IMG/VR virus record: IMGVR_UViG_2700988807_000001 | Coordinates: 1-64,000 of that record | Reading direction: 5' to 3' (one strand) | Origin: a virus | Taxonomy: Duplodnaviria; Caudoviricetes | DNA: 64,000 nucleotides | Shown here: in pieces, positions 1 through 64,000 of the stretch | Layout: every line of letters begins with the position of its first letter | Numbering within the stretch: the first letter of the stretch is position 1 | The notes under the pieces: generated by a model | Database searches by the model: none | What the model saw: only the letters and a program-made list of their open reading frames with translations | Told to the model about the DNA's origin: nothing | Made by a program: the position numbers and the translations under genes

Positions 1-114
1 CCTTATTTTTCCTCCGGGGGGATTTTTGGGCGAAGCAATCCGGTCCCGGGCCGGCTGTGGGCCGCTTTGAAACACAGTCGTAAGTACTTCAAACCTGCTT
101 GAAAGGATTCCGGC

Positions 115-1743
115 ATGCCGACAATCAAGAACAGACGAGCTTCAAAGTCTCAGTGGGCTGCCAGAAACTCAGTGCTTGCTACTGGTGAGATGGGCGTCGA
201 AATCGACACCAACAAGTTCAAGATCGGTAACGGTGTCTCAGCTTGGAACGACCTTCCGTATTTCGTCGACGAGACTGCGATCAACAACAAGAGTTCGTTG
301 ACAGTCAACATGGAAGACGTCGTCGGCTTCAACGATGGCGTGACTGATCAAGGGCCGGCGCTTCTCACCGCCATTGCGTCTCTTCCCGTGAAGCCCAATG
401 CCTTTGGTGCGGTCGGCACTGTTTACTTTCCCGCTGGCAACTGGGTCATCTCGGGTTCATTCTCCAACAGTGAAGCCAAGCGGTTCAACATCGTTGGCGA
501 AGGCGCCATGGTCACCACGATCAAGCGTCCTTCGGGTCAGGACAACACCGACCTCTTCACTCTGAACGCCAAGCACACTTTCATTAGCGGAGTCACCATC
601 GAGGGTGGTCGATACCAAGGCAACACCGGTGACTCGGTTGTGCTCAATGGTGCCTACACTCGATTCGAGCGATCGGTCATCACCAAGTCTGGTGGTAACG
701 GGTTGACCATCGGCAAGGCCGGCGCCGCTATCGTTCACACTCTGCACTCTTTGCTCTTCCGCGAGAATGCTAAGTATGGAATCCACACCGTTGCGTCGAG
801 TGGCTCCACCGATGGTATGTGGTCCGACGTCGAGGTTGGCAACAGCGGTCTCTCCGGGGTCCGACTCAGTACTGGCGCTCAGAACATCTCGAACCTTCAT
901 GTCTGGGGTTCAGGACTTGAGTCGACAGCCGACCGAGACGGCATCTGGTTGGAGTCCGGTTCGAACCAGCTGACCAACTGGCAGTCCGAGAAGAATCTCG
1001 GTCGAGGCGTTCGTATCACAAGCGATAGTAATGTGTTGACTGGTGGTCGTGCTTGGGGCAACTGCCTCGGTGCGGTCTACCTTCTCTCGGCAAACTACAA
1101 CATGGTTGCCAACAACATTTTCTGTCGCAACTCGGTGAACAACACTTCGGGTTCGACATCGACTTCGTTCGCGGTCGTGTTCCTCGATGGCGCTTCGACT
1201 CGCAACTCTTTCGGAAACAACAACTTCTGGGATACGGCGACAGAGATGCCGGCTGGCACTTACGTCACTCAGCCGACTTATCCTTACCCGGGCCGAACCG
1301 CCGTTCGAACTCATGCGCTCTTGTACGCCGAAGCCGGTACCTCCGACTACAACGTGCTCGTTGCCAATGATGTTCCTCGCGAGTTGACTCGCCTTGGGTC
1401 TTCGGTTCTCCCTTACGTTATTGTCGGCAACAACGATCTGATCGAGAACAACAACTGGGGCTCTACCATAGTTCCGGATCGATCTGTTGTCAGTGGAGCT
1501 GTTCGTGTTCCCGCCGACTCCAACGTTATTACAGTCTCCGCTTCGACCGAGATCACTTCTGTGCTCGGTCATCGCAGAGGTCGAGAGATCACAATCATCT
1601 TCACCGCTGCAACCCCAGGAGTCGTTCGAGACAACGGCACAACACTCAACCTTGCTGGTGATTTTACACCGTCCAAGGGTGGGACGTTGCAGTTGGTCTC
1701 CGACGGAACGAACTGGTATGAGACTGGAAGGTCGACAAACTAA
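115..1743 (+). CDS. Tailspike/receptor-binding protein: Mtd-N-like anchor plus pectate-lyase-like beta-helix (putative depolymerase)
   Basis: N-term MPTIKNRRA..W...N.VLA.GE.G.EIDTNKFKIGNG; GTVYFPAGNW motif and many parallel beta-helix repeats (Asn/Gly-rich 'GNSGLSGVRL', 'KNLGRGVRI'). Confidence 0.75.
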   Translation: MPTIKNRRASKSQWAARNSVLATGEMGVEIDTNKFKIGNGVSAWNDLPYFVDETAINNKSSLTVNMEDVVGFNDGVTDQGPALLTAIASLPVKPNAFGAVGTVYFPAGNWVISGSFSNSEAKRFNIVGEGAMVTTIKRPSGQDNTDLFTLNAKHTFISGVTIEGGRYQGNTGDSVVLNGAYTRFERSVITKSGGNGLTIGKAGAAIVHTLHSLLFRENAKYGIHTVASSGSTDGMWSDVEVGNSGLSGVRLSTGAQNISNLHVWGSGLESTADRDGIWLESGSNQLTNWQSEKNLGRGVRITSDSNVLTGGRAWGNCLGAVYLLSANYNMVANNIFCRNSVNNTSGSTSTSFAVVFLDGASTRNSFGNNNFWDTATEMPAGTYVTQPTYPYPGRTAVRTHALLYAEAGTSDYNVLVANDVPRELTRLGSSVLPYVIVGNNDLIENNNWGSTIVPDRSVVSGAVRVPADSNVITVSASTEITSVLGHRRGREITIIFTAATPGVVRDNGTTLNLAGDFTPSKGGTLQLVSDGTNWYETGRSTN

Positions 1744-1787
1744 CCAATCTCTTTCATCTGCAACCGCTACACAAGAGAGTCGGGGTC

Positions 1788-3533
1788 ATGCCAACAATCA
1801 AGAACAGACGAGCCTCTGGAATTACATGGGCGACAATCAATCCTGTCTTGGCTGCGGGTGAGATTGGTTTAGAGATCGACACCACCAAGTTCAAGATCGG
1901 TAACGGTCTGTCCCGGTGGAGCGAACTCAAGTATTTCGTAACAGAAGATGGCCTCGACGAACTCTACGTTCGAGACGATGCGCTCAACGCTGCAGTCGCC
2001 GAGATCATCGCTGCCGATTCGACGGTGGTGGATGCTGCCGAACAGGCCGTCGCTGCTGAACTTGCGAACGCCGGTGTCCTCACCAAGTCCGATGCCAGTC
2101 AAGGCTTCGTGCTCGAGCAGTTCGACAACGATGCCGGCGCCGCATTTTCGATCACCGACTCCGAGGGTCGACGATCCTGGATCGAGATCGGCAAGGATGG
2201 CAAGCCGACTCCTCACGCCGTCTCTCTTCTGAAGACGGTCCTCGGAATCACCGAAGGAGCTGGCGTCAACTACGTCGAGATCAAGGAAGGTTACGGTGTA
2301 GCCCTCTCGGTCGTCGACAAGGATGATCGTCGCTCCTGGATTGAGATCGGTCTGGACGGAAAGCCGACGGATCACACAGTCGCTCTTCTCACCACCGCTT
2401 TGGGTGTCGAGAATGTCGGTGCGATCAATGAGTCGACGCCTATCGAGGTCGGAAACTACAACATCGAGGTCCGCCCGAATGGTGATGGCACTTCGAAGTT
2501 GCTCTCCAGCGATCGAGACACTGGTGTGCTCACGCTCATTCGTGAAGGACTCGTTCTCGATCCTCGACCTCTCGACGACACTTCGTTTGCCTACCGGTAC
2601 CGCGAAACTTCTGCTGATCCGTGGCAGTCGTTCTTTGCTCCCGCTGCCGGAGGTCAATCGAACCTCATGATTCCGTGGTACCAGTGGGTGGCTTGGGGCG
2701 ACAGCCTCACTTATTCTTCTGGTGCTCAGTGGGAGAAGGAGATCGAGCGTCTTCTCGGCATTCGAGTTGTCGATCGTGGTGTGTCCGGTGAACGAGCCGA
2801 AGCCATCGCATATCGTCAGGGTGGTCTTACCGCTCAGGTGACTGTCGTCGGTGGAAGCATTCCTGCCTCAGGTACCGTCGAGATCACCATTGCCGGGACT
2901 CCGTTCCGACCAAACCAGTATGAGAGCGCTGGAGCCCATCGTGGATCTCTGGCTGGCGTGCATGGCGAAATTCTGCCTCGCGCCGTCGACACCGATCCGA
3001 TGCTGTTTCAGCGAACCACCCCTGGCGATGCGGTTTCGGTTTCCGGGGCGACTCCCTGGGTTTCCGATGACGCTGAGACCTATCGAGACTGGGGCAACAT
3101 CATCTGGGTTGGTCGAAACTCTCTGGCTACCGATGTTTCCAAGACTGATCCGGCGAACTCGGCTGCTGCTAGATCTGTTGCAGCTATGGTCGCCAACATC
3201 AAGTCTCGAACCAAGCGCTTCATCATTTTCCCAGTCACAAATGGTTTGAACGAGGGTACCGGAACCGACACTTACGATCGGGTTCGAGCTCACGAAGACT
3301 ATCTGGCGGCAACTTATCCCGACAACTTCCTCAACATCCGTCGGGCACTGATCGACGATGGTCTTGAGATGGCTGGCATCACGCCGACTGCTCAGGATCT
3401 TGCGGATGTCGCAGCAGACACCATTCCGGCGTCTCTGCGCTCCGACTACATTCACCACACGACCGCGGCTTACGTCAAGGTCATCGCTCCGACGGTTGCT
3501 GACTTCATCACTGCGAAAGGCTGGACCCCATGA
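1788..3533 (+). CDS. Tail-associated protein: Mtd-N-like anchor plus SGNH/GDSL esterase domain
   Basis: Same N-terminal anchor; SGNH blocks WGDSLT, RGVSGE, WVGRN, DYIH. Confidence 0.75.
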   Translation: MPTIKNRRASGITWATINPVLAAGEIGLEIDTTKFKIGNGLSRWSELKYFVTEDGLDELYVRDDALNAAVAEIIAADSTVVDAAEQAVAAELANAGVLTKSDASQGFVLEQFDNDAGAAFSITDSEGRRSWIEIGKDGKPTPHAVSLLKTVLGITEGAGVNYVEIKEGYGVALSVVDKDDRRSWIEIGLDGKPTDHTVALLTTALGVENVGAINESTPIEVGNYNIEVRPNGDGTSKLLSSDRDTGVLTLIREGLVLDPRPLDDTSFAYRYRETSADPWQSFFAPAAGGQSNLMIPWYQWVAWGDSLTYSSGAQWEKEIERLLGIRVVDRGVSGERAEAIAYRQGGLTAQVTVVGGSIPASGTVEITIAGTPFRPNQYESAGAHRGSLAGVHGEILPRAVDTDPMLFQRTTPGDAVSVSGATPWVSDDAETYRDWGNIIWVGRNSLATDVSKTDPANSAAARSVAAMVANIKSRTKRFIIFPVTNGLNEGTGTDTYDRVRAHEDYLAATYPDNFLNIRRALIDDGLEMAGITPTAQDLADVAADTIPASLRSDYIHHTTAAYVKVIAPTVADFITAKGWTP

Positions 3534-4390
3534 CCGCCCTGAAGCTCACTGTTCCACTGGCGTTCTCGGACACCTCCCTTCCGATTCTGAAGTCGGACCC
3601 AATGTTGAATGCTGGTTCGCTGGCGCTCTTCGAACCGATGCATCCCATCGAACAGTGGGCTGCTGGTGTTCCCGGATCTGGCGCAACCATCAAGAATCTT
3701 GCGTCGAAGTTCGCTACTCCTCTGTTGGGTTCGACCATCGACGGCACGTTCATCAACGGTGGCTTCACCGATGCGACGTCCGGCAAGATCGAACGGACCG
3801 CCAAGGGTGGCGTTCACGGAATCGTCAGCCAGGCAAAGGATGCTGGTCCACATACCTCCACGGCTGCGGGTCTCACTCTGCCGACAGCGTTGTGGGATTA
3901 CGTGGCAGCTCATCCGACCAACGACTACTACATGTCGTTCTGGGCTCAAACCACTCGTGGCGCAGTGTCCGGAAAGTTCCCGGTCATGGCGATCCTTTCC
4001 GAGGGAAGTACCACAGCCAACTACCTGTATGTGGTTCAGAACTCGACTCGTCCGTCGGCGACCAACGACGCCGCATCGTTCATCGGTGGTCGAGGCAACA
4101 TCAATGATCCGGGCCCGATCGTTCGAAACGTCGGTGTGAGTCAGGTCAGCGGCGTCATGAACCCCTCCGCAACCACGAAGTCTCGCGAGTTCGGTTGGGG
4201 TCGTTACCGAGGAAGCTCTTCGGGTCACTTCTCCTGGATCTTCTACCGCTTCTACATGGAGGATCTCACGGTCTCGGGTCGAACCTACGCCCAGGCCGAT
4301 GCAGCCGACTTGACTCTCAAGGGTCAGGCCTTCGGTGCCGGCGGTCGTTACGCTAACGACACCTTCACCGATCCCGCCACGATCCCCTGA
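3530..4390 (+). CDS. Hypothetical virion-associated protein (beta-rich, possibly lectin-like)
   Basis: 286-aa ORF coupled (ATGA overlap) to the SGNH tail gene. Confidence 0.55.
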   Translation: MTALKLTVPLAFSDTSLPILKSDPMLNAGSLALFEPMHPIEQWAAGVPGSGATIKNLASKFATPLLGSTIDGTFINGGFTDATSGKIERTAKGGVHGIVSQAKDAGPHTSTAAGLTLPTALWDYVAAHPTNDYYMSFWAQTTRGAVSGKFPVMAILSEGSTTANYLYVVQNSTRPSATNDAASFIGGRGNINDPGPIVRNVGVSQVSGVMNPSATTKSREFGWGRYRGSSSGHFSWIFYRFYMEDLTVSGRTYAQADAADLTLKGQAFGAGGRYANDTFTDPATIP

Positions 4391-4448
4391 TAGACAACCG
4401 TCAAAATGGTAGTTCACTAACAAGCTAACGATAGAGAAGGTCGGGGAC

Positions 4449-5327
4449 ATGCCTACCATCAAGAACAGACGAGCACCAAAGTCTCAATGGTCCGCCGCCA
4501 ATCCTGTCTTGGCTGCTGGTGAGATCGGCTACGAGATCGACACGAACAAGCTCAAGGTCGGAGATGGAGTCAAGACTTGGGAACAACTTACCTACTTCGT
4601 AGATGAGAACGCGCTCAAGAACAACTTCACTCCGGCTTTGGCTCCGGGTTGGTCTCAGCGGTGGTTCGGTGGAGCGATTCGCAACCTGGGTTCTGCTGGT
4701 GGTTACTGGCAGCCCATCGATGACGGAGCTCACTGGCCTTTCGGGATGCCGAGTGTCGTCACCACTACCGTCGGAATCGAGGTCAACTACGACTTCGAAG
4801 CTGCCGGTATCGGAACCGTCATCGTCTCTCCCGATGAGACTCTCTCGACTCAGGGTTGGTCTGCCGGCGCTTCAGTCGAGAAGAACAAAGCCACCCTCAA
4901 GATCGGTCGCAACAAGACAATCGCTGATCGTTTGACATGGAATGGGACCTCTTGGGTCTCTCTCTATGGTGTGGCGAGTGTCTCGTGGGATACTTCCGGC
5001 GGTGGCCAGATGATCGTCTCTCACGAGAAGATGCTTGGACAGTCTTACTCCGTGTCGGCTGCCGGTGGCGTTGTTGACGCTGTACTGTCGACTTCCGGCC
5101 CTAACGATCCGGGAACTAAGACTCACATTCAGCTCTTCGACAAGACGACCAACGCTCAGATCACCACAAATGCGGCGGTTCCTAACAACACGAGAGTCTA
5201 CATCTCTCGAACGGATGCGTTCGCCAACGGTTCGATCAACCCTCAGTCTGCTCCTGATCAGACGGAGCTTCCGAACTCCAACCTCTGGATCTTTGGCGTT
5301 CATCATACCGCTCCTCGGCCCAACTAG
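4449..5327 (+). CDS. Tail fibre-like protein with Mtd-N-like anchor
   Basis: Shared MPTIKNRRAPKSQWSAANPVLAAGEIGYEIDTNK anchor; unrelated beta-rich C-terminus. Confidence 0.7.
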   Translation: MPTIKNRRAPKSQWSAANPVLAAGEIGYEIDTNKLKVGDGVKTWEQLTYFVDENALKNNFTPALAPGWSQRWFGGAIRNLGSAGGYWQPIDDGAHWPFGMPSVVTTTVGIEVNYDFEAAGIGTVIVSPDETLSTQGWSAGASVEKNKATLKIGRNKTIADRLTWNGTSWVSLYGVASVSWDTSGGGQMIVSHEKMLGQSYSVSAAGGVVDAVLSTSGPNDPGTKTHIQLFDKTTNAQITTNAAVPNNTRVYISRTDAFANGSINPQSAPDQTELPNSNLWIFGVHHTAPRPN

Positions 5328-5342
5328 AGAAAGAGAATCGTC

Positions 5343-6959
5343 ATGCCGACAATCAAGAATAGGCGAGCGCCGGCATCTCAATGGGCTGCCTCAAACCCTG
5401 TGTTGGCCTCTGGGGAGATCGGCATTGAGCTAGATACCAACAAGTTTAAGGTCGGTAATGGCGTCAATGCTTGGGGTACTCTACCTTATTTTGTTGATGA
5501 ACTTGCGATTCGAGCTCTTGCTCCGACGTCCTTCATGGATAATCGTGACAAGGCTTTGCTCGTCGGATCGTCCACCATGGCCGGAATGGGTACGCGCCTT
5601 CAAGCGGCCTTGACCAGTCGAGGTGTTGAAGGTACTTTCAATCGAACTGCGGTCGGTTCTTGGCAGGCCTCGCACATCTCTGCGGCTGTTGGCACCCGAC
5701 CTCTCGTCGCAGAGACGTTCGTTATTCCGGCCAGTGGTCCGGTAACGGTGAAGCCGATCAATCAGACCGAAGGCAACAACACCGTCGCGGGTGTCACGTT
5801 CCCTGGTTGGTTTGGTGACGTCATCGGAATGCTGTCTTCCCCGGCGAATCAGTCTGAGTGGACATTCACTCGCGATGCTCCGGGTCAGGAAGTCACGATT
5901 CCGGAAGGAACTCCGTTCCGGCCGAGCGTTCCATCTGGTCGACGACGTGGACTTGTTCTTCTCAACTTCGGAAAGAATTCACTTACCACAACCGTGACTG
6001 GTTGGGATGTTGCACAGCTGATTGCTCAGACCGAGACGATCGACTCGTACTTTGGCGGTCCGGACGGACGAGTTCTGGTGATTGGACACTTCGTCAACAC
6101 CACGACTCCGGCATCGTCGACGACTCGTGACAAGACTAAAGCATACAACGATTACTGTCGACAGAAGTTCGGTGATCGATTCTTCGATCTTGGCGCCTAT
6201 CTTACCGGCACTCAGGTTTGGGCTGACACGGGCATCACACCCACTTCCGAAGACACTGCCGAGCAGGCTCTCGGAAACAAGCCGCCATCTCTATCTGGAG
6301 ACAATGGGCATCTCAATGCTTCTGGCTATGACGCCGCCGTTAAGGCGATCATGGCGAGAGTGGACGCTCTGAAGTGGACGCCTCCGCCTCCTCCGCCTTC
6401 ATGGGTAGTCAAAGCTACTGACGACTTCAATGCATCTGACGGTCTTTTGACTGGTCGTGTTTTGCCGACGGGTGGGCTCACCTGGAAGACGCTTGGTTCC
6501 GGAACAAGTCTGAGTATCGTCGGCAATCGAGTCGCGACAACCAGTGGTGTACAGAAGTCCGTCGTGTCTACCGGTTCTGTTGACGGTCGAGTTTCGTTTA
6601 CGATCACTTCTCTCGGGTCCGATCCAGCAACAAAGTCGGCTCGTCTCCTGGTTCGAGCGAAAGATCAAAGCACGTACTACTTCGCAGCGCCGCGAGTCAG
6701 CAATGTGTCCGATGGTCTGTCCATCTGGAAGAATGTCGCCGGAACTCAAACGGCTCTTAAGAGTCACACTTCTTATGTTCCTGTCGTCGGCGACGAGATG
6801 GAGTTCGAAGTGGATGGTTCGACGCTTCGTTTGTTCGTCAACGGGGTCGAAAGGTTGGTTGCCACGGACAACGAACTTACAACCGGCGACTTTGGTCTTG
6901 AGCTCGGAAGTACTCAGACCACGTTCGACAATTTCAAGGTTTCGACTAAGGCTGCTTAA
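5343..6959 (+). CDS. Tail protein: Mtd-N-like anchor plus SGNH-like esterase plus C-terminal ConA/lectin-like domain
   Basis: Anchor; LVGSSTM, NFGKNS, DNGHLN SGNH-like blocks; poly-Pro linker, then beta-sandwich ending FDNFKV. Confidence 0.7.
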   Translation: MPTIKNRRAPASQWAASNPVLASGEIGIELDTNKFKVGNGVNAWGTLPYFVDELAIRALAPTSFMDNRDKALLVGSSTMAGMGTRLQAALTSRGVEGTFNRTAVGSWQASHISAAVGTRPLVAETFVIPASGPVTVKPINQTEGNNTVAGVTFPGWFGDVIGMLSSPANQSEWTFTRDAPGQEVTIPEGTPFRPSVPSGRRRGLVLLNFGKNSLTTTVTGWDVAQLIAQTETIDSYFGGPDGRVLVIGHFVNTTTPASSTTRDKTKAYNDYCRQKFGDRFFDLGAYLTGTQVWADTGITPTSEDTAEQALGNKPPSLSGDNGHLNASGYDAAVKAIMARVDALKWTPPPPPPSWVVKATDDFNASDGLLTGRVLPTGGLTWKTLGSGTSLSIVGNRVATTSGVQKSVVSTGSVDGRVSFTITSLGSDPATKSARLLVRAKDQSTYYFAAPRVSNVSDGLSIWKNVAGTQTALKSHTSYVPVVGDEMEFEVDGSTLRLFVNGVERLVATDNELTTGDFGLELGSTQTTFDNFKVSTKAA

Positions 6960-6968
6960 ACACGGCCT

Positions 6969-6981
6969 TCAAAATGGGAGT
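6969..6981 (+). repeat. TCAAAATGGGAGT motif (representative copy; exact copies also at 10302, 17320, 19378, 25947, 29858)
   Basis: Six exact same-strand 13-mers, plus near copies at 4401, 13140 and 45465. Confidence 0.75.
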
Positions 6982-7018
6982 TACTGCTCGTTCCCCCACA
7001 CTATACTAGGAGACAAAG

Positions 7019-7321
7019 ATGGAACTTATGCTTGGTGCTATTCTCTTGCTGATCGCGGCTACGTGGCCGCAAGCTCCATCAGCTCTTCGGTTCTTGTGGG
7101 GGAGCGTCCAGGGCTTGTTTGCTACTCGTTATGTAGTAATCAAGTACCATCACACTGCTGATCGATTCGCAACCCACGGGGGAAAGCGTTTTCGGACGAT
7201 GTTCTGGGCTATGCGACACAATCGGCGAATGAACAATCTGTACACCGCTTCTCGGGTGAAGTTTCATGTTCCCGAGATCGAATACTTCTACACAGTGAAG
7301 CCGTTGGTTGCGTTAACTTAG
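7019..7321 (+). CDS. Hypothetical protein with N-terminal hydrophobic segment
   Basis: 100-aa ORF with AGGAG RBS upstream. Confidence 0.55.
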   Translation: MELMLGAILLLIAATWPQAPSALRFLWGSVQGLFATRYVVIKYHHTADRFATHGGKRFRTMFWAMRHNRRMNNLYTASRVKFHVPEIEYFYTVKPLVALT

Positions 7322-7337
7322 ACGAAAGATCAGTGCC

Positions 7338-8183
7338 ATGCCGACAATCAGACACCGCCGAGCTTCGAAAGCTCAGTGGGAATCGCAGAATCCAGTGCTC
7401 GCCTCCGGCGAAATCGGATACGAGATTGGAACCAACAAACTCAAGGTTGGTGATGGTCTAACTGCTTGGAAAGATCTCACCTACTTCATTGATGAGGCGT
7501 TTGTTCGTAGTTTGATCGGGTCGGGTGGCGGCGGAGGCGGTGGAGCTTCTATCGATGATGCTTCTGTCGATGCTCTTGACAAGGCTTGGTCGGCAAACAA
7601 GCTTACCAAGTCTTTACAAGGCTATACATTGAGCATGACAACCGGCGAGATCAAAAACATTCAGACCAATGAGCCCGCCACGTTCGCAGATCTCAACGGT
7701 TTGTCCATGGCGGCGGCTTATGCTTACGCCTATGGTATGGAAGCCTACAACAAAGCTTCCCTTCTCAAGGTTATGACGACAGAAACCAAACAAGTCTATC
7801 CCGGTCCGCTGGCTGTTGGGACCAGCCCAGAACAGTATGGGTTCCACAGGATTCCGACTCGCATGGGTGATCTCAACTACATCTATCCGTACATGGTTTG
7901 TTTGGATACGCCATCCACCAGCGGCGACGTGGTTTTTCAGCTCTCCTTTGAGCATCACAGCGGGACTGTTTGGTCTACTGCTCCAATTACGATTCCTCAG
8001 GGTAAGACCTTTTTCGAGATCAATCGGAGTGCTGACGACCAGCTAAATTCCGTTATGATCGAAAAGGGTGCGAATGGGGATGACGTCGGAGTTCATTCTT
8101 GTCGAGCCAACATCACTCAGGCTGGGACTGGAGCCACGGGTTTGACCGTATCCATTATTCGTTCGAGTAAGCCTATTTCGTAA
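7338..8183 (+). CDS. Tail fibre-like protein with Mtd-N-like anchor
   Basis: MPTIRHRRASKAQWESQNPVLASGEIGYEIGTNK anchor, Gly linker, unrelated C-terminus. Confidence 0.7.
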   Translation: MPTIRHRRASKAQWESQNPVLASGEIGYEIGTNKLKVGDGLTAWKDLTYFIDEAFVRSLIGSGGGGGGGASIDDASVDALDKAWSANKLTKSLQGYTLSMTTGEIKNIQTNEPATFADLNGLSMAAAYAYAYGMEAYNKASLLKVMTTETKQVYPGPLAVGTSPEQYGFHRIPTRMGDLNYIYPYMVCLDTPSTSGDVVFQLSFEHHSGTVWSTAPITIPQGKTFFEINRSADDQLNSVMIEKGANGDDVGVHSCRANITQAGTGATGLTVSIIRSSKPIS

Positions 8184-8194
8184 AGGAGGAACGT

Positions 8195-8551
8195 ATGGCA
8201 ACTCGCCGCAAGGCTGAACCAAAAGACCAGCCCGAACATCCGCGGCGTCGCCCAGCAACTACTCCCGAAGCTCGTGAAAACCAACTCATTTCTTTGGCTG
8301 TAGACCTAGCCGAGCGACAGCTCAAGGACGGAACCGCGTCCAGCCAGGTCATCACTCATTATTTGAAGGCGAGTTCCTCTCGGGAGAAGCTTGAGCAGGA
8401 ACGTCTTAGGAACGAAAACATCCTTCTCAAGGCCAAGGCTGAAGCTATTGCTTCGCAGAAGCGTATTGAAGAGATGTACGGCAAGGCTCTCGATGCCATG
8501 CGAAGTTATTCCGGACAGAGTCCGAACCAGGGGGACGACGATGAGGATTAG
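8195..8551 (+). CDS. Conserved hypothetical protein, possible terminase small subunit
   Basis: AAGGAGG RBS; helical 118-aa protein directly upstream of the HNH gene; function inferred from position only. Confidence 0.5.
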   Translation: MATRRKAEPKDQPEHPRRRPATTPEARENQLISLAVDLAERQLKDGTASSQVITHYLKASSSREKLEQERLRNENILLKAKAEAIASQKRIEEMYGKALDAMRSYSGQSPNQGDDDED

Positions 8552-8951
8552 ACGTTATTCTGAACTCAAACAGATTGACACCTTCATCGAGCGCTTCCGA
8601 TACCTGGCTCTTCCGGGCGATGTCGGCGCTTGCACCTTCGGGTTTGACCGACACATCAATCAAGCGTTCTACCGGTCCACCGAATGGCGTCAAATTCGAC
8701 ATCACGTGATTGCTCGAGATCTGGGGTGTGATCTTGGGATTGAGAATCGTGAAATCTACGACAAGATTCTGATTCATCACATGAATCCGATGAACGTCTC
8801 CGATATTACCGAAGGTAACTCGGCGATTATCGATCCTGAGTTCTTGATCTGCACGTCACACAAGACGCACAACGCCATCCACTTCGGTGACGAGAACCAA
8901 CTTCCGAAACCGATGGTCGAAAGACGGCCCGGAGACACTAAACTCTGGTAA
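8541..8951 (+). CDS. HNH endonuclease (packaging-associated type)
   Basis: ATG 8541; FY.S.EW...R..VI.RD.GCDLG...IHHMNP...LIC....HNAIH motif. Confidence 0.8.
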   Translation: MRIRRYSELKQIDTFIERFRYLALPGDVGACTFGFDRHINQAFYRSTEWRQIRHHVIARDLGCDLGIENREIYDKILIHHMNPMNVSDITEGNSAIIDPEFLICTSHKTHNAIHFGDENQLPKPMVERRPGDTKLW

Positions 8952-8960
8952 GGAGTGCTC

Positions 8961-9806
8961 GTGGCGTTTCAACCTAATCCGGGCCATCGAGGAGATCCGC
9001 TATTTTTGGTGGATGTTCTTCGTGCGTTCGGAGTCAAAGTCAAAGAGTTCGACGCTTGGCGTGATCGTGGCCAGGGAGATTTCTTCACCATTTGGGGCGT
9101 CATCGCCCATCATACCGGATCGAACAATGCGTCGGCGGCATCCATTGCTTACGGTCACGAGGGTCTGAAGGGACTTCTCTCTCAGATTCATCTGGATCGA
9201 AATGGTGTCGCCACCATCACCGGTGCGGGTATTGCTTGGCATGCCGGTGTTGGATCTTGGCCTGGAATTCAAACCAACAACGCAAACGCTGTGACGATCG
9301 GTGTCGAAGCGAACTCCGACGGTGTTTCGCCTTGGCCTCCAGAGATGCTGGATGCCTACCATCGGATCTGCGCAGCAATCTGTTGGTTCCTCGGCCACTC
9401 CTCTCTCCGAACTATCGGCCACAAAGAATGGGCCAAGGTTCAGGGGAAGTGGGATCCGGGCGGAATCGACATGGCTCAGTTCCGAGCCAAGGTTCAGTAC
9501 TACATCGACCATCCGCCGTTCATGCCGCCACCACAGCCCGTTACTGAAGCAGGAGAACCAATGGCTTTCTGGGACGATCAAGTACCGACAATTCTTTCGC
9601 CTGAGAAGAGTTTCCCTCGTCATGAATACTTGCAGCTCATCGACATGCACGCCTTCTTGGCGAACACGCAGTCGAAGCAGGTTCTTGATCAAATGAAGTT
9701 GGTTCGAGATGACAATCAGCGCATCCTGAACGAGATGCAGCTCATGCGAGATGACCTCTCTGAGTTGGCTACTGCCGTTCTCAGTGGCGTCAAGAAGGAC
9801 GGTTAA
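8961..9806 (+). CDS. Endolysin, N-acetylmuramoyl-L-alanine amidase (Amidase_2)
   Basis: Zn-amidase motifs HHTG, AWHAG, IGVE, GHKEW, KWDPG; GTG start after AAGGAG. Confidence 0.88.
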   Translation: MAFQPNPGHRGDPLFLVDVLRAFGVKVKEFDAWRDRGQGDFFTIWGVIAHHTGSNNASAASIAYGHEGLKGLLSQIHLDRNGVATITGAGIAWHAGVGSWPGIQTNNANAVTIGVEANSDGVSPWPPEMLDAYHRICAAICWFLGHSSLRTIGHKEWAKVQGKWDPGGIDMAQFRAKVQYYIDHPPFMPPPQPVTEAGEPMAFWDDQVPTILSPEKSFPRHEYLQLIDMHAFLANTQSKQVLDQMKLVRDDNQRILNEMQLMRDDLSELATAVLSGVKKDG

Positions 9807-9808
9807 CA

Positions 9809-10297
9809 ATGGCAACGAACGCAGGGGCATTGACCCTGATCAACGATCTGGTCGAAGAAGTCAAGGCTGGTGAGACTCCTCTGGCTCGTAAGGCCAACAC
9901 AGTCACCGCAGCTATCGGTACGGCTCTCACCATCATCCTCGGCGGAACTACTGCTTGGATCGAGTCGGGAACGAACATTCCGTCGTGGCTTCCCGGTCTG
10001 GTGTTTGTTGTCGGCATGTTGGCCACAACCTTCGGCGTCTCCAAGACAAAGAACGGCATGACCGCTTCTGTAGCCGACAAGCTGCATAGCGAGCTTGCTG
10101 CTCGAATTGATCTGAACCACATCCACGAACCCATCAACACTCGTGAGGCTGTTCTCCTGGCTTCTTCCGAGGCCGGCGAAGGTCTTGTTGGTGGGACACC
10201 CATCCTTGTGCAGAGTGAGGCCAAGGGAAAGCATCGCGCCGCAGAACTTCGCGATGAGGCCGACGCACTGATCGACCAGCACATCAACCAGTTGTAA
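9809..10297 (+). CDS. Putative holin
   Basis: Two transmembrane segments; immediately follows the endolysin. Confidence 0.6.
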   Translation: MATNAGALTLINDLVEEVKAGETPLARKANTVTAAIGTALTIILGGTTAWIESGTNIPSWLPGLVFVVGMLATTFGVSKTKNGMTASVADKLHSELAARIDLNHIHEPINTREAVLLASSEAGEGLVGGTPILVQSEAKGKHRAAELRDEADALIDQHINQL

Positions 10298-10336
10298 CTA
10301 GTCAAAATGGGAGTTTCAGAGAGGAGGTGACCCCAC

Positions 10337-10684
10337 ATGTCCGATGGCAGCATTCTCAATAGCACCAAGAAAGTTCTGGGAATCGACGCCGATTACGATG
10401 CGTTCGACCTAGATGTGATGATGCACATCAACTCCGCCTTTGCGACTCTGAATCAACTTGGTGTAGGACCCGAAGAGGGGTTCATGATCGAGGATGATAC
10501 GGCCACGTGGGGTGACTTCATCGGGAACGACAAACGTCTGAACTCAGTTCCGACTTACGTCTACCTCAAGGTTCAGCTTGTGTTCGATCCTCCCGCAACG
10601 TCGTTCGTTCTCGAAGCTAAGAAGAAGCAGATCGAAGAGTATGAATGGCGACTCAACGTGGTCGTGGAAGGAGACCGAGCATGA
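10337..10684 (+). CDS. Head-tail connector/adaptor-like protein
   Basis: GGAGGTG RBS; SIL.S.KK.LGI..DYDAFD.D...HINS pattern typical of gp6-like head completion proteins. Confidence 0.55.
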   Translation: MSDGSILNSTKKVLGIDADYDAFDLDVMMHINSAFATLNQLGVGPEEGFMIEDDTATWGDFIGNDKRLNSVPTYVYLKVQLVFDPPATSFVLEAKKKQIEEYEWRLNVVVEGDRA

Positions 10685-12276
10685 CAGAGAACAAGACGTG
10701 GTGCATCGTAGCTCTTCCTGAAGAAGAAAGCCCTGTGTGGCGGGAATCGAGCGAAAAGGTTCCTCACATGACGCTTCTCTTCTTGGGTGAGCAGGATGAT
10801 CCCAAGAAGGCTGAGGAGATCGCCACTTTCCTTCAGCATGCAGTCAACACCAGCCTCACCAAGTTCTCGATGAGTGTCAAGGATCGTGGCGTTCTCGGAG
10901 AAGATGACGCTGACGTCCTGTTCTTCGACACGAAGACGGTTCCTCAGCAGCTCATTGAGTTCCGAAAGTTCCTGCTTCAGGACGCCACCATTCGGTCCTG
11001 CTACGATTCCGCTTTCCAGTATCCGTCTTGGACACCCCATGTGACAATGGGTTATCCGAAGACGCCGGCAAAGAAGACCAACGATCCATACCCGGTTCGA
11101 ACGGTTTACTTCGATCGAATCGCATTGTGGGTCATGGACTACGACGGCCCGACGTTCGATCTCGATTGGGAGCGAGGCGATTACGCTGACCCTTACTCCG
11201 ACTCCGATCAACTTTCTGTTCCAGGAGAATTGGCAATGAGTAGCATGCCCTCACCGAGCAACTTCCGTCATCTCGGGGTTGGTGGAAAGCATACTCCTCC
11301 TCGCGATCCTCTGGCTGTTGCTCTCGTCCCCGCAACACAGCGGGCCGAGCGTTCGGCGATCGATATTGCGAACAACGCACGCTATCTCCAGCATTACGCT
11401 GCTGGTAAGCGGTTCGACGATCCAGCCGACCCGGTATCGCAGAGCTATATTCGAGAGAACCAGCTGGCCTTTCTCGAACATCTGAACAAGATGGCTGGAG
11501 GAACGAAGTTCGAGAAGGAGAAGCGTCGGTATGACATCAGCACTTCGCCCGAGGGCGATTGGGTGCTGTCGACCATCGATCTTCTGACTCATGCTGGTCT
11601 CGTTGAGACTCGCATTCGGCCGATCACTGACGACCGCGGTCGCATCTTCAAGTATGCTCTTCTTTCCGATGCCATCGAGCCCGGCGATATTCAAGGCGCC
11701 ATGATGCATTACGGCATCAAGGGTATGAAGTGGGGCGTTCGACGTAAGGCTGGTGCTGACGGAACGGTCGGCGGAAGTTCTGGCAGTTCGGGTGGCGGCG
11801 ACAGCGGTGGTTCTGGTGGAGATGGTGGCGGGTCTCCGCTCTCCAGGCTTCGTCAGAAGCAGACCACCAAGCAGAAGATCCAACAGAAGATCAACCGTCC
11901 CATGACCGAAGACGCCAAAGATGCGGCAGCTGGTCGGAGGACGTCTGGTCAACACGGTACCGACGCCCTCTCGAACAAGGAGCTCAAAGCTCTTGTCGAG
12001 CGGATGAACCTGGAACAGCAGTATGCCCAGCTCCAGGCAAACGGTAAAGCGAAGACCGCTCGTCAGGCAGGTCAGTCGTACATCTCCGAAATTCTTCAGG
12101 AGCAGGGTAAGGCTCTTATCGGAGAGGCGATCAACTTCGCCGTCAAGGAAGGCTTCAAGTACGCGTTCGATCAGGCTCGGGGCGGTAGTGGATCTGGTAG
12201 CGGTGCTAACCAGGCCAACGCTCAGCGTCTGACTCCGCTCGCCATCGAAGCTGCTCGGCGGGCCATCACTCGGTAA
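10681..12276 (+). CDS. 2H-phosphoesterase (2'-5' RNA ligase-like) fused to an internal HYG(I/V)KGMKWG module
   Basis: Two HxT motifs (PHMTLLFLG, PHVTMGY); internal MMHYGIKGMKWGVRR near 11701; ATG 10681 overlaps the previous stop. Confidence 0.72.
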   Translation: MTENKTWCIVALPEEESPVWRESSEKVPHMTLLFLGEQDDPKKAEEIATFLQHAVNTSLTKFSMSVKDRGVLGEDDADVLFFDTKTVPQQLIEFRKFLLQDATIRSCYDSAFQYPSWTPHVTMGYPKTPAKKTNDPYPVRTVYFDRIALWVMDYDGPTFDLDWERGDYADPYSDSDQLSVPGELAMSSMPSPSNFRHLGVGGKHTPPRDPLAVALVPATQRAERSAIDIANNARYLQHYAAGKRFDDPADPVSQSYIRENQLAFLEHLNKMAGGTKFEKEKRRYDISTSPEGDWVLSTIDLLTHAGLVETRIRPITDDRGRIFKYALLSDAIEPGDIQGAMMHYGIKGMKWGVRRKAGADGTVGGSSGSSGGGDSGGSGGDGGGSPLSRLRQKQTTKQKIQQKINRPMTEDAKDAAAGRRTSGQHGTDALSNKELKALVERMNLEQQYAQLQANGKAKTARQAGQSYISEILQEQGKALIGEAINFAVKEGFKYAFDQARGGSGSGSGANQANAQRLTPLAIEAARRAITR

Positions 12277-12292
12277 TTGAAAGGTATTTGCG

Positions 12293-14038
12293 ATGGGGTT
12301 GTCGAACACCGCAGTTCCGATTTACTACGGAAAGTTCCGTGAAGCGGTGCTCAATGGTGAGATTCCGGTAAACCGAGAAATCTCCATGGAGATGAATCGC
12401 ATCGACGACCTCATCGCAAATGACAACATCTATTACGATGACCAGGCTGTCGAGGGATTCATTCGCTATTGTGAAAACGAGATGACTCTGACCGATGGTT
12501 CAGATCTTCATCTCTTGGATTCGTTCAAACTTTGGGCCGAACAAATCTTCGGATGGTACTACTTCGTCGAACGAAGTGTCTACGAACCTTTCGAAGACAA
12601 TCACGGTGGGCGGTACGTCAACAAGGTTGTGAAGAAACGACTGATCACTAAGCAGTATCTGATCGTCGCCCGAGGCGCAGCCAAGTCGCTCTATGAGTCT
12701 CTTCTCCAGAGCTACTTCCTCAATGTCGACACACAGACCACCCATCAGATCACGACCTCGCCGACCATGAAGCAGTCCGAGGAAGTGATGGCCCCGTTCC
12801 GAACCGCGATCACTCGTGCAAGAGGACCGCTGTTCGAATTCCTTACCGAGGGTTCTATGCAGAACACCACGGGTAATAGGTTTGCTAGGCAAAAGTTGGC
12901 TTCCACCAAGAAGGGTATCGAGAACTTCTTGACGGGCTCCATGCTAGAAGTTCGCCCGATGTCCATCAACAAGCTGCAGGGTCTTCGACCCAAGGTCTCG
13001 ACGGTGGACGAATGGTTGTCCGGCGACATCCGAGAGGACGTCATCGGCGCCATCGAACAGGGCGCGTCCAAGCTTGACGACTACTTGATCGTTGCCGTCA
13101 GCTCGGAGGGAACTGTTCGAAACGGGTCGGGCGACACTATCAAAATGGAACTTGCAGACATCCTCAAGGGGGAGTACTCTGCGCCGCACGTCTCCATCTG
13201 GCATTACAAGTTGGACAATCTCGAAGAGGTTGGTCGACCTGAGATGTGGTTGAAGGCGAACCCCAACCTCGGTAAGACCGTAACTTACGAAACTTACCAG
13301 TTGGATGTAGAACGAGCTGAGAAAGCGCCTGCATCTCGAAACGATATCTTGGCTAAGCGATTCGGAATCCCTATGGAGGGGTACACCTACTTCTTCACTT
13401 ATGAAGAGACGATTCCTCATCGTCGTCAAAGCTTCTGGCGTCAGCCTTGTGCTCTCGGCGCTGACCTTTCGCAGGGCGATGATTTCTGTGCGTTCACGTT
13501 CTTCTTCCCTCTTCGAAACGGGAAGTTCGGAATCAAGACTCGCAGCTACATCACCGAACTAACGTTGATGAAGTTGCCTGGCGCACTCCGACACAAGTAC
13601 GACGAATTCGTTGCCGAAGGCAGCTTGCACGTAATGCCCGGCACCATCTTGGAGATGATGGACGTCTACGACGATCTGGATAATCACATCCAAGACTGCG
13701 AGTACGACGTTCGAGCTTTCGGATTCGACCCGTACAACGCTAAAGAGTTCGTTGCTCGCTGGGAAGCTGAGAACGGACCGTTTGGTATCGAGAAGGTCAT
13801 TCAGGGTTCCAAGACCGAATCGGTTCCTCTGGGTGAGCTCAAAATTCTAAGTGAAGAGCGTTGTCTGATCTTCGACGAAAGCCTGATGTCGTTCACGATG
13901 GGTAACGCCATCACTCTGGAAGACACGAATGGTAACCGCAAGCTTCTCAAGAAGCGACAGGAAGAGAAGATCGATAACGTCGCAGCCATGATGGATGCCT
14001 ACATCGCCTACAAGGCGAACAAGGAAGCGTTCATCTAA
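12293..14038 (+). CDS. Terminase large subunit
   Basis: Walker A VARGAAKS, Walker B STVDEW, nuclease LGADLS..DD, FDPYNA, KIDNVAAMMDA. Confidence 0.92.
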   Translation: MGLSNTAVPIYYGKFREAVLNGEIPVNREISMEMNRIDDLIANDNIYYDDQAVEGFIRYCENEMTLTDGSDLHLLDSFKLWAEQIFGWYYFVERSVYEPFEDNHGGRYVNKVVKKRLITKQYLIVARGAAKSLYESLLQSYFLNVDTQTTHQITTSPTMKQSEEVMAPFRTAITRARGPLFEFLTEGSMQNTTGNRFARQKLASTKKGIENFLTGSMLEVRPMSINKLQGLRPKVSTVDEWLSGDIREDVIGAIEQGASKLDDYLIVAVSSEGTVRNGSGDTIKMELADILKGEYSAPHVSIWHYKLDNLEEVGRPEMWLKANPNLGKTVTYETYQLDVERAEKAPASRNDILAKRFGIPMEGYTYFFTYEETIPHRRQSFWRQPCALGADLSQGDDFCAFTFFFPLRNGKFGIKTRSYITELTLMKLPGALRHKYDEFVAEGSLHVMPGTILEMMDVYDDLDNHIQDCEYDVRAFGFDPYNAKEFVARWEAENGPFGIEKVIQGSKTESVPLGELKILSEERCLIFDESLMSFTMGNAITLEDTNGNRKLLKKRQEEKIDNVAAMMDAYIAYKANKEAFI

Positions 14039-14057
14039 TCGAGAAAGGTGCTCTACA

Positions 14058-14198
14058 GTGAGCGATCTTAGTTATTCCGCCGTGAAGAGAAGTCCCGAAA
14101 AGCATCTCTTTGCTTTCGCTCTCTCGAGCCTTCCGAATCCAGACGACGCTGTGATTGACGGCGACAACACCGAAGGGGAAATCGATGGCAACGTTTGA
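14058..14198 (+). CDS. Small hypothetical protein (46 aa)
   Basis: GAAAGGTG RBS then GTG; fills the gap after terminase. Confidence 0.3.
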   Translation: MSDLSYSAVKRSPEKHLFAFALSSLPNPDDAVIDGDNTEGEIDGNV

Positions 14199-14574
14199 TA
14201 CCGAAGATTTTCTCGCCCACTACGGCGTTAAGGGAATGAAGTGGGGTGTAACTCGCGCCGCCCCGGAAGTTCGAGTTGCTCGAAAGGCTGCTCGAAAGCA
14301 AGCTCGTCGGGATCTCGACACAGTAATGGCTGTGAACGAGATCAAGCGTAGAGAAGCGGCCTCTACTATGACGTCTGGTAAGAAGTTTCTTTCCGACATG
14401 GGTGCCGTCGGTAGTGCTTACACCGGGACGAGCATTAGCCGTGCAGCGGGTTACAGCAGAGGGCAAGCTAAAGTTATCTCGATTCTAGGCGGCGGACCTC
14501 TTTACGGACCTCTTACCGCCGGCGTTGCTGCGGAGCTCAAGATTCGCAAGGACGTCCGCTCCAGCATTCGATGA
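14185..14574 (+). CDS. HYG-leader family protein 1
   Basis: Starts MATFDTEDFLAHYGVKGMKWGV; basic C-terminus. Confidence 0.8.
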   Translation: MATFDTEDFLAHYGVKGMKWGVTRAAPEVRVARKAARKQARRDLDTVMAVNEIKRREAASTMTSGKKFLSDMGAVGSAYTGTSISRAAGYSRGQAKVISILGGGPLYGPLTAGVAAELKIRKDVRSSIR

Positions 14575-14588
14575 GGGGTGGGTGAATC

Positions 14589-15254
14589 ATGAGCTCAGAC
14601 GTTGATTCCTTCCTTGCCCACTACGGTGTCAAGGGGATGAAGTGGGGTGTTCGTAAGAAAAGTTCTGGTGAATCTTCTGGAGGATCTTCTGAAGAGCATC
14701 CCGTTCGGGACCATAACGGTAAACTTTCGCTGAAGAACCCTAAAGTTCGACGTGCTGCCGTTGTTGGTGCTTCTGTCGTTGCTATTGGCGCTGCAGCTTT
14801 TGTTGCTTCTCGATACATGGATAAACCAGTCGATACACAAAGCATCAAAAAAGGTGCCGAAAAGGTTGCCGATATTCTGCAGCAACCGACCGACATAATC
14901 TACATGTCTAAGCCACATAAAGGTTCAGGATCCAGAACTACTCTAGGGTTTGTTTCTGAAGGACAAACCAAAGACTACTTCAAAATCTTCGATGACGCAG
15001 GTCTAAACTCTGATGGGTTTAAGCCGGGCGATTTCAAAAAGTTGAGTAACGGAAACGTTGCCACCTACATCGCGGACATGATGGGTCGAGTTGATAGTGC
15101 TGGACGAAAGGTTCCGCATGTTGTTTTGATTCCAGCCGACAAAGCAGTTGGTTTGAACAGCATGGAGGACGTGGTCAAGAAGTATGGGCCAGAGCTAGAG
15201 CGTAGGTATCAGACCTACTTGGAGGAACGCCGAAAGACGACGCCGGAAGTGTAG
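14589..15254 (+). CDS. HYG-leader family protein 2
   Basis: MSSDVDSFLAHYGVKGMKWGV; hydrophobic helix; unique C-terminal domain. Confidence 0.8.
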   Translation: MSSDVDSFLAHYGVKGMKWGVRKKSSGESSGGSSEEHPVRDHNGKLSLKNPKVRRAAVVGASVVAIGAAAFVASRYMDKPVDTQSIKKGAEKVADILQQPTDIIYMSKPHKGSGSRTTLGFVSEGQTKDYFKIFDDAGLNSDGFKPGDFKKLSNGNVATYIADMMGRVDSAGRKVPHVVLIPADKAVGLNSMEDVVKKYGPELERRYQTYLEERRKTTPEV

Positions 15255-15258
15255 GGAG

Positions 15259-16104
15259 GTGATTGATACCATGTCTGATATTGATTCCTTCCTCGCCCAC
15301 TACGGCGTCAAAGGAATGAAGTGGGGTGTCACAAAAGACCAGCATCGCGAGTACAAAGAAGTTGCTTCTCGTGACACCACAAACATGGTCAAACGAGCCG
15401 GCTCAACGGTTCAGATGACTCGCTACTTCTCTCAGGGCGGCACTCTGAAGAAGCAGCAGAAGTATACGCAGGATTGGTACGACAAGCTCGAAGGCGGAAA
15501 GGAGTTCATCGAAAAGGGTGCTTCTCTAAACCGCGTCGTTCGAGGTGTCGACGACAGAGCCCTTGCCGGTCGCTTGTATGTTTCCAAACTGAAGAGCGAC
15601 AACGAGATGTACAAAGCTGTCATTCCTGCCGTTCAGAAGAAATTCGCTTTCGGTCAAAAGCAATACCACTCGGTGTATCAGGTGGAGCTCGAAACCAAGA
15701 AGCGATTGGCGATGCCTTCTCAGAAAGAACGCGTCGACGCCTTCATCGAAACCATTCAGACGCCTACCGGGCGAGAATGGATGAAGAAGAATGGCTACAA
15801 GCGCGAGATCGATGAGCTCAACGCCAAGGAGATGGGCCTCAAGGCGTACAAGAAGTTCAATAAGTATGCTGGCGACCAGGGCTCCAAGATGAATGACGCT
15901 TACTTCAACAAACTGAAGTCTCGCGGCTATGATGCTCTCATCGACGACAACGATGCGGGCATTTGGAGTAAGAAGCCGATGATTCTGCTGTCTCCGAGCA
16001 GCACAGTAAAGGTGAAGAGCGTTAGGCAACTTACTGCTGACGAGATCAACCAGGCTCAGCGAAACGTTCTCAAGGACCGTGACTTCAAGGAAAGGCGGTC
16101 GTGA
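15259..16104 (+). CDS. HYG-leader family protein 3 with ADP-ribosyltransferase-like C-terminal domain
   Basis: Leader; KG..LNR...LYVS...Y...GYDALIDDND...KPMILL pattern shared with 16101 and 18201 (ATG 15271 is an alternative start). Confidence 0.7.
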   Translation: MIDTMSDIDSFLAHYGVKGMKWGVTKDQHREYKEVASRDTTNMVKRAGSTVQMTRYFSQGGTLKKQQKYTQDWYDKLEGGKEFIEKGASLNRVVRGVDDRALAGRLYVSKLKSDNEMYKAVIPAVQKKFAFGQKQYHSVYQVELETKKRLAMPSQKERVDAFIETIQTPTGREWMKKNGYKREIDELNAKEMGLKAYKKFNKYAGDQGSKMNDAYFNKLKSRGYDALIDDNDAGIWSKKPMILLSPSSTVKVKSVRQLTADEINQAQRNVLKDRDFKERRS

Positions 16105-17147
16105 TGAGTGCAGACACTGACGACTTCCTTGCCCACTACGGTGTCAAGGGAATGAAGTGGGGCGTTATTCGGTCCGATCCTTCTGGCGGGAAGAAAACCG
16201 GTTCTAGTGTCGACAGAGAATTTTCGGACGAAAGGGTCGCTAAAGCCCTTAGCGATTTTTACAAAACGAAAAGTTCTGAGCAGCTAAACGCCGAAGCCCA
16301 AGTCAAACTTCGCGCACAAGCCGATCGCGTTCATGCTCACAAACCCGAAAGCGATAAGTCTTCCGACACAGACGCTTTTCAGGAAAAACTTGTTCCTGGC
16401 GGTTACACTCGAAACCAAAAGATCGCAATTGGTGTTGGTGCTGCTGTCGCGGTCGGACTTCTCGGCTATACTGCTCACAAAACTGTCTTCGCAAGACAAG
16501 GGACAGCAAGGGCTCTCGAGTCCGAGTGGTCTGGTTTGTTCGGGACAAAGGCGGACGTTTCCAGAGAACGTGCTGGCGAATTTCACGGCAGCTCTTTTGG
16601 TGGGCTTAAAAACGGAAAAGCTCTAGATCGTCCTGGATTTACGATTCCTAAATCGACAACGTTTCAGCGTCTATCCGGTCATGCTGAAAGTGGCGCTGAT
16701 TATTCTTCAGGAACTTATGCGACGTTCTTGTCTAATGACAAAAGAGTTTATGGTCGATCTGAAGAATTCGGTACCAAGAAGTATACGCTTCAGTTTCAAG
16801 CGACAGAAGACATTCGCGTTCCGTCTACTAAGACGGTGCTTGACACTTTACGTAAAAACATGACCGAAAGCAATAAGGGCGTTGTGCCTAGAGACCAAGA
16901 CGTCATGTTTTCCTACCACAGCATGTCTGGTGGCGAATGGAAGAGTTCCAATAGTCAACGTTTGATTGAAAGCCTTAAGAAGCAAGGTTACTCAGCGATA
17001 GTTGACGACATGGATGCCGGCTATCTTGGGGATCTCCCGGTACTTTTCTTTGGGGAAACAAGAAGCGTTAAGGCGAAAAAGCGATCGATGCTTGACTACG
17101 CTATGGATTATAACGCGGCACTACCTCTACTTCAAACCTATGCGTAA
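16101..17147 (+). CDS. HYG-leader family protein 4 with ADP-ribosyltransferase-like C-terminal domain
   Basis: Leader; KIAIGVGAAVAVGLLGY helix; FQR...TYAT...LKKQGYSAIVDDMD...PVLFF. Confidence 0.7.
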   Translation: MMSADTDDFLAHYGVKGMKWGVIRSDPSGGKKTGSSVDREFSDERVAKALSDFYKTKSSEQLNAEAQVKLRAQADRVHAHKPESDKSSDTDAFQEKLVPGGYTRNQKIAIGVGAAVAVGLLGYTAHKTVFARQGTARALESEWSGLFGTKADVSRERAGEFHGSSFGGLKNGKALDRPGFTIPKSTTFQRLSGHAESGADYSSGTYATFLSNDKRVYGRSEEFGTKKYTLQFQATEDIRVPSTKTVLDTLRKNMTESNKGVVPRDQDVMFSYHSMSGGEWKSSNSQRLIESLKKQGYSAIVDDMDAGYLGDLPVLFFGETRSVKAKKRSMLDYAMDYNAALPLLQTYA

Positions 17148-17203
17148 GTCTAGGCGGAACAACAAGAGCAGCGCCGGCAGAGATTTCCCCGAGGAGGTGA
17201 AAC

Positions 17204-18199
17204 GTGAGTGATACAAATTCGGATTACGTAGACGACTTCCTAGCCCACTACGGTGTCAAGGGGATGAAGTGGGGTGTCAAGAGATCTGATGCCCAGTTGG
17301 CAAGGGCGTCGGGAGGCCGTCAAAATGGGAGTGATGGCGCATCCGATTCTGCACCTAAGCAGGGGATGAGTCGTAAGAAGAAGATCGCTATCGGTGCCGG
17401 TGTTGTTGGTGGCGTAGCCCTGGTTGCTCTGGGCGCCTATGCCGTCAACAAGCAGATCGATACGAACAAACTTCGAACTCTTGGCGAGATGCGAAAGCAG
17501 GCCGAAGCAAATTTGGCTGGTAAAAAGGCCGCTCAAGCGCAGATCCAAGCCTTCGGTAAGAAGTCTAAGTGGGAGCTTGCGTCGGAACTTCCGGCCAAAC
17601 CCAAGAAGTCGCCTATGACTCAGTCCGAGTACAAAGCCCAGGCACAAGCCAAGGTTAAGGCTCGGGCAGACGAGTTGATTGCTAAATCGGGCTCAAAGCC
17701 GATGGGTAAGGCGGCTCGTCGAAAGGCTGCTGAGCAGCAAGCAATTCAGGAACACTTCAACAAGTTTGCCAAGAAGTCTTTCCTGGATCTCGCTACCGAA
17801 CTTCCTTCCGCACCGAAGCAACCTAAGTTGTCTCGCAAGGAAGCGAAGAGTCGAACTAACGAGGCGGTTCGAAGGGCTACTGAAACTCAGCAGATCAACA
17901 GTAGGTTGAATGCTGTCCGAGGAATCCTTGACAAGTCGGGTTCTACTCCGGCTCGAAAGGCTGGCTCTTCGTACACTTCTCGCGATCGAAAGAACGACAC
18001 CAAGCTTTACGGTACCGAGGGCGCTGCTCGAATTCAGAAGCGAATCTCTAAGGGAACGCTCCTTTCCGAGGCACGACGCAAGGAAGCTACTCGACAGTAT
18101 GGCGTGAAAGCCGCTCGAGTTGGAATGAACATCGGGTCGGCTGGACGTCGAGAGTCGAAAGACTACGAGCGTCTGAGGAAGCAAGCTGGAAGGGGCTAG
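17204..18199 (+). CDS. HYG-leader family protein 5, highly basic
   Basis: Leader; KKIAIGAGVVGGVALVALGAY helix; Lys/Arg/Ala-rich with internal repeat (KKS..LA.ELP..PK). Confidence 0.78.
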   Translation: MSDTNSDYVDDFLAHYGVKGMKWGVKRSDAQLARASGGRQNGSDGASDSAPKQGMSRKKKIAIGAGVVGGVALVALGAYAVNKQIDTNKLRTLGEMRKQAEANLAGKKAAQAQIQAFGKKSKWELASELPAKPKKSPMTQSEYKAQAQAKVKARADELIAKSGSKPMGKAARRKAAEQQAIQEHFNKFAKKSFLDLATELPSAPKQPKLSRKEAKSRTNEAVRRATETQQINSRLNAVRGILDKSGSTPARKAGSSYTSRDRKNDTKLYGTEGAARIQKRISKGTLLSEARRKEATRQYGVKAARVGMNIGSAGRRESKDYERLRKQAGRG

Positions 18200-18200
18200 G

Positions 18201-19283
18201 GTGACTGCGGTTGTGGAGATCGATGACTTCCTAGCCCACTACGGTGTCAAGGGAATGAAGTGGGGCGTTATTCGGGATCGAGATTCTGGATCCAGATCTT
18301 CTGGTTCAGGAACTTCTGGGCCCGTTAGAACAAGACAAAGCACGGCCCTCGAAGCGAAGTATATTCAGAAGGGACACGACCTCGAAACCGCTCAGCAAAA
18401 GGCGGCTAAGCGAGCGAAAGTTCAAAAGGTTCTTCTAGTCGCCGGTGCAGTAACTCTCGCCGGCACAGCAGCTTATGTGGGACATAAAGAATACGGCAAA
18501 CGATTCACGAACGTTGTTCTTGAAAAAGGCGCCGATCTAAAGTACATCAACGCTTTGGGTCCTCAGGCGGATTACAATCGTCGTTTGTATACCACATTCA
18601 ACGAGGGCGATACCAAAAAGTATCGTGGTATGTTGGCCAAGCAGCTTCAGAAGAATGGATTGAGTAGTAAAACCATTTATGAAACGACGCTTCGTGCGAC
18701 AGAAACTATTAAGGCTCCTTCGCACCGAGAAGCCGAAAAGATTTACAAGGATCTGATCAAGCGGAAAGACATCTACCCCAAGGAATACGGGCGGATGCTC
18801 TCTTATAAAGAATTCAACGCCGGCCTGATTCGCAGTAGCGCGGACGGCAAGGAATTCTACAACGCTCTCAAGAAGAAGGGCTTCAATGCCGTTCTAGACT
18901 CGAATGATCAGTTCGTTTCTGGTTACAACACGAAGAAGCCGTTGATTCTGTTCAACGCAGCTTCGAGCACAGTGAAGACTGGCGAAAAGATCGTCGAACA
19001 GAAGACTATCGATGGGTTGTATGCTCGACAGGTCGCTGGGGTTATGGCCAGACAGTTTGCTCCAGTGGCAGCTGTTGGTGCGGCAGCCGTTGGCGCACAT
19101 AAGTACATTGAATCAAAGAACAAGTATGCTGTCGTGAACAAGTATTTGGATGAGCATCCGAATTCGAAGCGGTCCCCCGCAGAGATCTATGCGAGCCTTC
19201 AAGTGCAGCCGAACGGTCTGTATGAGGTTCCCGATCTTACCGCCGTCAGCAAGCCTCCTAAGAAGGGTGGTTCCAAGAAGTGA
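18201..19283 (+). CDS. HYG-leader family protein 6 with ADP-ribosyltransferase-like C-terminal domain
   Basis: Leader; hydrophobic helix; EKG..LKY...LYTT...LKKKGFNAVLDSND...KPLILF. Confidence 0.7.
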   Translation: MTAVVEIDDFLAHYGVKGMKWGVIRDRDSGSRSSGSGTSGPVRTRQSTALEAKYIQKGHDLETAQQKAAKRAKVQKVLLVAGAVTLAGTAAYVGHKEYGKRFTNVVLEKGADLKYINALGPQADYNRRLYTTFNEGDTKKYRGMLAKQLQKNGLSSKTIYETTLRATETIKAPSHREAEKIYKDLIKRKDIYPKEYGRMLSYKEFNAGLIRSSADGKEFYNALKKKGFNAVLDSNDQFVSGYNTKKPLILFNAASSTVKTGEKIVEQKTIDGLYARQVAGVMARQFAPVAAVGAAAVGAHKYIESKNKYAVVNKYLDEHPNSKRSPAEIYASLQVQPNGLYEVPDLTAVSKPPKKGGSKK

Positions 19284-19396
19284 AGTATCTATTGAAGGTT
19301 CTCGACTTCTTGATCGGGAATCGCCTTGATCGACCGGAGCTTCGAGAGCTTCATCGTCAGCACCAGATCAACGCTCGTCAAAATGGGAGTGAATAA
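19280..19396 (+). CDS. Small hypothetical protein (38 aa)
   Basis: GTG overlaps the previous stop and TAA overlaps the next ATG (VKYLLKVLDFLIGNRLDRPELRELHRQHQINARQNGSE). Confidence 0.35.
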   Translation: MKYLLKVLDFLIGNRLDRPELRELHRQHQINARQNGSE

Positions 19397-19935
19397 TGGA
19401 TGATGTTGACGACTTCCTTGCCCACTACGGTGTCAAGGGAATGAAGTGGGGGCAACGTAAGAATAGTCTCCCTGGAGTCTCAGCCAAGACGAATCGCGAT
19501 GCTCGAAAAGACGCGGAAGAGTTTGCCCGAGCAAAGATGTTCTACGGGACAGGCGCCGGTAATCGACGGAAGCTCATTAAGAGTACCGTCGAAGCTAAGT
19601 CGAAGGACCCCGCATACAAGTCTGCTTTCGACCATCATCTCGCCAACCAGGACATGGGGAAGCACGCGTCAAAGGCAAAGTCTGAACGTCGTCGTAAGGA
19701 TGTCGGTGGAGGTGCGGCCAAGACGGCTCGCGGTGTTCATCGTCAGCTGACTGGCGGATTCGGAAGCGTTTCTTTGGCTTCGGCAGTGCTTGCCGGTGCC
19801 TACGTCGGAGCCCGTAAAACCGGCGTCGATCAAGTCATCATGAACGCTGCAAAGCAAAGACTCGGTGACGTGAAAAGCAAGCAGACCGACAAGAAGAACG
19901 TCAACGAGTGGATGAAGAAGAACGGTTTCCTCTGA
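19396..19935 (+). CDS. HYG-leader family protein 7
   Basis: MDDVDDFLAHYGVKGMKWGQRK; basic helical body. Confidence 0.8.
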   Translation: MDDVDDFLAHYGVKGMKWGQRKNSLPGVSAKTNRDARKDAEEFARAKMFYGTGAGNRRKLIKSTVEAKSKDPAYKSAFDHHLANQDMGKHASKAKSERRRKDVGGGAAKTARGVHRQLTGGFGSVSLASAVLAGAYVGARKTGVDQVIMNAAKQRLGDVKSKQTDKKNVNEWMKKNGFL

Positions 19936-19976
19936 TCCCCAACGTAGACACGCCAACTGGAGAAAGGAGGTGACTT

Positions 19977-21317
19977 ATGGCTAGCGTCTCTAAAAAGCTG
20001 ATGCACGCATACAACGTCTTTACATCGGTAGATCATCATGAGACCACTTCGAGTGAGTTTTATGGAATGTCTACCTATGGTGGTCGTCCAGATCGTGTCA
20101 GAGCACCAAACGTAATGGCTGCGCGATCAATCATCTCGTCGATTTACACTCGGCTAGGGATTGACATTGCGTCGGTTCAGCTTCGACACGTTCGACTGGA
20201 TGAGCAAGACCGATTCTTGGAGAACATCGACAGTGGTTTGAACAACTGTCTAACTGTCGAGGCAAACATCGATCAGGGTTCACGGGACTTTCGTCAGGAC
20301 ATCGCTATGACACTCTGCTCCAAGGGGTATCTGGCGATCGTTCCCATCGAAACCACGCTCAACCCGAAGATCTCTGGATCGTATGACATTCAAACCATGC
20401 GGGTCGGAGAGATTACGGCTTGGTATCCCAGGCACGTTCGTGTCAGTCTCTATAACGAAGCCGTTGGTCGACGCGATGAGATCGTGGTCGAAAAGAGGCA
20501 TGTTGCTGTCGTAACAAACCCTCTATATTCGATCATGAACGAGCCGAACTCGACTCTTCAACGTCTCGTCAGGAAATTGAGCCTCCTTGATTCGGTGGAT
20601 GAAGCGTCTGCGTCGGGGAAGCTCGACATGATCATCCAGCTTCCATACGTCGTCAAGTCTGATGCTCGAAAGAAGCAGGCAGAACAGCGACGAGCTGATC
20701 TTCAGGAACAGCTCACCGGAAGCAAGTACGGAATCGCTTACACGGACGGTACTGAGAAGATTACTCAGCTCAACCGTCCTGTCGAAAACAATCTCATGGG
20801 ACAGATCACATATCTCACCGGAGAGCTGTACGCACAGCTTGGTTTGACGGCTGAGGTTATGAATGGTACTGCCGATGAGAAGACGATGCTGAACTATTGG
20901 AATCGAACCATCGAACCAATGGTCGCTTCCATTACCGAAGAGTTGCATCGTACGTTCTTGACAAAGACTGCTCGATCTCAGAGACAAGCGGTTCGATATT
21001 TCCGAGATCCGTTCAAGCTCGTGCCTATCGAGAACATTGCGGAGATCGCAGACAAGTTCACTCGAAACGAGATTCTCACTTCGAATGAGATTCGTCAGGT
21101 GGTCGGCTTCAAGCCGGCTGGCGATCCCAAGGCAGATCAGCTCGTCAACAGCAACATGCCGCAAGCGGTAACTGGTGTTGGTGTTGAAGCTGCTGCTCCG
21201 TCTCCGACCACATCGACCGACCCCAACGAAGAGAAGACCGCTACGTTGGTGAACAGTGGATTGGATTCGTTGAACTCCCAGCTCGATGGCATATTCAACG
21301 ACCTGGGAGGAGAATGA
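19977..21317 (+). CDS. Portal protein
   Basis: 446 aa, AAGGAGG RBS, HK97-like portal features (NEIR...GFKP..DPKADQL); lies between terminase and capsid. Confidence 0.85.
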   Translation: MASVSKKLMHAYNVFTSVDHHETTSSEFYGMSTYGGRPDRVRAPNVMAARSIISSIYTRLGIDIASVQLRHVRLDEQDRFLENIDSGLNNCLTVEANIDQGSRDFRQDIAMTLCSKGYLAIVPIETTLNPKISGSYDIQTMRVGEITAWYPRHVRVSLYNEAVGRRDEIVVEKRHVAVVTNPLYSIMNEPNSTLQRLVRKLSLLDSVDEASASGKLDMIIQLPYVVKSDARKKQAEQRRADLQEQLTGSKYGIAYTDGTEKITQLNRPVENNLMGQITYLTGELYAQLGLTAEVMNGTADEKTMLNYWNRTIEPMVASITEELHRTFLTKTARSQRQAVRYFRDPFKLVPIENIAEIADKFTRNEILTSNEIRQVVGFKPAGDPKADQLVNSNMPQAVTGVGVEAAAPSPTTSTDPNEEKTATLVNSGLDSLNSQLDGIFNDLGGE

Positions 21318-21318
21318 G

Positions 21319-21969
21319 TTGTCGTCTCGATCCCAGCTCTTCATTGAGGCGGTGTTTGCAGATCGTCGCACTCTGATCCATGAGTACGATCCTGTCAAAG
21401 CTCGTGAGTATTATTTGCGTACTCGAGAGCTCAAGGGTCGTCAGCCAGCCCAGGCCGAAGAGCCTGAGTCGGTTCGTAACGCTCGACAAGCGGCTGCTGC
21501 GGCTGAAGAAGCTAAGCAGAAAGTCGAAGCCGAGCGTAAGTCTCGTCGACAAGAGCTGAAGACCAAACTTGCCGACCTGGAGGCTCGACTCAAAAAGTTG
21601 AACGCCGCCATCAAGCAAGCCAAAGCTGCAGCGATGCGTCGAGCAGGGGTGTCTGAAGAAACCCTGAACCGAATGATCACCCAAGAGGTGAAGAGTCCTG
21701 GTAGTTCCAAAGGCATGAAAGACAAAGCCGAGGACTCGAAAGACTCAAAAGACTCGTCCGACTCTTCCGATGACAAACCGAAAACTGCTGCGCAAAAACG
21801 AAAAGATGCCAAGGCGGCAAAAGAGCGGTATGAAGAAGAGAAGGACAAGAATCCCGAAGCTGATAATGGCGATGCTGAGCTTCAAGAACTACAGGACAAG
21901 GTCGATTCGACTGCTGAGCGAATCGAGAAACTTCAAAAGAGAGTTCAAGCCATCGCCAGAATTGGCTGA
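21319..21969 (+). CDS. Coiled-coil head-associated hypothetical protein
   Basis: TTG start after GGAGG; LIHEYDPVKAREYYLRTRELKGR, then a long charged coiled coil. Confidence 0.6.
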   Translation: MSSRSQLFIEAVFADRRTLIHEYDPVKAREYYLRTRELKGRQPAQAEEPESVRNARQAAAAAEEAKQKVEAERKSRRQELKTKLADLEARLKKLNAAIKQAKAAAMRRAGVSEETLNRMITQEVKSPGSSKGMKDKAEDSKDSKDSSDSSDDKPKTAAQKRKDAKAAKERYEEEKDKNPEADNGDAELQELQDKVDSTAERIEKLQKRVQAIARIG

Positions 21970-21977
21970 AAGGAAAC

Positions 21978-22097
21978 ATGATGGTTCACGTATTTCAGTT
22001 TGATCCCATCAAGCTCGACTTCGTCGCTACTGATGGAAGTCGATTCGACAGTGAACAGGAAGCGAGCCGACATGTCGACAAACTCAACGGCTCTTAG
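21978..22097 (+). CDS. Small hypothetical protein (39 aa)
   Basis: GAAAGGA RBS, ATG, open frame MMVHVFQFDPIKLDFVATDGSRFDSEQEASRHVDKLNGS. Confidence 0.45.
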   Translation: MMVHVFQFDPIKLDFVATDGSRFDSEQEASRHVDKLNGS

Positions 22098-22117
22098 TAA
22101 ACGATACAGAAAGGGGG

Positions 22118-24277
22118 ATGACCCACATGAAGCCTGATTTCGGCGGGTATGCAACCAAGGCCAATCTCAGGTGCTCCGACGGTCGAACCATCCTTCCCGA
22201 TGCTTTCAAGCATATGGATGGCATGAAGGTTCCTCTCGTATGGCAGCACGCCCACGGCGAACCCACTAACGTACTCGGTCATGCCCTTCTCGAAGCTCGT
22301 GACGGAAGCATGTACTGCCACGGGTTCTTCAACGAAACCGATGCCGGCAAGCATGCGAAGAATCTCGTCGCCCACGGCGATATCAACGCGCTTTCCATTT
22401 ACGCCAATAAGCTCGATGAGCACAACAGGGCGGTCAAGCACGGCCAGATCCGTGAAGTAAGTCTCGTGTTGGCTGGTGCAAATCCCGGAGCATTGATTGA
22501 CAATGTGAACATTGCCCATGGCGATGGTTCGATCACCACTCTGGACGATGATGTTCTTATCTACACAGACGAAACGATCGAACTCACCCATTCAGAAGAG
22601 GACAACATGACTATCGCACATGCTGACGATGAGGACCTCACCGTCCAGGACGTCTTCGAGACGATGAATGAGCAGCAGCAGGAAGTTGTTCATTTCCTGG
22701 TCGGAGAGGCTCTCGCTGGAGCCGGCGCCTCCGCTAGCCACGCTGCTGGTGACGAGGAAGACGACAGCGAAGATGACGGTAAGGACAAGACCGTCAAGGA
22801 GATCTTCGACAGCATGACTGAAGAGCAGCAGAATGTTGTCTTCTTCATGGTCGGCCAGGCTGTTCAGGAGGCCGAAAAGGCTTCCGCCAACAAGTCTTCG
22901 GACACCGAGTCCGGCGACGACAAGACCGCTAAGCACGCAGATACCCTCTCGGAAGGATCCAACATCATGAGCCACAACGTCTTCGAGCGCGCTGCCCTTT
23001 CGGCCGACGACACCAACGGCAAGGCCCTGTCCCACTCGGAGATCGTCGAGGCCACGTCGAGCATCTTCTCGGCTGCCGCTCGCACCGGCTCCATCAAGGA
23101 GGCCGCGGAGGAGTACGCCCTCAAGCACGGCATCGAGGACATCGACGTTCTGTTCCCGGACGCCAAGGCTGTCACCGCCACGCCCGAATTCATCAAGCGT
23201 CGCACCGAGTGGGTCTCCGAGGTCATGAGCGGTTCGCGCCACACCCCGTTCTCCCGCATCAAGAGCCTGACGGCCAACCTGACCTTCGACGATGCCCGCG
23301 CCAAGGGTTACGTCAAGGGCAACATGAAGAAGGAAGAGTTCTTCCGGGTCGCCAAGCGAGTCACCACCCCGCAGACCGTCTACAAGAAGCAGAAGCTGGA
23401 TCGGGACGACGTCCTGGACATCACCGATTTCGACGTTGTCGCCTGGCTCAAGGGCGAGATGCGTCTCATGCTCGATGAGGAAATCGCTCGCGCGGTTCTC
23501 ATCGGTGACGGTCGCTCGGCCGAGGACGAGGACAAGATCTCGGAGGAGCACATCCGTCCGATCGCTAACGATAGCGACCTCTTCGTCACCTACGTGAACG
23601 TCGACCTGAGCGGCGGCACGGCTGACAAGATCGTCGATGCTCTGACCCTGCAGCGTCGTCACTACCGTGGTTCGGGCAACCCGACCTTCTTCACCAGCGA
23701 GACCATCCTCGCTCAGATGCTGCTGCACAAGGATTCGCTGGGTCGCCGCATCTACGCGACGACTGCCGACCTCGCGGCCGCTCTGCGCGTCTCGAAGATT
23801 GTCACGGTCGAGATCATGGATCAGCCGTCGGTGGATGTCGTCGGCATCATGGTCAACCTGCAGGACTACACCATCGGTGCGGACAAGGGCGGCGACGTTT
23901 CGCTGTTCGACGACTTCGACATCGACTACAACCAGCACAAGTACCTGATCGAGTCCCGTCTGTCGGGCGCCCTCACGCGTCCCAAGTCGGCTCTCGTGGT
24001 CAAGGCTGTTGCCAAGTCCTCGACCCTCGTCACCCCCGAGGCTCCGACCTGGGATCCCGAGGACAAGACCGTGACGGTTCCGACCGTCGAGGGTGTCGTC
24101 TACAAGAACAAGAAGACGAACGCTACCCTGACCACGGCTTCGCCCGTCACCCTGAACGTCGGTGAAGAGCTGCACGTGATCGCCCTGCCGGCCTCGTCGA
24201 GCTACTACCTGGCCTCGACCGCTGAGGACGAGTTCCTCTTCGATTACGAGGATGGCATGCTCGGCGGCGCATTCTGA
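22118..24277 (+). CDS. Capsid maturation protease - scaffold - major capsid protein fusion
   Basis: N-term prohead protease (LVWQH, LSIYA, REVSLVLAGANPGA); acidic scaffold with duplicated TV..(V/I)F..M.E.QQ.VV.F.VG; HK97-like capsid; strongly biased codon usage. Confidence 0.85.
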   Translation: MTHMKPDFGGYATKANLRCSDGRTILPDAFKHMDGMKVPLVWQHAHGEPTNVLGHALLEARDGSMYCHGFFNETDAGKHAKNLVAHGDINALSIYANKLDEHNRAVKHGQIREVSLVLAGANPGALIDNVNIAHGDGSITTLDDDVLIYTDETIELTHSEEDNMTIAHADDEDLTVQDVFETMNEQQQEVVHFLVGEALAGAGASASHAAGDEEDDSEDDGKDKTVKEIFDSMTEEQQNVVFFMVGQAVQEAEKASANKSSDTESGDDKTAKHADTLSEGSNIMSHNVFERAALSADDTNGKALSHSEIVEATSSIFSAAARTGSIKEAAEEYALKHGIEDIDVLFPDAKAVTATPEFIKRRTEWVSEVMSGSRHTPFSRIKSLTANLTFDDARAKGYVKGNMKKEEFFRVAKRVTTPQTVYKKQKLDRDDVLDITDFDVVAWLKGEMRLMLDEEIARAVLIGDGRSAEDEDKISEEHIRPIANDSDLFVTYVNVDLSGGTADKIVDALTLQRRHYRGSGNPTFFTSETILAQMLLHKDSLGRRIYATTADLAAALRVSKIVTVEIMDQPSVDVVGIMVNLQDYTIGADKGGDVSLFDDFDIDYNQHKYLIESRLSGALTRPKSALVVKAVAKSSTLVTPEAPTWDPEDKTVTVPTVEGVVYKNKKTNATLTTASPVTLNVGEELHVIALPASSSYYLASTAEDEFLFDYEDGMLGGAF

Positions 24278-24288
24278 TCTGAGTCAGA

Positions 24289-24642
24289 ATGGCTAAATTC
24301 TGCGGTGTAGTCGGCTACGCCAACGCCGTGGAATCTCCTCTGGGATCGGGCATCTGGGTTGACCAAGTTGTAGAACGAAAGTACTACGGCGACGTCGTCC
24401 GGACTGCCCGATCCCTGAGGGAGGGAGAGAATCTCCACGACGATATTACTGTCAGCAACTCGATCTCCATCGTAGCTGATGCGTATGCTCGGAATCATTT
24501 CATCAATATGCTTTATGTTCAGTGGTCGGGGGCACGCTGGGTCGTCTCAAATGTCGATGCGACGTCGCCCCCGCGGTTGGTATTGCAGTTAGGAGGGATC
24601 TACAATGGGGAAACCCCGGATGCAACTCCAGGAACTCCTTAA
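24289..24642 (+). CDS. Head-to-tail stopper-like protein
   Basis: Position after capsid; beta-rich 117 aa. Confidence 0.55.
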   Translation: MAKFCGVVGYANAVESPLGSGIWVDQVVERKYYGDVVRTARSLREGENLHDDITVSNSISIVADAYARNHFINMLYVQWSGARWVVSNVDATSPPRLVLQLGGIYNGETPDATPGTP

Positions 24643-24907
24643 GCAGATCGCTGCTAACGTATATTTCCAGCCGCCGAACAACACGCAGATGAAGTACCCA
24701 TGCATCATCTACAATCGTGAGGCTACGGATACCGAGTTCGCGGACAATAGTCCGTATCGGCACACCAAGCGATATTCAGTCACCGTCATCGACAAGAATC
24801 CGGACAGTCCGATACCGGACAAGGTCGCTCAACTCCCTATGTGCGCACACAACCGGTTCTTTGTCAATGATGGCTTGAATCACGACGTTTTTTCATTGTA
24901 CTTCTAA
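24605..24907 (+). CDS. Tail terminator/completion-like protein
   Basis: NVYFQPP...YPCIIY motif; just upstream of the major tail gene. Confidence 0.6.
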   Translation: MGKPRMQLQELLKQIAANVYFQPPNNTQMKYPCIIYNREATDTEFADNSPYRHTKRYSVTVIDKNPDSPIPDKVAQLPMCAHNRFFVNDGLNHDVFSLYF

Positions 24908-24922
24908 CAAGGAGCCATAAAC

Positions 24923-25810
24923 ATGGTTGCAATTCAGTGGGACAAGACCGGCGAGCGGCTCTACGAGACCGGCGTCGATCACGGTGTCCTGTACATCCCT
25001 GACGCACAGGGCAAGTACGAGGTCGGCTACGCCTGGAACGGTCTGACGTCCGTCTCGGAGGCTCCCTCGGGTGCCGAGTCCAACCCGCAGTACGCGGACA
25101 ACATCAAGTACCTGGACCTCATCTCGGCGGAGGAGTTCGGCGCCACCATCGAGGCGTTCACCTACCCCGAGGCGTTCGCTCAGTGCGACGGTACCGCCAT
25201 CATCGGCGGCATCCAGCTCGCTCAGCAGGTTCGTAAGAAGTTCGGGTTCTCCTACCGGACCCTCGTTGGAAACGACCTCGTCGGTACCGACTACGGTTAC
25301 AAGATCCACCTGGTTTACGGCTGCCAGGCGGCTCCGTCGGAGAAGTCGCGTTCGACCGTCAACGACTCGCCCGAGGCTGCGACCTTCAGCTGGGAGATCA
25401 CGACCAGCCCGGTCGACGTTCCCGGCATCAACCCCTCGACGGGCAAGCCCTACCGTCAGACCGCCCACCTCACCATCGACTCCACGAAGGTGACGCCGGC
25501 GAAGCTGAAGGAGCTTGAGGACATCCTTTACGGCACCGCTGGTGTCGATCCCCGGATGCCCTACCCGGCCGAGGTTCTGGCGATGTTCGAGGGGGACACC
25601 ATCGAGGTCTCCCCGGCCGCGCCGACCTACAGCTCCGCGACCAAGACCATCACGATCCCGACGACCCCTGGTGTGGTCTACAAGATCGATGGTAACCCGG
25701 TCTCGGGCAGTGTCGTCATCACCGAGGACACCGTTGTGGTTGCCGAGCCGGCTCCGGGCTACAAGTTCCCGTCGGTCACGGACGACGACTGGCTGTTTGA
25801 CTACGCGTAA
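24923..25810 (+). CDS. Major tail (tube) protein
   Basis: AWNGLTSVSE.PSGAE..PQYADNIKY, TIEAFTYP, YKIHLVY; highly biased codons. Confidence 0.85.
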   Translation: MVAIQWDKTGERLYETGVDHGVLYIPDAQGKYEVGYAWNGLTSVSEAPSGAESNPQYADNIKYLDLISAEEFGATIEAFTYPEAFAQCDGTAIIGGIQLAQQVRKKFGFSYRTLVGNDLVGTDYGYKIHLVYGCQAAPSEKSRSTVNDSPEAATFSWEITTSPVDVPGINPSTGKPYRQTAHLTIDSTKVTPAKLKELEDILYGTAGVDPRMPYPAEVLAMFEGDTIEVSPAAPTYSSATKTITIPTTPGVVYKIDGNPVSGSVVITEDTVVVAEPAPGYKFPSVTDDDWLFDYA

Positions 25811-25841
25811 GGTCTCTTCGTTCGAGAGTGAAGGTTAAGGT

Positions 25842-26396
25842 ATGCTCCAGCTCGACGTCGTCATAAAAGAGGACTTCAACGACGACACTCAAGAGTTCAT
25901 CATCACGACATGGCCGTTGCGGCTGGAGCACTCCTTAGTATCACTGTCAAAATGGGAGTCGAAGTACGAGAAACCATTCATCTCTTCAGACAAGTCTGAG
26001 TCGGAGATCTTGGATTACGTCTTGATGATGGATCTTAGTGACGAAACTCCCCCGGAGGTTTATCAGAACATCTCCAATGAGCAGTTTCTTCAGATCAACG
26101 AACACATCAACGCCAAGATGACGGCTACTTGGTTCAGCGATAAAAAGAAGAAAAAGGTGCAGCATCAGATCGTCACCAGTGAATTGATCTATTACTGGAT
26201 GACATCTTACGAGATCCCTTGGGTGGCAGAGACTTGGCATCTGAACCGTCTCTTCACCCTGATCGAGGTCTTCAATGCTGAACGAAGCACTACACAGAAG
26301 ACCAACAAACCGACTCGTTCCGAAGCCGAGAGTGCTGCTGCTCAGCGAAGGGCTCTGAATGAACAGCGTAGGAAGGAGTTGGGTACCAGTGGCTAA
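25842..26396 (+). CDS. Tail assembly chaperone-like protein
   Basis: Follows the major tail gene; LEHSLVSLSKWESK...TSELIYYWM...WHLNRL. Confidence 0.55.
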   Translation: MLQLDVVIKEDFNDDTQEFIITTWPLRLEHSLVSLSKWESKYEKPFISSDKSESEILDYVLMMDLSDETPPEVYQNISNEQFLQINEHINAKMTATWFSDKKKKKVQHQIVTSELIYYWMTSYEIPWVAETWHLNRLFTLIEVFNAERSTTQKTNKPTRSEAESAAAQRRALNEQRRKELGTSG

Positions 26397-26414
26397 CATT
26401 CGAGAGGAGGTCGG

Positions 26415-27218
26415 ATGACCAAGATCGACTGGAACAACGTCGGACAACGGCGCTATGAAGTTGGTATTGACCGTGGCGTCCTTTACCTTCCCAGCGAAAA
26501 CGTGGCTGTTCCGTGGAACGGATTGATTTCCGTCGACGAGGTGTCCGACACCACTATTGAGCCACTCTACTTGAACGGCGTCAAGTATTTCGATTACGTC
26601 TCTCGGGGCGACTACAAGGGAACGCTGAAAGCGTACACCTATCCCGAAGAGTTCGAGCTGTATGACGGAGTTCGTGAATCTCCTGGTAACGGCATTTTCG
26701 TCACTGGCCAGATTCCGACAGGAACATTCCATCTGTCTTATCGAACGTTGGTTGGAAACGATGTCGAGGGTATCAACGGTGGCTACAAGATCCACATCTT
26801 GTACAACCTGACCGCCAAGCCCTCGAACAAGTCGTATACCACACTGGCCAACAACCCTAGTGGGTACGCTTTCAGCTGGGATCTTTCGTCGGTCCCAGTC
26901 GAGGCGTTCAATCTTCGACCGACTTCGCACATTATCTTCGACACGACTAAGATGCACGAAAGTGCTATCTATGAGATCGAGCGTGTTATTTACGGGACGG
27001 CTACAACCAACCCGAAGATTCTAACTCCAGATGAGTTCGAGCTCCTGACGAACACGGCTCCGGAGATCACCATCGTTGATAACGGCGATGGAACCTGGAG
27101 CGCTACTGGCTCCGACTACTACATCAAGGCCAATCGAGCGTTCGGCGAATTCACCATTCTCAAGGCCAACGCCGAATACATTGACGAAAACACTTACGAT
27201 ATTTCGTCGAACGAATAG
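26415..27218 (+). CDS. Second major-tail-like protein (paralog)
   Basis: Aligns by eye with 24923 (G.DRGVLY, PWNGL.SV.E, AYTYPEEF, SYRTLVGND, YKIHILY). Confidence 0.75.
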   Translation: MTKIDWNNVGQRRYEVGIDRGVLYLPSENVAVPWNGLISVDEVSDTTIEPLYLNGVKYFDYVSRGDYKGTLKAYTYPEEFELYDGVRESPGNGIFVTGQIPTGTFHLSYRTLVGNDVEGINGGYKIHILYNLTAKPSNKSYTTLANNPSGYAFSWDLSSVPVEAFNLRPTSHIIFDTTKMHESAIYEIERVIYGTATTNPKILTPDEFELLTNTAPEITIVDNGDGTWSATGSDYYIKANRAFGEFTILKANAEYIDENTYDISSNE

Positions 27219-27231
27219 TTAGGAGACAGTC

Positions 27232-27735
27232 ATGGCGCAAGTAACCGTCAGGTCGCTGACCGCTGAGCGAATGATCGAAATCGAACAGTCGGCTGTCGTC
27301 TCCGGCGTCGTTCAGGGCGATATTCTCATTCTCGTCACCAAGGCCGGAACCAACATCACGGCCGGCAATGTTCGAGGACCAAAGGGCGACAAGGGCAATA
27401 AGGGTGATACCGGTGCTCCCGGTGGCGCTCAGCTCGGCGGCAACCTCGGCGGAACGTTGTCCGTCCCGAAGGTTACCGGGCTGCTCGACAGCACCGTCGA
27501 TGTTACAAACACTAAGATCAACACTGAGTTTGACTTCGGTTCTGGGCCTATAATGGTCAGCATGCCTTTGGAAGATCTTCTCACTACGGTTCTTTCTTAC
27601 GGTCCTGCGATCGAACATAGTGTGCGGAGAAAGGGTCGAGTCGTAACTCTCTGGTCTGGTTCTCAGGCCGAATGGAATGCTCTTCCGCCCGAGGAGAGGA
27701 ATGATCCAGGCTTTGTGGCGGTGATTGTCGGATGA
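27232..27735 (+). CDS. Minor tail protein with short collagen-like repeat
   Basis: GNVRGPKGDKGNKGDTGAPG. Confidence 0.65.
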   Translation: MAQVTVRSLTAERMIEIEQSAVVSGVVQGDILILVTKAGTNITAGNVRGPKGDKGNKGDTGAPGGAQLGGNLGGTLSVPKVTGLLDSTVDVTNTKINTEFDFGSGPIMVSMPLEDLLTTVLSYGPAIEHSVRRKGRVVTLWSGSQAEWNALPPEERNDPGFVAVIVG

Positions 27736-28799
27736 GCATTATTACGAATGGTGTGAATCCTTCGGCGGTATATTCGGGCGGCAATGCCGACACAATGATT
27801 CTGGCGGGGGCCGGAAGTGGAGTTCTAGAGCAGTTCCCCTATAACACCAACGTGACGATGTCTTACGACTTCGCCAATCCGTTGGAAGAGAAGTGGTTCC
27901 CCATTTCCGGGTTCGATAGTCGGACGAGCATCAACTCCGATTACAGGCCTGGGATGGTCATTGGTGGAAACTATATTTCTCAGGTGAATGCCGACCACAC
28001 CCATCACGTCCGTCTTCTCAATCGTCAGATGAACGGAAACATTCTCCACGTCGAGGTTGTGATTGCTAACCAGTTGTTCTCTCTGGCTCTGCCATCTTAT
28101 TTGGTTTTGGCGAGCAACCCCTACGCAAACGTAGCTTTGATTGCCGAATTCGGAAACAACGGCGTTCGAGTATTTCCAATCAGTGGGGCTACTGTTCAGA
28201 CGCAGTATCGCCATGAAGTATTTACTCCGATCGCTGTCGGAAATCGTCTCCGAATTTCTTGGATCAAAGACTGGGTTACGGTCTACGTCAATGATGTGGC
28301 CATCGAAAGTTTCTACGAGCCATATTACCGAGCAAACTTTCGTAATCGACCGGGATTCATGTATCCGGGCATTGGGCTCTACTCGGGGCCGAACAGCGTA
28401 TATTCTACACCCATCGGTAAGGTGACGTTCTCTGGGTCCGGTTCGAGTATGGCCACAACGCTTGAGCATGTTGCACAAGCTTACATGTCGCACATTGATA
28501 TTCCTCTTAATGCTTGGACTGAGGTTGCGCGAGTATACACAAACCTTACGTCTGGAACAGCTAGAGTCCAGCTGCTAGGTGCTATGTGGAAGACAAACAT
28601 CTCGACAAGTACGAGAAATTTCAGAATGTCTTTGAACGGTACGGTGCTCGGAACCATAACCGATCGAAACGGCGGAACCTTGGATTTTCCGAACACCAAC
28701 GTCCCGGCGAATTCGGTCTTGACTGCAGAGGCGTTCACCAACTCTTCTACGGCAGTAAACCGCGTCGTCGGAGCCGGCACATTGCGAGTCGGTTTGTAA
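27732..28799 (+). CDS. Minor tail protein (beta-sandwich)
   Basis: 355-aa beta-rich ORF in the tail module; ATGA overlap. Confidence 0.55.
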   Translation: MSIITNGVNPSAVYSGGNADTMILAGAGSGVLEQFPYNTNVTMSYDFANPLEEKWFPISGFDSRTSINSDYRPGMVIGGNYISQVNADHTHHVRLLNRQMNGNILHVEVVIANQLFSLALPSYLVLASNPYANVALIAEFGNNGVRVFPISGATVQTQYRHEVFTPIAVGNRLRISWIKDWVTVYVNDVAIESFYEPYYRANFRNRPGFMYPGIGLYSGPNSVYSTPIGKVTFSGSGSSMATTLEHVAQAYMSHIDIPLNAWTEVARVYTNLTSGTARVQLLGAMWKTNISTSTRNFRMSLNGTVLGTITDRNGGTLDFPNTNVPANSVLTAEAFTNSSTAVNRVVGAGTLRVGL

Positions 28800-28814
28800 C
28801 TTCAAAAGGATAGG

Positions 28815-29618
28815 GTGGGGATTAACATGCACATCATCTACGCTGACGGCATCGGGAGTAGCGCTCCGGGACTAACCACCAGTCAGTCCATTCTGCACAA
28901 GGTTGTCGAGCGTCTCATCGAACACAATCCGGTTCACACCAAGTCTCGTGTCGAATGGCCTGCGTCTATGGCGTCGGTAGGCGGACCTCTGTCTTGGACC
29001 GAAGCCTCGAAGATTGGTGTCGCCGATGTTAATCGCATCATAGACACCCACAGTAATCCGGGTAAGCAATTCATCCTGCTCGCATATTCTGGCGGAAACC
29101 GCGTGATCCACGAGTGGATGGAGCAGAACCCGGAGAAGCTTCACAAGATTGCTGCCGTTGGTCTCATGTCCGATCCTTGGCGACCTCGAACCCGTCAGCA
29201 GTACGGGCTGCCTCCGACCGTTGGTTGGGGTATCTGTGGCGAGAAGCTCGGACCCATCATCTCGCATACCTTCTGGGTGAGTGCGCCTGGCGATGCGATC
29301 TCCGACGCTCTTCCTGATGCCATTCTTCGAACGGCTGCCGACGTGTCTGACGTTATGCCTGGTCAGTTCCTTGGCGATCTCGGACGTCACGTCAAGGCCG
29401 GCGATCTCCAATTGGCGTGGAAGATTGGTGAGATCAAGAAGAATCCTCTCGGATGGTTTCTTGGTCTTGGTCCTCGGCTCCAGCAGGCCCGCATCGACAT
29501 CAACGGTTACATGGGCGGAAACCACACCACGGCGTATCTTACGCCTTGGAATGGTGGCCCTTCGTTGGCGCATCGACTGGCTGACACCATCAATTTCCAC
29601 ATCTCACACCCTAGCTGA
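28815..29618 (+). CDS. LysB-like alpha/beta-hydrolase (cutinase/esterase)
   Basis: Nucleophile elbow LLAYSGG, GLMSDPWRP, PGD.I, H..AY; layout typical of mycolyl-esterase LysB. Confidence 0.7.
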   Translation: MGINMHIIYADGIGSSAPGLTTSQSILHKVVERLIEHNPVHTKSRVEWPASMASVGGPLSWTEASKIGVADVNRIIDTHSNPGKQFILLAYSGGNRVIHEWMEQNPEKLHKIAAVGLMSDPWRPRTRQQYGLPPTVGWGICGEKLGPIISHTFWVSAPGDAISDALPDAILRTAADVSDVMPGQFLGDLGRHVKAGDLQLAWKIGEIKKNPLGWFLGLGPRLQQARIDINGYMGGNHTTAYLTPWNGGPSLAHRLADTINFHISHPS

Positions 29619-29639
29619 TCTTCAAAGGAGGAAGTTACC

Positions 29640-30020
29640 ATGGCAATCTCGTTCGAAACCTCTGGTAGCTTCCAGAACACCGAGCGGCGTCTTAAAAGGA
29701 TGTCCAAGCCGGACATTGGTCGGGTCTTGAACACCTACGGCGCCCTCGGTGTTGCCGCTTTGAAGGCCTACACACCGGTTGATTCGTCTGCGACCGCCAA
29801 TGCGTGGTACCACAAGGTGACGAACAAGGGCGGCTCTTGGGAGCTCTCTTGGCACAATCAAAATGGGAGTGCAGATACTCCAATCGCCATCATGCTTCAG
29901 TACGGCCACGGTACCGGTACTGGCGGATACGTTGCGGGGCGCGACTATATTAACCCCGCAATTCGACCCATCTTCGACGCGATTAAATCCGCTGTGTGGA
30001 AAGAGGTGACACGTACATGA
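29640..30020 (+). CDS. HK97-gp10-like neck/tail component
   Basis: TPVDS..TA..W, LQYGHGT, DYINPAI motifs. Confidence 0.65.
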   Translation: MAISFETSGSFQNTERRLKRMSKPDIGRVLNTYGALGVAALKAYTPVDSSATANAWYHKVTNKGGSWELSWHNQNGSADTPIAIMLQYGHGTGTGGYVAGRDYINPAIRPIFDAIKSAVWKEVTRT

Positions 30021-33000
30021 GCCTCATCGAGGACCTCATTGTCGGAATGAAGTTCGACAATAAGCAGTTCGAAGCTGGCGCCAGGATCACCATGGCGACT
30101 TTGGCCCAGCTCAAGGGCAGCATGAACTTCACCGGTGCAAGCAAGGGCATCGACGATGTTCAAGCTTCGGTCAACCGCTTCTCCATGGACAGCGCAGGCG
30201 CTGGTGTTGACACGTTCAGTGCTAAGTTTGTTGCTTTGTCGACGGTCGCTATTACAGCGCTGTCGAATATTACGAACCGAGCTATCGACGCCGGAATCAA
30301 CATCGCTAAGGCTCTTACCATTACGCCCGTCAAGGACGGTTTTGATGAGTATGAGCTGAAGATGGGTTCTATTCAGACCATCATGGCGAACACGTCGAAG
30401 CACGGCACAACACTTCAAGAGGTTACGGCTAACCTCGACGAGTTGAACACGTACGCTGACGAAACCATTTACAACTTCGGTGACATGACCAAGAACATCG
30501 GTCTGTTCACCAACGCTGGCATCGGTGTCGCTGACGCTACGAAGATGATTAAGGGTTTCTCTAACGAAGCCGCGTCGTCTGGTACTAGTGCTCAGGGTGC
30601 CGCCGGCGCTGCTTACCAGCTTTCTCAGGCTCTTTCTGCTGGTCAGATCACCCTCATGGACTGGCGCTCGCTGACTAACGTCGGTATGGGTAACAAGAAC
30701 ATGCAGGAAGGCATCGTTCAGATCGCTGATGCTATGGGCGCTTTCAGTGGCACTGGTATCACGGCAAACGATGTCTTGAAGGACTTCAATGGCTCCCTTG
30801 AGAAGAAGTGGCTCAAGGCCGATGTCATGGAGAACTACCTAAAGATCCAGGCTGAAGGTAACGAAGAAGTCAGCCGCGCAATGATGAAGCAGATCGGTTT
30901 GAGCGATCAGCAAGCCGACGCATTCATCAAGCAGCAGAAAATTGCCCAGGACGCGGCAACCAAGGTTCGAACCTGGACGCAGCTCGTCGGTACGATCAAG
31001 GAAGGTGTCGGTTCGTCCTGGGCTCAGACTGCCGATATTATCCTTGGTGATTTCGATCAGGCTACCGATCTCTTCAGCGGCATCTACAACAAGATCGATC
31101 CGCTTATCGGCGCAATGGGTAAGGCTCGTAACGACCTTCTCAAGGGCTGGGCTGATGGCGGCGGTCGAGACGACATGGTCGCTAGCATCAACAATGTGAT
31201 CGACGGTCTCGTTTCGATCATGCGACCTATCAAGGAAGCTTTTCAGAACATTTTCCCGCCGGCGACGGCAGCGAACCTTATTTCTATCACCGCAGCAATC
31301 AAGAACTTCACTGAGAAGCTCAAGATTGGTGGCGAAACAGCAGATAAGCTGAAGCGCACTTTCTCTGGCGTCTTTGCCATATTTGGTATTGCCTGGGAAG
31401 TCATCAAGGGCGTTGCCAGCGCTTTCGGTAAGTTGTTTGGCGCTGTTGGTCAAGGTGGCGGCGGCTTCTTGTCTCTCACAGCTAAGATCGGCGATTTCCT
31501 CACGAAGATCCATGCGGCCATCAAGAGTGGCGGAGTCTTCACAAAGATATTCGAGGTTCTAGGTACGGTGCTTGCCGTTCCGATCAAGATCTTCGGTAAT
31601 CTTACCGAGGCAGTTGCTAACTTCTTCGGCGCTCTCGGTAACCTCGGCGGAGCCATCGGTCAGGTATACGGTATCCTCGCAAAGGGCGACTTCAAGGGTG
31701 GTCCTTTCTCCGAGGACTCGAAGATTGTCGATATTCTCTTCAGGATTCGAGAAGCTTTCGAGGTTGTCGGTTCCGCGGTAAGTCAGTTCTGGAACATTCT
31801 TGCCAAGGGTGATTTTGTCGGCGGTGTGTTTGGGGAGGACTCGGCTATCGTCGACGGGCTCTTCAAGTTCCGCGACATGATCAAGGATTTCTTCTCGCCA
31901 GGCAACCTAACCAAGATGTTGGGTATCGGTGCTGGCGGTGGACTTGCTGTCGCTATCGGTATGCTCTTGAAGAAGGGCATCAAGTTCGGAGTCGATGATT
32001 CCGAAGGCGGCATGTTCGACACCATCAAGGGAATGTTCGCTGGAATCAAGGGTACGTTTGAAAGTGTTTCGGGCGTTCTCGATAGCTTGACCGGTTCTCT
32101 CACGGCCATGCAGAACAACATCAAGGCGACAGTTCTTCTGAAGATCGCTGCCGCCGTTGGTCTGCTGGCTCTGTCGGTCAAGCTGCTCTCGACGATTGAT
32201 GCTGGTGACCTGGCTAAGTCTATGGCGGCTATCGCCACTGGCTTCGGTATGCTGCTCGGTGCTATGACGGTCATGTCGAAGATTTCTGGCGCCGGCGGGT
32301 TGGCCACATTCCCCGCTATCGCCGCAGGAATGATGCTCATGGCCGGAGCAATCCTTATTCTCGCTGCAGCCGCTAAGGTGTTTGCGACGATGGATTGGGA
32401 CGAGATTCTCAAGGGTCTCGTCGGTGTCGGTGTCATGATGGCTGCGCTTGTTGGTGCGGCATACGGTCTCGGTAAAGCCGAGGGTCCGATGCTTCGCGCT
32501 GGCCTCGCAATGATTCCGTTGGCAATCGGTATCAGAATCTTGGCAACAGCAGTCAAGGCTCTGGGTGACATGGAATGGGACGAGCTCGTCAAGGGCTTGA
32601 TCGGCATGTCCGTGGCTCTCGGTGCAATCACACTGGCGCTCAAGTTCATGCCAGAGGGTATGCCAGCTATCGGTCTTGGTCTCACTCTGATCGGTGCTGG
32701 CTTGTTGGTCGTTGCTATGGCGATCAAGACAATGGGTAATACAGACACCGACGCCCTGGTCAAGGGCTTGATCGGTATATCTGTGGCTCTCGGTGCAATC
32801 ACTCTTGCTCTGAGATTTATGCCGAAGAACATGCCCTCCATTGGCTTCGGCCTCATCATGGTCGCGGGAGCACTCCAGCTTATTACGGGTGCGATCAAGA
32901 CCATGGGTAACATGTCGTGGGATGAGTTGATCCGAGGTCTCGTTGGTCTCGGTGGCGCGATGGCTATCATGACTGTGGCTCTATCCCTTATGAGCGGTAC

Positions 33001-35869
33001 CCTCGCTGGCTCGGCAGCTCTCATGGTTGCTTCGCTGGCGCTGGCCATGCTTATTCCCCCGTTGCTGCTGCTTTCGGCAATGTCTTGGCAGGACCTTCTC
33101 ACTGGTCTCGGCGGATTGGCCGGTATATTCACAGTCATCGGTCTGGCTGGTTTGCTATTGACGCCGGTTCTCCCAGCCATCCTTGGTTTGGGTGCCGCGA
33201 TGGCAATGATCGGTGTCGGTATGGTTGCCGTCGGTGCTGGAGCATTGCTATTTTCCATGGCTTTGACAGCCGTGGTGAATGTCCTCGCTCTAGGTAAGAC
33301 TGCTCTGGTTAATCTAGCAGACACATTCCCGCTATTGGCTACAAGATTCGGTGAGGCTATGACGGCCTTCATCGTTTCTCTCGGAGCCAATGCTGGAAAG
33401 ATCGTTGGTGCTTTCAAGAACCTTCTGATCAGCATGCTCGATGCAGTTATCGAGATCGCTCCGAAGATCGGTGAAACGGTAAGTACGCTTCTCCAGACCT
33501 TCCTGCAGCTGATCATCGATAATGCGCCAATGATTGGTCAAGCCTTCTCGACCCTTATCCAGACGCTTCTCAACATCGTCACGGAGAATGCGCCTCGTAT
33601 TTGGGATGCGGGATTCAACCTCATCACGGGCTTCCTCGGAACCATTCGTGATCGAGTTCCTGAGATCGTCACTATCGCTACCGATATCATCGTCAACTTC
33701 ATCAACGCGATCTCCAGCAATCTCCCGAGAATCGTTCAGGCCGGTTTCGATCTGATCATCAACTTCCTGAACAGCCTTGCCGACTCCATTCGAGCAAACA
33801 GCGGTTTGGTTACCGACGCCGCGTTGAACGTGGCTGACGCAATCATCGACGGTATGGTCCAGGGTATTTCTCGGGGCATCGGTCGAGTCGTTGACGCTGC
33901 AAAGAACATGGCGTCGAACGCTCTGAATGCAGCCAAGAATTTCCTCGGTATCAATTCACCGTCGAAGGAATTCCGTTACATTGGTGAGTGGGTTGGCGAG
34001 GGTTTCGTTCTTGGTATGGAACGAAGTGAATCCCACGTCAGAATGGGTGCCATATCCTTGGCCAAGACCGCTCTCAATGCTACGCAGCATGAGCTTCGTG
34101 GTATCGCCGGTATGTTCCAGGAAGCTTGGAGCATTCTGTCTGAGGGCGATTTCAAGGGAATCGGACCGTGGCAGGAAGACGATCCGATCGTCAACACCCT
34201 CTTCAATATTCGAGAGGGTCTCGGTGGTATCGGTGCCGTGGCGCGAACCACCTGGGGTATTCTGGCTGAGGGCGATTATATCGGTAACGGCGGAATCATG
34301 GAAGAAGATTCCCCGATCGTCGACACCCTCTTCAATATTCGTGAGGGCCTCGACAGGGTTGGTAAGACCGCAACCACGGTCTGGAGTATTCTCGCCAAGG
34401 GAGACTTCGTCGGAAACGGCGGAATTCTTGAGGAAGATTCTCCGATTGTAGATACGCTGTTCAACCTCCGCGAAGGTTTCGAGGCTGTCCAAGGCTCTGC
34501 CAAGGAAGCTTGGAACGTCCTCACCGAGGGCGACTTCAAGGGTGTCGGTATCTGGGAAGAAGACTCCCCGATTATCGATGGCCTCATGCGTATTCACGAA
34601 GGGTTCGAAGACTTCCAGGAAGTTGGTCAAGACGCCATCCAGGGTCTGATCAATGGTCTTCAGAACGGCGCCAACAACGTCGCAAAGGCTGCTCACGATA
34701 TTGCGACCGGCGCTCTGGACTCGGCCAAGACGGCGCTCGGTATTCGATCTCCTTCGCGGGAGTTCAAGAAGGTCGGTGACGACTCGGTCCAGGGTCTTGT
34801 CAATGGCGTCAACGATGGTCTTGACAAGGTCGAGAAGTCCGGCGAGAACATGGCGACAAAACTCTTCGGCGGCTTCACCAAGAGTATTGGTACGGGCATG
34901 CCCGACGTCGTCGAGTCCATCGTCAAGGTTCTTAAGAGTGGTGAGGGAGACCTCAACATTGGTGGTCCTAATGCTCCACTCACGTGGCAGCTGAAGGGTT
35001 TGAACCAGGCACTCAAGCAGACCGATCTGCAGTTGGCTATATTCTTCGGTGCTGTCGATGCGGCAGATCCGAAGGCTCTCGAAGAGTACGTCGAGAAGGC
35101 CGCTAACAACCTCACGTTCCTCGCAGGCATCTTGGACGGTTTGGCTAGCTCTGCTAATCAGGCGTTCGCGAAGCTCAAGGAGGGCGAGACCCTCGATAAG
35201 GTTATCGGTAACGAGGACTTCCTCTCGGGGATCCTCAATGCCGTCTTGTCTCTGGTTCCCGGTGTGGAGGGTGCTGCGATTCGGCTCGGCGTCACTCTGG
35301 TGAACGGTCTGTTCGGAGCTATATTTGGAGAGACTCTTCTCGGGATGCTCGGAAACTTCGTCCAGAAGGCTATCCAAACGGTTGCCGGCTGGTTCGGAAT
35401 CAAGTTCCCGGTCAAGGAGGAGATCAAGGAAGGCGAGAAGGCTCTCGAAGACTTCGTCGTCAAGGTCGAAGGTGGTGTCGGTAGGTTCAACAAGCTGACA
35501 GAAGAGGGCGTTAAGGCTCTGACCAACACTCTCGCTGGCGTCAGCACTGCTGTTGACGACATCAACACCCAGCCGAAGATTACTCCGGTCCTTGAGCTGA
35601 AGCAATTCAACAAGGACAGTGCAAGCATGCTCAGTGGTCTCAACTCTGCTTCCATATCTTTGGATACGTCGGCAGGGAAGGCGGACACGCTCTTCGACAA
35701 GCAGCGTGAGTTCGCTGAGAACCAGGCGGCTGTTGAGCAGGTTCAGCCGAACATCAACATCGAGTACAACCAAACGAACAATTCACCGAAGCCCATCAGT
35801 CATGTCGAGGTTTTCCGACAGACTAAGAGCCAACTATCACTGACTAAGGAGGCGTTGAAGGTATCATGA
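30017..35869 (+). CDS. Tape measure protein
   Basis: About 1950 aa, Ala/Gly-rich helical repeats, N-terminal tape-measure domain, membrane-like central region; ATG 30017 overlaps the previous stop. Confidence 0.92.
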   Translation: MSLIEDLIVGMKFDNKQFEAGARITMATLAQLKGSMNFTGASKGIDDVQASVNRFSMDSAGAGVDTFSAKFVALSTVAITALSNITNRAIDAGINIAKALTITPVKDGFDEYELKMGSIQTIMANTSKHGTTLQEVTANLDELNTYADETIYNFGDMTKNIGLFTNAGIGVADATKMIKGFSNEAASSGTSAQGAAGAAYQLSQALSAGQITLMDWRSLTNVGMGNKNMQEGIVQIADAMGAFSGTGITANDVLKDFNGSLEKKWLKADVMENYLKIQAEGNEEVSRAMMKQIGLSDQQADAFIKQQKIAQDAATKVRTWTQLVGTIKEGVGSSWAQTADIILGDFDQATDLFSGIYNKIDPLIGAMGKARNDLLKGWADGGGRDDMVASINNVIDGLVSIMRPIKEAFQNIFPPATAANLISITAAIKNFTEKLKIGGETADKLKRTFSGVFAIFGIAWEVIKGVASAFGKLFGAVGQGGGGFLSLTAKIGDFLTKIHAAIKSGGVFTKIFEVLGTVLAVPIKIFGNLTEAVANFFGALGNLGGAIGQVYGILAKGDFKGGPFSEDSKIVDILFRIREAFEVVGSAVSQFWNILAKGDFVGGVFGEDSAIVDGLFKFRDMIKDFFSPGNLTKMLGIGAGGGLAVAIGMLLKKGIKFGVDDSEGGMFDTIKGMFAGIKGTFESVSGVLDSLTGSLTAMQNNIKATVLLKIAAAVGLLALSVKLLSTIDAGDLAKSMAAIATGFGMLLGAMTVMSKISGAGGLATFPAIAAGMMLMAGAILILAAAAKVFATMDWDEILKGLVGVGVMMAALVGAAYGLGKAEGPMLRAGLAMIPLAIGIRILATAVKALGDMEWDELVKGLIGMSVALGAITLALKFMPEGMPAIGLGLTLIGAGLLVVAMAIKTMGNTDTDALVKGLIGISVALGAITLALRFMPKNMPSIGFGLIMVAGALQLITGAIKTMGNMSWDELIRGLVGLGGAMAIMTVALSLMSGTLAGSAALMVASLALAMLIPPLLLLSAMSWQDLLTGLGGLAGIFTVIGLAGLLLTPVLPAILGLGAAMAMIGVGMVAVGAGALLFSMALTAVVNVLALGKTALVNLADTFPLLATRFGEAMTAFIVSLGANAGKIVGAFKNLLISMLDAVIEIAPKIGETVSTLLQTFLQLIIDNAPMIGQAFSTLIQTLLNIVTENAPRIWDAGFNLITGFLGTIRDRVPEIVTIATDIIVNFINAISSNLPRIVQAGFDLIINFLNSLADSIRANSGLVTDAALNVADAIIDGMVQGISRGIGRVVDAAKNMASNALNAAKNFLGINSPSKEFRYIGEWVGEGFVLGMERSESHVRMGAISLAKTALNATQHELRGIAGMFQEAWSILSEGDFKGIGPWQEDDPIVNTLFNIREGLGGIGAVARTTWGILAEGDYIGNGGIMEEDSPIVDTLFNIREGLDRVGKTATTVWSILAKGDFVGNGGILEEDSPIVDTLFNLREGFEAVQGSAKEAWNVLTEGDFKGVGIWEEDSPIIDGLMRIHEGFEDFQEVGQDAIQGLINGLQNGANNVAKAAHDIATGALDSAKTALGIRSPSREFKKVGDDSVQGLVNGVNDGLDKVEKSGENMATKLFGGFTKSIGTGMPDVVESIVKVLKSGEGDLNIGGPNAPLTWQLKGLNQALKQTDLQLAIFFGAVDAADPKALEEYVEKAANNLTFLAGILDGLASSANQAFAKLKEGETLDKVIGNEDFLSGILNAVLSLVPGVEGAAIRLGVTLVNGLFGAIFGETLLGMLGNFVQKAIQTVAGWFGIKFPVKEEIKEGEKALEDFVVKVEGGVGRFNKLTEEGVKALTNTLAGVSTAVDDINTQPKITPVLELKQFNKDSASMLSGLNSASISLDTSAGKADTLFDKQREFAENQAAVEQVQPNINIEYNQTNNSPKPISHVEVFRQTKSQLSLTKEALKVS

Positions 35870-36693
35870 GATTTGACAAAGTTATTTTGGCCGGAGCAAC
35901 GCCTATCACTCTGTTCGACCACAAGAACCCACGTTCTACACCATACACAACGAGAACGATTGATGGTCTGGGTCCCACAGAGGTTAATGTCGCCCTTGCG
36001 CAGAACCTTGAAGGTGGGGGTCTGTATATTGGACGACGTCCTCAGCTACGTGAGATTACGGTAAATGCTTCTCTGAACCCGGACTACACAATTGGGCAAA
36101 CGCCGGAGAAACTGAGAGAAGATATTTACCGGTTGGTTCCGGTGAACAGAGATCGATCGTTGGATTTCTGTCTCCTGCTGAACGGGGAGGAACTTGCTAT
36201 CACGCCCGTGTACGTCAAGCGTGTTGATGTCTCCCCGTTCAGTAAGGACACCCTCTTCCAGATCGTTCTGGCGTCTACGTCGGAATACTTCTACAAGAGA
36301 GTTCCTCTACTCGACGAAGCACCGAACTTCAACACCCTGAACCCGAACTTTGTCAACGTTGGGTCCGCCCCCACCGGTTTCAGAGTTCGGGTCAGGTTTA
36401 CCGGAGCGGCAACTCAGTTCGGTTTCTACAGGTACGATCTACCGGATCGAATGCTCGTCACCTACAACTTCCAGACCAACGATATTCTTGAGATTAACAC
36501 AAATCAGGGTAGTCGTGGCGTGTGGTTGACTCGCGGTGGCGTCATGACGAGTTTGATCGGAAATCTGAGTACGGATTCGACCTGGCTTGTGTTGGAATCG
36601 GGAGACAACCCGTTCGTAACATTTGTCGGAATCGGCGCACCGCAGTTCACCTGGCAGCAATTCGAGTATCGTCCTAAGTATCTGGGAGTGTGA
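35866..36693 (+). CDS. Distal tail/minor tail protein
   Basis: Directly after tape measure; Dit-like size and IDGLGP, N.GSAPTG motifs. Confidence 0.7.
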   Translation: MRFDKVILAGATPITLFDHKNPRSTPYTTRTIDGLGPTEVNVALAQNLEGGGLYIGRRPQLREITVNASLNPDYTIGQTPEKLREDIYRLVPVNRDRSLDFCLLLNGEELAITPVYVKRVDVSPFSKDTLFQIVLASTSEYFYKRVPLLDEAPNFNTLNPNFVNVGSAPTGFRVRVRFTGAATQFGFYRYDLPDRMLVTYNFQTNDILEINTNQGSRGVWLTRGGVMTSLIGNLSTDSTWLVLESGDNPFVTFVGIGAPQFTWQQFEYRPKYLGV

Positions 36694-36696
36694 CCT

Positions 36697-38091
36697 ATGG
36701 ATCTCGTAACGCTAAAGGATTGGGTATATCCAACACTTCCGACCCATCCGTGGTACGTTCCTGACGATGCTGTTGGACGCGAGAGTGATCCGCTATATTC
36801 GACGCCGTCGCCTAAGCAGCCGGGGGTATACACACCTCTGAATCTCATCGAGGGCTACACGTCGCTCATTTGGAAAGAAAGCTTTGCCGGCACCAACGGC
36901 ACGTTCGAGCTCAAAACCTACGACGTTCAAAAGACTCTCGATGCGCTTCCCAAGGGTACGCTGGTTAGCCTCCTCGATACCGACGAGGTCTACATCGTTA
37001 CGACTCGCCACATTGGTACGGACGAAGGTGGGGTGGACACGCTTACGGTCTCGGGCGTGAGCATTCTGAAGTTCCTTCTCGATAATCGAATCACCTGGTC
37101 GTACGACCCAACAACCCCGACGCCTATTCGTGCAACCAACGTGAATTTGAACTTCAGGATCCCGGACCACCTAGCGTTTATTTTGTGGTCGGGTCTCGTC
37201 TTCCACCATCGCGAAGGTGGTGTCAGCGGAGGTAAGCCGTTCGAACTTCCGTATGACATCACTGTTCCTCACACGGCAGTGTCTCAAAGTCTGTATGATC
37301 CGTCCAAGGGCGATCTATATTCGACCGAGTGGCCTCCACCAATCGAGTATCGTATTACTTCGATAAACGATCTCATGGCTTTGACGCAGAGGTTTGGCGT
37401 CAGAACAATTAGGCCTCGTGGTGGGTCTGCTTGGATTTACAAGCCTTCATTGGCGTCCAAGTTTGGTGAGTATGATCCGCTGGTGATGCAGACAAACATC
37501 GACAAGATGCTGTTTGACGTCTATGAGGGTCTTGATCGAACTAAGGCTGACGCGAATCGGATCGTGTTTCGGCACGATGCCGGCGATATTGTCAGTTCGG
37601 AATTCTTGGATTCCATCGAAACGTTCAAGAACGTCGTGAATTCACACGCTGAGGTTGATCCGACTAAGACCGCTTTCTCGAACATGTTTCCTCCGGTTGT
37701 TTCCAAGATCCACTACGCGACTGGGTTGCCGGGAAGCACGCCGGCGGACAATGTCAAACCGGGAACACAGTTTTTGATGGGCGAGGTTGCGTCGACCGCC
37801 GACTTGAAGAACTACGGCCTAAACGCGGCTACCAGCGCTCGTATGTCAGCCGACGCATACAAGTATCTTCGAGACAACAAGCGCATCGACATGTTGACTG
37901 CCGATATTTCGCCCGACACGCAGTACAAGTACAAAGTGCATTACAACCTTGGAGACATTGTCTACGTGCAGGGTAAGTATGGCGGGCTGCAGAAGATGGT
38001 GGTCTCTGAATACACCCGCACATCCGAGAACATCGGTGAGAGCGGATACCCGACACTGGTACGATGGGAGGACCCAAGTGGTAGCACCTAA
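36697..38091 (+). CDS. Minor tail protein (baseplate hub-like)
   Basis: IEGYTSLIW.E...G.FEL; Y..HYNLGDIV; V.EY..T....GE.GYPTL C-terminus. Confidence 0.7.
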   Translation: MDLVTLKDWVYPTLPTHPWYVPDDAVGRESDPLYSTPSPKQPGVYTPLNLIEGYTSLIWKESFAGTNGTFELKTYDVQKTLDALPKGTLVSLLDTDEVYIVTTRHIGTDEGGVDTLTVSGVSILKFLLDNRITWSYDPTTPTPIRATNVNLNFRIPDHLAFILWSGLVFHHREGGVSGGKPFELPYDITVPHTAVSQSLYDPSKGDLYSTEWPPPIEYRITSINDLMALTQRFGVRTIRPRGGSAWIYKPSLASKFGEYDPLVMQTNIDKMLFDVYEGLDRTKADANRIVFRHDAGDIVSSEFLDSIETFKNVVNSHAEVDPTKTAFSNMFPPVVSKIHYATGLPGSTPADNVKPGTQFLMGEVASTADLKNYGLNAATSARMSADAYKYLRDNKRIDMLTADISPDTQYKYKVHYNLGDIVYVQGKYGGLQKMVVSEYTRTSENIGESGYPTLVRWEDPSGST

Positions 38092-38119
38092 TTCTTGTCC
38101 GAGGGAAGGAGGTGAAATT

Positions 38120-38704
38120 GTGGAGGAAACAAAACCAAAGTGGCATGCGGTTAAGCCTTGGAATCGTCACGGCTTAATCCTCACCGTCGTTGGTGTTGCG
38201 TATATTCTCATTGGAATCACCTACACCATCGCGCCACCAAGCGAGGCTCGCAGGGAAGCATTACATCTTGCTTTCAGCATCATGCCCTTTAGCTGGTGGG
38301 GTGTCGGTTTCATTGTGGTGGGAATCATCTCCACCATGTCATCTCGTTGGCCGTCGCTACCAAGAACGTTGGGATATTCGACGTTGACTGGGTGGTCTGC
38401 GGCTTGGGCCGGGTTTAATATTGTTGGTGGCCTATCGCAGCACGATACGCATCTATCCTATGCGGCAGGTGGTTTGGCATGGGGATTGATGGGTTTCCTT
38501 TGGTGGGCGATTAGCGGCTTAATTTGTCCACCTAAGGAAAGGGGGGTACGTGGACGCCCTGCCCCATATCGTGAGCCTAGCTGTCGCTTTGATTGCGGCA
38601 TTGTCCGCGTTAGCGACGCAGCGGGCGTCATCGAAAGCAAGTCGAACGGAGAAACAAGAAGCTTCCCGAGCCAGCATGGAGACGGAAGCGTACGAACGAG
38701 CTAG
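38120..38704 (+). CDS. Multi-pass membrane protein
   Basis: GTG after GGAGG; four hydrophobic helices; C-terminal tail overlaps the next gene. Confidence 0.6.
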   Translation: MEETKPKWHAVKPWNRHGLILTVVGVAYILIGITYTIAPPSEARREALHLAFSIMPFSWWGVGFIVVGIISTMSSRWPSLPRTLGYSTLTGWSAAWAGFNIVGGLSQHDTHLSYAAGGLAWGLMGFLWWAISGLICPPKERGVRGRPAPYREPSCRFDCGIVRVSDAAGVIESKSNGETRSFPSQHGDGSVRTS

Positions 38705-38891
38705 AGCTTTCGATACGGAGACGATCCGACGTCAGAACGAACAGATCGCAGCCCTCTTGGCTAAAGTTGCCAAGCAGGACGAGGAGATGCTTCAGCTTCA
38801 GGAGAAGTTGAAGATGACGAACGAACGTCTAGAGAGTATCGAAAGTCATACCTGTGGCCCGGATGCGGGCTTGGAGCCAGCTAATGGTTAA
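38550..38891 (+). CDS. Membrane-anchored coiled-coil protein
   Basis: N-terminal TM helix plus coiled coil; GGGGG RBS. Confidence 0.6.
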   Translation: MDALPHIVSLAVALIAALSALATQRASSKASRTEKQEASRASMETEAYERARAFDTETIRRQNEQIAALLAKVAKQDEEMLQLQEKLKMTNERLESIESHTCGPDAGLEPANG

Positions 38892-38900
38892 TCCTACTAT

Positions 38901-38943
38901 TCGCAAAAATTACACACCCTATAATGAGACCCCTATGAAAGGA
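38901..38943 (+). promoter_or_regulatory. Cassette promoter repeat copy 1 (TCGCA-N14-TATAAT-GAGACCCCTAYGAAAGGA)
   Basis: Perfect -10 TATAAT plus RBS module; one of 14 copies. Confidence 0.85.
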
Positions 38944-38949
38944 ACTGTA

Positions 38950-39249
38950 ATGTTCAACTCCAAGCCCTCCACCAGCAAGTCTGGCCTCGAAGACGCTATC
39001 AACAACCTTCTCTCTGAGATGGCCGGTTATGACGCGCACTCCGAAGCTTACGCCCAGATGGCGGACCAGCTTGTCAAGCTCTACGAACTGAAGGAAGTCG
39101 ACCACAAGGCCGAATCCGGAAAGCGCGTAAGTGCTGACACGCTGGCCATCGTCGGCGGCAACATCTTCGGAATCGCCATGATCGTCCTCTATGAGCAGAG
39201 GGGCGTTCTGACGTCCAAGGCCCTGCCTTTGCTGATGAAGCTGAAGTAA
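38950..39249 (+). CDS. Small hypothetical protein with C-terminal TM helix
   Basis: ATG just after the repeat RBS. Confidence 0.7.
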   Translation: MFNSKPSTSKSGLEDAINNLLSEMAGYDAHSEAYAQMADQLVKLYELKEVDHKAESGKRVSADTLAIVGGNIFGIAMIVLYEQRGVLTSKALPLLMKLK

Positions 39250-39273
39250 CATACACCCACACAGGTGCCCCCG

Positions 39274-39327
39274 ACTGAGGAGGCTTGTAAGGACGAGATT
39301 TATATCCTTGCAAGCCTTCTCAGTTTT
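39274..39327 (+). terminator. Intrinsic terminator-like hairpin
   Basis: ACTGAGGAGGCTTGTAAGGA / TCCTTGCAAGCCTTCTCAGT stem plus T-run. Confidence 0.7.
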
Positions 39328-39395
39328 CGTCGCATCAAAAACACGCCTTCTCAATTTTTCCCGGGGAGGACTTTTGGCTCAAAGTCTTCGAAGGG

Positions 39396-39438
39396 TCGCA
39401 TGTAAAACACACTATATAATGAGACCCCTACGAAAGGA
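39396..39438 (+). promoter_or_regulatory. Cassette promoter repeat copy 2
   Basis: TCGCATGTAAAACACACTATATAATGAGACCCCTACGAAAGGA. Confidence 0.85.
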
Positions 39439-39444
39439 ACCGAG

Positions 39445-39636
39445 ATGAAGAACTCCCCGCTCAAGGCTATCAAGAAGATCCACGCCCGACTGACCAAGAC
39501 TCAGAAGGAACGCGACCGCGACTTCCTCCAGGAATACATGAAGAACAATCCTGGATGGACGACGACTACGCAGTTCCAGAAAGATTACGAGGCCGCGTTC
39601 GGCTGCAACCCTCTTGACCAGCAGCGCAAGTCCTGA
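39445..39636 (+). CDS. Small hypothetical protein
   Basis: 63 aa behind the repeat RBS. Confidence 0.7.
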   Translation: MKNSPLKAIKKIHARLTKTQKERDRDFLQEYMKNNPGWTTTTQFQKDYEAAFGCNPLDQQRKS

Positions 39637-39658
39637 TCTACAAACCTAAGTACGATCC

Positions 39659-39699
39659 AAAACCACAAGTCCAATCTATACACGGACTTTTGGTTTTTT
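39659..39699 (+). terminator. Intrinsic terminator-like hairpin (ACAC-loop family)
   Basis: AAAACCACAAGTCC-AATCTATACAC-GGACTTTTGGTTTTTT. Confidence 0.75.
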
Positions 39700-39715
39700 C
39701 TATCTGGAGGTCGAC

Positions 39716-39931
39716 GTGACAAACAAGTTATTCGTCCTGACCAACACGCTGGTGGCGTACACGACTTCAGACTACGCTTTCGGAATTGTGGTCGGTGTCA
39801 CGGCAACACATATTTACTTCAAGACCAAGTACAAAGCGATGCTGACCCCTCACGACATGGACCGTCTCAAGATGGGGCTCCCTGTTCAACTCGACACCAG
39901 TCAAGGTCCGCTCTACATCAAGGGTATCTGA
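39716..39931 (+). CDS. Small membrane protein
   Basis: GGAGG RBS, GTG; TM segment; C-terminus resembles 40891 and 41948. Confidence 0.6.
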   Translation: MTNKLFVLTNTLVAYTTSDYAFGIVVGVTATHIYFKTKYKAMLTPHDMDRLKMGLPVQLDTSQGPLYIKGI

Positions 39932-39975
39932 TCGCACATATTACACGCCCTATAATGAAACCCTCGACGAAAGGA
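39932..39975 (+). promoter_or_regulatory. Cassette promoter repeat copy 3 (variant)
   Basis: TCGCACATATTACACGCCCTATAATGAAACCCTCGACGAAAGGA. Confidence 0.8.
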
Positions 39976-39981
39976 TCAGTA

Positions 39982-40149
39982 ATGAACACCAAGATTGCTG
40001 CCGTCAAGAACCATGTCAAGAAGCACCGAGCGATCTACGCTGCTGCAGGAACGCTAATCGTCTGCACGGCCGCGCATATTCGCATCGTGAGCAACTTGAA
40101 CAGGTTCCTTGACGCGCACGACCTGATGGATCAGTACTACATTGAATGA
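39982..40149 (+). CDS. Small membrane-associated protein
   Basis: MNTKIAAVKNHVKKH plus hydrophobic helix. Confidence 0.7.
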   Translation: MNTKIAAVKNHVKKHRAIYAAAGTLIVCTAAHIRIVSNLNRFLDAHDLMDQYYIE

Positions 40150-40158
40150 GAGTTCAAG

Positions 40159-40192
40159 AGCTGAGATGTCCTAACACGACATTTCAGTTTTT
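40159..40192 (+). terminator. Terminator-like hairpin (ACAC-loop family)
   Basis: AGCTGAGATGTC-CTAACAC-GACATTTCAGTTTTT. Confidence 0.7.
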
Positions 40193-40204
40193 CTCGTACG
40201 GGAA

Positions 40205-40247
40205 TCGCACAAAATACACACTATATAATGAGACCCCTACGAAAGGA
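40205..40247 (+). promoter_or_regulatory. Cassette promoter repeat copy 4
   Basis: TCGCACAAAATACACACTATATAATGAGACCCCTACGAAAGGA. Confidence 0.85.
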
Positions 40248-40254
40248 AACTGTC

Positions 40255-40404
40255 ATGAAGATCGCCAACATCAAGAACCACTTCCAGGCTCATGCCATCG
40301 AGTACGGTGTCGCAGGTACGTTCGCAACGTACATTGTCGGCAACATGCTCCTCAGCAAGACCCTGGAGAAGGTGATTACCAAGGCCATCTCCTCCGAGAA
40401 CTGA
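40255..40404 (+). CDS. Small membrane-associated protein (49 aa, not in ORF track)
   Basis: MKIANIKNHFQAHAIEYGVAGTFATYIVGNMLLSKTLEKVITKAISSEN behind the repeat RBS. Confidence 0.7.
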   Translation: MKIANIKNHFQAHAIEYGVAGTFATYIVGNMLLSKTLEKVITKAISSEN

Positions 40405-40421
40405 CCAATCAACAAGGAACC

Positions 40422-40461
40422 AAAACTGACTTGCCAATTTATACACGGCATTTCAGTTTTT
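40422..40461 (+). terminator. Terminator-like hairpin (ACAC-loop family)
   Basis: AAAACTGACTTGCC-AATTTATACAC-GGCATTTCAGTTTTT. Confidence 0.7.
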
Positions 40462-40469
40462 CGTACGGA

Positions 40470-40512
40470 TCGCATATTTAACACACCTTATAATGAGACC
40501 CCTACGAAAGGA
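40470..40512 (+). promoter_or_regulatory. Cassette promoter repeat copy 5
   Basis: TCGCATATTTAACACACCTTATAATGAGACCCCTACGAAAGGA. Confidence 0.85.
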
Positions 40513-40521
40513 ACACATCTA

Positions 40522-40794
40522 ATGAATAAGATTCACCTCGCCCTCGCAGCAGGTACGTTCGTCGTCGCTGGGATCGCCGCTGTCAACTACGCCCATATTT
40601 CTCGCGAAGAGAAAGCCAAGCGTGCCGAGATCAAGAAGAACCAAGAACTCGACATTCAGGCCATCAATCTCGCTGCTGAGCGAATGAAGGAAAAGTTGAA
40701 CGACGGCGTTCACTTCGAATCGATCTACGACCTGTTCCGCGATTTGGGTGACGAGATCAACTTCCAGAAGATCGCAGTTCGAATCGAAGACTGA
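40522..40794 (+). CDS. Small protein with N-terminal TM helix
   Basis: 90 aa behind the repeat RBS. Confidence 0.72.
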   Translation: MNKIHLALAAGTFVVAGIAAVNYAHISREEKAKRAEIKKNQELDIQAINLAAERMKEKLNDGVHFESIYDLFRDLGDEINFQKIAVRIED

Positions 40795-40799
40795 CTCAG

Positions 40800-40836
40800 A
40801 AACCTAAACCCACACGCAACACGGGTTTTAGGTTTT
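40800..40836 (+). terminator. Terminator-like hairpin (ACAC-loop family)
   Basis: AAACCTAAACCC-ACACGCAACAC-GGGTTTTAGGTTTT. Confidence 0.7.
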
Positions 40837-40841
40837 GTCTT

Positions 40842-40884
40842 TCGCAGGAAAAACACACATTATAATGAGACCCCTACGAAAGGA
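40842..40884 (+). promoter_or_regulatory. Cassette promoter repeat copy 6
   Basis: TCGCAGGAAAAACACACATTATAATGAGACCCCTACGAAAGGA. Confidence 0.85.
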
Positions 40885-40890
40885 CATATC

Positions 40891-41121
40891 ATGAAGAACA
40901 AGCTTGCTTCCGTCAAGAAGTTCGTGAAAGACAACGAAATCGTTATCGCTACAACAGCAATCCTCGCAGCAACTGCTGGCGCCACCATTGCCCTGACTCA
41001 CTACGCAGTCAAGATGGAAAACGCCGCGGCTGACTCCGAAGCATTGTTCTTGAAGGAGCACGGTTCGCAGGTCTACCGCGAAACCAACCACGGAACCATC
41101 TACTTCAGCATGAACCCCTAA
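40891..41121 (+). CDS. Small membrane-associated protein
   Basis: MKNKLASVKKFVKDN plus hydrophobic helix. Confidence 0.72.
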   Translation: MKNKLASVKKFVKDNEIVIATTAILAATAGATIALTHYAVKMENAAADSEALFLKEHGSQVYRETNHGTIYFSMNP

Positions 41122-41131
41122 GTAAGAACCG

Positions 41132-41167
41132 AAACCACGAGCCCAAGCAACACGGGCTTTTGGTTTT
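41132..41167 (+). terminator. Terminator-like hairpin (ACAC-loop family)
   Basis: AAACCACGAGCCC-AAGCAACAC-GGGCTTTTGGTTTT. Confidence 0.7.
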
Positions 41168-41172
41168 ACCAA

Positions 41173-41199
41173 TCGCAGAAAAAACACGCGCTATAATGA
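41173..41199 (+). promoter_or_regulatory. Cassette promoter repeat copy 7 (no GACCCCTA module; drives tRNA-like RNA)
   Basis: TCGCAGAAAAAACACGCGCTATAATGA. Confidence 0.8.
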
Positions 41200-41201
41200 A
41201 A

Positions 41202-41280
41202 GGAAAGACTCGTAGCTCAGTTGGAATGAGCGTCGTCAGCAATGACGAAGGTCGCAGGTTCGAGTCCTGCCGAGCTTTCC
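41202..41280 (+). ncRNA. tRNA-like RNA without a canonical anticodon loop
   Basis: D-arm TAGCTCAGTTGGAATGAGC, T-arm GCAGG-TTCGAGT-CCTGC, acceptor GGAAAG(A)CTCG/CGAGCTTTCC; anticodon arm TCGTCA-GCAA-TGACGA; no encoded CCA. Confidence 0.72.
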
Positions 41281-41295
41281 TTCTTATTTTTGCCT

Positions 41296-41322
41296 TCGCA
41301 GAAAAAACACACACTATAATGA
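41296..41322 (+). promoter_or_regulatory. Cassette promoter repeat copy 8 (no RBS module)
   Basis: TCGCAGAAAAAACACACACTATAATGA. Confidence 0.8.
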
Positions 41323-41451
41323 GAAGGAAACTTCTCCAATAAGAGAAAGGTGAGACGCGAATGCGTAGGTGAAACTCCTACCCACCTGGCGCAAACAACA
41401 ATAATCACGAGTTTTCAGCGGACCGTGAGCCCATGTTCTCTTATAGTTTTT
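41321..41451 (+). ncRNA. Putative structured small RNA
   Basis: GAGAAG-GAAA-CTTCTC hairpin; ATAAGAGAA/TTCTCTTAT closing stem; internal AGGTG/CACCT, GTAGG/CCTAC and TCACG/CGTGA helices; T-run end; no ORF with an RBS. Confidence 0.55.
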
Positions 41452-41550
41452 GCTTTATTTTACCTGAATTCGTCAGAGTGACGTTTTAGCCCATACCCCA
41501 GGTAGGGTCAGAACGTGGCTCTGGCCACTTCATGTATTTTTACGTAGGAA

Positions 41551-41593
41551 TCGCATGTAAAACACACCATATAATGAGACCCCTACGAAAGGA
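41551..41593 (+). promoter_or_regulatory. Cassette promoter repeat copy 9
   Basis: TCGCATGTAAAACACACCATATAATGAGACCCCTACGAAAGGA (near-identical to copy 2). Confidence 0.85.
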
Positions 41594-41598
41594 TTACC

Positions 41599-41850
41599 AT
41601 GATCAACGAGCTCAACGCCATCAAGCAGATCGTTGTCAACAACCCTACCGTCGTCAAGGCTACCCTCGCTGCAGCCGGACTGGCTGTCGGAACCACTGTC
41701 GCATACCGGATCAAGAAGAAAGAAGCTCTTCTTGCTGGAGGCGCTCAGTGGATGTCCGTCGAACAGTACGAGCAGCACGTAGCCGACAACGAAGGTGTTG
41801 ACCGCAACGACCTCCTTGAGGACGAGTACGTCGTCATCGACCCTCAGTAA
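41599..41850 (+). CDS. Small membrane-associated protein
   Basis: 83 aa; hydrophobic helix and acidic tail. Confidence 0.72.
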   Translation: MINELNAIKQIVVNNPTVVKATLAAAGLAVGTTVAYRIKKKEALLAGGAQWMSVEQYEQHVADNEGVDRNDLLEDEYVVIDPQ

Positions 41851-41855
41851 GAACC

Positions 41856-41895
41856 AAAAACCATAAGTCCAATCTATACACGGACTTTTGGTTTT
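41856..41895 (+). terminator. Terminator-like hairpin, near-identical to 39659-39699
   Basis: AAAAACCATAAGTCC-AATCTATACAC-GGACTTTTGGTTTT. Confidence 0.75.
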
Positions 41896-41901
41896 ACCCT
41901 T

Positions 41902-41944
41902 TCGCATATTTTACACACCCTATAATGAGACCCCTATGAAAGGA
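41902..41944 (+). promoter_or_regulatory. Cassette promoter repeat copy 10
   Basis: TCGCATATTTTACACACCCTATAATGAGACCCCTATGAAAGGA. Confidence 0.85.
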
Positions 41945-41947
41945 CCT

Positions 41948-42214
41948 ATGATGGAAATCAAGAACGAGATCAACGCTAAGATCGATTCCACCAAGAAGTT
42001 CGTAAAGAAGCACAAGACCTTCCTCGCATATACTGCGGGCGTTGTTGTCGGAGCTACTGGAGTGGCTGTTGCATTGAGCAATCAGTCAGCCCTGATAGTA
42101 ACCCGAGAACAAATCCGCCACATGCAGAGCGGTGGCGTGGTTGCATACGAATCTCCTGTTGGAACGATCCTTACTTGGATCAAGCCCGACAACATCAACA
42201 TCCCCACAACGTAA
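41948..42214 (+). CDS. Small membrane-associated protein
   Basis: KIDSTKKFVKKHK plus hydrophobic helix. Confidence 0.72.
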   Translation: MMEIKNEINAKIDSTKKFVKKHKTFLAYTAGVVVGATGVAVALSNQSALIVTREQIRHMQSGGVVAYESPVGTILTWIKPDNINIPTT

Positions 42215-42220
42215 GTCAAC

Positions 42221-42253
42221 GACTGAAGTTCCCTAACAAGGAATTTCAGTTTT
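42221..42253 (+). terminator. Terminator-like hairpin
   Basis: GACTGAAGTTCC-CTAACAA-GGAATTTCAGTTTT. Confidence 0.7.
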
Positions 42254-42302
42254 CCTTTTAAGGACAAAGGTTTACAACCTCGCATATTTCAAAGGAGAAC
42301 CA

Positions 42303-42539
42303 ATGTCCAAAGTCCAACTACTCAGACTGATCGGATCTCTGTTCATCATCGAGTCCGCAATCCTCGTCAAGATAGCTTGGGATCTTCACGACCGACAGCA
42401 AGATTTCGAAACTTCGGATGCGCTTCTGAATTACTGTCTCGACAAAGTCAATGAGGAAGCCGGGTTCGACGAGTTTGACATCGTTGCTCTGAACACGATC
42501 TTGGAGACAAACGGATCCATATTTCACAAAGGTCTCTAA
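42303..42539 (+). CDS. Small protein with N-terminal TM helix
   Basis: AAGGAG RBS; 78 aa. Confidence 0.65.
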   Translation: MSKVQLLRLIGSLFIIESAILVKIAWDLHDRQQDFETSDALLNYCLDKVNEEAGFDEFDIVALNTILETNGSIFHKGL

Positions 42540-42550
42540 CGTAACTTAAA

Positions 42551-42593
42551 TCGCAGAAAAAACACACCCTATAATGAGACCCCTATGAGAGGA
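42551..42593 (+). promoter_or_regulatory. Cassette promoter repeat copy 11
   Basis: TCGCAGAAAAAACACACCCTATAATGAGACCCCTATGAGAGGA. Confidence 0.85.
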
Positions 42594-42599
42594 TACGCC

Positions 42600-42692
42600 A
42601 TGACCGCTATTGTCGCTCCCGTGCTCATCACCACCTTCCTGGTTGTGCTGTACATGATCGCGCCGAAGCTTGCTGGTTACATCACCAAGTAG
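42600..42692 (+). CDS. 30-aa hydrophobic peptide (not in ORF track)
   Basis: MTAIVAPVLITTFLVVLYMIAPKLAGYITK, alone between a promoter repeat and a terminator. Confidence 0.65.
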   Translation: MTAIVAPVLITTFLVVLYMIAPKLAGYITK

Positions 42693-42696
42693 ATCG

Positions 42697-42741
42697 AAAA
42701 GCTTGAAGCTCCCTAACACGGAGTTTCAGCTTTCTGTTTTT
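42697..42741 (+). terminator. Terminator-like hairpin (ACAC-loop family)
   Basis: AAAAGCTTGAAGCTCC-CTAACAC-GGAGTTTCAGCTTTCTGTTTTT. Confidence 0.7.
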
Positions 42742-42788
42742 CCTCTCTCCCACACACCTATATTTTGATCACCTATGAAGGGACCACC

Positions 42789-43004
42789 ATGAAGAAGCTG
42801 GGCATCGTTGCCGTCTCCACCACCGTAGGATTCGCCGCGGGAGTGTCGAGCGTGGGCTACATCATCACGAACAAGAAGATCATGAAGAAGGTCTTGATGG
42901 CATATTTCAAGACGATCGACTTCTCAATGACCGACGAACAGACTCGAGTTCTCGGAGAGCTAACTCAGCAGATGAAGTTGGCAAAGACCAAGAAGAAGCC
43001 CTAA
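42789..43004 (+). CDS. Small membrane-associated protein
   Basis: GAAGGGA RBS; MKKLGIVAVSTTVGFAAGV. Confidence 0.65.
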   Translation: MKKLGIVAVSTTVGFAAGVSSVGYIITNKKIMKKVLMAYFKTIDFSMTDEQTRVLGELTQQMKLAKTKKKP

Positions 43005-43049
43005 CCTCTCGTCTCCACGCGCCACACTCATATTTGAAAGGCTATACCT

Positions 43050-43229
43050 ATGCGCAAGGCAACGTTCGTCCTGTCCGCTCTCAGCTTCGTCACCTCCGTC
43101 GCGACCCTCGGGGTTCTCGCTTACGGAGCAAAGAAGGTCCACAACGATATTCAGGGGATTCGAGAAAAGGTCAACACCTCCATCGGCCAGTTCAAGAAGA
43201 CCCTCGTCAACTTCGACTTCTCCGTCTAA
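43050..43229 (+). CDS. Small membrane-associated protein (59 aa, not in ORF track)
   Basis: GAAAGG RBS; MRKATFVLSALSFVTSVATLGVLAYGAKKV... Confidence 0.65.
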   Translation: MRKATFVLSALSFVTSVATLGVLAYGAKKVHNDIQGIREKVNTSIGQFKKTLVNFDFSV

Positions 43230-43257
43230 CTCACCGATCCAACGAAAGGGTAAGAAC

Positions 43258-43539
43258 ATGAGCGCGTACAACTCCTTCAACGACTTCCTCGCCAACAACC
43301 CGCAGTGGATCATATTCATCAGCATCGCCCTTCCGTGGGTCGGTCTCATGATGCTGGTGATGTTCTTCGAGAAGGGACGGAAGAAGCACAAGGCGGTTCG
43401 TAAGGCTTACAAGGCCGGCGAACTCCAGAAGCGCCCGAGCCGTCGCACCAACCTCACAGTCGTCGAGCCCGTGTCGAATCGTAAGGACGTTCCGTCCGAC
43501 TACTTCGATCGTGTCAACGAATTCCGAGCAAGCCTCTAA
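43258..43539 (+). CDS. Small membrane protein
   Basis: One TM helix, basic tail. Confidence 0.65.
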   Translation: MSAYNSFNDFLANNPQWIIFISIALPWVGLMMLVMFFEKGRKKHKAVRKAYKAGELQKRPSRRTNLTVVEPVSNRKDVPSDYFDRVNEFRASL

Positions 43540-43557
43540 GAAAGGTTTTCGCCTTCA

Positions 43558-43782
43558 ATGCTTTCGTCTACCATCAGCGTTCTCTGGGATATTCTTCTCG
43601 TCTTCTTGCTGATCATCGGTATCATCATCGTGATCGGACTTGTCACTGGCTGGATGGCTGTCGTGTGGACCTACGTCACGCGATTCGTCAATGCCTATCG
43701 TCGGGCCTCGCGTGAGCTAGAAGCTGCCGAGGAGCTCGAAAGGGTCGATGACGACGATCCCTACGGCAAGCTTGTCGACTGA
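43558..43782 (+). CDS. Small membrane protein
   Basis: Long hydrophobic N-terminus. Confidence 0.65.
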   Translation: MLSSTISVLWDILLVFLLIIGIIIVIGLVTGWMAVVWTYVTRFVNAYRRASRELEAAEELERVDDDDPYGKLVD

Positions 43783-43822
43783 CCAAATCTATCAACCATA
43801 TCTGAAACAACTCTGGAGAATC

Positions 43823-44617
43823 ATGAACCTCTCTGTCCTGGCGAAGAACCTCGAAAAGTTCGCGGTCGCCAATTCCCCCGCAATCCTGACTGGCATCGCT
43901 GTCACCGGCACGGTCGCAACGGCAATCCTGGCCGGCAAGGCATCGTTCAAGGCCGCGAAGATCATCGCCGGCGAAGAGGAGAAGATCAAGGACCGTATGG
44001 TCGAGGTCTCCGACGACGAGGAGACTGACCAAGAGCTCGATGTGAAGGCAAAGACCCTTCTCGTCTGGAAGCTCTATATTCCAGCAGCAAGCACCTGCGT
44101 CACGACCGTCATGGCCATGATCGCTGCCAACCAGATCGGCACCCGACGCACCGCGGCAATGGCAGCGGCATATTCTCTCTCGGAGAAGGCGTTCGGTGAG
44201 TACCGTGAGAAGATCGTCGAGAAGATGGGTCCTGCGAAGGAAGCCAAGGCTCGCGACGAACTTGCTCAGGAGCGCGTCTCTCGCACTCCGATGCCCTCCA
44301 GCCAGCTCATCATCACGGGTAACGAGGTTTGCTGCTTCGATCAGCACAGCGGTCGTTATTTCCTGAGCACGGTGGAAGATCTGAAGCAGGCTCAGAACAA
44401 CACGAACTACCGGATCATCAACGACGGTTACCAGAGCCTGAACGATTTCTACGATCGCATCGGCCTCGATATCGTCCCGACCGGCGAAGAGCTCGGATGG
44501 AACACCGACACGAAGCTGGAGCTGTACTTCTCGACCGTCATGTCTCCTGATCAGCGCCCCTGCGTCGCCATCGAGTTCGCCAAGGGTCCCATCGCAAACT
44601 ACTACAAGGGTCACTGA
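43823..44617 (+). CDS. Conserved phage protein (DUF6353-like), paralog of 50002
   Basis: NSPAILTG..V.G.V.T..LA.KA, KLYIPA, RR.AA.AAAY...EKAF.EYR.K, SLNDFYD..G...G..LGW. Confidence 0.7.
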   Translation: MNLSVLAKNLEKFAVANSPAILTGIAVTGTVATAILAGKASFKAAKIIAGEEEKIKDRMVEVSDDEETDQELDVKAKTLLVWKLYIPAASTCVTTVMAMIAANQIGTRRTAAMAAAYSLSEKAFGEYREKIVEKMGPAKEAKARDELAQERVSRTPMPSSQLIITGNEVCCFDQHSGRYFLSTVEDLKQAQNNTNYRIINDGYQSLNDFYDRIGLDIVPTGEELGWNTDTKLELYFSTVMSPDQRPCVAIEFAKGPIANYYKGH

Positions 44618-44649
44618 CCACCAACTACCATATTTGGGGAGGAACCACC

Positions 44650-44892
44650 ATGCACCACAAACAAGATCGTGAATTCACCTATGAGACGGGCACGGACGAG
44701 CCCCTCAATCCGGACCCGGCCATCGCCGCAAGTATGACGGAGCAGGGCGTCAGCAAGTGCGAGAACAGTTGCAAGCTCTACAAGCATCCGCGAGCAGACA
44801 TCATCGTCCTCGCACACAACTCGTCGTACGGATGCAAGCGCACCAAGTCCCATATCGTGAGTGAGTTCACGGAGGCGAACATCAATGCCTGA
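44650..44892 (+). CDS. Hypothetical protein
   Basis: GGAGG RBS; 80 aa; CxxxC. Confidence 0.6.
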   Translation: MHHKQDREFTYETGTDEPLNPDPAIAASMTEQGVSKCENSCKLYKHPRADIIVLAHNSSYGCKRTKSHIVSEFTEANINA

Positions 44893-45085
44893 GCGTGAGT
44901 ACTGGATGGTTCCTCTCCACGAGAGTCAGCCTGAGGACACCTACAGTCGCCTGCTTCTCAAGGTGTCGGGGCAATTCGCTGATATTCTGACGGTCGACGG
45001 CGGATACGAAAAGATCTACCTCGTCACCGAAGAGACCGCGCCGGCTCAGGACGATATTCTGAAGAGGGTGTTGGCTGATGCCTGA
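44885..45085 (+). CDS. Hypothetical protein
   Basis: ATG overlaps the previous gene; tight packing. Confidence 0.55.
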   Translation: MPEREYWMVPLHESQPEDTYSRLLLKVSGQFADILTVDGGYEKIYLVTEETAPAQDDILKRVLADA

Positions 45086-45311
45086 GCACATGACTGTCGC
45101 CCTCAAGGAGCTCTTTCCCGAGTCGTTGTGGAACGAGCTCTACCTGCGGACCGTACGACGTGAAGACGTCTACAGTTCGCACATGCTCATCACCTCGACC
45201 GGGGAAGTCAAGGAGTTGATCTCCACTCCGGGGTTCGAGGGTGTCTTCTCGCCGTTGTTGGTCAACCATAACGCAAACAATCTTCTAATGGGTATCGAAA
45301 GGGGTCTCTGA
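45078..45311 (+). CDS. Hypothetical protein
   Basis: 77 aa; overlapping start and stop. Confidence 0.55.
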   Translation: MPEHMTVALKELFPESLWNELYLRTVRREDVYSSHMLITSTGEVKELISTPGFEGVFSPLLVNHNANNLLMGIERGL

Positions 45312-45661
45312 TGTGCAATTATCCCGGTCCGATGATGGTTTCCATCGGAGACAGCGTCCCGGAAGAGACGTGGAATCGTATCAAGTTGCAGTGTGCGCTC
45401 AACTTGTACGGACGAATTGCTCCCGTCGTGACCGATGGCATTCGGAACGTCGGCGAGGTGTTTGTCAAAATGGGTGAGTCCATGAAGAACATCGACTTCA
45501 GTCACGCACAAGAGCAGATCGAGAAGGTCACACAAACACCTATTGCCGGCTTCCACTCCGTGGCCAATCCGATGCAGAAGGTCGAGTACGGCATCAAGGC
45601 GGCGTCGACGTCTCATATTCTCGAGTCCCTCGGGGTGACAAGCGACGGGCGTCATGTGTGA
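45311..45661 (+). CDS. Hypothetical protein
   Basis: 116 aa; TGATG coupling. Confidence 0.55.
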   Translation: MCNYPGPMMVSIGDSVPEETWNRIKLQCALNLYGRIAPVVTDGIRNVGEVFVKMGESMKNIDFSHAQEQIEKVTQTPIAGFHSVANPMQKVEYGIKAASTSHILESLGVTSDGRHV

Positions 45662-46070
45662 GGCGGGGACGTGCCGGCCGTGTCGGCTAGAGGATCGTTT
45701 GACCGATCGAGTCATGGGGACGACGCGAGACTACATCGAGTTCGTAAAGCTCCCGACCGTCGAACAGAACATGGCGAATCGTAAGATCCATGGACTGTCT
45801 CTTATTTCCTCGACCAACTCCAAGGTCCAGAGACAGACTCCGCCTCCCGGAAACCTCTCGTCCAAAGAGAGCATTGCGGCTCGAAAGAAGCGAGAGAACG
45901 CAAAGCGGAAGGCAAACCGAGAGCTTCGCAACGGCCGGCTATATTCTCTCGGATGCCCTGAGCATGGTACACCTTCCGGATACAAGCATTGGCACTGTCG
46001 ATGCGCACCTTGTACGGACGCGCACACCAAAGAGCGAAACGGTTCGTACCAAGGAAAGCAGGTAGGATGA
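45654..46070 (+). CDS. Zn-binding protein (HGT..GY...CRC..C motif)
   Basis: EHGTPSGYKHWHCRCAPCTDA. Confidence 0.65.
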   Translation: MCEAGTCRPCRLEDRLTDRVMGTTRDYIEFVKLPTVEQNMANRKIHGLSLISSTNSKVQRQTPPPGNLSSKESIAARKKRENAKRKANRELRNGRLYSLGCPEHGTPSGYKHWHCRCAPCTDAHTKERNGSYQGKQVG

Positions 46071-46297
46071 CCGCCCCAATCACACTCGAAGATCGAGAGC
46101 GTTGGCGAAAGAACCACACGAACAAGCTTGCCATCCGCAAGATGAATCGGAAGATGGTCAACGGACGACTCACGTCCACCATGCTCCAAGAGCATGGTAC
46201 GCCTTCCGGATACAACAATTGGTTCTGCCGATGCATCCCCTGCACCCAGGCATACAACGGTCGCAAGAAAGACAACCGCAAAAAGCGCCGTCGGTAG
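46067..46297 (+). CDS. Zn-binding protein, paralog of 45654
   Basis: EHGTPSGYNNWFCRCIPCTQA; ATGA overlap. Confidence 0.65.
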   Translation: MTAPITLEDRERWRKNHTNKLAIRKMNRKMVNGRLTSTMLQEHGTPSGYNNWFCRCIPCTQAYNGRKKDNRKKRRR

Positions 46298-46332
46298 CCC
46301 ACAAAGACTTATCTTCCCCAGAGACGTCTGCG

Positions 46333-46375
46333 TCGCAGAAAAAACACGCGCTATAATGAGACCCCTATGAAAGGA
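46333..46375 (+). promoter_or_regulatory. Cassette promoter repeat copy 12
   Basis: TCGCAGAAAAAACACGCGCTATAATGAGACCCCTATGAAAGGA. Confidence 0.85.
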
Positions 46376-46381
46376 ACAAAC

Positions 46382-46618
46382 ATGTCTGATCAGAACGAGA
46401 ACGTCGTCATCGAAGAAGATGCAATCGTCGTTCGTTTCCCCCGCTTCAAGAAGATCTTGAGGAAGATCGAAGACAACTCGGCACTCATCGCAGCTGTTAC
46501 CGCGACTGTAGTGACCTCGGTTGGAATCATCGCCCTCAAGCGACTCGACGAGAAGACGGTGGAGACGACGGAGGTTGTGGAAACAACGGTGATCGACGTC
46601 ACTCCCACTGAAGACTGA
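46382..46618 (+). CDS. Small membrane-associated protein
   Basis: Amphipathic basic helix plus TM; behind the repeat RBS. Confidence 0.7.
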   Translation: MSDQNENVVIEEDAIVVRFPRFKKILRKIEDNSALIAAVTATVVTSVGIIALKRLDEKTVETTEVVETTVIDVTPTED

Positions 46619-46637
46619 TATTCCCACACAGAGATCG

Positions 46638-46689
46638 AAAAGCGAAAGGCTTAGTAAAGAAATTTACTAGGTCTTTCTCTTTTGCTTTC
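46638..46689 (+). terminator. Terminator-like hairpin
   Basis: GAAAGGCTTAGTAAA-GAAA-TTTACTAGGTCTTTC plus T-rich tail. Confidence 0.6.
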
Positions 46690-46715
46690 ACGGACAAAGA
46701 GGATTGATTCCGCAA

Positions 46716-47210
46716 ATGGACCACAAGACGTTCAACGCATATTTGGAAGAGAAGTTCGACACAATTCGATCGACTCTCGGTCTCAAGGGTATGGAGTACG
46801 TCCCCGACGAGGGTGGCTCTCGCTTCCACAACTTCGATATTGCGGCAGCCTTCAACGACGAGTCCCCCGAGAAGGCGCTCTGGGGAATGCTCACCAAGCA
46901 TCTCGTGAGTATCGCGGACATGGTGAAGGTAGATCCGACCAAGCACGCCATGGAGGTGTGGGACGAGAAGATCGGTGACGCTCTCAACTACCTCCTCCTG
47001 CTCAACGGCATGGTGAAGGATCATCACGCCACGGCAGAGCTGGTTCGATTCCACACCGGCCTCATCAATGCCATGACTCCTCCGGACACCAACGTGACGA
47101 GCGCAGTCATTCAGAGTAACGACCACCTGTCGGGTCTGGCGAGTGGCGGAATCGAGTCAGTTCGTAAGGACGACACACATGACAGTGCTTGCTGTTCCCA
47201 GCAGCCCTGA
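46716..47210 (+). CDS. All-alpha nucleotide pyrophosphatase-like protein (MazG-like/nucleotide-modification-associated)
   Basis: K..EY......RFHNF..AA...KH...D...EKIGDALNYLLLL pattern. Confidence 0.55.
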   Translation: MDHKTFNAYLEEKFDTIRSTLGLKGMEYVPDEGGSRFHNFDIAAAFNDESPEKALWGMLTKHLVSIADMVKVDPTKHAMEVWDEKIGDALNYLLLLNGMVKDHHATAELVRFHTGLINAMTPPDTNVTSAVIQSNDHLSGLASGGIESVRKDDTHDSACCSQQP

Positions 47211-47252
47211 CCATATTCTCACCCAGCAAGAACACACAAGGAGCACAAAGTA

Positions 47253-47894
47253 ATGCTGAAGCAGACCGTCGAGTACACCGACTTCGATGACAACCGTTGC
47301 GCCGAGACGCTCTATTTCAATCTCACCAAGACCGAGCTTGCAGAGAACGCTCACCTGCAGGATCGTCTCGAGTCGATGCAGAAGATGTTTGGTGGTGAGA
47401 AGCGTCAGCTCGAGAGCGCGGAGATCAAGGAGATCCTCGAACTCGTCAAGACGATCATGCGTATTTCCTACGGTGTTCGCAGTGCCGATGGCAAGCGATT
47501 CATCAAGACGGAGGATCAGTGGGTCGAGTTCACCCAGACGGCCGTCTACGACGAGTTCCTCATCTCCATGTTCACGGATCCGGACAAGATGTTCGCGTTC
47601 ATGTACGGGATCATGCCGGCTGACATGCGCGATCAGGCAAAGGCCGAGGCCGAGCGACTTGCAGCGGAGCGTTCCATTTCTCAGGCAGCTCAGAACACTC
47701 AGGCTCCGACTCCGCCGGCTCCTCCCGCCGCTCCTGCTGCGATGACCACGGGTGTCCCTACCAACCCGCCTGTGGATATTGTGGTCAACGAGCAGCCGGC
47801 AGCCGGTCAGCCCACCCAGGAACAGATGGCTGCTTACCTGCGCGATCAGCAGGCTCGTGGCGGACTGACCCAGCCGGGCTACTTGCAGGGCTGA
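47253..47894 (+). CDS. Conserved hypothetical protein with Pro/Ala-rich tail
   Basis: AAGGAG RBS; Y.DFD.....E.LYFNL.K.EL, SYGVRS.DGKRFIK. Confidence 0.7.
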   Translation: MLKQTVEYTDFDDNRCAETLYFNLTKTELAENAHLQDRLESMQKMFGGEKRQLESAEIKEILELVKTIMRISYGVRSADGKRFIKTEDQWVEFTQTAVYDEFLISMFTDPDKMFAFMYGIMPADMRDQAKAEAERLAAERSISQAAQNTQAPTPPAPPAAPAAMTTGVPTNPPVDIVVNEQPAAGQPTQEQMAAYLRDQQARGGLTQPGYLQG

Positions 47895-48053
47895 TTCATA
47901 TTTGAGGAAGAGGGGTTTGGCAAGGGTCCTTTGTAGGGGTCTCGCCCTAGTCCGGATGCCAAACTTAAACGACAGCCGTAGTGCTGTGGGGAAGCAGCGA
48001 ATCATGCTCCCTCGACCTCACCACACACCTATATTTGAGTTGAAAGGATCGTC

Positions 48054-48440
48054 ATGCCTACCATCGATCAAGTCAAGACGCACCTCCGTGAGAACAAGAA
48101 GGTCTATATTGTCGGTGGCGCCTGCCTCGCGGTAGGTGTCCTGGCTGGAACGACTCTTCTTACCAAGGAGTCCCCTGAGATTGTGGTAAACCCCAAGATC
48201 CAGCAGATCATGAGCTGGAAGCCGACAGCAACGTTGAAGGTGCATATCGAGGCGCTTGGAGATCCAGGAAACATCATTCAGGACGTCACAACAGGAACCG
48301 TCTATGCAAGCCAGGGACAGGCGGCTCGAGCTTTGGGCGTCAATCCCGCGCGCATATCTGAGCACTTGTCTGGAAAGATTCCTAACGTGCAGGGTCACTC
48401 ATTCAAGTTCTTGGGTAAGGCTGACTCAATCGCAGGATAA
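48054..48440 (+). CDS. Membrane-anchored protein with NUMOD1-like HTH
   Basis: N-terminal hydrophobic helix; TG.VYASQGQAARALGVNPARISEHL.G HTH. Confidence 0.65.
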   Translation: MPTIDQVKTHLRENKKVYIVGGACLAVGVLAGTTLLTKESPEIVVNPKIQQIMSWKPTATLKVHIEALGDPGNIIQDVTTGTVYASQGQAARALGVNPARISEHLSGKIPNVQGHSFKFLGKADSIAG

Positions 48441-48456
48441 ACACGCCCTATAATGA
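48430..48456 (+). promoter_or_regulatory. Cassette promoter repeat copy 13 (no RBS module)
   Basis: TCGCAGGATAAACACGCCCTATAATGA. Confidence 0.8.
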
Positions 48457-48750
48457 GAAGAAACGATAAGCTTAAAACGCTAATCCTTGAATCGCCCCTT
48501 TAGGGGAGGTCATCCGTAAGCACTGTCTTTGGTTGGAAGGTAACAGCCGCTTATCGTTTTATAACCGCTTGGAACCGCCATTGGGTAGTTCTGGAGGCCT
48601 GCCATTGGGCGGACCTTCGTGGCCTACCGTTTGGGTGGACCACCAATGTTATATTCTCGATGAGAAGATAGAACCGCTTGGAACACCTTTATGAGGAGTT
48701 CTGGCAGCCACCTTTATGAGGAGACCACCAAAGTTCTATCTTCTCATATT
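48455..48750 (+). ncRNA. Putative ~295-nt multi-hairpin non-coding RNA with two homologous domains
   Basis: AAACGATAAGC/GCTTATCGTTT stem; perfect 15-bp ATGAGAAGATAGAAC/GTTCTATCTTCTCAT stem; repeated AACCGCTTGGAAC...AGTTCTGG...ACCACCAA units; no ORF of 60 aa or more. Confidence 0.65.
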
Positions 48751-48755
48751 TCGCA

Positions 48756-48798
48756 TCGCAGATAAAACACGCCCTATAATGAGACCCCTACGAAAGGA
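48756..48798 (+). promoter_or_regulatory. Cassette promoter repeat copy 14
   Basis: TCGCAGATAAAACACGCCCTATAATGAGACCCCTACGAAAGGA. Confidence 0.85.
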
Positions 48799-48805
48799 AC
48801 TGGTA

Positions 48806-49051
48806 ATGACCAAGCTGGAAATGCTGAAGCTCGCTGTTTCTTCGATCGTCGGTGTCGGTACCTCCAAGATCGTCAAGTCCATCATTGCCAACAATGTCGA
48901 ACTCGATACTCCGGTAGACCAAGTTACGGTCACCGCGGGATCGTTCGTCATCGGCGCGATGGTCGCAGACGCTTCGAAGGACTACACCGATGCCAAGATC
49001 GACGAAATTGCCGAAGCCTTCAGAAGCTTCAGAGAAACCGTCCAGAACTGA
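48806..49051 (+). CDS. Small hypothetical protein
   Basis: MTKLEMLK... behind the repeat RBS. Confidence 0.7.
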   Translation: MTKLEMLKLAVSSIVGVGTSKIVKSIIANNVELDTPVDQVTVTAGSFVIGAMVADASKDYTDAKIDEIAEAFRSFRETVQN

Positions 49052-49065
49052 CACGAACACATCTC

Positions 49066-49103
49066 AAAATTGAAAAGCCCGCAACACTAGGCTTTTCAGT
49101 TTT
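49066..49103 (+). terminator. Terminator-like hairpin (ACAC-loop family)
   Basis: AAAATTGAAAAGCC-CGCAACACTA-GGCTTTTCAGTTTT. Confidence 0.7.
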
Positions 49104-49129
49104 CAACATCGAGGTATGAGGAACATATT

Positions 49130-49810
49130 ATGGAAGACTACCCCAGCAACAGCCAGAAGCCGAAGGTCGACAAGAAGCCGGCCGCGAAACAAGACGGGAA
49201 GCCCGAGCAGAAGAAGCCGGAAGTCAAGCAGATCACCGTCGGTACAGTCACTCGTCGTAAGAAGCCGCTCGGTCGGCGAGTCATGGAGACGTTCGGTGGC
49301 GGAGACGCCCAGGGCGTAGGATCTTATATTCTGCAGGACGTGCTTCTTCCCGCGGCCAAGGACATGGTTGCTGATGCTGTCTCCCAGGGTATCGAGAAGA
49401 TGCTCTTCGGTGAGTCTCGGGGTAGGCGAACTCGATCGTCCTCGTCTGGATATTCCGGCGGAAACAACCGGACCCCGTACAACTCCAGCTACAACGGTGG
49501 AAGTCGATACGCGGTCAACCCGGGACATCGGCAAGAACCTCGTCAGATGAGCCACCGAGGCCGAGCCACCCACAACTTCGACGAGATCGTTCTCGATTCT
49601 CGGGCCGAAGCGACAGAGGTTCTCGACAACCTCTACAGCATGATTTCTCAGTACGACGTCGCCACCGTTGCCGATCTCTACAACATGGTCGGTGTGACAG
49701 GTGACTTCACTGACGAGAAGTGGGGTTGGGTCGAGCTTCACGGCGCCCAGGTGCGACATGTCAGGGATGGATATCTGCTAGAACTTCCGCGCCCTGAACA
49801 CCTCGGCTAA
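49130..49810 (+). CDS. Conserved hypothetical protein
   Basis: DVL.PAAKD, R.EA..VL..L...I..Y..ATVADLY..VG...FTD.KWGW. Confidence 0.7.
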   Translation: MEDYPSNSQKPKVDKKPAAKQDGKPEQKKPEVKQITVGTVTRRKKPLGRRVMETFGGGDAQGVGSYILQDVLLPAAKDMVADAVSQGIEKMLFGESRGRRTRSSSSGYSGGNNRTPYNSSYNGGSRYAVNPGHRQEPRQMSHRGRATHNFDEIVLDSRAEATEVLDNLYSMISQYDVATVADLYNMVGVTGDFTDEKWGWVELHGAQVRHVRDGYLLELPRPEHLG

Positions 49811-49846
49811 GAGGTAGGTACGGCGCGCCAAACGGGAGGTGGCGTG

Positions 49847-49990
49847 ATGTCTAACGATATTCTCTTGAAAGCCAACGCACTCAAGGGAGCGTACCCAGGA
49901 AGTCCTACCTGGAAATCTAAAGTGGACAAGATGAGCGACAACCAAATCGTGGCCGTATATTTGCGGCTCAAGCGAGAAAACAAGGTTTAG
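49847..49990 (+). CDS. Small hypothetical protein (47 aa, not in ORF track)
   Basis: GGAGGT RBS; MSNDILLKANALKGAYPGSPTWKSKVDKMSDNQIVAVYLRLKRENKV. Confidence 0.6.
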   Translation: MSNDILLKANALKGAYPGSPTWKSKVDKMSDNQIVAVYLRLKRENKV

Positions 49991-50001
49991 GAGACCAACA
50001 C

Positions 50002-50880
50002 ATGTCGATCAAGAACACTATCATGTCTGCCGGTGGCAAGAACATGGCTGTGACCATGCTCAAGCTCCAGAAGAACAGCCCGACCCTTCTCTTCGGCGCC
50101 GGCGTCGTCGGTGTTGTCGGCACTGTTGTCCTGGCTTCGCGAGCAACTTTGAAGGTCAGCGATATCGTCGACGAGGCTTCGACCACACTCGAGAAGATCA
50201 ACAACATCGAGGAAGAGAACTACACGCCTGAGCACGCTGTCAAGGACAAGGCTGTCGTCTACACCAAGACGGCGATTGATGTCTCGAAGCTCTACGCACC
50301 TGCGCTTATTCTGGGTGTCGTCTCGGTCAGCTGCCTTGCAGGTTCGCACAACATCCTGACTCGTCGCAACGCTGCTCTCGGCGCGGCCTACGCCGGCATG
50401 GAGAAGGCGTTCAAGGAGTACCGCGGTCGAGTCATCGACGAGATCGGCGTGGAGAAGGAAGCACGCATCTACCAGCCCGTCGAGGAAGTCGAGGCAATCA
50501 ACTCCGAGGGCAAGAAGACAAAGGTCGCAGTTCCGACGGGTGTCGGCGGCTCCCCCTACAAGAAGATCTTCGACAACTCCAACAAGAACTGGAACCAGCA
50601 GACTGAGTTCAACGTCCTCTTCATCCAGGCGCAGCAGAACTACGCCAACGATCTTCTTCACGCAAACGGATACCTCTTCCTGAACGACGTCTACGACATG
50701 CTTGGTATTGCTCGAACCAAGGCCGGTCAGATCGTTGGGTGGATCTCTGACGGCAAGGGCGACAACTTCGTCGACTTCGGTCTGTTCACCACGCATGAGG
50801 GTATGCGCTTCACCACCGGAGAACAGAGCGCTGTTTGGCTCGACTTCAACGTGGATGGCAACATCCTCGACCTGATCTGA
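50002..50880 (+). CDS. Conserved phage protein (DUF6353-like), paralog of 43823
   Basis: KNSPTLLFG.GV.G.V.T.VLA.RAT, KLYAPA, RRNAAL.AAY, GYLFLNDVYD.LG, GQIVGW, LDFNVDG. Confidence 0.72.
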   Translation: MSIKNTIMSAGGKNMAVTMLKLQKNSPTLLFGAGVVGVVGTVVLASRATLKVSDIVDEASTTLEKINNIEEENYTPEHAVKDKAVVYTKTAIDVSKLYAPALILGVVSVSCLAGSHNILTRRNAALGAAYAGMEKAFKEYRGRVIDEIGVEKEARIYQPVEEVEAINSEGKKTKVAVPTGVGGSPYKKIFDNSNKNWNQQTEFNVLFIQAQQNYANDLLHANGYLFLNDVYDMLGIARTKAGQIVGWISDGKGDNFVDFGLFTTHEGMRFTTGEQSAVWLDFNVDGNILDLI

Positions 50881-50891
50881 GGTGTGAAGCC

Positions 50892-51794
50892 ATGAATTCC
50901 AACACTGGAATTGTCGTGGCTTCTTCGTTGGCGTCCTGTGCCGTTGGTGCAGGCGCCGCTTATTTCCTCACGAAGAAGTACGTCACGACGCAGTACGAGA
51001 CCTTGATGGAAGAAGAGGTCGAGAAGGCAAAGCTATATTACAGCCAGCTTTACAAGACGGGGGAGTTCTCTGATCTGGAGAAGCTGGCCAAGGAGCGTCT
51101 CGGGTCCGATGACTCTGACGATATTTCCGACGAGGAAACCTCCGAAGAAGAGTCAGATGCTACGGACGACGAGGACGCTGCTGAGGTGACACTATCGGAA
51201 CGCGTCGAGATCACTCGTGAAGAGCGTGTCAACTACAACAACATTCAGCGCAACTACGTCGGGGACGACTCCGTACCGGAACGCCATATTCCGAATCGGG
51301 ACTTCCCTCGACCTGTCTCCCATCCCGAAGATGGCGAGAGCATGGAATCCTTCGAGAAGCGACTGATCCAGCAAGCTTCCGACGAAGTCAAAGAGAAGGC
51401 AGAACGAGCAGGAGAGGAGGAACTCGTGCGACACAACATATTCGACACCCACGGACGGCATCCCGACACGGAAGAGTTGGACACCAGTATGCGAGGGAAC
51501 GGCGACCCCTATATCCTGTCGCGTCAAGAGTTCGAAGACTGCGATCTCGACTACGATCAGAACACCCTCACCTACTACGAGGGCGACAACGTTCTCACGG
51601 ACGAGCGGAACGTTCCGATCAACAACGGCGTCATCAGCATCATCGGTGGCGAGCAGAACTTGAGGTTCGGACATTGGTCGGACGACGCGAACGTGCTTTA
51701 TATTCGCAATGACCGTCTGTCCGTCGACTTCGAGATCGTTCGTTCAATGGGAACCTACGCCGAAGAAGTCCTCGGCTACACCCAGGGGGAATGA
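50892..51794 (+). CDS. Acidic protein with N-terminal TM helix
   Basis: PYILS..EF, TLTYY.GD.VL.DE, LYIRN..L..DFEI. Confidence 0.7.
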   Translation: MNSNTGIVVASSLASCAVGAGAAYFLTKKYVTTQYETLMEEEVEKAKLYYSQLYKTGEFSDLEKLAKERLGSDDSDDISDEETSEEESDATDDEDAAEVTLSERVEITREERVNYNNIQRNYVGDDSVPERHIPNRDFPRPVSHPEDGESMESFEKRLIQQASDEVKEKAERAGEEELVRHNIFDTHGRHPDTEELDTSMRGNGDPYILSRQEFEDCDLDYDQNTLTYYEGDNVLTDERNVPINNGVISIIGGEQNLRFGHWSDDANVLYIRNDRLSVDFEIVRSMGTYAEEVLGYTQGE

Positions 51795-52342
51795 TGGACG
51801 AGCCACTTGATGAGCGATATTTCAAATGGCTCTACGGTCAGGTGGCATCCGTCAAGTTGAGGAACCCTGGGCGGACCTACTGGTCTTTGCTCAAGGTTCT
51901 TCACACCACAGAGTTCGTGTGGCTGGTTCCAAACGACGACAATCGTGTGGAAGACGGACGCGACCTGAGATTGGAATTCGTCAACGAGACACGCGCCGAG
52001 GTTCCCGACCCCGATTGGATGGCTTTCGGGTGCTCCGTACTGGAGATGCTTATCGGGCTATCTCGGCGCCTGGCGTTTGAGGCTGATGGTAACGCGGGTG
52101 CGAGTGAGTGGTTCTGGCACTTACTCGACAACATCAACCTCGGCGGATTCAACGACACATATTTCCGAACCGGAAGGCATGAGGAGTATGTAAAACACGT
52201 CCTAGATACCGTCGTTTGGCGAAACTACAAACGTGACGGGCAAGGCGGTCTATTCCCACTGCGACGTCCACAAGAAGATCAACGTAAGGTAGAGCTCTGG
52301 TATCAACTCTCGTGCTACCTTTCGGAGGGACACGCGGCATGA
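51791..52342 (+). CDS. Conserved hypothetical protein
   Basis: F.W.VPNDDNR..DG..LR, CSVLEML..L..R, G.GGLFPL, ELWYQ. Confidence 0.7.
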   Translation: MMDEPLDERYFKWLYGQVASVKLRNPGRTYWSLLKVLHTTEFVWLVPNDDNRVEDGRDLRLEFVNETRAEVPDPDWMAFGCSVLEMLIGLSRRLAFEADGNAGASEWFWHLLDNINLGGFNDTYFRTGRHEEYVKHVLDTVVWRNYKRDGQGGLFPLRRPQEDQRKVELWYQLSCYLSEGHAA

Positions 52343-52373
52343 TGGCGAACTAGGCATGAATTAGAAAAGAGGG

Positions 52374-55300
52374 TTGGTGGACTTCTACACTATCGGGGTG
52401 CGCACAATCGAGAAAGGCCCCCGGGAAGGTATGACGGAGCTATTCCCCGATCTTCGGGTCGGGCGCTCCAAAGATCTGATGGTCCGCGGCCGCTCATTCT
52501 ACGCCATCTGGGATGAGACGGCCGGTCTATGGTCTACGGACGAGTACGATGTTCAGAGACTGATGGACGCGGAGCTTGAGGCGGAGGCCGACAGGATTGA
52601 GAAGAAGGGTGACCCGCGCCCCTCGATCAAGACCATGTCGTCCTTCGGCTCGAACTCCTGGAGTCAATTCCGTAAGTATCTGCAGAACATCAGTGACAAC
52701 AGTCATCAGCTCGACGAGAAGATGGCTTGGGCTGACACTGAGATCAAGAAGACCGACTATGTGAGCAAGCGTCTCCCATATTGTCTCGCACCCGGCGACT
52801 ACAGCGCATGGGACGAGCTCGTAGGGACGCTCTATAATGTGGAAGAAAGAGCGAAGATCGAATGGGCGATTGGTGCAGTTGTATCCGGGGATGCGAAGCG
52901 AATCCAGAAATTCCTGGTTCTCTACGGGCCTGCTGGGACAGGCAAATCGACGGTCTTGAACGTCATCCAGCAAATGTTCGAAGGCTACACGACGACATTC
53001 GAAGCCAAGGCTTTGGGTATGTCGAGCGGAGCGTTTGCGACGGAAGTATTCAAGAACAATCCGCTCGTGGCGATTCAGCACGACGGCGACCTCTCACGCA
53101 TCGAGGACAACACTCGACTGAACTCGATCATCTCGCACGAAGAGATGACAATGAACGAGAAGTACAAGCCCAGCTACACTTCGCGGGTTAATGCTTTCTT
53201 GTTCATGGGGACTAACAACCCCGTCAAGATCTCGGACGCCAAGTCGGGCATCATTCGACGACTTATCGACGTTCATCCGACCGGCATCAAGATCCCGCCC
53301 AACCGATACAACACTCTTATTCAGAAGGTTGACTTCGAACTGGGTGCGATTGCTCACCACTGCCTGGAAGTCTACAGGTCGATGGGGAAGAACTACTACA
53401 ACTCCTACCGACCCCTTGAGATGATGTTGCAGACCGACGTCTTCTTCAACTACATCGAGGCGCACTTCGATATTTTCAAGGAACAGGACTCCGTCTCCTT
53501 GAAGCAGGCATACGCGTTGTACAAGGAGTTCTGTGACGACACTGGAATCGACAAGGTTCTTCCTCAGTACAAGTTCCGCGAGGAGCTTCGGAACTACTTT
53601 GACGAATTCAAGGAGCGCGGCGTGGTGAACGGTCAGACAGTCCGAAGCATATATTCGGGCTTCAACGCAAACAAGTTCAAGACGCCGTTGGGTGAAGACA
53701 AGCAGGTCTTCAAGCTCGTCCTCGACGAATCGGTGTCGCTTCTCGACGATATTCTCAAGGATCAGCCTGCCCAGATGGGTCGGGTCGGTCCTGATGGTGG
53801 AGAGATCCCCGAGAAGTATTGGACAGATGACGAACGACTGATCAACGGCGAGATGAAGAAACCCAAGCCGTCTCAGGTCTGCTCGACGACGTTGAAGGAT
53901 CTGGACACCTCGAAGGTTCACTTTGTCAAGGTGCCGGCGAATCATATTGTCATCGACTTCGACCTCAAGGACGACAAAGGTGAGAAGTCTCTTGAGCGAA
54001 GCCTGGAAGCCGCGTCCAACTGGCCGGCCACCTACGCCGAACTCAGCAAGAGCGGCAAGGGCGTCCACCTCCATTACGAATACACTGGAGAAGACGTCAC
54101 TCAGCTCAGTCCCATATATTCCGAGGACATCGAAGTCAAGGTCTACACGGGCAACGGGTCTCTACGACGTCGAGTCATCCGCTGTAACAACATTCCTGTT
54201 GCCCCCATATCTAGCGGACTGCCGCTGAAGGAGAAGAAGGTGCATTCAGCCCAAACGATTCAGAGCGAGCGCAGTCTGCGCGATCTCGTCGAGCGCAATC
54301 TTCGCAAGGAGATTCACCCCGGCACCAAGCCGTCGATCGACTTCATTCACAAGATCCTTGCTGATGCACACAAGGACGGAATGACGTACGACCTCACGGA
54401 CATGCGTCCTCGTATTCTGGCATTCGCCAACAACTCGTCGAACCAGGCGATGGCGTGCTTGAAGACGGTGCAGGCGATGAAGTGGAAGAGCGACGATTCC
54501 GTCGAACGAGCGACCGGGCCCGAGGACGATATTCGTCAGCCGGCTCCGACTCAGGCGGTTTCCCCCGTCGACTCCTCTCGTAAGGACGAGCGGATTGCCT
54601 TCTTCGACATCGAGGTCTACCCGAATCTCTTCCTGGTCTGCTGGAAGTTCGAGGGCGATTCTTCGATGGTCAAGATGATCAATCCGAAGCCGGCCGACAT
54701 CGAGCAGCTGTTCAAGCTCAAGCTTGTGGGCTACAACAACCGACGCTACGACAATCATATTCTGTACGCAGCGTTCATGGGGTTCACCACCGAGGCGATC
54801 TACCAGCAGTCTCAGAAGCTCATCAACAACGAGCGGAGCGCACTGTTCGGTGAGGCGTACAACATCAGTTACGCCGATATTTACGACTTCAGCTCGAAGA
54901 AGCAGAGCCTGAAGAAGTTCATGATCGAGCTCGGGATCACCCACCAGGAGATGGATATTCCGTGGGACGAGCCGGTACCGGACCACCTGGTGGACAAGGT
55001 CATCGAGTACTGCTGCAACGACGTCAATGCGACCGAGGCAGTGTTCGAGGCTCGCAAGCAGGACTTCGTCGCTCGACAGGTCCTGGCTGAGCTGAGTGGG
55101 CTGCCTGTCAACAACACGACTCAGGCTCACACTGCCAAGATCATTTTCGGTAACGATCGTCAGGCTCAGAAGAAGTTTGTGTACACGGACCTGAGTGAGA
55201 CGTTCCCGGGTTACAAGTTCGACCTGGGTAAGTCCGAGTATCGGGGAGAAGATCCCAGTGAAGGTGGTTACGTCTATGCAGAACCGGGGCTCTATCACAA

Positions 55301-56261
55301 TGTCGCTGTTCTGGATGTTGCTTCGATGCATCCGAGCAGTATCATCGCGCTCAACGCATTCGGTGACGAGTACACGCCGAAGTTCAAGGATCTCCTCGAC
55401 GCGCGTATCGCGATCAAGCACAAGGACTACGACCGCGCCAAGGGAATGCTCGACGGCAAGTTGGCTCCATACCTTGGTAACGTGGATGACGCAGTGGCGC
55501 TGTCGTATGCGCTGAAGATCGTCATCAACATCGTGTACGGACTGACGAGCGCTAAGTTCGACAATCCGTTCCGCGACATGCGCAACAAGGACAACATCGT
55601 TGCGAAGCGTGGCGCACTCTTCATGATCGACCTGAAGCACTTCGTTCAGGAGAAGGGTTTCGACGTCGCGCACATCAAGACCGACTCGATCAAGATTCCG
55701 GATGCAACTCCCGAGATCATCGAGCAGGTCACGGAATTCGGTAAGAAGTATGGGTACGACTTCGAACACGAGGCTACGTACGACAGCTTCTGCCTGGTGA
55801 ACGATGCAGTCTATATTGCGCGTAAGGGCGATAAGTGGGATGCAGTCGGGGCACAGTTCCAACATCCGTACGTCTACAAGACGCTCTTCACTAAGGAAGA
55901 GATCACGTTCGACGACCTGTGCGAGACGAAGCAGGTCAGCCAGGGGTCCATCTACTTGGATCTCGATCATGGGCGTGCGGCTGGTTTGACCACCTTCGAA
56001 GATCTCCAGTTCATCGGTCGCATCGGACGGTTCGTTCCGGTGTACGAAGAAGTGCAGGGATCCGCCGTTCTTTATCGGATCAAGGACGACAAGCGTTACG
56101 CAGTCACGGGCACCAAGGGATATTTCTGGATCGATGCTCGAATGGCCGAAGGCCTGACCAAGGACGAGATCGATTACACATATTTCGACACTCTCGTTGA
56201 GAAGGCTCGTGACACCATCGAGTTCTACGGACCGTTCGTGGATCTCTTCCCGAAGAACTGA
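52374..56261 (+). CDS. Fused SF3 helicase - primase (AEP-like) - family B DNA polymerase with 3'-5' exonuclease
   Basis: Walker A GPAGTGKS; IVIDFD and SKSGKGVHLHY (AEP); FFDIE, GYNNRRYD, YCCNDV (exo I-III); DVASMHPS, KIVINIVYG, KTDS (PolB A/B/C). Confidence 0.88.
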   Translation: MVDFYTIGVRTIEKGPREGMTELFPDLRVGRSKDLMVRGRSFYAIWDETAGLWSTDEYDVQRLMDAELEAEADRIEKKGDPRPSIKTMSSFGSNSWSQFRKYLQNISDNSHQLDEKMAWADTEIKKTDYVSKRLPYCLAPGDYSAWDELVGTLYNVEERAKIEWAIGAVVSGDAKRIQKFLVLYGPAGTGKSTVLNVIQQMFEGYTTTFEAKALGMSSGAFATEVFKNNPLVAIQHDGDLSRIEDNTRLNSIISHEEMTMNEKYKPSYTSRVNAFLFMGTNNPVKISDAKSGIIRRLIDVHPTGIKIPPNRYNTLIQKVDFELGAIAHHCLEVYRSMGKNYYNSYRPLEMMLQTDVFFNYIEAHFDIFKEQDSVSLKQAYALYKEFCDDTGIDKVLPQYKFREELRNYFDEFKERGVVNGQTVRSIYSGFNANKFKTPLGEDKQVFKLVLDESVSLLDDILKDQPAQMGRVGPDGGEIPEKYWTDDERLINGEMKKPKPSQVCSTTLKDLDTSKVHFVKVPANHIVIDFDLKDDKGEKSLERSLEAASNWPATYAELSKSGKGVHLHYEYTGEDVTQLSPIYSEDIEVKVYTGNGSLRRRVIRCNNIPVAPISSGLPLKEKKVHSAQTIQSERSLRDLVERNLRKEIHPGTKPSIDFIHKILADAHKDGMTYDLTDMRPRILAFANNSSNQAMACLKTVQAMKWKSDDSVERATGPEDDIRQPAPTQAVSPVDSSRKDERIAFFDIEVYPNLFLVCWKFEGDSSMVKMINPKPADIEQLFKLKLVGYNNRRYDNHILYAAFMGFTTEAIYQQSQKLINNERSALFGEAYNISYADIYDFSSKKQSLKKFMIELGITHQEMDIPWDEPVPDHLVDKVIEYCCNDVNATEAVFEARKQDFVARQVLAELSGLPVNNTTQAHTAKIIFGNDRQAQKKFVYTDLSETFPGYKFDLGKSEYRGEDPSEGGYVYAEPGLYHNVAVLDVASMHPSSIIALNAFGDEYTPKFKDLLDARIAIKHKDYDRAKGMLDGKLAPYLGNVDDAVALSYALKIVINIVYGLTSAKFDNPFRDMRNKDNIVAKRGALFMIDLKHFVQEKGFDVAHIKTDSIKIPDATPEIIEQVTEFGKKYGYDFEHEATYDSFCLVNDAVYIARKGDKWDAVGAQFQHPYVYKTLFTKEEITFDDLCETKQVSQGSIYLDLDHGRAAGLTTFEDLQFIGRIGRFVPVYEEVQGSAVLYRIKDDKRYAVTGTKGYFWIDARMAEGLTKDEIDYTYFDTLVEKARDTIEFYGPFVDLFPKN

Positions 56262-56268
56262 GGTACTG

Positions 56269-64000: not shown

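Follow-up and report, generated by a model that had tools for sequence, protein, structure and literature searches.

The window, the whole stretch of 64,000 bases analysed here, belongs to a 76,797-base Rhodococcus phage record and carries, on the plus strand between the genes for the large terminase subunit (TerL) and the portal protein, seven ORFs (14185-19935, g1 to g7) which open with a common leader, an array that the original prediction had described and that the ORF list bears out. The leader is a 13-residue peptide, invariant across the seven adjacent genes, and the payloads behind it differ. The module and its neighbours are as follows.

10337..10684, plus strand: head-tail connector protein (Pfam Phage_connect_2, E 7.5e-42); conserved, upstream edge of the module
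10645..12276, plus strand: 543-aa four-part protein: N-terminal 2H phosphoesterase domain, middle region, internal copy of the DUF7211 tag, Gly/Ser linker plus basic tail
12293..14038, plus strand: TerL (Pfam TerL_nuclease, E 1.8e-30)
14185..14574, plus strand: g1, 129 aa, tag and short basic payload, weakly hydrophobic segment at the C-terminus (PF23847 52.9 bits; phrog_14126)
14589..15254, plus strand: g2, 221 aa, tag, TM-like Gly/Ala helix and payload without recognised fold (PF23847 57.4 bits; phrog_38171, E 1.2e-126)
15259..16104, plus strand: g3, 281 aa, tag and predicted ART-like payload (NAD-utilising toxin fold; phrog_7502; AF2 model)
16101..17147, plus strand: g4, 348 aa, tag, TM-like helix and paralogue of the g3 payload (phrog_7502, E 3e-88)
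17204..18199, plus strand: g5, 331 aa, tag, TM-like helix and very basic coiled-coil-like payload (phrog_35934 'virion structural protein', E 5.8e-222)
18201..19283, plus strand: g6, 360 aa, tag, TM-like helix, paralogue of the g3 payload and C-terminal extension (phrog_7502, E 6.5e-109)
19396..19935, plus strand: g7, 179 aa, tag and conserved helical basic domain, last before the portal gene (phrog_6291)
19977..21317, plus strand: portal protein (Pfam Phage_portal, E 1.5e-16)
21286..21969, plus strand: charged coiled-coil protein (by composition; its sole Pfam coiled-coil match is sub-threshold)
22118..24277, plus strand: S78 prohead protease fused through a helical-repeat linker to the HK97-type major capsid protein (Peptidase_S78, Phage_capsid, TIGR01543, TIGR01554)

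The 2H domain of the four-part protein is matched by Pfam PF13563 (30 bits, cut-off 27), its translation contains two H-x-T motifs (HMTL and HVTM), and an NCBIfam 2',3'-cyclic phosphodiesterase match reaches a sub-cut-off 33.8 bits. Peptidase_S78 covers residues 1-161 of the protease-capsid precursor (26.7 bits, cut-off 21), and the charged coiled-coil protein is probably scaffold-like. ReqiPoco6 encodes a connector homologue labelled 'virion structural protein'. An alternative TTG start of g1 lies at 14155, and endolysin and holin genes are situated just upstream of the tagged module.

In the alignment of the seven proteins, the invariant columns are M1 and FLAHYGVKGMKWG only. This tag corresponds to Pfam DUF7211 (PF23847, cut-off 27 bits), on which our literature search found no paper; all eight scanned proteins match it, g1 to g7 with 51.2-57.8 bits, and the whole record yields exactly these eight matches above cut-off and one weak ninth. 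The eighth confirms the predicted copy inside another gene, ORF 10645-12276 (35.1 bits, residues 352-368; DNA 11695-11748). The leader had also been claimed to be conserved in DNA, which holds: a 38-nt pattern has seven matches with at most two mismatches, one per gene, and none in any of 100 shuffled sequences. The leader DNA is more similar than its coding function demands: identical codons occupy 0.706 of synonymous positions, whereas genome codon usage predicts 0.448 +/- 0.046, and none of 500 simulations attained the observed value. Such a surplus of shared codons is present here, in ReqiPoco6 and in one further locus (L032), and absent in five other multi-copy loci.

Behind the tag, the C-termini are unrelated or paralogous, as predicted: g3, g4 and g6 belong to phrog_7502, and g1, g2, g5 and g7 to four different PHROGs. 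All seven proteins are indeed very basic (pI 9.1-10.5). The Gly/Ala hydrophobic helix that several were said to carry is confirmed in g2, g5, g4 and g6 (best 19-residue Kyte-Doolittle means 2.12, 2.06, 1.65 and 1.58), weaker in g7 and g1 (1.41 and 1.28), and absent from g3.

Distribution of the tag and turnover of its payloads

The tag was found at 863 places in 228 of 50,697 phage records, with a consensus of about 20 residues, (D/E)(D/E)-F-L-A-H-Y-G-V-K-G-M-K-W-G-V-R, that opens each cargo module. It is lineage-wide and sits beside one TerL/portal family: a TerL homologue adjoins the tag ORFs in 78 of 80 related loci. In the 69 loci with both TerL and portal genes, 126 tag ORFs lie between the two, 87 within 4 kb upstream of TerL and one further upstream, while none lies beyond the portal gene. 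The placement between TerL and portal thus applies to the seven genes and not to the tag ORFs at large, which flank TerL on both sides; nor is the tag always a leader, being internal in many relatives.

The picture of an address tag with swappable payloads is supported by computation, given that the 274 modules of the window and 80 related loci represent about 60 payload families behind the tag. Cassette content differs even between phages with 99% identical TerL, as the turnover hypothesis had anticipated: the nearest phage differs in three cassettes, with all breakpoints at tag copies. Payload content differed in 2 of 8 locus pairs at TerL identity of at least 95%, in 5 of 6 at 85-95%, and in all 214 at 70-85%. 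ReqiPoco6 possesses no orthologue of the g2 and g4 cassettes, and its gp018 and gp021 are 39% and 77% identical to g1 and g6, respectively. Found widely, g7 belongs to the core of the array and is 45-83% identical to 15 homologues from related loci. The suggestion that the leader serves as a recombination point also gained support, since every collinear block shared with ReqiPoco6 ends at a tag copy, although this is partly expected because no other segment is conserved across all the genes.

These data bear on the view that the array is an ordinary tandem-duplicated family whose common N-terminus is merely the slowest-evolving part; we consider it very improbable, as the paralogy of g3, g4 and g6 and a codon excess suggestive of recent duplication or gene conversion are outweighed by the mutually unrelated payloads of g1, g2, g5, g7 and ORF 10645, and by a tag that precedes about 60 families, occurs internally and recurs as a variant on a polymerase.

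Payload folds, polyproteins and putative cleavage sites

The AF2 model of g3 (pLDDT 75.6) aligns in VIA with MbcT (Z 8.3), a chain of the cyanopodophage A4 pre-ejectosome (Z 6.8) and the catalytic domain of diphtheria toxin (Z 6.6), and the g3 payload, as well as its phrog_7502 paralogues in g4 and g6, is predicted to have an ART-like fold. The invariant residues of these paralogues (D114, G223, D229, D232 and P240) differ from the canonical R-S-E or H-Y-E set, which is absent; therefore, they may not be enzymes. The A4 match covers residues 1419-1643 of PDB 9k3a chain B (Foldseek E 6e-4; Z 6.8 over 164 residues; identity 13%), part of an ejection protein kept inside the capsid (see PMC12002296). 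That protein differs from g3 in belonging to a podovirus core, in exceeding 1,700 residues and in bearing no DUF7211 tag. The g7 model is helical (pLDDT 66) and gave no match in Foldseek. In both models the tag lies outside the payload fold (pLDDT below 50 in g3, 56-57 in g7). Among the tagged payloads of relatives are GNAT, 2H phosphoesterase, ADP-ribosyltransferase (PF03496) and papain-like toxin (PF15644) domains, and Pfam detected no MuF domain (PF04233) in the eight tagged proteins.

The modules that are separate genes here are fused in relatives into polyproteins: two to four tags occur in 75 of 129 database proteins and in 55 of another 141 representatives, and Pfam records three to four tag copies alongside GNAT or 2H domains. 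A [LIVMFAT]-x-[H/Q] site occurs 9-22 residues upstream, with a peak at -10/-11, of 100 of 125 internal tags (26% at random positions); a second set gave 82 of 105. About 80% of internal tags thus have a [LIVM]-x-[H/Q] site, 10-11 residues upstream. Some 20% of internal tags have no such site, and neither has the internal tag of ORF 10645-12276 at the usual place. At these sites P1' is S, D or A and P2' is D or E, and only these two columns are independent, P3 and P1 being circular because the sites were selected on them. The linker of the S78 protease-capsid homologues carries a conserved His at three columns (31/37, 33/35 and 36/37), in Phi-x-His sites with the same P3, P1' and P2' preferences. 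Its last junction is tag-like, [AS][FV]L[AE]H-A..[YH]G and often FLAH-A..YGI, with FLxH in 14 and FLAH in 9 of 37 homologues. Phi-x-His sites common to the capsid precursor and the polyproteins, together with the tag-like capsid junction, lend indirect support from sequence comparison to the T4-like idea that the leader is handled by the prohead protease. We infer cleavage after His from conservation, although we know of no S78 protease with a demonstrated specificity of this kind.

It could be argued that the tag is a processing signal alone, marking module boundaries for the polyprotein protease, and that its products act in the infected cell. The upstream sites and the resemblance to a capsid maturation junction agree with this, yet separate genes, here and in many relatives, need no cutting and still keep the whole tag invariant. 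An S78-family protease fused to capsid protein is active inside proheads, and its substrates must therefore be in proheads as well; with homologues that bear virion annotations, this makes the processing-only explanation improbable.

Those annotations are annotators' notes, partly made by similarity, and it is these notes on homologues that suggest virion presence of the window's proteins. g5 is 93% identical to ReqiPoco6 gp020, annotated 'virion structural protein' and similar to the structural protein gp07 of phage 1706, which contains two degenerate tags. The phage also encodes, distant from the array, a YonO-like RNA polymerase with a variant tag, Phi-L-x-H-Y-G-x-x-R-x-S-G-R-Y-P-W-G-S-G, which opens all 16 unique polymerase homologues examined; in ReqiPoco6 the homologue is labelled 'structural protein', on the grounds of its similarity to 1706 gp75. 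The polymerase occurs in 249 phage records, and polymerase and tag counts are equal in Arthrobacter (95), Gordonia (55), Streptomyces (54) and Curtobacterium (7) phages.

Alternative roles and a proposed head-loading mechanism

On balance we lean, with moderate confidence, towards a tag that directs ejected cargo into the head and has it processed there, similar in action to the T4 capsid-targeting sequence (CTS) and unrelated to it. The tagged proteins might instead be head-internal but structural, as scaffold, core or DNA-condensing components that would be loaded and cleaved in the manner of scaffolding and serve mainly assembly or DNA ejection. Consistent with such a role are the basicity of all seven proteins, their location among head genes, the coiled-coil-like g5, the wide occurrence of g7-type and ORF 10645-tail-type modules (24 and 71 BLAST matches among related ORFs and database proteins), and the ART-like paralogues without canonical catalytic residues. 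Bona fide enzyme domains on the tag in relatives (GNAT, 2H, PF03496, PF15644), however, and a gain and loss of cassettes between near-identical phages that is unusual for essential structural parts, leave a purely structural role rather unlikely.

A function in the membrane of the infected cell (superinfection exclusion, lysis timing or envelope remodelling), with the tag as a cytoplasmic N-terminal element, would suit the hydrophobic segments (Kyte-Doolittle above 1.6 in g2, g5 and g4, 1.58 in g6), a basic N-side in line with the positive-inside rule, the neighbouring endolysin and holin, and a 'membrane protein' annotation in one relative. TM-like helices are indeed awkward for soluble storage in a capsid and count against head loading. 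Nevertheless, such a helix is missing from g3, ORF 10645 and the polymerase, GNAT, ART and 2H payloads require cytoplasmic cofactors or substrates, the polyproteins and the capsid-like protease sites are left unexplained, and homologues bear virion annotations; we give the membrane role little credence.

Several known systems resemble the proposed one. T4 internal proteins IPI-III and the ADP-ribosyltransferase Alt bear a CTS of 10-20 residues that is removed by the prohead protease, so that anti-restriction proteins as well as an ART are among the payloads (PMC7411985, PMC3012670). The Rhodococcus phage likewise has a short N-terminal peptide, 10-15 residues up to the His, on diverse basic proteins, which in T4 are packaged in the head and ejected, and here putatively so. 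In contrast, the sequences are unrelated; packaging and cleavage, established for T4, are putative here; T4 uses gp21 and a separate core, whereas this siphovirus of Actinobacteria has its S78 protease fused to the capsid protein; the putative P1 is His or Gln instead of Glu; and the tag is much more conserved (13 invariant residues) and also occurs between polyprotein modules. For SPN3US and phiKZ-like giant phages, PMC7411985 describes many head proteins cut by the prohead protease at AXE, a short motif common to cargo and major capsid protein as is proposed here, and propeptides that have been suggested to direct cargo into the prohead; these are long (more than 100 residues) and not one conserved peptide, and in that text neither a polyprotein nor a terminase-side cassette array such as the present one is described.

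As in N4-like and crAss-like phages, an RNA polymerase bearing a DFDGD motif is phage-encoded and annotated as structural in two relatives, its packaging in this lineage being putative and drawn from annotation; bioRxiv 10.1101/842583 links the polymerase protein to crAss/YonO-type polymerases. MuF polymorphic toxins, or polyvalent proteins, couple a constant module for head incorporation with toxin or enzyme domains that vary, and their genes lie beside the portal gene, as do the tagged genes, whose constant part is a linear peptide of about 20 residues and not a folded domain. To the best of our knowledge, an N-terminal tag common to the polymerase and other cargo has no counterpart in N4 or crAss.

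In the head-loading model, g1-g7, ORF 10645-12276 and the distant RNA polymerase would be cargo of a single system. The tag would be recognised within the assembling procapsid by the S78 protease, which is fused via the scaffold-like linker to every capsid subunit and would cut after His (or Gln) at [LIVM]-x-H|[S/A]-[D/E], thereby freeing the capsid domain, fragmenting the linker and splitting polyprotein modules about 10 residues ahead of each tag; the leader might be trimmed too, at FLAH|YG. A tag of 13 invariant residues, far longer than cleavage calls for, weighs against this reading. The basic cargo would remain with the DNA and exit with it at infection, when the polymerase could serve early transcription, the Gly/Ala helices might enter the membrane, and cargo enzymes (2H phosphoesterase and ART-like here, GNAT and papain-like in relatives) could blunt host signalling or defence, an anti-defence function suggested by domain types. 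Repeats of the tag DNA would permit cassette gain, loss and swapping via homologous recombination.

DUF7211 was already known as a Pfam family; its lineage-wide spread, polyprotein forms, capsid-like sites, rapid payload turnover and payload types, and the variant tag on the polymerase are new. We surmise, no more firmly than for head loading itself, that the system is a hallmark of the lineage comprising Lactococcus phage 1706, the Arthrobacter AM/AU, Gordonia DJ and Streptomyces BI phages, and the Rhodococcus phages Pepy6 and Poco6. As the peptide most likely marks proteins for head loading and for processing in the head, it may, if this is true, represent a natural protein-delivery tag.

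The tag peptide, its DNA and its place beside the packaging genes

Seven plus-strand ORFs, g1 to g7 (14185-19935), lie between the genes of the large terminase (TerL, 12293-14038) and the portal (19977-21317) of this Rhodococcus phage. All seven open with FLAHYGVKGMKWG, in agreement with the shared leader of the original prediction, and in an alignment of the seven proteins this peptide and the initiator Met are the only invariant columns. The peptide, referred to here as the tag, is Pfam DUF7211 (PF23847), a 25-position family to which Pfam assigns no function. Eight out of eight proteins score above its gathering score of 27 bits, g1-g7 with 51.2-57.8 bits and the 543-residue product of ORF 10645-12276, upstream of TerL, with 35.1 bits at residues 352-368, which is the eighth, internal copy that had been proposed. 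The window covers the leftmost 64 kb of a 76,797-base phage record, which as a whole contains these eight DUF7211 matches over the cut-off plus one weak ninth.

Conservation of the leader in DNA was also confirmed, as a 38-nt pattern matches once per gene with at most two mismatches and not at all in 100 shuffles. The fraction of identical codons among the tag copies of the window is 0.706, compared with 0.448 expected (reached in 0 of 500 simulations), and the excess is significant as well in ReqiPoco6, the nearest named relative (1/500), and in one related locus, L032 (3/500), while it is absent in five of the eight multi-copy genomes tested. A general role of the 38-mer at the DNA or RNA level was rejected on this ground, and the conservation of the peptide across phages of widely differing G+C content also argues against it. 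Since the excess is seen in three genomes but not in the five others, it stems from recent duplication or from gene conversion in part of the lineages rather than from a general nucleic-acid signal.

Of 50,697 phage records, 228 contain a 28-residue leader, at 863 places altogether (Arthrobacter 95, Gordonia 55, Streptomyces 54, Curtobacterium 7, Lactococcus 4, Microbacterium 3, Faecalibacterium 2, and others). These phages form the inter-phylum (Actinobacteria/Firmicutes) group treated in bioRxiv 10.1101/842583; in the passages searched, neither this paper nor the genome papers on Arthrobacter and Rhodococcus phages mention the tag. Searches with the name 'DUF7211' and with the tag sequence returned no relevant paper, and any published virion proteomics of relatives could already speak to the question of packaging. 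IMG/VR contains 270 stretches encoding a relative; the best 80 of them include a TerL homologue in 78 loci and a portal in 71, and carry 0 to 7 tag ORFs per locus, with a mode of 3. For the 69 loci with both TerL and portal, 126 tag ORFs fall between the two genes, 87 within 4 kb upstream of TerL, one further upstream and none beyond the portal. The proposed location between terminase and portal therefore holds for g1-g7 but not for the array as such, which flanks TerL on both sides, as ORF 10645-12276 does here, and is not confined to the gap between TerL and portal. As a feature adjoining the packaging genes, the tag marks the lineage. Just upstream of TerL, gp07 of Lactococcus phage 1706 (L115:2501-3889, 'structural protein') contains the degenerate tags LQHRGVIGMRWG and LLHKGVKGMKWG, and with this Firmicutes phage the system spans two bacterial phyla.

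Payloads and their turnover

The protein parts following the tag, the payloads, are diverse. g3, g4 and g6 are paralogues that all belong to phrog_7502, and g1, g2, g5 and g7 each fall into a separate PHROG, that of g5 being labelled 'virion structural protein' and aligning with it end to end. The very basic character described for most of these proteins extends to all seven (pI 9.1-10.5), and the Gly/Ala hydrophobic helix anticipated in several has its counterpart in a Gly/Ala-rich hydrophobic segment of g2, g5, g4 and g6, preceded in each case by a Ser/Gly/Arg/Lys-rich stretch.

The AlphaFold2 model of g3, built from a 21-sequence alignment (mean pLDDT 75.6), leaves residues 1-47, tag included, below a pLDDT of 50 and folds residues ~60-273 confidently into a domain that Foldseek and VIA place in the ADP-ribosyltransferase (ART)/NADase superfamily. 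The top VIA match is MbcT (Z 8.3, rmsd 3.9 over 143 residues; Foldseek probability 1.00); VIA also returns the capsid-stored ejection protein of cyanophage A4 (Z 6.8) and the diphtheria toxin catalytic domain (Z 6.6), and further structural matches are, in order, SAIP, NatT, ParT, RES, Tse6, Tne2, Arr, cholera toxin, KptA, pierisin and DarT. The Z-scores are moderate and the list is uniform, with ART, NADase or RES chains in rows 1-34 and in most rows to rank 44. We thus assign g3, g4 and g6 a predicted ART-superfamily fold (ADP-ribosyltransferase or RES-like NAD-utilising toxin), at the moderate Z-scores of the g3 model. The columns invariant among 21 g3-family members (D114, G223, D229, D232, P240) differ from the canonical catalytic sets (R-S-E, H-Y-E, RES triad), and a Pfam scan gave no match to the ART exotoxin family PF03496 in g3, g4 or g6. 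The A4 ejection protein resembles g3 through an ART-like fold in residues 1419-1643 of PDB 9k3a chain B, and the passages searched from the A4 structure paper do not mention an ADP-ribosyltransferase.

The AlphaFold2 model of g7 is helical (pLDDT 66), and Foldseek found no match to solved folds at E <= 0.001. ORF 10645-12276 begins with a 2H phosphoesterase domain, which reaches 30 bits against PF13563 (cut-off 27) and carries two H-x-T/S motifs, HMTL and HVTM; scores against NCBIfam cyclic phosphodiesterase models stay below their cut-offs, and among PDB sequences only low-complexity linker matches were obtained. Single-linkage clustering had joined the tail of this protein and the g7 payload into one family, which was dropped given a probability of 0.4% in direct profile comparison, so that the resulting count of 60 payload families is approximate.

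Domains recorded on tag-bearing proteins of relatives comprise GNAT acetyltransferases, 2H phosphoesterases, the ADP-ribosyltransferase exotoxin family PF03496 and the papain-fold glutamine deamidase toxin family PF15644. P0034, an 'acetyltransferase' of Gordonia phage Secretariat, and its relative P0049 are built as tag, GNAT domain, Phi-x-H site, tag, hydrophobic helix and papain-fold toxin-like domain; the latter shows Cys and His motifs in the sequence and is PF15644 by precomputed annotation in P0049. When the ART-like g3, g4 and g6 and the 2H-bearing ORF 10645-12276 are added, the predicted cargo set amounts to a putative host-modifying or counter-signalling repertoire. Phage 2H enzymes such as Acb1 break down defence nucleotides.

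Turnover of payloads, which the original prediction had expected from a comparison of related phages, was evident once that comparison was run. Pairs were formed among the 29 loci with enough space on either side of TerL. Where TerL identity is at least 95%, 2 of 8 pairs differ in payload content; the figures are 5 of 6 for 85-95% and 214 of 214 for 70-85%. ReqiPoco6 (Pepyhexavirus) is 88.6% identical over the aligning 69% of the 12000-22000 query, and its TerL is 99% identical. Orthologues of g3 (97% identity), g5 (93%), g7 (83%) and g6 (77%) are present, g1 and its counterpart share 39%, g2 and g4 have no counterpart in ReqiPoco6, which makes these two cassettes naturally dispensable, and ReqiPoco6 gp022 has none in the window. 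Collinear DNA is confined to four blocks (12000-14259, 15288-16165, 17227-19463 and 19389-21500), all internal ends of which lie within ~12 nt of a tag copy, homology to ReqiPoco6 restarting at the tag and not at the start codon. This fits the gain and loss of cassettes by recombination between tag repeats, and supports for this pair the suggestion that the leader DNA may act as a recombination point, with the caveat that the tag is also the sole segment conserved in every gene. A 112-nt non-coding gap between g6 and g7 (19284-19395) lies exactly at the site of the extra ReqiPoco6 cassette gp022 and is possibly a scar of cassette loss.

Polyproteins, the capsid junction and the RNA polymerase

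The tag is by no means restricted to N-termini. Among 129 database proteins found with the leader, 63 contain two tags and 12 contain three; further cluster representatives, 141 in number, include 27 with two, 18 with three and 10 with four tags, the longest of these proteins having 1,136 residues. These representatives were obtained with a profile of 281 positions that includes full-length g3, and tags were then re-scanned by regular expression; the 3,990 matches of this profile at E <= 0.001 are accordingly proteins with the tag, a g3-type payload, or both. Pfam recognises three to four DUF7211 copies in the polyproteins, with GNAT or 2H domains between them. Relatives thus carry in a single chain the modules that are separate genes in this phage. 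In polyproteins with three to four tags, e.g. P0156, P0172 and P0180, many modules end with an 'hxLxLDxxGxIxxI'-like element just before a Phi-x-H/Q site.

Internal tags are preceded by a recurrent site, since [LIVMFAT]-x-[H/Q] occurs 9-22 residues before the tag His in 100 of 125 unique instances (a set including a few start-site artefacts, because ORFs in the loci were called from the first start codon), with a peak at -10/-11, compared with 26% at random positions. It was likewise found upstream of 82 of 105 tags in a second set; this set and the residue preferences around the site, which is followed by S/D/A and then D/E, derive from database proteins only. A cut at the upstream site would generate N-termini such as S-D-x-V-D-D-F-L-A-H-Y-G, equal to the starts of the stand-alone genes after Met.

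The same type of site is present in the capsid precursor. The capsid gene of this lineage encodes a three-part fusion of S78 prohead protease, linker and HK97-type capsid domain, also recorded in PMC5513430, and in the window both profiles match a single ORF (22118..24277): PF04586 with 26.7 bits (cut-off 21) at residues 1-161 and PF05065 with 36.4 bits, while the score against TIGR01554 is 34 bits over its cut-off. An alignment of 37 non-redundant homologues reveals conserved linker His residues at three columns (31/37, 33/35 and 36/37), with Leu/Ile at P3 and S/A-D/E after the His. The helical repeat of the linker occurs in 1-4 copies across homologues, each preceded by a Phi-x-His site; in the window (22118-23152) it forms two repeats of the KTVxDVFDSMTEEQKxVVxFMIGEAL type, as though a scaffold-like linker were to be cut up unit by unit. 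The final junction ahead of the capsid domain has the form [AS]-[FV]-L-[AE]-H-A-x-x-[YH]-G-[IVF], with FLxH in 14/37, FLAH in 9/37 and [HY]G[IVF] in 37/37 homologues, and the capsid precursor of Lactococcus phage 1706 has the same L-x-H sites. Phi-x-His sites are thus common to the capsid precursor and the region upstream of internal tags, and FLAH also occurs inside the tag itself, whose (D/S)-F-L-A-H-Y-G-V core looks like a compressed copy of the capsid junction. From these sequences we infer that the S78 protease may cut the capsid precursor and the tagged cargo alike, after His/Gln. S78-family proteases are so far known to act inside proheads, and tagged cargo, if cut, would therefore have to be there.

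The weak ninth DUF7211 match lies at the N-terminus of one further protein:

L085:3044-5758 (G000:C1:73543-76257 of the phage's own record, outside the window), candidate YonO/crAss-like RNA polymerase, 904 aa

Its translation includes a GADFDGD loop and HTH domains at both ends, and it matches PF05183 (RdRP) at E 0.0045 with 16.2 bits, under the 23.8-bit cut-off; the polymerase assignment follows bioRxiv 10.1101/842583 and the RefSeq labels of homologues. The N-terminus carries the tag variant DEDDYLAHYGILRRSGRYPWGSG (D-E-D-D-Y-L-A-H-Y-G-I-L-R-R-S-G-R-Y-P-W-G-S-G), and Phi-L-x-H-Y-G-x-x-R-x-S-G-R-Y-P-W-G-S-G is found at the N-terminus of all 16 unique polymerase homologues examined. The polymerase is present in 249 phage records, among which Arthrobacter, Gordonia, Streptomyces and Curtobacterium are represented exactly as often as among the records with the tag.

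A proposed cargo-loading signal and its meaning

Annotation notes for homologues provide an indirect link of the tagged proteins to the virion: ReqiPoco6 gp020, the g5 orthologue, is annotated 'virion structural protein, similar to Lactococcus phage 1706 gp07 structural protein', and the ReqiPoco6 polymerase homologue 'structural protein, similar to 1706 gp75 structural protein'. A MuF-anchored toxin system was ruled out, because a Pfam scan at E <= 0.1 detected no MuF domain in the eight tagged proteins. The functionally closest known system is the T4 capsid-targeting sequence (CTS), which PMC7411985 and PMC3012670 describe as an N-terminal propeptide of 10-20 residues on diverse internal proteins and Alt that attaches to the prohead core and is cleaved off by gp21; in giant phages, many head proteins and the capsid protein are cut at one common motif (PMC7411985). 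The tagged proteins share with the T4 system a short N-terminal peptide on otherwise unrelated proteins; the PHROG and Pfam matches of g1-g7 name no T4 family. The present system differs in sequence, degree of conservation and polyprotein organisation, and its partner here would be a capsid-fused S78 protease with putative His/Gln specificity instead of a separate core.

On balance, we lean towards the tag being a head-loading and processing signal for cargo. The capsid-loaded effector system of the original prediction is partly supported by the presence of the tag on unrelated payloads and by their turnover, and is extended to polyproteins, capsid-like sites and a polymerase, but the tag is not always a leader, as it is internal in relatives. 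More tentatively, and with the odds somewhat against it in our estimation, we speculate that siphophages of Gram-positive bacteria possess a lineage-wide, protease-coupled cargo-loading code, based on a single peptide of ~20 residues (FLAHYG...WG) that acts as a mimic of the capsid maturation junction. The tag would then tether any downstream protein to the protease-scaffold-capsid fusion, so that the tethered protein would be loaded, cleaved after His and injected at a later stage. The YonO-like RNA polymerase of the phage would be loaded by this code too, together with rapidly exchanged enzyme effectors, supplied as single cassettes or polyproteins and shuffled by recombination within the tag DNA.

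To the best of our knowledge, the loading of proteins and their delivery with phage DNA is poorly known outside T4 and a few giant phages, and we know of nothing comparable described for the large actinobacteriophage collection. If the loading code is real, it would offer a compact, portable and very short tag for packaging chosen foreign proteins in siphophage heads, and for several hundred sequenced phages the set of cargo proteins could be read off at a glance from the peptide. It would further point to a virion-delivered RNA polymerase, pre-made counter-defence enzymes and a His-specific prohead protease.

Follow-up and report, generated by a model that had tools for sequence, protein, structure and literature searches.

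The window analyzed here is a 64,000-nucleotide stretch of a Rhodococcus phage of the Pepy6/Poco6 type, and its region from 38901 to 49108 holds 14 cassettes, all on the + strand, each opening with a copy of a 43-bp repeat. The pattern TCGCA-N14-TATAATGA has 14 exact matches in the window, all on the + strand, and none in 100 shuffles; with the central ACAC added and up to three mismatches allowed, the same 14 copies are returned (0.10 expected). The positions, invariant spacing, and central ACAC given in a preliminary description of this DNA were thus all recovered. Across the whole genome (76,797 bp), the repeat occurs 14 times forward and never in reverse, and a reversed-pattern control has no match. 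When the scan is loosened, two weaker copies appear beyond the window (genome positions 69818 and 72596), together with a match at 46488, inside an ORF, that is probably a chance hit. The 14 units keep the conserved boxes while the intervening spacers vary, which suggests that selection acts on these positions and that the array does not merely reflect recent duplication. The leader GACCCCTAYGAAAGGA is exact in nine copies and closely similar in two (39932 and 42551), and these 11 of the 14 copies continue through the conserved leader and a Shine-Dalgarno sequence to an ATG, as had been described. The other three would drive RNAs, namely, a tRNA (41173) and two structured noncoding RNAs (41296 and 48430).

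The first cassette (38901..39330) has its putative promoter at 38901-38925 and a predicted +1 at 38926, followed by a leader with GAAAGGA, an ORF of 99 aa with a hydrophobic segment (38950-39249), and a terminator hairpin with a T-run (39276-39323; dG, -29.3). A decayed promoter copy (39330..39356) retaining TCGCA and ACAC, with TATAAT changed to TCTCAA, lies between it and cassette 2 (39396..39705; promoter, 39396-39420; ORF, 39445-39636, 63 aa; terminator, ~39660-39696). Next is an ORF that lacks a promoter copy (39716..39931); it encodes 71 aa, starts with GTG behind a GGAGG of its own, and is the homolog of Poco6 gp043. Cassette 3 (39932..40197) has a variant leader behind its promoter (39932-39956), an ORF of 55 aa with a transmembrane (TM) segment (39982-40149), and a terminator (40159-40189). 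It is followed by cassette 4 (40205..40466; promoter, 40205-40229; ORF, 40255-40404, 49 aa; terminator, 40424-40458), cassette 5 (40470..40840; promoter, 40470-40494; ORF, 40522-40794, 90 aa with an N-terminal TM segment; terminator, 40799-40836), and cassette 6 (40842..41172; promoter, 40842-40866; ORF, 40891-41121, 76 aa, TM; terminator, 41134-41164).

Cassette 7 (41173..41295; promoter, 41173-41197) carries a tRNA at 41206-41280 with the anticodon AGC, the anticodon loop of which has C in place of the usual U33. Cassette 8 (41296..41550; promoter, 41296-41320) has no credible ORF; it carries a structured noncoding RNA of ~220 nt from 41321, with a 3' hairpin and T-run at ~41515-41545, a folding z score of -4.07, and 13 of 31 pairs compensatory across seven contigs. 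Proteins are again encoded by cassette 9 (41551..41900; promoter, 41551-41575; ORF, 41599-41850, 83 aa, TM; terminator, 41857-41895) and cassette 10 (41902..42260; promoter, 41902-41926; ORF, 41948-42214, 88 aa, TM; terminator, 42221-42251). Behind the latter, an ORF of 78 aa (42303-42539) within 42262..42539 follows a truncated promoter-like leader, TCGCATATTTCAAAGGAG, and cassette 11 (42551..42742; promoter, 42551-42575) has a mini-ORF for a hydrophobic peptide of 30 aa (42600-42692) and a terminator (42698-42736).

The block at 42745..46332 has no intact promoter copies, only decayed leaders at ~42745 and ~43015; its tightly packed genes run from 42790 to 46297 and include those for TM proteins at 43050-43229, 43258-43539, 43558-43782, and 43748-44617. 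Cassette 12 (46333..46690; promoter, 46333-46357; ORF, 46382-46618, 78 aa, TM; terminator, 46644-46677) is followed by three genes without a promoter copy of their own (46704-47210, 47253-47894, and 48054-48440), the last encoding a TM protein of 128 aa. Cassette 13 (48430..48755; promoter, 48430-48454) carries a structured noncoding RNA of ~300 nt from 48455 (folding z score, -3.56); behind the same promoter, a Gordonia DJ-type contig has a conserved version of the 5' part of this RNA. Cassette 14 (48756..49108; promoter, 48756-48780) has an ORF of 81 aa, TM (48806-49051), and a hairpin with a T-run (49069-49100), and the replication module starts downstream of it, at 49130.

A script search found hairpin plus T-run terminators behind 11 of the 14 units, in line with the earlier statement that most cassettes end in this way, and each of the three RNA units finishes with a 3' hairpin or T-run of its own. 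The terminators at ~39650 and ~41850 are near-identical over ~50 nt, which agrees with the near-duplication noted previously (39659 and 41856). The repeat usually sits directly behind the terminator of the preceding unit, in a single orientation throughout, and lies at a fixed distance from the start codons, the tRNA, and the two conserved noncoding RNAs. Judged by its sequence context, the 43-bp repeat appears to behave as a promoter plus leader module, a reading that is supported.

The same element is known from cluster DJ phages of Gordonia, such as Vardy, Conley, and Mossy, as an intergenic motif of 43 to 50 bp (PMC9671010, an excerpt of PMC10868162, and PMC11008172). It has the same sequence with TATAAT, and the setting is shared, being intergenic and mid-genome, before small genes for membrane proteins and among terminators, with a link to rearrangement. 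By megablast, it is present at 90 to 93% identity in 41 Gordonia phage records, and Kenosha has 10 motif copies. The cluster DJ reports give five copies per genome, whereas there are 14 (plus 2) here, three of them driving RNAs. The element was read there as a host sigma-70 -10 box with a translational start (PMC9671010; excerpt of PMC10868162), and these announcements, as far as the texts and the excerpt go, contain no link to a polymerase, no cross-phylum survey, and no argument about the start site. The arrays that encode small membrane proteins downstream of the tail genes of Arthrobacter clusters AM and AU and of Pepy6/Poco6 (PMC5513430) are the same arrays in the same position; promoters, repeats, and a polymerase go unmentioned there, and the words “promoter,” “motif,” and “RNA polymerase” have 0 occurrences in that text.

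Cassette content varies among relatives. In Poco6, an unrelated gene stands behind the promoter of cassette 2 (homology stops at 39439), and the ORF of cassette 4 (homology ends at 40247 and restarts at 40424), the ORF of cassette 6, and the stretch from 48020 to 48755 are missing. Seven of the 15 Pepy/Poco6 homology breakpoints lie inside promoter or terminator modules, which make up 12.9% of the region (1.94 expected; P = 0.0015). A 49-kb metagenome contig from a close relative has ~230 nt inserted near 46700 and, at 48149-48660, a 299-nt replacement. The clustering of indels at the repeats relative to Poco6 supports modular shuffling, as the preliminary description had proposed in speaking of recombination-driven cassettes. 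Identical promoters and related terminators would offer homology for recombination, by which cassettes could be gained, lost, and swapped between relatives.

This arrangement resembles the PeSL (promoter-early stem-loop) cassettes reportedly described in T4-type phages by Arbiol et al. in 2010. In both, single small ORFs of a hyperplastic region lie between repeated promoter and hairpin units, relatives differ at the repeats in cassette content, and these repeats also bound the indels. However, PeSL has no sequence relation to the repeat found here, and its early promoters are of the host sigma-70 type, whereas the geometry and distribution of the present repeat point to a phage polymerase. 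The repeats might instead serve chiefly for the recombination or mobility of PeSL-like mini-cassettes, or as phage repressor operators, with a promoter-like appearance that is secondary. The excess of breakpoints at the repeats, the insertion and replacement in the relative's contig, and the tie between the repeat and genome rearrangements in cluster DJ (PMC11008172) would fit such a role, but we consider it very improbable: strict orientation, fixed spacing to the Shine-Dalgarno-ATG and to the 5' ends of the tRNA and noncoding RNAs, and a usual position just behind a terminator are hallmarks of promoters. Furthermore, eight of the 15 breakpoints lie away from the repeats, the array has no associated recombinase, and any repeated sequence recombines without needing a dedicated function.

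A sigma-70-type start lies 6 to 9 nt past the -10 hexamer, so the distance from TATAAT to RNA 5' ends bears upon which enzyme reads the repeat. Position 1 of the single tRNA in the window is 9 nt after TATAAT, an offset that fits a sigma-type start and a phage-polymerase start alike. Among relatives, Infernal places position 1 at 2 nt after TATAAT in L106, L135, and L206 and at 5 nt in L141 and L193, and a sigma-70-type start would fall inside those tRNAs. The 15 tRNAs called by ARAGORN behind the motif have offsets of 2 (four), 5 (two), 6 (two), 7 (two), 8 (three), and 9 (two) nt, with none below 2 or above 9 in a pattern that permitted up to 18. The exact start site of the repeat promoters, as suggested by these relatives, would be close to the TATAAT box.

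The main alternative takes the repeats for promoters of host sigma-A, in which TATAAT would serve as the -10, while TCGCA and ACAC would either be occupied by an activator or sigma-appropriation factor from the phage or contact host RNA polymerase directly. In T4 middle promoters, which work by MotA/AsiA sigma appropriation, the MotA box is centered at -30 and accompanied by a sigma -10; TCGCA here ends 14 bp upstream of TATAAT, about where a MotA box lies. The perfect TATAAT is the universal sigma-A -10 consensus, the tRNA offset of 9 nt in the window is compatible, and the cluster DJ announcements cited above call the element a sigma-70 -10. There is also a precedent in crAss-like phage phi14:2, in which a conserved extended motif, found before tRNA genes as well, is read by the host sigma holoenzyme, while its virion polymerase has no detectable promoter motif (excerpt of bioRxiv 2020.03.07.982082). 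Against this stand the five Infernal-confirmed tRNAs at 2 or 5 nt, which a +7 start would truncate. In addition, a consensus scan of the window for TTGACA-N16-18-TATAAT called none of the 14 copies, and none has a TTGACA-like hexamer 16 to 18 bp upstream of the -10, as the preliminary description had also observed. We regard reading by the host enzyme as possible but doubtful.

Outside the window, at genome positions 73543 to 76257, the phage encodes a 904-aa protein that, by its predicted structure, is a polymerase, so that a candidate cognate single-polypeptide enzyme is present in the same genome. It is of the two-barrel (YonO/QDE-1-like) type with the catalytic motif DFDGD, and it has a weak Pfam RdRP match and, at either terminus, HTH and sigma-70 region-4-like matches (the N end has two HTH units, the C end one). 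The best Foldseek hits to its AlphaFold model (pLDDT, 78.7) are QDE-1 (E, 9e-9) and the phage RNA polymerases P74 gp62 and P32 gp64 (E, ~3e-6). The weaker motif copy at 72596 lies ~950 bp upstream of the gene, and the distance is similar in Circum, Egad, and Paella. This HTH protein is among the few genes common to the whole actinophage supercluster and the Lactococcus/Faecalibacterium group, and it is the only one of those with DNA-binding domains (excerpt of bioRxiv 10.1101/842583). The homolog in Lactococcus phage 1706, orf75, is annotated as a structural protein (GenBank EU081845), as is Poco6 gp106; these annotation lines suggest that the enzyme is probably carried in the virion and injected.

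The motif follows this polymerase across two host phyla. The polymerase is encoded by 22 of 25 motif-bearing IMG/VR contigs, among them all nine that are at least 90% complete; the three that lack it are only 47 to 78% complete. Thirteen polymerase-bearing records were sampled, from Gordonia, Streptomyces, Arthrobacter, Curtobacterium, oral samples, and Lactococcus, and 12 have the motif at up to two mismatches (107 forward and 1 reverse, versus 0 and 1 for a reversed-pattern control). The 13th, P092, has a variant that retains the TTTACAYACCCTATAAT half, with TCGCA changed to TTTTA. Across bacterial and archaeal genomes totaling 596 Gb, 38 stretches match the exact 17-base pattern, compared to our own chance estimate of ~70, and none of them is in a Rhodococcus or Gordonia genome. 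Bacterial contigs with at least two copies are 30- to 90-kb contigs from Firmicutes metagenome-assembled genomes (MAGs), and all five of these MAGs encode a polymerase (45 to 52% identical); in four, it appears to be on the motif's own contig, judged from a matching contig number in three and equal length in one. The hosts of phages with both polymerase and motif are Actinobacteria and Firmicutes. That the upstream boxes occur in phages of two phyla and are absent from host genomes argues against a host sigma-A promoter, as does phage 1706, in which all ~12 copies read TATAGT; this box follows phage lineage, not host. Motif and polymerase co-occur, and the motif is absent from hosts, an association confounded by shared ancestry since within one phage lineage co-inheritance alone could produce it.

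We favor, with a probability of roughly 0.6, the reading that a polymerase encoded by the phage itself, and probably carried in the virion, uses the repeat as its promoter. The first 25 bp, TCGCA-N4-(T/A)(T/A)ACAC-N4-TATAAT, would be the recognition site of this enzyme and not of the host sigma-A holoenzyme. Its HTH units may recognize TCGCA and TTACA/ACAC as duplex boxes, which are spaced by about one turn of the helix, an assignment suggested by one divergent lineage, P092. The TATAAT box, at -6 to -1, would be the melting region, and transcription would begin at the adjoining G/A (GARA...), as at T7-type promoters. The transcripts would be short monocistronic mRNAs, mostly for small single-pass membrane proteins, or a tRNA or structured RNA, each terminating at an intrinsic-type hairpin and U-run. 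The preliminary suggestion of host RNA polymerase using TATAAT as a -10 fits poorly with the tRNA offsets in relatives, and that of an unusual upstream element read by the same enzyme fits poorly with boxes that are absent from host genomes and conserved across two host phyla. Its other option, a phage activator, was nearer the mark in invoking a phage factor, although this would most likely be the HTH-flanked two-barrel polymerase, not an activator of the host enzyme.

With its predicted start, the repeat shares with T7-type promoters and those of the virion (vRNAP) and nonvirion (nvRNAP) two-barrel polymerases of Thermus phage P23-45 a long, near-invariant, phage-specific motif adjoining the start, an AT-rich box just before +1, a purine-rich start, and restriction to relatives encoding the enzyme. 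This putative promoter differs from them in motif sequence and in an enzyme with HTH domains at both ends. In P23-45, a separate conserved promoter motif belongs to each two-barrel RNA polymerase, as was likewise argued from co-occurrence (excerpt of bioRxiv 2022.12.01.518664). YonO of the Bacillus prophage SPbeta, also a DNA-dependent RNA polymerase with two barrels in a single chain, belongs to the same broad family, and Pfam RdRP matches both, but the similarity is only distant; YonO transcribes the late operon, not early genes, from a single start site whose promoter is still undefined (excerpt of PMC5467207).

Beyond the cluster DJ description, the present results add cross-phylum arrays, co-occurrence with a polymerase, a near-chance level in bacteria, and tRNA spacing. 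P23-45, N4, and crAss-like phages bring along in the virion an enzyme that transcribes their first genes. If the polymerase is likewise carried in the virion and injected here, the cassettes, putatively labeled early genes in the preliminary description, would be immediate-early units independent of host polymerase.

The motif TCGCA-N14-TATAATGA occurs 14 times in the window (at 38901, 39396, 39932, 40205, 40470, 40842, 41173, 41296, 41551, 41902, 42551, 46333, 48430, and 48756), exactly where the preliminary description had placed it, always on the plus strand and with no occurrence in 100 shuffles. Adding the central ACAC and allowing up to 3 mismatches returned the same 14 copies (0.10 expected). 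Across the whole 76,797-bp genome, the exact motif was found 14 times forward and 0 times in reverse, and a reversed-pattern control gave 0 matches. Alignment of the copies shows invariant TCGCA, ACAC, and TATAATGA blocks separated by variable spacers. The leader GACCCCTAYGAAAGGA follows exactly in nine copies and as a close variant in two, with an ATG 5 to 8 nt further on. A hairpin plus T-run lies behind 11 of the 14 units (dG of −11.7 to −29.3), and the hairpins near 39650 and 41850 are nearly identical, confirming the duplicated terminator. A consensus scan likewise detected no TTGACA-like −35 hexamer at 16 to 18 bp in any of the 14 copies. The promoter and leader array is a real feature. 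Two weaker motif copies are found on the right genome arm, at 69818 and 72596; the latter lies about 950 bp upstream of a phage polymerase gene and is similarly placed in the polymerase-bearing phages Circum, Egad, and Paella.

The leader is missing from three of the copies (41173, 41296, and 48430), the first of which precedes a tRNA at 41206 to 41280 and the other two of which are followed by some 220 and some 300 nt, respectively, with no credible ORF. The 3′ ends of these RNA units are formed by their own hairpins or T-runs, and the units at 41296 and 48430 fold better than all 200 shuffles (z = −4.07 and −3.56, respectively). Searches of Rfam with these two units and the tRNA unit matched only the tRNA, both at the gathering threshold and at E values up to 10. 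The RNA at 41321 to 41545 belongs to a type of about 110 to 220 nt whose core (…AAGGYGAGACRCGAATGYGTAGG…CCTACCYRCCTGG…) is conserved and which shows compensatory changes at 13 of 31 predicted pairs. It is found directly behind the same promoter in seven different phage contigs, with homologs in Poco6 (L009, 2407 to 2629), in a Gordonia DJ-type contig (L012, ~2157 to 2296), and in L126, L079, L064, and L040. Its 5′-terminal hairpin was considered as support for a start site and was dropped because it is not conserved in the homologs. A tandem CACCTTTATGAGGAG repeat is part of the second RNA (48455 to 48755). The Gordonia DJ-type contig L012 retains roughly the first 80 nt of this RNA after a promoter copy (10182 to 10262), and in a close metagenomic relative 26 nt are inserted at 48706. 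The tRNA (anticodon AGC) has C instead of the near-universal U33, and its Poco6 homolog is annotated as “tRNA-OTHER.” Odd anticodon loops (“tRNA-???”) were also assigned by ARAGORN to many of the tRNA-like genes that follow the motif on other contigs.

The closest public genome is that of Rhodococcus phage ReqiPoco6, with 83.6% identity over only 42% of the region from 38000 to 50000, in seven pieces. Because the Poco6 annotation points gene by gene to ReqiPepy6 and a tail gene in the window has its Pfam match in the family that takes its name from ReqiPepy6 gp37, the phage is a Pepy6-type siphovirus. The array is located after the last tail genes (Dit and Gp37-like) and before the replication module (DUF6353 and a primase-polymerase). 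The cassette proteins are 30 to 128 aa long, and most have one hydrophobic segment; eight of the ten tested matched PHROGs families of “unknown function,” and no PHROGs match was found for the other two. Arrays of small membrane-protein genes have been described at the same position in Pepy6, Poco6, and Arthrobacter clusters AM and AU, in an account whose relevant section does not mention promoters (PMC5513430).

Several other loci in the window also deserve mention. Six successive genes (115 to 8183) have a common ~40-aa Mtd_N-like N-terminal module and diverge beyond it, and one of them carries a pectate-lyase-like depolymerase domain; the set resembles a bank of alternative tail fibers or spikes. 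A 543-aa protein with a 2′-5′ RNA ligase/LigT-like phosphoesterase domain is encoded immediately upstream of the large terminase gene (10645 to 12276). The single 719-aa gene at 22118 to 24277 matches both a head maturation protease family and the major capsid protein, a combination already described in Arthrobacter clusters AM and AU.

The idea that cassettes are shuffled as modules held up when a blastn chain against Poco6 was examined, revealing whole-cassette differences edged by repeats. The gene behind the promoter at 39396 is swapped for another in Poco6, with homology stopping at 39439; the ORFs at 40255 to 40404 and 40891 to 41121 are missing, as is the stretch from 48020 to 48755, after which homology restarts exactly at the promoter at 48756. 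Between two identical promoter copies, Poco6 carries one more small-ORF cassette, which is unannotated; it comprises promoter, leader, ATG, and terminator (L009 2069 to 2381, corresponding to 42787 to 43099 of the Poco6 record) and lies in a 627-bp gap without annotated genes. Promoter and terminator modules make up 12.9% of the region, and seven of the 15 breakpoints are no more than 10 nt away from one (1.94 expected; binomial P = 0.0015); the remaining eight fall within multi-gene blocks. Four DNA metagenome runs were compared with the window, and only a 49-kb contig from a relative with 97 to 98% identity was used; it has an insertion near 46700, directly after a terminator, and a 299-nt replacement of 48149 to 48660. 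Other metagenome joints at repeats were left uncounted because most had only 28 to 47 letters on the shorter side, in repeated sequence. The cassette and shuffling interpretation is supported. We regard a primarily recombinational or operator role for the repeats as highly improbable.

On its own, the motif has matches in 41 Gordonia phage records (90 to 93%). For cluster DJ, a 43- to 50-bp intergenic motif with a “sigma-70 −10 TATAAT” is described in three genome announcements (PMC9671010, PMC10868162, and PMC11008172), which place it among terminators and genes whose products are membrane or secreted proteins and tie it to rearrangements. The motif as such is already known in relatives. A 17-base pattern (TCGCA-N6-ACAC-N4-TATAATGA) matches at least 100 stretches in IMG/VR, many of them multi-copy. 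Among 150 distinct instances in the matches listed, additional conservation consists of a T-run upstream, an A/T-rich spacer with TT at its end, G after ACAC, and GA(G/A)A after TATAAT. Bacterial and archaeal genomes totaling 596 Gb yield only 38 matching stretches, a number we estimate to be near chance level, and neither Rhodococcus nor Gordonia is among the sources. The bacterial contigs with several copies are Firmicutes MAG contigs of 30 to 90 kb, in which a T-run once more comes before the motif and an SD-ATG or a tRNA after it. By its distribution, the motif is phage specific and spans two host phyla. The exact motif was not found in Lactococcus phage 1706 or in the polymerase-bearing record P092, and both were dropped as counterexamples after a looser scan revealed lineage-specific variants: 1706 has about 12 copies of YCRCA...TTTTACA...TATAGT, and P092 keeps TTTTACAYACCCTATAAT with TTTTA replacing TCGCA. 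Circum has the variant TCGCG. In none of the genomes examined does a motif copy lie upstream of the structural genes; an early or middle role would be consistent with this.

A putative YonO/crAss-like polymerase, flanked by HTH domains at its two ends, is listed, in the pertinent part of one study, as common to Pepy6/Poco6 (cluster CC), DJ, BI, AM/AU/AW, and EL phages and as shared with Lactococcus 1706 and Faecalibacterium phage groups (10.1101/842583). Here, it is encoded by the final large gene of the genome (73543 to 76257), beyond the window. Its Pfam RdRP match is weak, it contains GADFDGDTV, and HTH and sigma-70 region-4-like matches are located at residues ~70 to 105 and ~865 to 893. 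A fold search of its AlphaFold model (pLDDT 78.7) against the PDB gave QDE-1 (E = 9e-9) and the phage polymerases P74 gp62 and P32 gp64 (E of ~3e-6) as the best matches, with plant RDR2 and P23-45 gp96 also among them; a sequence search against PDB chains gave nothing beyond a short HTH match.

Homologs of this polymerase were detected by tblastn in at least 248 phage records. All five motif-bearing Firmicutes MAGs encode one (45 to 52% identical), and in four of them we take agreement in contig number or length to place it on the motif's own contig. The polymerase is also encoded by 22 of 25 motif-bearing IMG/VR contigs, including all nine that are at least 90% complete; the three without it are 47 to 78% complete. 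Of 13 polymerase-bearing phage records, 12 have the motif at ≤2 mismatches, in every case downstream of tail genes (107 forward copies versus 1 reverse; 0 and 1 for the controls). Co-occurrence of motif and polymerase is confounded by shared descent. P092 alone has a changed putative recognition helix in the second N-terminal HTH (ESSVR to PGSVT), a hint from a single lineage.

Where transcription can start is limited by the tRNA genes that come immediately after the motif. According to Infernal, the distance from TATAAT to tRNA position 1 is 2 nt in three contigs (L106, L135, and L206) and 5 nt in two (L141 and L193). It is 9 nt in this window and Poco6, and the 15 ARAGORN-called tRNAs behind the motif have offsets of 2 to 9 nt. 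Among 33 pattern matches with a tRNA-like sequence behind the motif, 17 have offsets of ≤5 nt and none is below 2 or above 9 nt, even though the pattern permitted larger gaps; 18 of the 33 have no tRNA call, and the argument rests on the confirmed tRNAs. A sigma-70-type polymerase starts 6 to 9 nt after the −10 hexamer, so such a start would fall inside the tRNAs at offsets 2 and 5. This counts against the rival reading of a host sigma-A promoter (acting alone or together with a phage factor), which we consider unlikely. In phage phi14:2, the host enzyme reads a conserved extended motif that likewise precedes tRNAs, that phage's virion enzyme having no recognizable promoter in the part of the study concerned (bioRxiv 2020.03.07.982082). 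A start at the G/A adjoining TATAAT fits all of the tRNA cases, with predicted leaders of 1 to 8 nt. It would put TATAAT at −6 to −1, followed by a purine-rich initial sequence, a layout as in T7-type promoters.

We therefore favor, with a probability of roughly 0.6, the reading that the motif is a promoter for the phage's own HTH-flanked two-barrel polymerase; the shared descent, the phi14:2 precedent, and the late role of YonO set this value and those of its rivals. YonO serves late genes, and the relevant text explicitly calls the promoters of YonO-type enzymes undefined (PMC5467207). The preliminary description had offered host RNA polymerase, with either an unusual upstream element or a phage activator, as the reader; the phage factor is retained, probably as the polymerase itself, and the host enzyme is less favored.

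Terminator loops in the array end in ACAC or ACAA right before the 3′ arm (for example, at 39676 to 39686, 40171 to 40177, 40441 to 40451, 40812 to 40822, 41146 to 41154, 41875 to 41885, and 42710 to 42716), resembling the TTACA(C) box of the promoter. A loop ending in ACA(A/C/T) was seen in 134 of the 326 hairpins lying upstream of motif copies across many phages, versus ~1.6% expected by chance. Such loops may represent a polymerase-specific termination signal.

A more detailed scheme, which we put forward tentatively and consider somewhat doubtful as a whole, is that a 25-bp core, TCGCR-N3-WTTACA-N5-TATA(A/G)T|GA, is the promoter of the entire HTH-fused YonO-like two-barrel RNAP family. The polymerase would be carried in the virion, one N-terminal HTH would read TCGCA and the C-terminal HTH would read TTACA, initiation would occur directly after TATAAT, and transcription would end at hairpins with a conserved (C)UAACA(A/C) loop signal. 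The depositors of the 1706 record labeled the homolog (orf75) a “structural protein,” and Poco6 gp106 has the same annotation by similarity. The structural proteins of 1706 were reportedly identified by mass spectrometry. Polymerases that are carried in the virion and transcribe the first genes are described, in the sections concerned, for N4, crAss-like phi14:2, and P23-45 (bioRxiv 2022.12.01.518664 and 2020.03.07.982082), and by analogy we infer virion delivery and early timing here.

Our literature search found no paper tying the motif to the polymerase; the 2011 Pepy6/Poco6 paper (Summer et al.) may cover the repeats or the proteins of the virion. The enzyme proposed here to read the motif would be new in that role, and the proposal is directly testable; the analysis gives a concrete candidate promoter (a 25-bp sequence with a predicted +1 and boxes) for a family in at least 248 sequenced phages. 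The array shows how repeated promoters and terminators build a plug-and-play region of small membrane proteins, tRNAs, and new structured RNAs. If the proposal is true, the “sigma-70” annotation of the motif in the cluster DJ genome notes would be corrected, and a minimal orthogonal set of polymerase, promoter, and terminator would be available for high-GC Actinobacteria and Firmicutes. It would also give a reason for the phages' ~50% GC in hosts of 67% GC and for their crossing of phylum boundaries: self-contained transcription would explain how this lineage moved between Actinobacteria and Firmicutes with its promoters kept letter for letter.

What the first reader, a model, noticed from the sequence alone, without database searches (positions are those of the whole stretch)
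41202..41280. tRNA mimic whose anticodon loop is replaced by a GNRA tetraloop
Seen: the D-arm, variable loop (AGGTC) and T-arm (GGTTCGAGTCC) are canonical. The anticodon arm is a 6-bp stem capped by GCAA instead of a 7-nt loop. The acceptor stem is extended with a bulged A and no CCA is encoded. It has a dedicated promoter copy and a T-rich 3' flank. Perfect pairing with a stable tetraloop argues against random decay. Inference: a non-decoding tRNA-shaped RNA, for example a decoy for anticodon nucleases, tRNA-modifying toxins or uncharged-tRNA sensors.
Basis: partly seen in the sequence, partly recalled or inferred. Interest (0 to 1): 0.78.

Follow-up and report, generated by a model that had tools for sequence, protein, structure and literature searches.

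The report
Phage tRNA-shaped RNA without an anticodon
This phage and its relatives carry a small gene for an RNA folded like a transfer RNA whose anticodon loop is replaced by a short capped hairpin, so it cannot read codons and probably works by imitating the shape of a tRNA.

Summary
Window 41202-41280 (+) folds as a cloverleaf with canonical D and T arms. It has a 6-bp anticodon stem capped by GCAA, and a closed, extended acceptor helix with bulged A41208. It has its own promoter copy and a U-tract.

It is not a sequencing error or a decaying tRNA. Contigs from four independent metagenome runs reproduce it without indels. ReqiPoco6 has an identical 67-nt core while the flanks diverge.

I found 13 distinct variants: the window, ReqiPoco6, one metagenome contig and 10 Gordonia Kenoshavirus-type phages. 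The element is unannotated in all 34 Gordonia records found. All variants keep the D/T elbow, but the anticodon arm is only a 4-6 bp stub with a 4-nt loop (GCAA, GAAA, ACAA, ACUA or UUCG). All 169 stem cells pair, and 6 of 13 pairs show changes on both sides.

So this is a conserved, separately transcribed, non-decoding tRNA mimic. Its target is unknown. A decoy for a factor that recognises tRNA shape is my leading inference; an anticodon-nuclease decoy is disfavoured.

Closest known: the tRNA-like modules of bacterial Y RNAs, and Rfam SpF41. It meets the membership criteria of neither. Expression is untested.

The parts
41131..41167 (+). Terminator-like hairpin that ends the upstream small gene (40891-41121)
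   Evidence: Read from the sequence: AAACCA..AGCCC / GGGCT..TGGTTT followed by TTT. ReqiPoco6 keeps the hairpin with different letters. The simple terminator scan did not list it.
41174..41197 (+). Dedicated promoter copy (CGCAGAAAAAACACGCGC-TATAAT); -10 hexamer at 41192-41197
   Evidence: Six copies of the long motif with up to 3 mismatches, 0 expected. Thirteen copies of the short motif, all on the + strand between 38.9 and 48.8 kb, 0.09 expected. The same motif precedes all 13 homologues. A paper on Gordonia phage Vardy describes it as a sigma-70-type TATAAT motif (PMC9671010 passages). The transcription start is not mapped.
41200..41212 (+). 5' strand of the closed, extended acceptor helix, with bulged A41208
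   Evidence: Minimum-energy fold. Compared with ReqiPoco6: one compensatory A-T to G-C change and one G-C to G-T change. The helix beats composition-preserving shuffles, 0 of 1000.
41213..41232 (+). U8-A9, D arm (GCTC-AGTTGGAAT-GAGC) and G26
   Evidence: The D stem pairs in 13 of 13 variants, and pair 24-34 varies as CG/UG/UA.
41233..41248 (+). Anticodon-arm stub: 6-bp stem TCGTCA/TGACGA capped by GCAA (41239-41242)
   Evidence: Relatives have 4-bp stubs with GCAA, GAAA, ACAA, ACUA or UUCG loops, and two stub pairs covary. Four independent metagenome contigs show no indel here.
41249..41253 (+). Variable loop AGGTC
   Evidence: It is AGAC or AAGC in the Gordonia variants.
41254..41270 (+). T arm GCAGG-TTCGAGT-CCTGC
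   Evidence: Three of 5 T-stem pairs change on both sides across the 13 variants, and all cells stay paired.
41271..41282 (+). 3' strand of the closing (acceptor) helix; no CCA
41284..41291 (+). U-rich tract directly behind the closing helix; likely intrinsic terminator tail
   Evidence: A run of at least 4 T follows the helix in 12 of 13 variants; the exception is Fazel.
41297..41451 (+). Next promoter copy plus a second structured non-coding RNA ('ncRNA2', about 41321-41451) that tends to travel with the tRNA mimic
   Evidence: Promoter. ncRNA2 is conserved in ReqiPoco6, Fazel, Hydrus, Zeph, Secretariat and Schwartz33. It lies next to the mimic in the window, Hydrus and Zeph, one gene away in ReqiPoco6, and is fused behind it without promoter or terminator in Fazel. 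The consensus fold has 3 covarying pairs.

Best explanation
The element is a gene for a small, stable, non-decoding tRNA mimic that belongs to a family found in actinophages. Its own promoter copy sits directly in front of it. The RNA, about 80-95 nt, closes on itself through a long purine/pyrimidine helix that takes the place of the acceptor stem. That helix, together with the U-tract behind it, probably also serves as the terminator.

Selection keeps what makes a tRNA L-shaped: U8, A14, G18-G19, G26, the T loop, and the D and T stems. The anticodon limb is reduced to a rigid stub with any stable 4-nt cap. The acceptor end is kept shut, with unpaired A residues.

Shown here: the fold, its conservation and covariation, the separate-cassette layout, and that it cannot decode.

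Inferred: it acts in trans by occupying a host (or phage) factor that recognises tRNA by its shape, that is, by the elbow and the coaxial T/acceptor stack, and not by the anticodon or a free CCA end. Candidates are a tRNA-directed toxin or defence effector, a tRNA-modifying or processing enzyme, or RNase P. Its place among many small promoter-driven genes, and its patchy presence among related phages, fit an accessory host-takeover or counter-defence role.
For: Fold and tRNA-model score.

No other tRNA-model hit in the genome, so it is not part of a decoding set.

Thirteen distinct variants share the promoter and the layout of 5' strand, D arm, stub, variable loop, T arm and 3' strand. A T run follows in 12 of the 13; in Fazel the mimic runs on into ncRNA2.

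On the MAFFT alignment, 169 of 169 stem cells pair, 6 of 13 pairs change on both sides, and 0 of 500 shuffles reach the covariation score. Slid controls pair only 37-50% of cells.

Stub loops are GCAA x7, GAAA x2, ACAA x2, ACUA x1 and UUCG x1. The stub stem is 6 bp in 2 variants and 4 bp in 11.

The closing helix beats shuffles (at most 2 of 1000) in 7 of 13 variants.

The core is 67/67 identical to ReqiPoco6, against 36/54 in the neighbouring terminator and spacer.

Four metagenome runs from four studies hold it unchanged.

Among 11 related phage records scanned with the tRNA model, it is present in 4 (one below cut-off) and absent from 6, with one spurious 18-nt hit. That is the pattern of an accessory gene.

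The elbow as a recognition surface for the ribosome, RNase P, T-boxes and many proteins: abstract of PMC4810234.
Against: There is no expression evidence. No RNA run was available, so the transcription start, the 3' end and any processing are unknown.

If transcription starts the usual 7 nt behind TATAAT, the outermost pairs of the closing helix would not be in the RNA.

No binding partner is identified, and no nearby gene with a recognisable tRNA-related domain accompanies it. The 31 predicted proteins I scanned between 38 and 64 kb have no RNA-related Pfam hit.

Rickmore and Duffington carry a deviant T loop (ATCGATA) and a weak junction-proximal helix. Their closing-helix scores are reached by 52 and 255 of 1000 shuffles, and Jodelie19's by 111 of 1000. 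The constraint may therefore be relaxed in some lineages.

The 13 variants are related, so cell counts overstate the number of independent events.
Confidence: 0.5

Rival explanations
1. Cis-acting RNA element. The tRNA shape would serve as a processing, stabilising or terminating module for neighbouring transcripts. For example, it could be a handle that RNase P or RNase Z cuts to release the adjacent ncRNA2 or mRNAs, or a nuclease-resistant terminator.
For: In Fazel the mimic is fused directly to ncRNA2 with no promoter or terminator between them. The two RNAs are adjacent, or one gene apart, in all 5 phages that have both. The closing helix plus U-tract looks like a terminator. From memory only, not from any call here: tRNA-linked small RNAs released by tRNA-processing enzymes exist in a murine herpesvirus and at the MALAT1 locus.
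Against: Twelve of 13 variants are complete cassettes with their own promoter directly in front and their own U-tract. Most Gordonia phages that carry it (for example Kenosha) gave no ncRNA2 match, and Secretariat and Schwartz33 have ncRNA2 without the mimic. Ordinary hairpin terminators serve the neighbouring genes. An elbow conserved to the base is more than a terminator needs.
Confidence: 0.17
2. Processed, CCA-tailed tRNA-like RNA. Host RNase P/Z and the CCA-adding enzyme would trim the closing helix to a 6-7 bp acceptor stem. The product would then enter a tRNA pathway other than decoding, either charged by a synthetase that ignores the anticodon or acting as a substrate sink.
For: M. smegmatis YrlA, a tRNA-like Y RNA, is cut by RNase P and receives CCA in vivo (PMC4201824 passages). 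The unpaired A residues 4-5 pairs from the T stem could loosen the helix. Five of 13 variants happen to have CCA in the 3' strand (Kenosha, Mossy, OhMyWard, Pherobrine, Duffington; read).
Against: CCA is absent in 8 of 13 variants, including the window. The acceptor register is irregular, with a bulge or A/A mismatch at pair 4-5 and no G3:U70. There is no single-stranded 5' leader, because the helix starts right behind the promoter.
Confidence: 0.1
3. A Y-RNA-like RNA that engages the host Ro60/Rsr machinery, alone or together with ncRNA2.
For: D. radiodurans Yrn1 has the same topology: the ends form a long stem, and it has a D-like region, an 'anticodon arm' with a 6-nt loop and a T arm (PMC4201824 passages). 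Bacterial YrlA loci recovered by my pattern carry the same CCGC-GCAA-GCGG hairpin in front of a T arm. ncRNA2 contains GCGAAUGC, as does the 5' part of the YrlA consensus. Some mycobacteriophages encode Ro60 and YrlA.
Against: There is no YrlA or YrlB hit at E up to 10 on the window region, Fazel or Hydrus. The phage has no TROVE gene. TROVE was found in only 12 of 151 sampled genomes of the host's family. The arm order is that of a tRNA, not the permuted YrlA order. ncRNA2 has no 3' strand that could pair with its GCGAAUGC region as a Ro-binding stem would need. An 8-nt match can arise by chance.
Confidence: 0.06
4. A dying tRNA gene (a one-base deletion in the anticodon loop) or an assembly error.
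For: The arm is exactly one base shorter than normal. The nearest BLAST relatives are ordinary phage tRNA-Asn, Trp and Phe genes.
Against: The same length appears in ReqiPoco6 and in four independent metagenome assemblies. The core is 67/67 identical while the flanks diverge. Homologues have still shorter, perfectly paired stubs, with covariation in every stem. It has a dedicated promoter and terminator. The loop lacks U33.
Confidence: 0.03
5. A working tRNA-Ala(AGC), as ARAGORN reads it.
For: ARAGORN's call and the ReqiPoco6 record's 'tRNA-OTHER' feature.
Against: That reading needs a 3-bp D stem, no nucleotide 26, C33 instead of U33 and a 6-nt variable loop (worked out). There is an A3/C70 mismatch, no G3:U70 and no CCA. 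ARAGORN finds nothing in L006 or in 11 of 11 Gordonia loci that hold the homologue.
Confidence: 0.01

Closest known systems
tRNA-like modules of bacterial Y RNAs (YrlA, Rfam RF02553; D. radiodurans Yrn1)
   Same: They are non-decoding RNAs that keep tRNA D- and T-arm features and tertiary-pair nucleotides, and they have no free acceptor end. Yrn1 has its ends in a long stem and a 6-nt 'anticodon loop'. Some are phage-encoded (passages of PMC4201824). The CCGC-GCAA-GCGG-AG + T-arm string of the Gordonia variants recurs in bacterial YrlA-type loci.
   Different: There is no YrlA or YrlB model hit. No Ro60/TROVE gene lies beside it or anywhere in the phage. The arm order is not permuted. There is no GNCGAA-type Ro-binding motif in the closing helix. 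The RNA is much shorter.
Rfam SpF41_sRNA (RF02435), a Streptococcus small RNA of unknown function
   Same: The Rfam consensus printed has the same plan: a long closing helix with unpaired positions, a D-like stretch, a 5-bp hairpin with a 4-nt loop, a T arm (GGUUCGAAUCC) and a U-tract. In S. agalactiae it is reported only in strain-specific regions (passages of PMC6064168).
   Different: Scores are 25.0 and 21.2 bits for Hydrus and Fazel, against a gathering score of 52. There is no hit on the window element. The hosts are different, and SpF41's function is likewise unknown. I found no statement in the passages I read that SpF41 is tRNA-like.
Ordinary phage-encoded tRNAs, including those proposed to bypass tRNA-cleaving defences
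   Same: It is phage-borne, matches the tRNA covariance model (42.1 bits), and has canonical D and T arms.
   Different: It has no 7-nt anticodon loop, no anticodon, no 7-bp acceptor stem with discriminator and no CCA, so it cannot decode. It stands alone and not in a tRNA cluster.
Viral tRNA mimics of eukaryotic viruses (plant-virus 3' tRNA-like structures; herpesvirus tRNA-like RNAs)
   Same: A virus copies the tRNA shape, above all the elbow, to engage host tRNA-binding machinery (abstract of PMC4810234; search listing of PMC10870377). The herpesvirus example is recalled from memory.
   Different: Those are 3' ends of RNA genomes that get aminoacylated, or pol III products. This is a separate bacterial-type transcription unit in a dsDNA phage, and its acceptor end is closed.

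Membership tests
tRNA (Rfam RF00005) | Score at or above the family's gathering score | tested here: met
   42.1 bits against 29. Homologues score 39.9 (L006), 42.6 and 41.6 (Kenosha and Mossy). Rickmore scores only 20.9.
tRNA (Rfam RF00005) | 5-bp anticodon stem with a 7-nt loop carrying U33 and an anticodon | tested here: not met
   The loop is 6 nt (or a 6-bp stem plus GCAA) and has no U33. Homologues have 4-nt loops on 4-bp stems.
tRNA (Rfam RF00005) | 7-bp acceptor stem, discriminator base, and a free or addable CCA end | tested here: not met
   In the 7-bp register there is an A3/C70 mismatch. The real helix runs on for 10-12 bp with bulged A41208, and no CCA is encoded. Whether CCA is added after transcription cannot be tested here.
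tRNA (Rfam RF00005) | D and T arms with elbow nucleotides (G18 G19, T54 U55 C56, A58, U8, A14) | tested here: met
   Read (invariant columns). Stems pair in 13 of 13 variants. The tertiary fold itself was not tested.
YrlA / bacterial Y RNA (RF02553, RF02565) | Match to the family model | tested here: not met
   No YrlA or YrlB hit at E up to 10 on window 41100-41650, Fazel or Hydrus. The same search finds YrlA in bacterial loci.
YrlA / bacterial Y RNA (RF02553, RF02565) | Encoded near a Ro60 (TROVE) gene | tested here: not met
   No TROVE match in the whole 76,797-bp phage at E up to 1.
YrlA / bacterial Y RNA (RF02553, RF02565) | Binds Ro60/Rsr | not testable with these tools
   Needs co-immunoprecipitation.
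SpF41_sRNA (RF02435) | Score at or above the gathering score (52 bits) | tested here: not met
   25.0 bits (Hydrus) and 21.2 bits (Fazel). Not listed for the window at E up to 10.
GNRA tetraloop | Loop sequence G-N-R-A closed by a helix, conserved if it is functional as a contact | tested here: inconclusive
   GCAA in the window fits. Across the family 9 of 13 loops are GNRA, 1 is UUCG, and 3 are ACAA or ACUA. The loop class is therefore not conserved.
Intrinsic (factor-independent) terminator | Stable helix immediately followed by a U run | tested here: inconclusive
   The closing helix ends 1-4 nt before a T run in 12 of 13 variants. The helix is branched, the consensus scan picked only a sub-hairpin (41256-41277), and termination was not measured.
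Phage attachment site overlapping a host tRNA gene | Identity to a host tRNA gene, and an integrase in the phage | tested here: not met
   No match to the D-arm...T-arm pattern in 185,579 species genomes. No integrase or recombinase domain among the 74 window proteins scanned. Cluster DJ phage Vardy is reported to have no integrase.

The most novel reading that the evidence does not exclude
The RNA would be a new kind of phage counter-defence molecule: an 'elbow-only' tRNA decoy made early from a strong promoter. It would soak up a host immune effector or toxin that finds tRNAs by their L-shape, for example an acceptor-end nucleotidyltransferase or pyrophosphokinase toxin, or a tRNA nuclease of Actinobacteria. 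Having neither an anticodon nor an open 3' end, it would be immune to the attack itself. Its frequent neighbour ncRNA2 would be a second RNA of the same module.
Probability: 0.15. Interest if true: 0.85.

Novelty: new variant of a known kind. Interest (0 to 1): 0.62.

Why it matters
Phage tRNA genes are usually explained by codon supply or by replacing tRNAs that defences cut. Here a phage lineage keeps a tRNA that cannot decode at all, under clear purifying selection and with its own promoter. That points to a use of tRNA shape alone.

The family escapes standard annotation. ARAGORN misses 11 of 11 Gordonia copies. One genome paper reports 'no tRNAs' for a phage that carries the element.

The hosts are easy to work with: Gordonia phages of the SEA-PHAGES collection. 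Deletion, pull-down and end mapping could directly show which host factor reads the tRNA elbow during infection.

The work also links three scattered observations: the tRNA-like modules of Y RNAs, the SpF41 small RNA, and anticodon-less tRNA-like genes in bacterial tRNA clusters.

Tried and rejected
Expression: the look-up of sequencing runs listed no RNA holder for window 41000-41700. This says nothing about expression.

The original ReqiPepy6/ReqiPoco6 genome paper (Summer et al. 2011) could not be read. Neither the DOI nor PMC3020559 is held. It may already comment on the odd tRNA, and its supplements are likewise unseen.

Literature searches found no description of this family. The term sets were: tRNA-like + bacteriophage + anticodon loop + tetraloop + noncoding RNA; cluster DJ + Gordonia + promoter; tRNA-like + actinobacteriophage; phage-encoded / tRNA mimic / decoy / anticodon nuclease.

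Exact-pattern scans with the window's D and T arms found only ReqiPoco6 in IMG/VR and nothing in species genomes. The D arm alone hit three ordinary tRNAs.

A loose pattern for short-armed tRNA-likes gave 102 viral and 85 bacterial stretches. Most of those with 17-18 nt between the arms are normal tRNAs with 4-nt variable loops or unrelated oddities. I did not pursue them as one family.

Covariance model R1 (built), run over 151 sampled genomes of the host's family, gave a best hit of 44.3 bits. Family members score 61-103 bits. The 11 top loci checked are ordinary tRNAs. G071, flagged as unpublished, was not used.

Y-RNA idea: tested and not supported.

Attachment-site idea: rejected.

My first duplex-based screen for extended acceptor stems was too noisy to use.

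An earlier scan note returned by the search of earlier findings concerned an unrelated tRNA array and did not bear on this.

In run X2, a joint that skips 41199-41296 lies between two promoter copies, so it cannot be told from a repeat artefact.

Full report
**What is there.** The window is 64 kb of a 76,797-bp phage genome. Its closest public relative is Rhodococcus phage ReqiPoco6.

At 41202-41280 (+) the sequence reads as follows:
- closing helix, 5' strand: GGAAAG-[A]-CTCG
- TA
- D arm: GCTC-AGTTGGAAT-GAGC
- G
- anticodon arm: TCGTCA-GCAA-TGACGA
- variable loop: AGGTC
- T arm: GCAGG-TTCGAGT-CCTGC
- closing helix, 3' strand: CGAG-CTTTCC

The minimum-energy fold is this cloverleaf (-36.2 kcal/mol, z = -3.9, 0 of 200 shuffles as good). 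Rfam's tRNA model scores it 42.1 bits against a gathering score of 29, and aligns a 6-nt loop where 7 are expected. ARAGORN reports tRNA-Ala(agc), but only by shifting the anticodon stem one base into the D stem. That costs a D-stem pair and nucleotide 26, and puts C at position 33 (worked out). It is the only tRNA-model hit in the whole genome.

A perfect TATAAT (41192-41197) sits 4 nt upstream of the helix. It lies inside a motif that occurs 13 times on the + strand between 38.9 and 48.8 kb, where 0.09 copies are expected. A T run follows the helix.

**Not an error, not decay.** ReqiPoco6 carries the same element, annotated only as 'tRNA-OTHER'. The 67-nt core is 67/67 identical, while the terminator and spacer just upstream are 36/54 identical. 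The closing-helix strands differ, with one compensatory A-T to G-C change and one G-C to G-T change.

Contigs from four sequencing runs of four different studies cover the element with 0 gaps. None shows a listed difference inside 41202-41280 that belongs to those contigs. The indels listed in that interval come from short pieces with 7-10 differences that align only to 41211-41272, which are other organisms' ordinary tRNAs.

**A family.** One metagenome contig (L006) has the same promoter, D arm, variable loop and T arm. Its anticodon arm is CCGC-TTCG-GCGG, and its closing helix is about 16-18 bp with A/A mismatches, followed by T8. The tRNA model scores it 39.9 bits.

I used a protein encoded next to L006 to find related phages. 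I then scanned 11 whole phage records with the tRNA model.
- Hits above cut-off: ReqiPoco6, Gordonia phage Kenosha and Gordonia phage Mossy.
- Hit below cut-off: Gordonia phage Rickmore, 20.9 bits.
- No hit: Odesza, Secretariat, two Streptomyces phages and two Arthrobacter phages.
- A Curtobacterium phage gave only a spurious 18-nt hit.

BLAST with the Kenosha copy finds it in 34 Gordonia phage records, which I count as 27 named phages. Every record has 'none' as the annotated feature. In Kenosha it lies in a 218-bp gap between genes 39 and 40. ARAGORN finds no gene in 11 of 11 Gordonia loci or in L006. The genome paper for Vardy, which holds the element at 98.1% identity to Kenosha's, states that no tRNAs were identified (passages read).

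**Comparative anatomy.** I compared 13 distinct variants.
- Promoter: all have the TATAAT (once TATAGT) promoter copy directly upstream.
- Fold: all 13 minimum-energy folds contain a stub with a 4-nt loop, the T arm and a closing helix, and 12 of 13 also contain the D arm.
- Stems: on the MAFFT alignment, 169 of 169 cells in the three stems form standard pairs, 6 of 13 pairs change on both sides (20 cells), and 0 of 500 shuffles reach the observed covariation score. Sliding the 3' partners gives 37-50% pairing. The sequences are related, so these cells are not 20 independent events.
- Stub: the stem is TCGTCA/TGACGA, CCGC/GCGG or CCGT/ACGG. The loop is GCAA (7 variants), GAAA (2), ACAA (2), ACUA (1) or UUCG (1).
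- Closing helix: it scores above composition-preserving shuffles (at most 2 of 1000) in 7 of 13 variants, 26-52 of 1000 in 4, and 111 and 255 of 1000 in Jodelie19 and Duffington, where the pairs next to the junction are disrupted.
- Unpaired A residues lie 4-5 pairs from the T stem in most variants: bulged A41208 here, and A/A mismatches in L006 and the Kenosha type.
- A T run follows the helix in 12 of 13. In Fazel the RNA runs straight on into a second structured RNA.
- CCA is not conserved (5 of 13).

**What this means.** Selection acts on the parts that give a tRNA its L-shape. It also keeps the helix that seals the ends. It does not act on an anticodon loop, which is gone, nor on the class of tetraloop. 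The molecule cannot decode. Without processing it cannot be charged.

It is laid out as a self-contained cassette (promoter, RNA, U-tract) among many small promoter-driven genes between the tail genes and the replication genes. It is present in some related phages and absent in others, as accessory genes are.

My best reading is a trans-acting tRNA-shape mimic that occupies a factor recognising the elbow and the T/acceptor stack. The elbow is a known recognition surface for the ribosome, RNase P, T-boxes and many proteins (abstract of PMC4810234). Which factor it is, and whether the aim is counter-defence, remains inference.

**Open points.**
- Transcription start: the usual spacing puts it about 7 nt behind TATAAT. 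That would leave the outermost helix pairs untranscribed and move the helix away from the U-tract.
- Yet the 3' strands of both this RNA and ncRNA2 are complementary to the bases right behind TATAAT. This hints that those bases are transcribed.
- No RNA data were available.

**Comparison with known RNAs.**
- Y RNAs. Bacterial Y RNAs contain tRNA-like modules, and D. radiodurans Yrn1 has the same topology and a 6-nt 'anticodon loop'. My pattern scan of species genomes recovered YrlA-type loci in Planctomycetota, Acidobacteria and others that carry the same CCGC-GCAA-GCGG hairpin before a T arm. However, the YrlA and YrlB models do not match the phage RNAs at E up to 10. The phage has no Ro60 gene. 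Ro60 occurs in 12 of 151 sampled genomes of the host's family. The arm order is not permuted.
- SpF41. The nearest Rfam family by plan is SpF41_sRNA, which has a closing helix, a 4-nt-loop hairpin, a T arm and a U-tract. It scores 25.0 and 21.2 bits against a gathering score of 52, with no hit on the window copy.
- Host genomes. No member of the phage family was found in 151 sampled genomes of the host's family. The best hit was 44.3 bits, against 61-103 bits for members, and the top 11 loci are ordinary tRNAs.

I therefore file it as a new variant of a known kind (non-decoding tRNA mimics) and as a member of none of the named families.

**Limits.**
- I could not read the 2011 genome paper of these Rhodococcus phages.
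- The searches for earlier descriptions were word searches of open-access text.
- The comparative set comes from two phage genera plus one contig.
- No expression, processing or binding was measured.

Noticed in passing
window 41321-41451 (+); also L001 1845-1975, L226 440-561, L227 467-581: A second structured non-coding RNA ('ncRNA2') lies behind the next promoter copy. It starts with a GAGAAG-GAAA-CTTCTC hairpin and has a closing stem TAAGAGAA/TTCTCTTA followed by a T run. The closing stem is TAAGAAGC/GCTTCTTA in Fazel, a compensatory change. The consensus fold has 3 covarying pairs. No Rfam match. It lies next to the tRNA mimic in the window, Hydrus and Zeph, one gene away in ReqiPoco6, and is fused to it in Fazel. 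Secretariat and Schwartz33 have it without the mimic.
   Followed up: partly
window about 41455-41555 (+); L211 about 1400-1470: A third conserved non-coding stretch lies between ncRNA2 and the next gene's promoter: CGTCAGAGTGACG-TTTT-AGCCCATACCCCAGGTAGGGTCAGAACG. It is conserved in ReqiPoco6. A similar string lies just upstream of the mimic's promoter in Gordonia phage Rickmore.
   Followed up: no
window 38909-48781 (+): There are 13 copies of the promoter-like motif AAAACACNCNNTATAATG, all on the + strand. Most of them precede small genes with the leader GAGACCCCTACGAAAGG. The same cassette style is seen in Gordonia cluster DJ phages and in L006. The bases right behind TATAAT pair with the 3' ends of both small RNAs, so the start site may be closer to the hexamer than usual.
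   Followed up: partly
L236 286-353 (-), L267 286-352 (-), L252 284-343 (+): Bacterial MAGs (Desulfobacterales, Leptolyngbya, Bryobacterales) carry tRNA-model hits whose anticodon arm is a 4-bp stub with UUCG, GAAA or GCAA. In L236 the acceptor stem is a normal 7 bp. In L252 and L267 they lie beside ordinary tRNA genes. Anticodon-less tRNA-like genes may be more widespread than phages.
   Followed up: partly
L228, L235, L242 and other Acidobacteria loci; L255, L268, L240: A recurrent acidobacterial element and planctomycete/alphaproteobacterial YrlA loci contain GAGCG-CCGC-GCAA-GCGG-AGG + T arm. This is the same string as in the Gordonia phage mimics. L268 and L255 also hold tandem YrlA and YrlB hits.
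   Followed up: no
L016, L025, L080, L096 (IMG/VR contigs): These are tRNA-like sequences in viral contigs in which only 6 nt (CTTTAG) lie between an intact D arm and the T arm. The anticodon arm is missing altogether, and the acceptor-like flanks are complementary.
   Followed up: no
window 10645-12273 (+), 14155-19932 (+), 115-8180 (+): A 543-aa protein combines a 2H/LigT-like phosphoesterase domain with the short DUF7211 motif. Seven further consecutive proteins start with DUF7211. Five proteins at the left end start with the Mtd_N domain.
   Followed up: no

Follow-up and report, generated by a model that had tools for sequence, protein, structure and literature searches.

Candidate structured RNA cassettes downstream of a phrog_27818-type gene in Rhodococcus phage ReqiPepy6 and Gordonia cluster DJ phages

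Rhodococcus phage ReqiPepy6 (Pepy6), which is said to have been described with Poco6 by Summer et al. in 2011, carries a gap without genes (48441–48806 of the window, i.e. of the whole 64-kb stretch of Pepy6 DNA analysed here), and the question raised by this locus is what the gap encodes. In it, one promoter-motif copy precedes ~295 nt of DNA that folds strongly and lacks a conserved reading frame. The initial annotation had proposed a single non-coding RNA with two homologous multi-hairpin domains, acting as a sponge or decoy for a host protein, perhaps a defence factor. The 296-nt stretch has a folding energy of -109.5 kcal/mol (z = -5.1; none of 200 shuffles as good), and since the minus strand scores similarly (z = -5.3), the strand cannot be told from energy alone. 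The three flanking proteins scanned match phrog_27818, phrog_7539 and Phage_TAC_17, and the single tRNA that ARAGORN finds in the window (41206–41280) lies away from the RNA locus. The features referred to below are, by position in the window:

48054..48440, + strand: upstream gene, 128 aa, with an N-terminal hydrophobic helix and a C-terminal NUMOD-like helix-turn-helix (phrog_27818, E 5.8e-71)
48440..48458, + strand: promoter-motif copy AACACGCCCTATAATGAGA, with TATAAT at 48449–48454, overlapping the stop codon of the upstream gene and without ribosome-binding module
48455..48459, + strand: GAGAA, the predicted first transcribed bases, pairing with TTCTC at 48654–48658 and so clamping D1 and unit A together in the minimum-free-energy fold
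48459..48560, + strand: D1, candidate structured RNA of ~100 nt with central hairpin CGCCCCTTTAGGGGAGG
48560..48653, + strand: unit A, candidate three-head RNA (model R1, 97.3 bits, E 2e-24)
48660..48747, + strand: unit B, candidate two-head RNA (fold z = -5.76), with tail ATTTCG
48766..48784, + strand: second exact copy of AACACGCCCTATAATGAGA, with ribosome-binding module, serving the downstream gene
48806..49051, + strand: next gene, 81 aa (phrog_7539), conserved in the DJ phages and in Poco6; it delimits the variable slot on the right

The promoter copies give the first indication of how the locus is organised. The motif AACACGCCCTATAATGAGA has 13 matches on the + strand of the window at up to three mismatches and none in 100 shuffles, and a looser regular expression recovers 14 copies, 11 of them with the module CCCCTAYGAAAGGA and a start codon behind. 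The three copies not followed in this way lie at 41192, 41315 and 48449, the last being the RNA locus, so that the earlier claim of a dedicated promoter copy without ribosome-binding module, here the exact copy at 48440, is borne out. Behind the copy at 41192 sits the tRNA gene, which is a precedent for stable-RNA cassettes. As the downstream gene has its own promoter copy (48766), the RNA is not needed as a leader of that gene. In its accessible text, the announcement of the DJ phage Vardy (PMC9671010) describes the motif as 50 bp long with a -10 box, and this promoter motif is all that such announcements describe there.

The initial reading of one two-domain RNA did not hold, while its hairpin repeats did: the ~295-nt stretch consists of three fused, separable cassettes, namely D1, unit A with three hairpins and unit B with two, and D1 is a family of its own. 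Stand-alone homologues of each cassette occur in Gordonia cluster DJ phages, where each has a promoter to itself, a stem that closes it end to end and a U-rich tail, and the end-to-end GAGA...TCTC clamp is seen in every stand-alone homologue read. Only D1, the first module, sits behind a promoter copy in Pepy6, units A and B having none; unit B keeps ATGAGAAGA (48660–48668), which corresponds to the 3' part of the promoter motif and looks like the remnant of a lost copy. D1 is likewise fused to a unit in Odesza.

D1 is closed by an 11-bp stem in which AAACGATAAGC (48461–48471) pairs perfectly with GCTTATCGTTT (48549–48559). Ten Gordonia phage records match it by blastn at 72–81% identity, and its homology and covarying fold are common to the Tanis-group phages, Pherobrine and Odesza. 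In an alignment of four distinct sequences, 93.4% of cells pair and 9 of 34 pairs have changed on both sides, which none of 500 shuffles equals; folded alone, D1 gives z = -2.70. Judged by this alignment, D1 is a conserved RNA family.

Unit A has a 6-bp outer stem, P1 (TATAAC/GTTATA; 48560–48565 with 48648–48653), and a short inner stem, P2 (TTG at 48569–48571 with CAA at 48644–48646). These enclose three hairpins whose tips, at 48576–48587, 48600–48611 and 48625–48637, are similar, not identical (CGCCATTGGGTA, TGCCATTGGGCG and TACCGTTTGGGTG), GCCATTGGG lying at 48577 and 48601 and CCGTTTGGG at 48627. Its homologues by blastn are in Rickmore and Odesza. Unit B is closed by a perfect 15-bp stem (48660–48674 with 48733–48747) and displays as tips the exact direct repeat CACCTTTATGAGGAG (48684–48698 and 48709–48723), which is absent elsewhere in the 64-kb window; it matches Artorias, FortCran and Perkunas by blastn. 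The two units share AACCGCTTGGAAC, found at 48563 and 48672 and at no other place in the window. Both long stems, of 11 and 15 bp, and the repeats AACCGCTTGGAAC, CACCTTTATGAGGAG, GCCATTGGG and CCGTTTGGG were thus recovered where the initial annotation had placed them. The tails are U-rich but interrupted, e.g. ATATTTCG. A consensus promoter/terminator scan detected neither the repeated motif nor the closing clamps: it flagged solely an inner hairpin of D1 (48530–48549), leaving the closing stems, and P1 with its tail, unflagged.

The multi-head unit family is defined by a covariance model, R1, and an alignment, A5. As R1 was trained on five rows including unit A, the score of unit A is partly by construction; sequences outside the training set score 110.5 bits (Avazak) and 62.6 bits (Petito). 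Unit B gives no + strand match to R1 at E <= 1 and was placed in the family through another alignment, A1, and the blastn matches to Artorias and Perkunas. A5 holds seven distinct three-head members and had been fitted to the model; of its 273 cells 95.2% are paired, and both sides have changed in 18 of 39 pairs. None of 500 shuffles reaches these values, and slid controls pair at 35–49%. Covariation among homologues, which had been proposed as a check, was accordingly found for both groups, from few and related sequences in each case (seven units, four D1). The earlier remark that stems vary yet stay paired also stands, the stems covarying around tips that stay identical. P1, for example, reads CCCAC/GTGGG in Artorias and AGGAAC/GTTCCT in Petito. 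Moreover, G-U pairs are kept at A5 columns 45–72 and 75–99, where the opposite strand would have C-A mismatches, and the covariation supports both folds, of the unit family and of D1, as structures of the + strand. The family fold is also the predicted minimum-free-energy fold of unit A and of the Artorias, Rickmore and Avazak RNAs folded alone. All seven members have ACC(G/T)CTT and GAC at the junctions, and no loop motif is conserved across the unit family.

As had been claimed, the RNA appears to be non-coding: no + strand frame is open across the homologues, and stops interrupt each of the three + frames of the unit in Rickmore, Odesza and Perkunas. On the minus strand a frame is open in six of the seven units; coding there was rejected on the tip lengths, which vary by 2 nt per hairpin among members, and on the gene direction in Conley, all of whose genes run in one direction according to the accessible part of its announcement. 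A tRNA or tRNA-like element was rejected as well, with no cloverleaf by ARAGORN or RF00005 and with misfitting junctions (5 nt before hairpin 1, 0 nt between hairpins), and so was an anticodon-loop mimic, since a change of the inner T-A pair to G-C shows loops of 5 nt, not 7.

The claim that this structured RNA is undescribed agrees with Rfam 15, which at gathering score gave only the tRNA at 41206 in the whole window, just a chance snoRNA match of 12 bits in 48300–48900 at E <= 10, and no match for nine homologous loci at E <= 1. A loose pattern scan of IMG/VR gave no R1 match among 80 loci of the matches listed, and a tighter pattern returned three stretches, i.e. Rickmore, Avazak and one coding chance match. 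The metagenome scan yielded 14 stretches, whose single weak R1 match (16.8 bits) is read as coding sequence and not as a family RNA, and none of the 28 stretches that fit a pattern in bacterial genomes was confirmed. In seven public sequencing runs, at most 0.10 of the sampled words were present; contigs from four of these runs covered only the promoter motif and, in a wastewater run that is probably DNA, 42 nt of unit A, which says nothing either way on expression. Taken on their alignments, the cassettes represent two exchangeable RNA families that covariation supports and Rfam lacks, and that the RNA family is real we hold to be very probable.

To what are these RNAs tied? The upstream protein, which has 153 homologues at E <= 0.001, matches Pfam PF22083 (I-HmuI NUMOD-like) at E 0.0065, under the curated cut-off. 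Its AF2 model has a mean pLDDT of 78.9 (89–96 for residues 71–120), and the best Foldseek match is a DNA-binding protein, 8b6e_A (E 6e-3; TM by target 0.82), with further matches to I-HmuI (1u3e, E 0.075) and to the I-TevI DNA-binding domain (E 1.2). In the model, then, the C-terminal fold resembles DNA-binding rather than RNA-binding domains. Protein-anchored IMG/VR searches returned six and three loci, of which L190–L192 were new and L193 was a 28-residue partial match. The 3' flanks were read for 17 distinct homologues, and in 16 the gene is directly followed by a module-less promoter copy with a small RNA behind it that is clamped end to end: Pepy6, Tanis, Pherobrine, Odesza, Untouchable, OhMyWard, Artorias gp44 and gp55, Avazak gp45 and gp56, Conley, Petito, Perkunas, Rickmore, and metagenomic L191 and L192, the seventeenth, that of Arthrobacter phage Qui, being an ambiguous case. 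The adjacency of such RNAs to a phrog_27818-type gene is new here. Relatives without the upstream gene, Poco6 included, gave no match to the unit model R1, and the gap of Poco6, the sole gap read among these gene-less relatives, holds no such RNA. Among the associations found for the RNA, the strongest leads to a gene of the phage itself, the upstream one, and not to a host protein.

Protein comparisons add to this association. Before the helix-turn-helix domain, Artorias gp55 and Avazak gp56 agree at 91 of 91 positions, but inside it at only 30 of 40; the corresponding figures for the Tanis and Odesza homologues are 83 of 90 and 27 of 44, so that on these alignments the domain diverges together with the RNA. 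As the two lie less than 20 bp apart, adjacency and joint divergence could reflect plain linkage. Over their first 50 kb, Artorias and Avazak have too many divergence islands to pick out another partner gene. The called start of Artorias gene 56 falls inside the RNA. Pepy6 itself has, in its whole genome, one member of the protein family, but three RNA modules, and two RNAs behind one gene are also found in Odesza, Conley, Perkunas, Pherobrine, L191 and L192; because RNAs outnumber genes in these cases, a strict pairing of one protein with one RNA does not fit.

The hairpins of the Rickmore, Artorias, Perkunas and Avazak RNAs have identical tips, three in each RNA. The Artorias RNA carries CACCTTTATGAGGAG three times, identical at 15 of 15 bases to the unit B tip of Pepy6; between the Artorias and the Perkunas tips one base differs. 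In Avazak the threefold tip is CCCCGTTATACGGAG: relative to Artorias, every copy has G-C in place of the inner T-A pair, and the RNA is otherwise 89.5% identical; on this comparison, tips evolve in concert within one RNA. Gordonia rubripertincta NRRL B-16540 was the isolation host of Avazak, Artorias, Perkunas and Petito alike, and these phages carry three clearly different tip types, which argues against a conserved host target. Neither the tip sequences nor their complements occur elsewhere in the Pepy6 and Avazak genomes. Two candidate functions for the tips were rejected: a dispersed operator, for the absence of tips elsewhere in both genomes, and antisense pairing, for an RNAduplex comparison of 7 tips with 11 upstream genes in which cognate pairs did no better than non-cognate ones.

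We suggest that the locus is an untranslated + strand RNA gene whose product acts in trans as a multivalent docking RNA, a proposal to which we give an even chance. The single promoter copy would drive an untranslated transcript of ~295 nt, with shorter forms ending after each module being possible. P1 would form between its first transcribed bases and the 3' end, with a U-rich tail behind, and a short P2 would enclose two or three hairpins whose lower stems differ and whose tips of 13–17 nt are the same within one RNA (similar only in unit A). Such an RNA would probably be stable and could offer two or three equal docking sites, binding copies, or an oligomer, of one partner. D1 has a single head, which multivalency leaves unexplained and which counts against the docking model. 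Since the candidate partner varies from phage to phage, it would more probably be encoded by the phage than be a conserved host protein, and the RNA slot may be functionally tied to the adjoining gene for the protein with a membrane helix and NUMOD-like helix-turn-helix. Our leading but weak guess, one that we consider doubtful, is that the RNA has this very protein as its partner and perhaps titrates or localises it. By the positive-inside rule, the conserved, positively charged N-terminus of the protein (KVKxHxxxNKK) would place the C-terminal domain outside the cytoplasm, away from the RNA, which would count against contact. Lambdoid boxB-type hairpins are phage-specific in sequence and co-evolve with a phage protein, and the boxB/N system of lambda nut and the put RNA of HK022 resemble the RNAs described here in being small promoter-proximal hairpins. 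They differ in that here the 5' and 3' ends pair and a U-rich tail comes after them, pointing to a discrete RNA, that the next gene in Pepy6 has its own promoter, and that no arginine-rich N-like protein was identified.

The best placed of the rival explanations, although an unlikely one, is that the modules are cis-acting punctuation, i.e. elaborate terminators, insulators or 3'-end stabilisers of the upstream gene between close strong promoters, with no partner in trans. At the end of every module there is indeed a closing stem with a U-rich tail behind it (TTCTCATATTTCTC and variants); the next promoter usually follows, other cassettes of this kind in relatives end in clear U-tracts (L025), and RNA cores at the same slot differ widely between phages. 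A terminator, however, requires neither its own promoter nor a P1 that includes the first transcribed bases, and punctuation would hardly account for junctions conserved in 7/7 members, or for tips held identical within an RNA yet changing between close relatives. D1 is ~80% identical between the Rhodococcus phage and Gordonia phages, above the ~66% of the neighbouring protein, and in Tanis, Artorias and Avazak the gene after the RNA has no promoter copy of its own, so that termination must be incomplete there.

Ranking after this, and improbable, is a DNA-level element in which the tips act in duplex DNA as direct-repeat sites, either iterons or operators, bound by the upstream helix-turn-helix protein and serving a replication start, membrane tethering of phage DNA or autoregulation, with the RNA being incidental. 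The similarity of the C-terminal domain to the DNA-binding modules of I-HmuI and I-TevI and to a DNA-binding sCTP would suit such an element, as would the location of the Artorias locus, ~4 kb upstream of a DNA primase/polymerase gene. Sites that are the same within a locus and different between relatives, changing with the adjacent domain, recall the initiator-iteron pattern, which is established for lambdoid O/ori. Against this, the stems flanking the tips and P1 covary and keep strand-specific G-U pairs, neither of which duplex sites need, and the tip spacing of 24–28 bp (~2.5 helical turns) would put the sites out of phase. The tips are nowhere else in the genome, one protein would face up to three tip types in Pepy6, and the domain may be extracytoplasmic.

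The third explanation, for which we see only a small chance, is the original one of a sponge or decoy titrating a host protein, perhaps a defence factor. Multi-hairpin sponges and decoys are an established principle, known for CsrB/RsmZ, ToxI mimics and RNA anti-CRISPRs; each RNA here has two to three equal hairpins, and in Pepy6 a strong promoter copy precedes five, of two kinds. Different RNA cassettes are also stacked in Pepy6 and several DJ phages, an arrangement common in anti-defence loci. The distribution of tips speaks against it: phages of the one strain NRRL B-16540 carry the three tip types, whereas Pepy6 from Rhodococcus equi and Artorias from Gordonia have a 15-nt tip in common, and no loop motif is conserved family-wide. 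These tip sequences make a conserved host protein unlikely as target, and the proposed defence factor found no backing in the neighbourhood either, none of the three flanking proteins scanned being defence-related. The known sponges also differ in detail. CsrB, RsmY and RsmZ are, like the RNAs here, small, untranslated and built of several copies of one short hairpin motif, but their GGA loop motif is not shared (the loops here are UUAUG, UUAUA, AUUG, GUUUG and CCUAU), there is no Rfam match, tips differ between same-host phages, and two to three heads sit on a fixed junction frame; to our knowledge, Actinobacteria lack CsrA. Type III antitoxins (ToxI, CptI) and phage pseudo-ToxI resemble these RNAs in having repeats identical within an RNA and different between systems, and a locus that tightly adjoins one protein gene and diverges with it. 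Their tandem repeats of 34–40 nt contrast with the tips of 13–17 nt that alone repeat here (period 24–28 nt, on non-identical stems); their RNA lies upstream of the gene and not downstream, and their neighbour is a ToxN-type endoribonuclease, while here it has a membrane helix and a helix-turn-helix and no ToxN/AbiQ family flanks the locus.

ColE1 RNA I is ~100 nt long with three stem-loops, which the ~100-nt three-stem-loop RNA recalls. Highly improbable, and the weakest reading, is nonetheless a base-pairing or priming RNA, with antisense loops or a transcript that primes or opens an origin as ColE1 RNA II/RNA I or cluster A mycobacteriophage prophage origins do: RNA-dependent origins exist in actinobacteriophages according to the accessible part of PMC7157519, and these systems share with the locus a structured non-coding transcript of ~100–300 nt, a dedicated promoter and an actinobacterial mobile element, or a three-stem-loop RNA; the loops here, however, are just 3–5 nt, tip complements are absent elsewhere in Pepy6 or Avazak, RNAduplex showed no cognate preference, three identical loops are unexpected for kissing one antisense partner, no antisense partner is present, and the phage is lytic.

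The small RNAs of phages infecting Actinobacteria are almost unstudied, and the words Gordonia, Rhodococcus, mycobacteriophage and Actinobacteria are absent from a 2025 review of phage small RNAs (PMC12197685). The present RNA families are tied to a single family of proteins, whose environmental members number more than 150. Should the RNAs prove mere punctuation, annotation would still be corrected, as for the start of Artorias gene 56. The docking reading can draw on phages that are natural tip variants (such as Artorias and Avazak) and on cultured, non-pathogenic Gordonia hosts, which together constitute a cheap test system for the partner and for an RNA–protein specificity code. More speculatively, and in our estimation improbably, the membrane/helix-turn-helix gene and the multi-head RNAs may together form a polymorphic two-part specificity system of lytic actinophages, in which a variable recognition helix and a variable tip are matched and the RNA serves as antidote, decoy or localiser. 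Extra orphan cassettes, stacked in phages like Pepy6 and bearing tips that match the variants of other phages, would then neutralise the proteins of competing co-infecting relatives, amounting to an RNA-based immunity or exclusion code between phages.

The RNA stretch lies in a 366-nt intergenic gap of Pepy6, a Rhodococcus equi phage assigned to cluster CC in one report (PMC13313380). The full IMG/VR record is 76,797 bp, and blastn places ReqiPoco6 (Poco6) and the Gordonia phages of cluster DJ (Deejayvirinae) nearest to the window. In Poco6, the closest relative, both the 128-codon gene beside the gap and the entire RNA stretch are absent. On re-checking, all coordinates and strings that the initial annotation had given for 48455-48750 proved correct, and the locus comprises:

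48054-48440, left gene of the gap, 128 codons
48440 and 48766, exact copies of the promoter string
48461-48471 with 48549-48559, 11-bp stem
48563 and 48672, starts of the two AACCGCTTGGAAC copies
48660-48674 with 48733-48747, perfect 15-bp closing stem
48684 and 48709, exact 15-nt direct repeat
48806-49051, right gene of the gap, 81 codons

Nearby, amid small promoter-driven genes, ORF 47253-47894 matches the Pfam family Phage_TAC_17 (tail assembly chaperone; E 2.9e-55). A conserved structured stretch at 47897-48030 (also 2360-2480 of compared locus L001), flanked by an upstream gene of 213 aa and by the 128-aa gene, carries an end clamp, GAGG...CCTC, after a TATATT box (fold z = -2.3). It is almost unaltered in Poco6, although the remainder of the locus is missing there, and could represent either a terminator or an additional small RNA.

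The promoter motif gives 13 plus-strand matches at up to three mismatches, against none in 100 shuffles. A regular expression recovers 14 copies, 11 of which lead directly into CCCCTAYGAAAGGA and a start codon; the three lacking these stand before a tRNA at 41206, at 41315 and at the RNA locus itself, bearing out the annotated promoter copy without a ribosome-binding module. For the DJ phage Vardy, a motif of 50 bp that includes a -10 box has been described (PMC9671010). Module-less copies elsewhere than behind the 128-aa gene family drive a tRNA or single-hairpin RNAs, and no repeated tips were seen by eye in the latter. The sole tRNA gene (41206-41280; region 41183-41290) lies directly 3' of such a copy; after it come a U-rich tail and then the following promoter copy. 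ARAGORN reads it as an Ala tRNA whose anticodon, AGC, is unusual among bacteria, and by our own reading its anticodon loop, TCAGCAA, has C at the expected U33. The third module-less copy drives a folded stretch of ~125 nt (41306-41450; z = -3.3) with an end clamp, the tail TTATAGTTTTT and no repeated tips; its 3' part (GTGAGCCC.ATGT.TTCTC) is similar to the RNA cassette at 857-950 of a metagenomic relative, L025.

The stretch had been described as a single RNA with two homologous domains, a view that did not survive blastn of its separate parts, which resolved three modules, each with its own set of relatives. Relatives of D1 (48459-48560) occur in the Tanis group, Pherobrine and Odesza, together 10 Gordonia phage records, those of unit A, with three hairpins, in Rickmore and Odesza, and those of unit B, with two, in Artorias, FortCran and Perkunas; the Avazak unit as query added Captrips and Petito. 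Stand-alone modules of Gordonia phages run from a promoter copy through GAGACCC, the RNA core and GGGTTCTC to a U-rich tail (for example ATATTTCTC), GAGACCC being the first transcribed bases, with which GGGTTCTC pairs. Pepy6 has all three modules joined after a single promoter, and GAGAA (48455-48459) pairs with TTCTC (48654-48658), enclosing D1 and unit A jointly. Unit B starts with ATGAGAAGA, the 3' portion of the promoter motif without its TATAAT box, which may be read as a decayed promoter. In Odesza, D1 and a unit are fused likewise.

The 296 nt of the gap fold with z = -5.1 (minus strand, z = -5.3). A covariance model of the unit family, built from five members, matched seven distinct three-head members (Pepy6 unit A, Rickmore, Odesza, Artorias, Perkunas, Avazak and Petito), and none of the other related loci searched. 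On the seven-member alignment, the closing helix P1, the short inner helix P2 and the three hairpins pair in 95.2% of 273 cells; sliding the partners by 1-3 columns left only 35-49% pairing. The covariation in homologues proposed as a check is present, with both sides changed in 18 of 39 pairs and none of 500 shuffles attaining any of five measures. All these figures are biased high, because the alignment had been adjusted to fit the model and its members are relatives of one another, yet single cases are clear: Artorias has CCCAC/GTGGG as P1 and Petito has AGGAAC/GTTCCT, and six members share TTG/CAA as P2, with TTA/TAA in Rickmore. When unit A and the Artorias, Rickmore and Avazak units are folded singly, the minimum-free-energy structure of each is the family fold. 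For D1, an alignment of four distinct sequences pairs in 93.4% of cells, with both sides changed in 9 of 34 pairs and none of 500 shuffles as good. At two unit-family positions G-U pairs are kept where the other strand would have C-A, and the RNA is therefore on the plus strand, the same strand as the promoters. No plus-strand frame is open across homologues, in keeping with the annotation as non-coding. Public sequencing runs hold mere traces, and the contigs aligned from them span little except the promoter motif.

Lower stems are unlike among the hairpins of one RNA, yet conserved between phages, and each is capped by a tip of 13-17 nt. In most members the tip consists of a C-G pair, a mismatch, a 3-4 bp stem and a 4-5 nt loop; Rickmore and unit A deviate at the tip base. 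Within any single RNA the tips are alike.

Repeated tips of individual RNAs
Rickmore: CGCCGTTTGGGTA, 3 copies
Artorias: CACCTTTATGAGGAG, 3 copies
Perkunas: CCCCTTTATGAGGAG, 3 copies
Avazak: CCCCGTTATACGGAG, 3 copies
Petito: CACCCGCCTATCGGGAG, 2 copies
metagenomic phage L192: CACCCGATAAGGGAGA, 3 copies

The Artorias and Avazak units are 89.5% identical and differ mainly in their tips, the same four changes (one a compensating T-A to G-C pair) recurring in every copy. Hence the tips are exchanged together on an inherited frame. A simple recent duplication is disfavoured, since the stems would have been copied too. Artorias and Perkunas tips are one base apart. The same slot in other DJ and metagenomic phages holds further end-clamped RNA types without annotation, each with its own repeated tips (L002 1790-1890; L186 1120-1200; L184 1110-1215; L185 1085-1190; L190 1905-1990; L019 3530-3620; L191 1890-2090), including ACTTGTCATTGCGACTCGTTT, GGAAGCATTGCGCATC, GGCGATGC and YTCACGA loops, each twice. 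The start of Artorias gene 56 has probably been called too early, because it falls within the 3' strand of the RNA closing stem (1251-1290 of the Artorias locus L006) and a better ribosome-binding site (GTGAGGTACAAGATGG) accompanies an ATG situated 26 nt further downstream.

The 128-aa neighbour belongs to phrog_27818, with 153 homologues at E <= 0.001, chiefly metagenomic; in the phage collection the family occurs in 25 records, with two copies each in Artorias, FortCran and Avazak. Among 17 distinct homologues whose 3' flanks were inspected, 16 have the stop codon followed directly by a module-less promoter copy and an end-clamped small RNA, most with 2-3 repeated tips on cores of several unrelated types. 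For the 17th, in Arthrobacter phage Qui, the flank shows the promoter copy together with a direct repeat of 14 nt, with no clamp seen and a 45-codon gene annotated. The unit model found no match in relatives without the gene (Poco6; DJ loci L017, L018, L020 and L024; metagenomic loci), and the Poco6 gap, the sole gene-less gap inspected directly, holds no such RNA. The helix-turn-helix domain diverges along with the RNA, unlike the remainder of the protein.

Residue identity before and inside the domain, with the state of the RNA
Artorias gp55 / Avazak gp56: before 91/91, inside 30/40; different tips
Tanis / Odesza: before 83/90, inside 27/44; diverged D1
Tanis / Pherobrine: before 60/90, inside 35/44; near-identical D1

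The island of divergence in the DNA begins at the domain border and stops past the RNA. Artorias and Avazak were compared over their first 50 kb, where the background identity is 95-96%, and both loci of gene plus RNA rank with the stretches that diverge most (Artorias 31901-32400, gene 44 and RNA; 38001-38200, RNA and the portion of gene 55 that encodes the helix-turn-helix); other sharp islands lie at 9301-9600 (gene 14), 29201-29500 (gene 35) and 36501-36900 (gene 53).

Joint inheritance of gene and RNA is expected from adjacency alone. The whole Pepy6 genome has one family member and three RNA modules, and in several DJ and metagenomic phages a single gene is followed by two RNAs. The protein has a hydrophobic helix (residues 15-36) and a confidently modelled C-terminal domain (pLDDT 89-96), structurally closest to the small DNA-binding domains 8b6e_A, I-HmuI and I-TevI, with a sub-threshold match to an I-HmuI NUMOD-like domain. 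Its conserved basic N-terminus suggests, by the positive-inside rule, that this domain faces outward. Binding of the tips by the protein is rather unlikely, and is treated as a lead because of the adjacency, the mismatch in RNA and gene number, the DNA-binding-like fold and the possibly outward-facing domain.

On the most likely reading, the RNA would be transcribed as a stable, end-clamped, untranslated molecule acting in trans, whose equal hairpin tips would serve as docking sites for several copies, or an oligomer, of one partner, and this partner would differ from phage to phage. Four other readings are less likely. The repeats could be iterons bound on duplex DNA by the neighbour protein, a reading with which its fold agrees; against it stand the covariation and the kept G-U pairs of the plus strand. 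Mere punctuation or termination would account for clamps and U-rich tails, and leaves aside the tips replaced in concert. The initial annotation, its observation confirmed and its interpretation supported in part, had favoured a sponge for a host protein; repeated tips suit this reading. Against it, the Pepy6 unit B tip equals that of Artorias in 15 of 15 bases despite differing host genera, and Avazak, Artorias, Perkunas and Petito, all isolated on a single host strain, have three clearly different tip types among them. A base-pairing or priming RNA is countered by the lack of an antisense relation between the tips and the upstream gene, and of further tip copies elsewhere in the Pepy6 or Avazak genomes.

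Rfam 15, the search the annotation had proposed, holds no matching family, and the literature searched, which does not include the first description of Pepy6 (Summer et al. 2011), yielded promoter-motif announcements only and nothing on these RNAs; the words Gordonia, Rhodococcus, mycobacteriophage and Actinobacteria do not appear in a review on small RNAs of phages published in 2025 (PMC12197685). A docking RNA with multiple hairpins would be of a known kind, and the neighbour gene would be a specific candidate for its partner.
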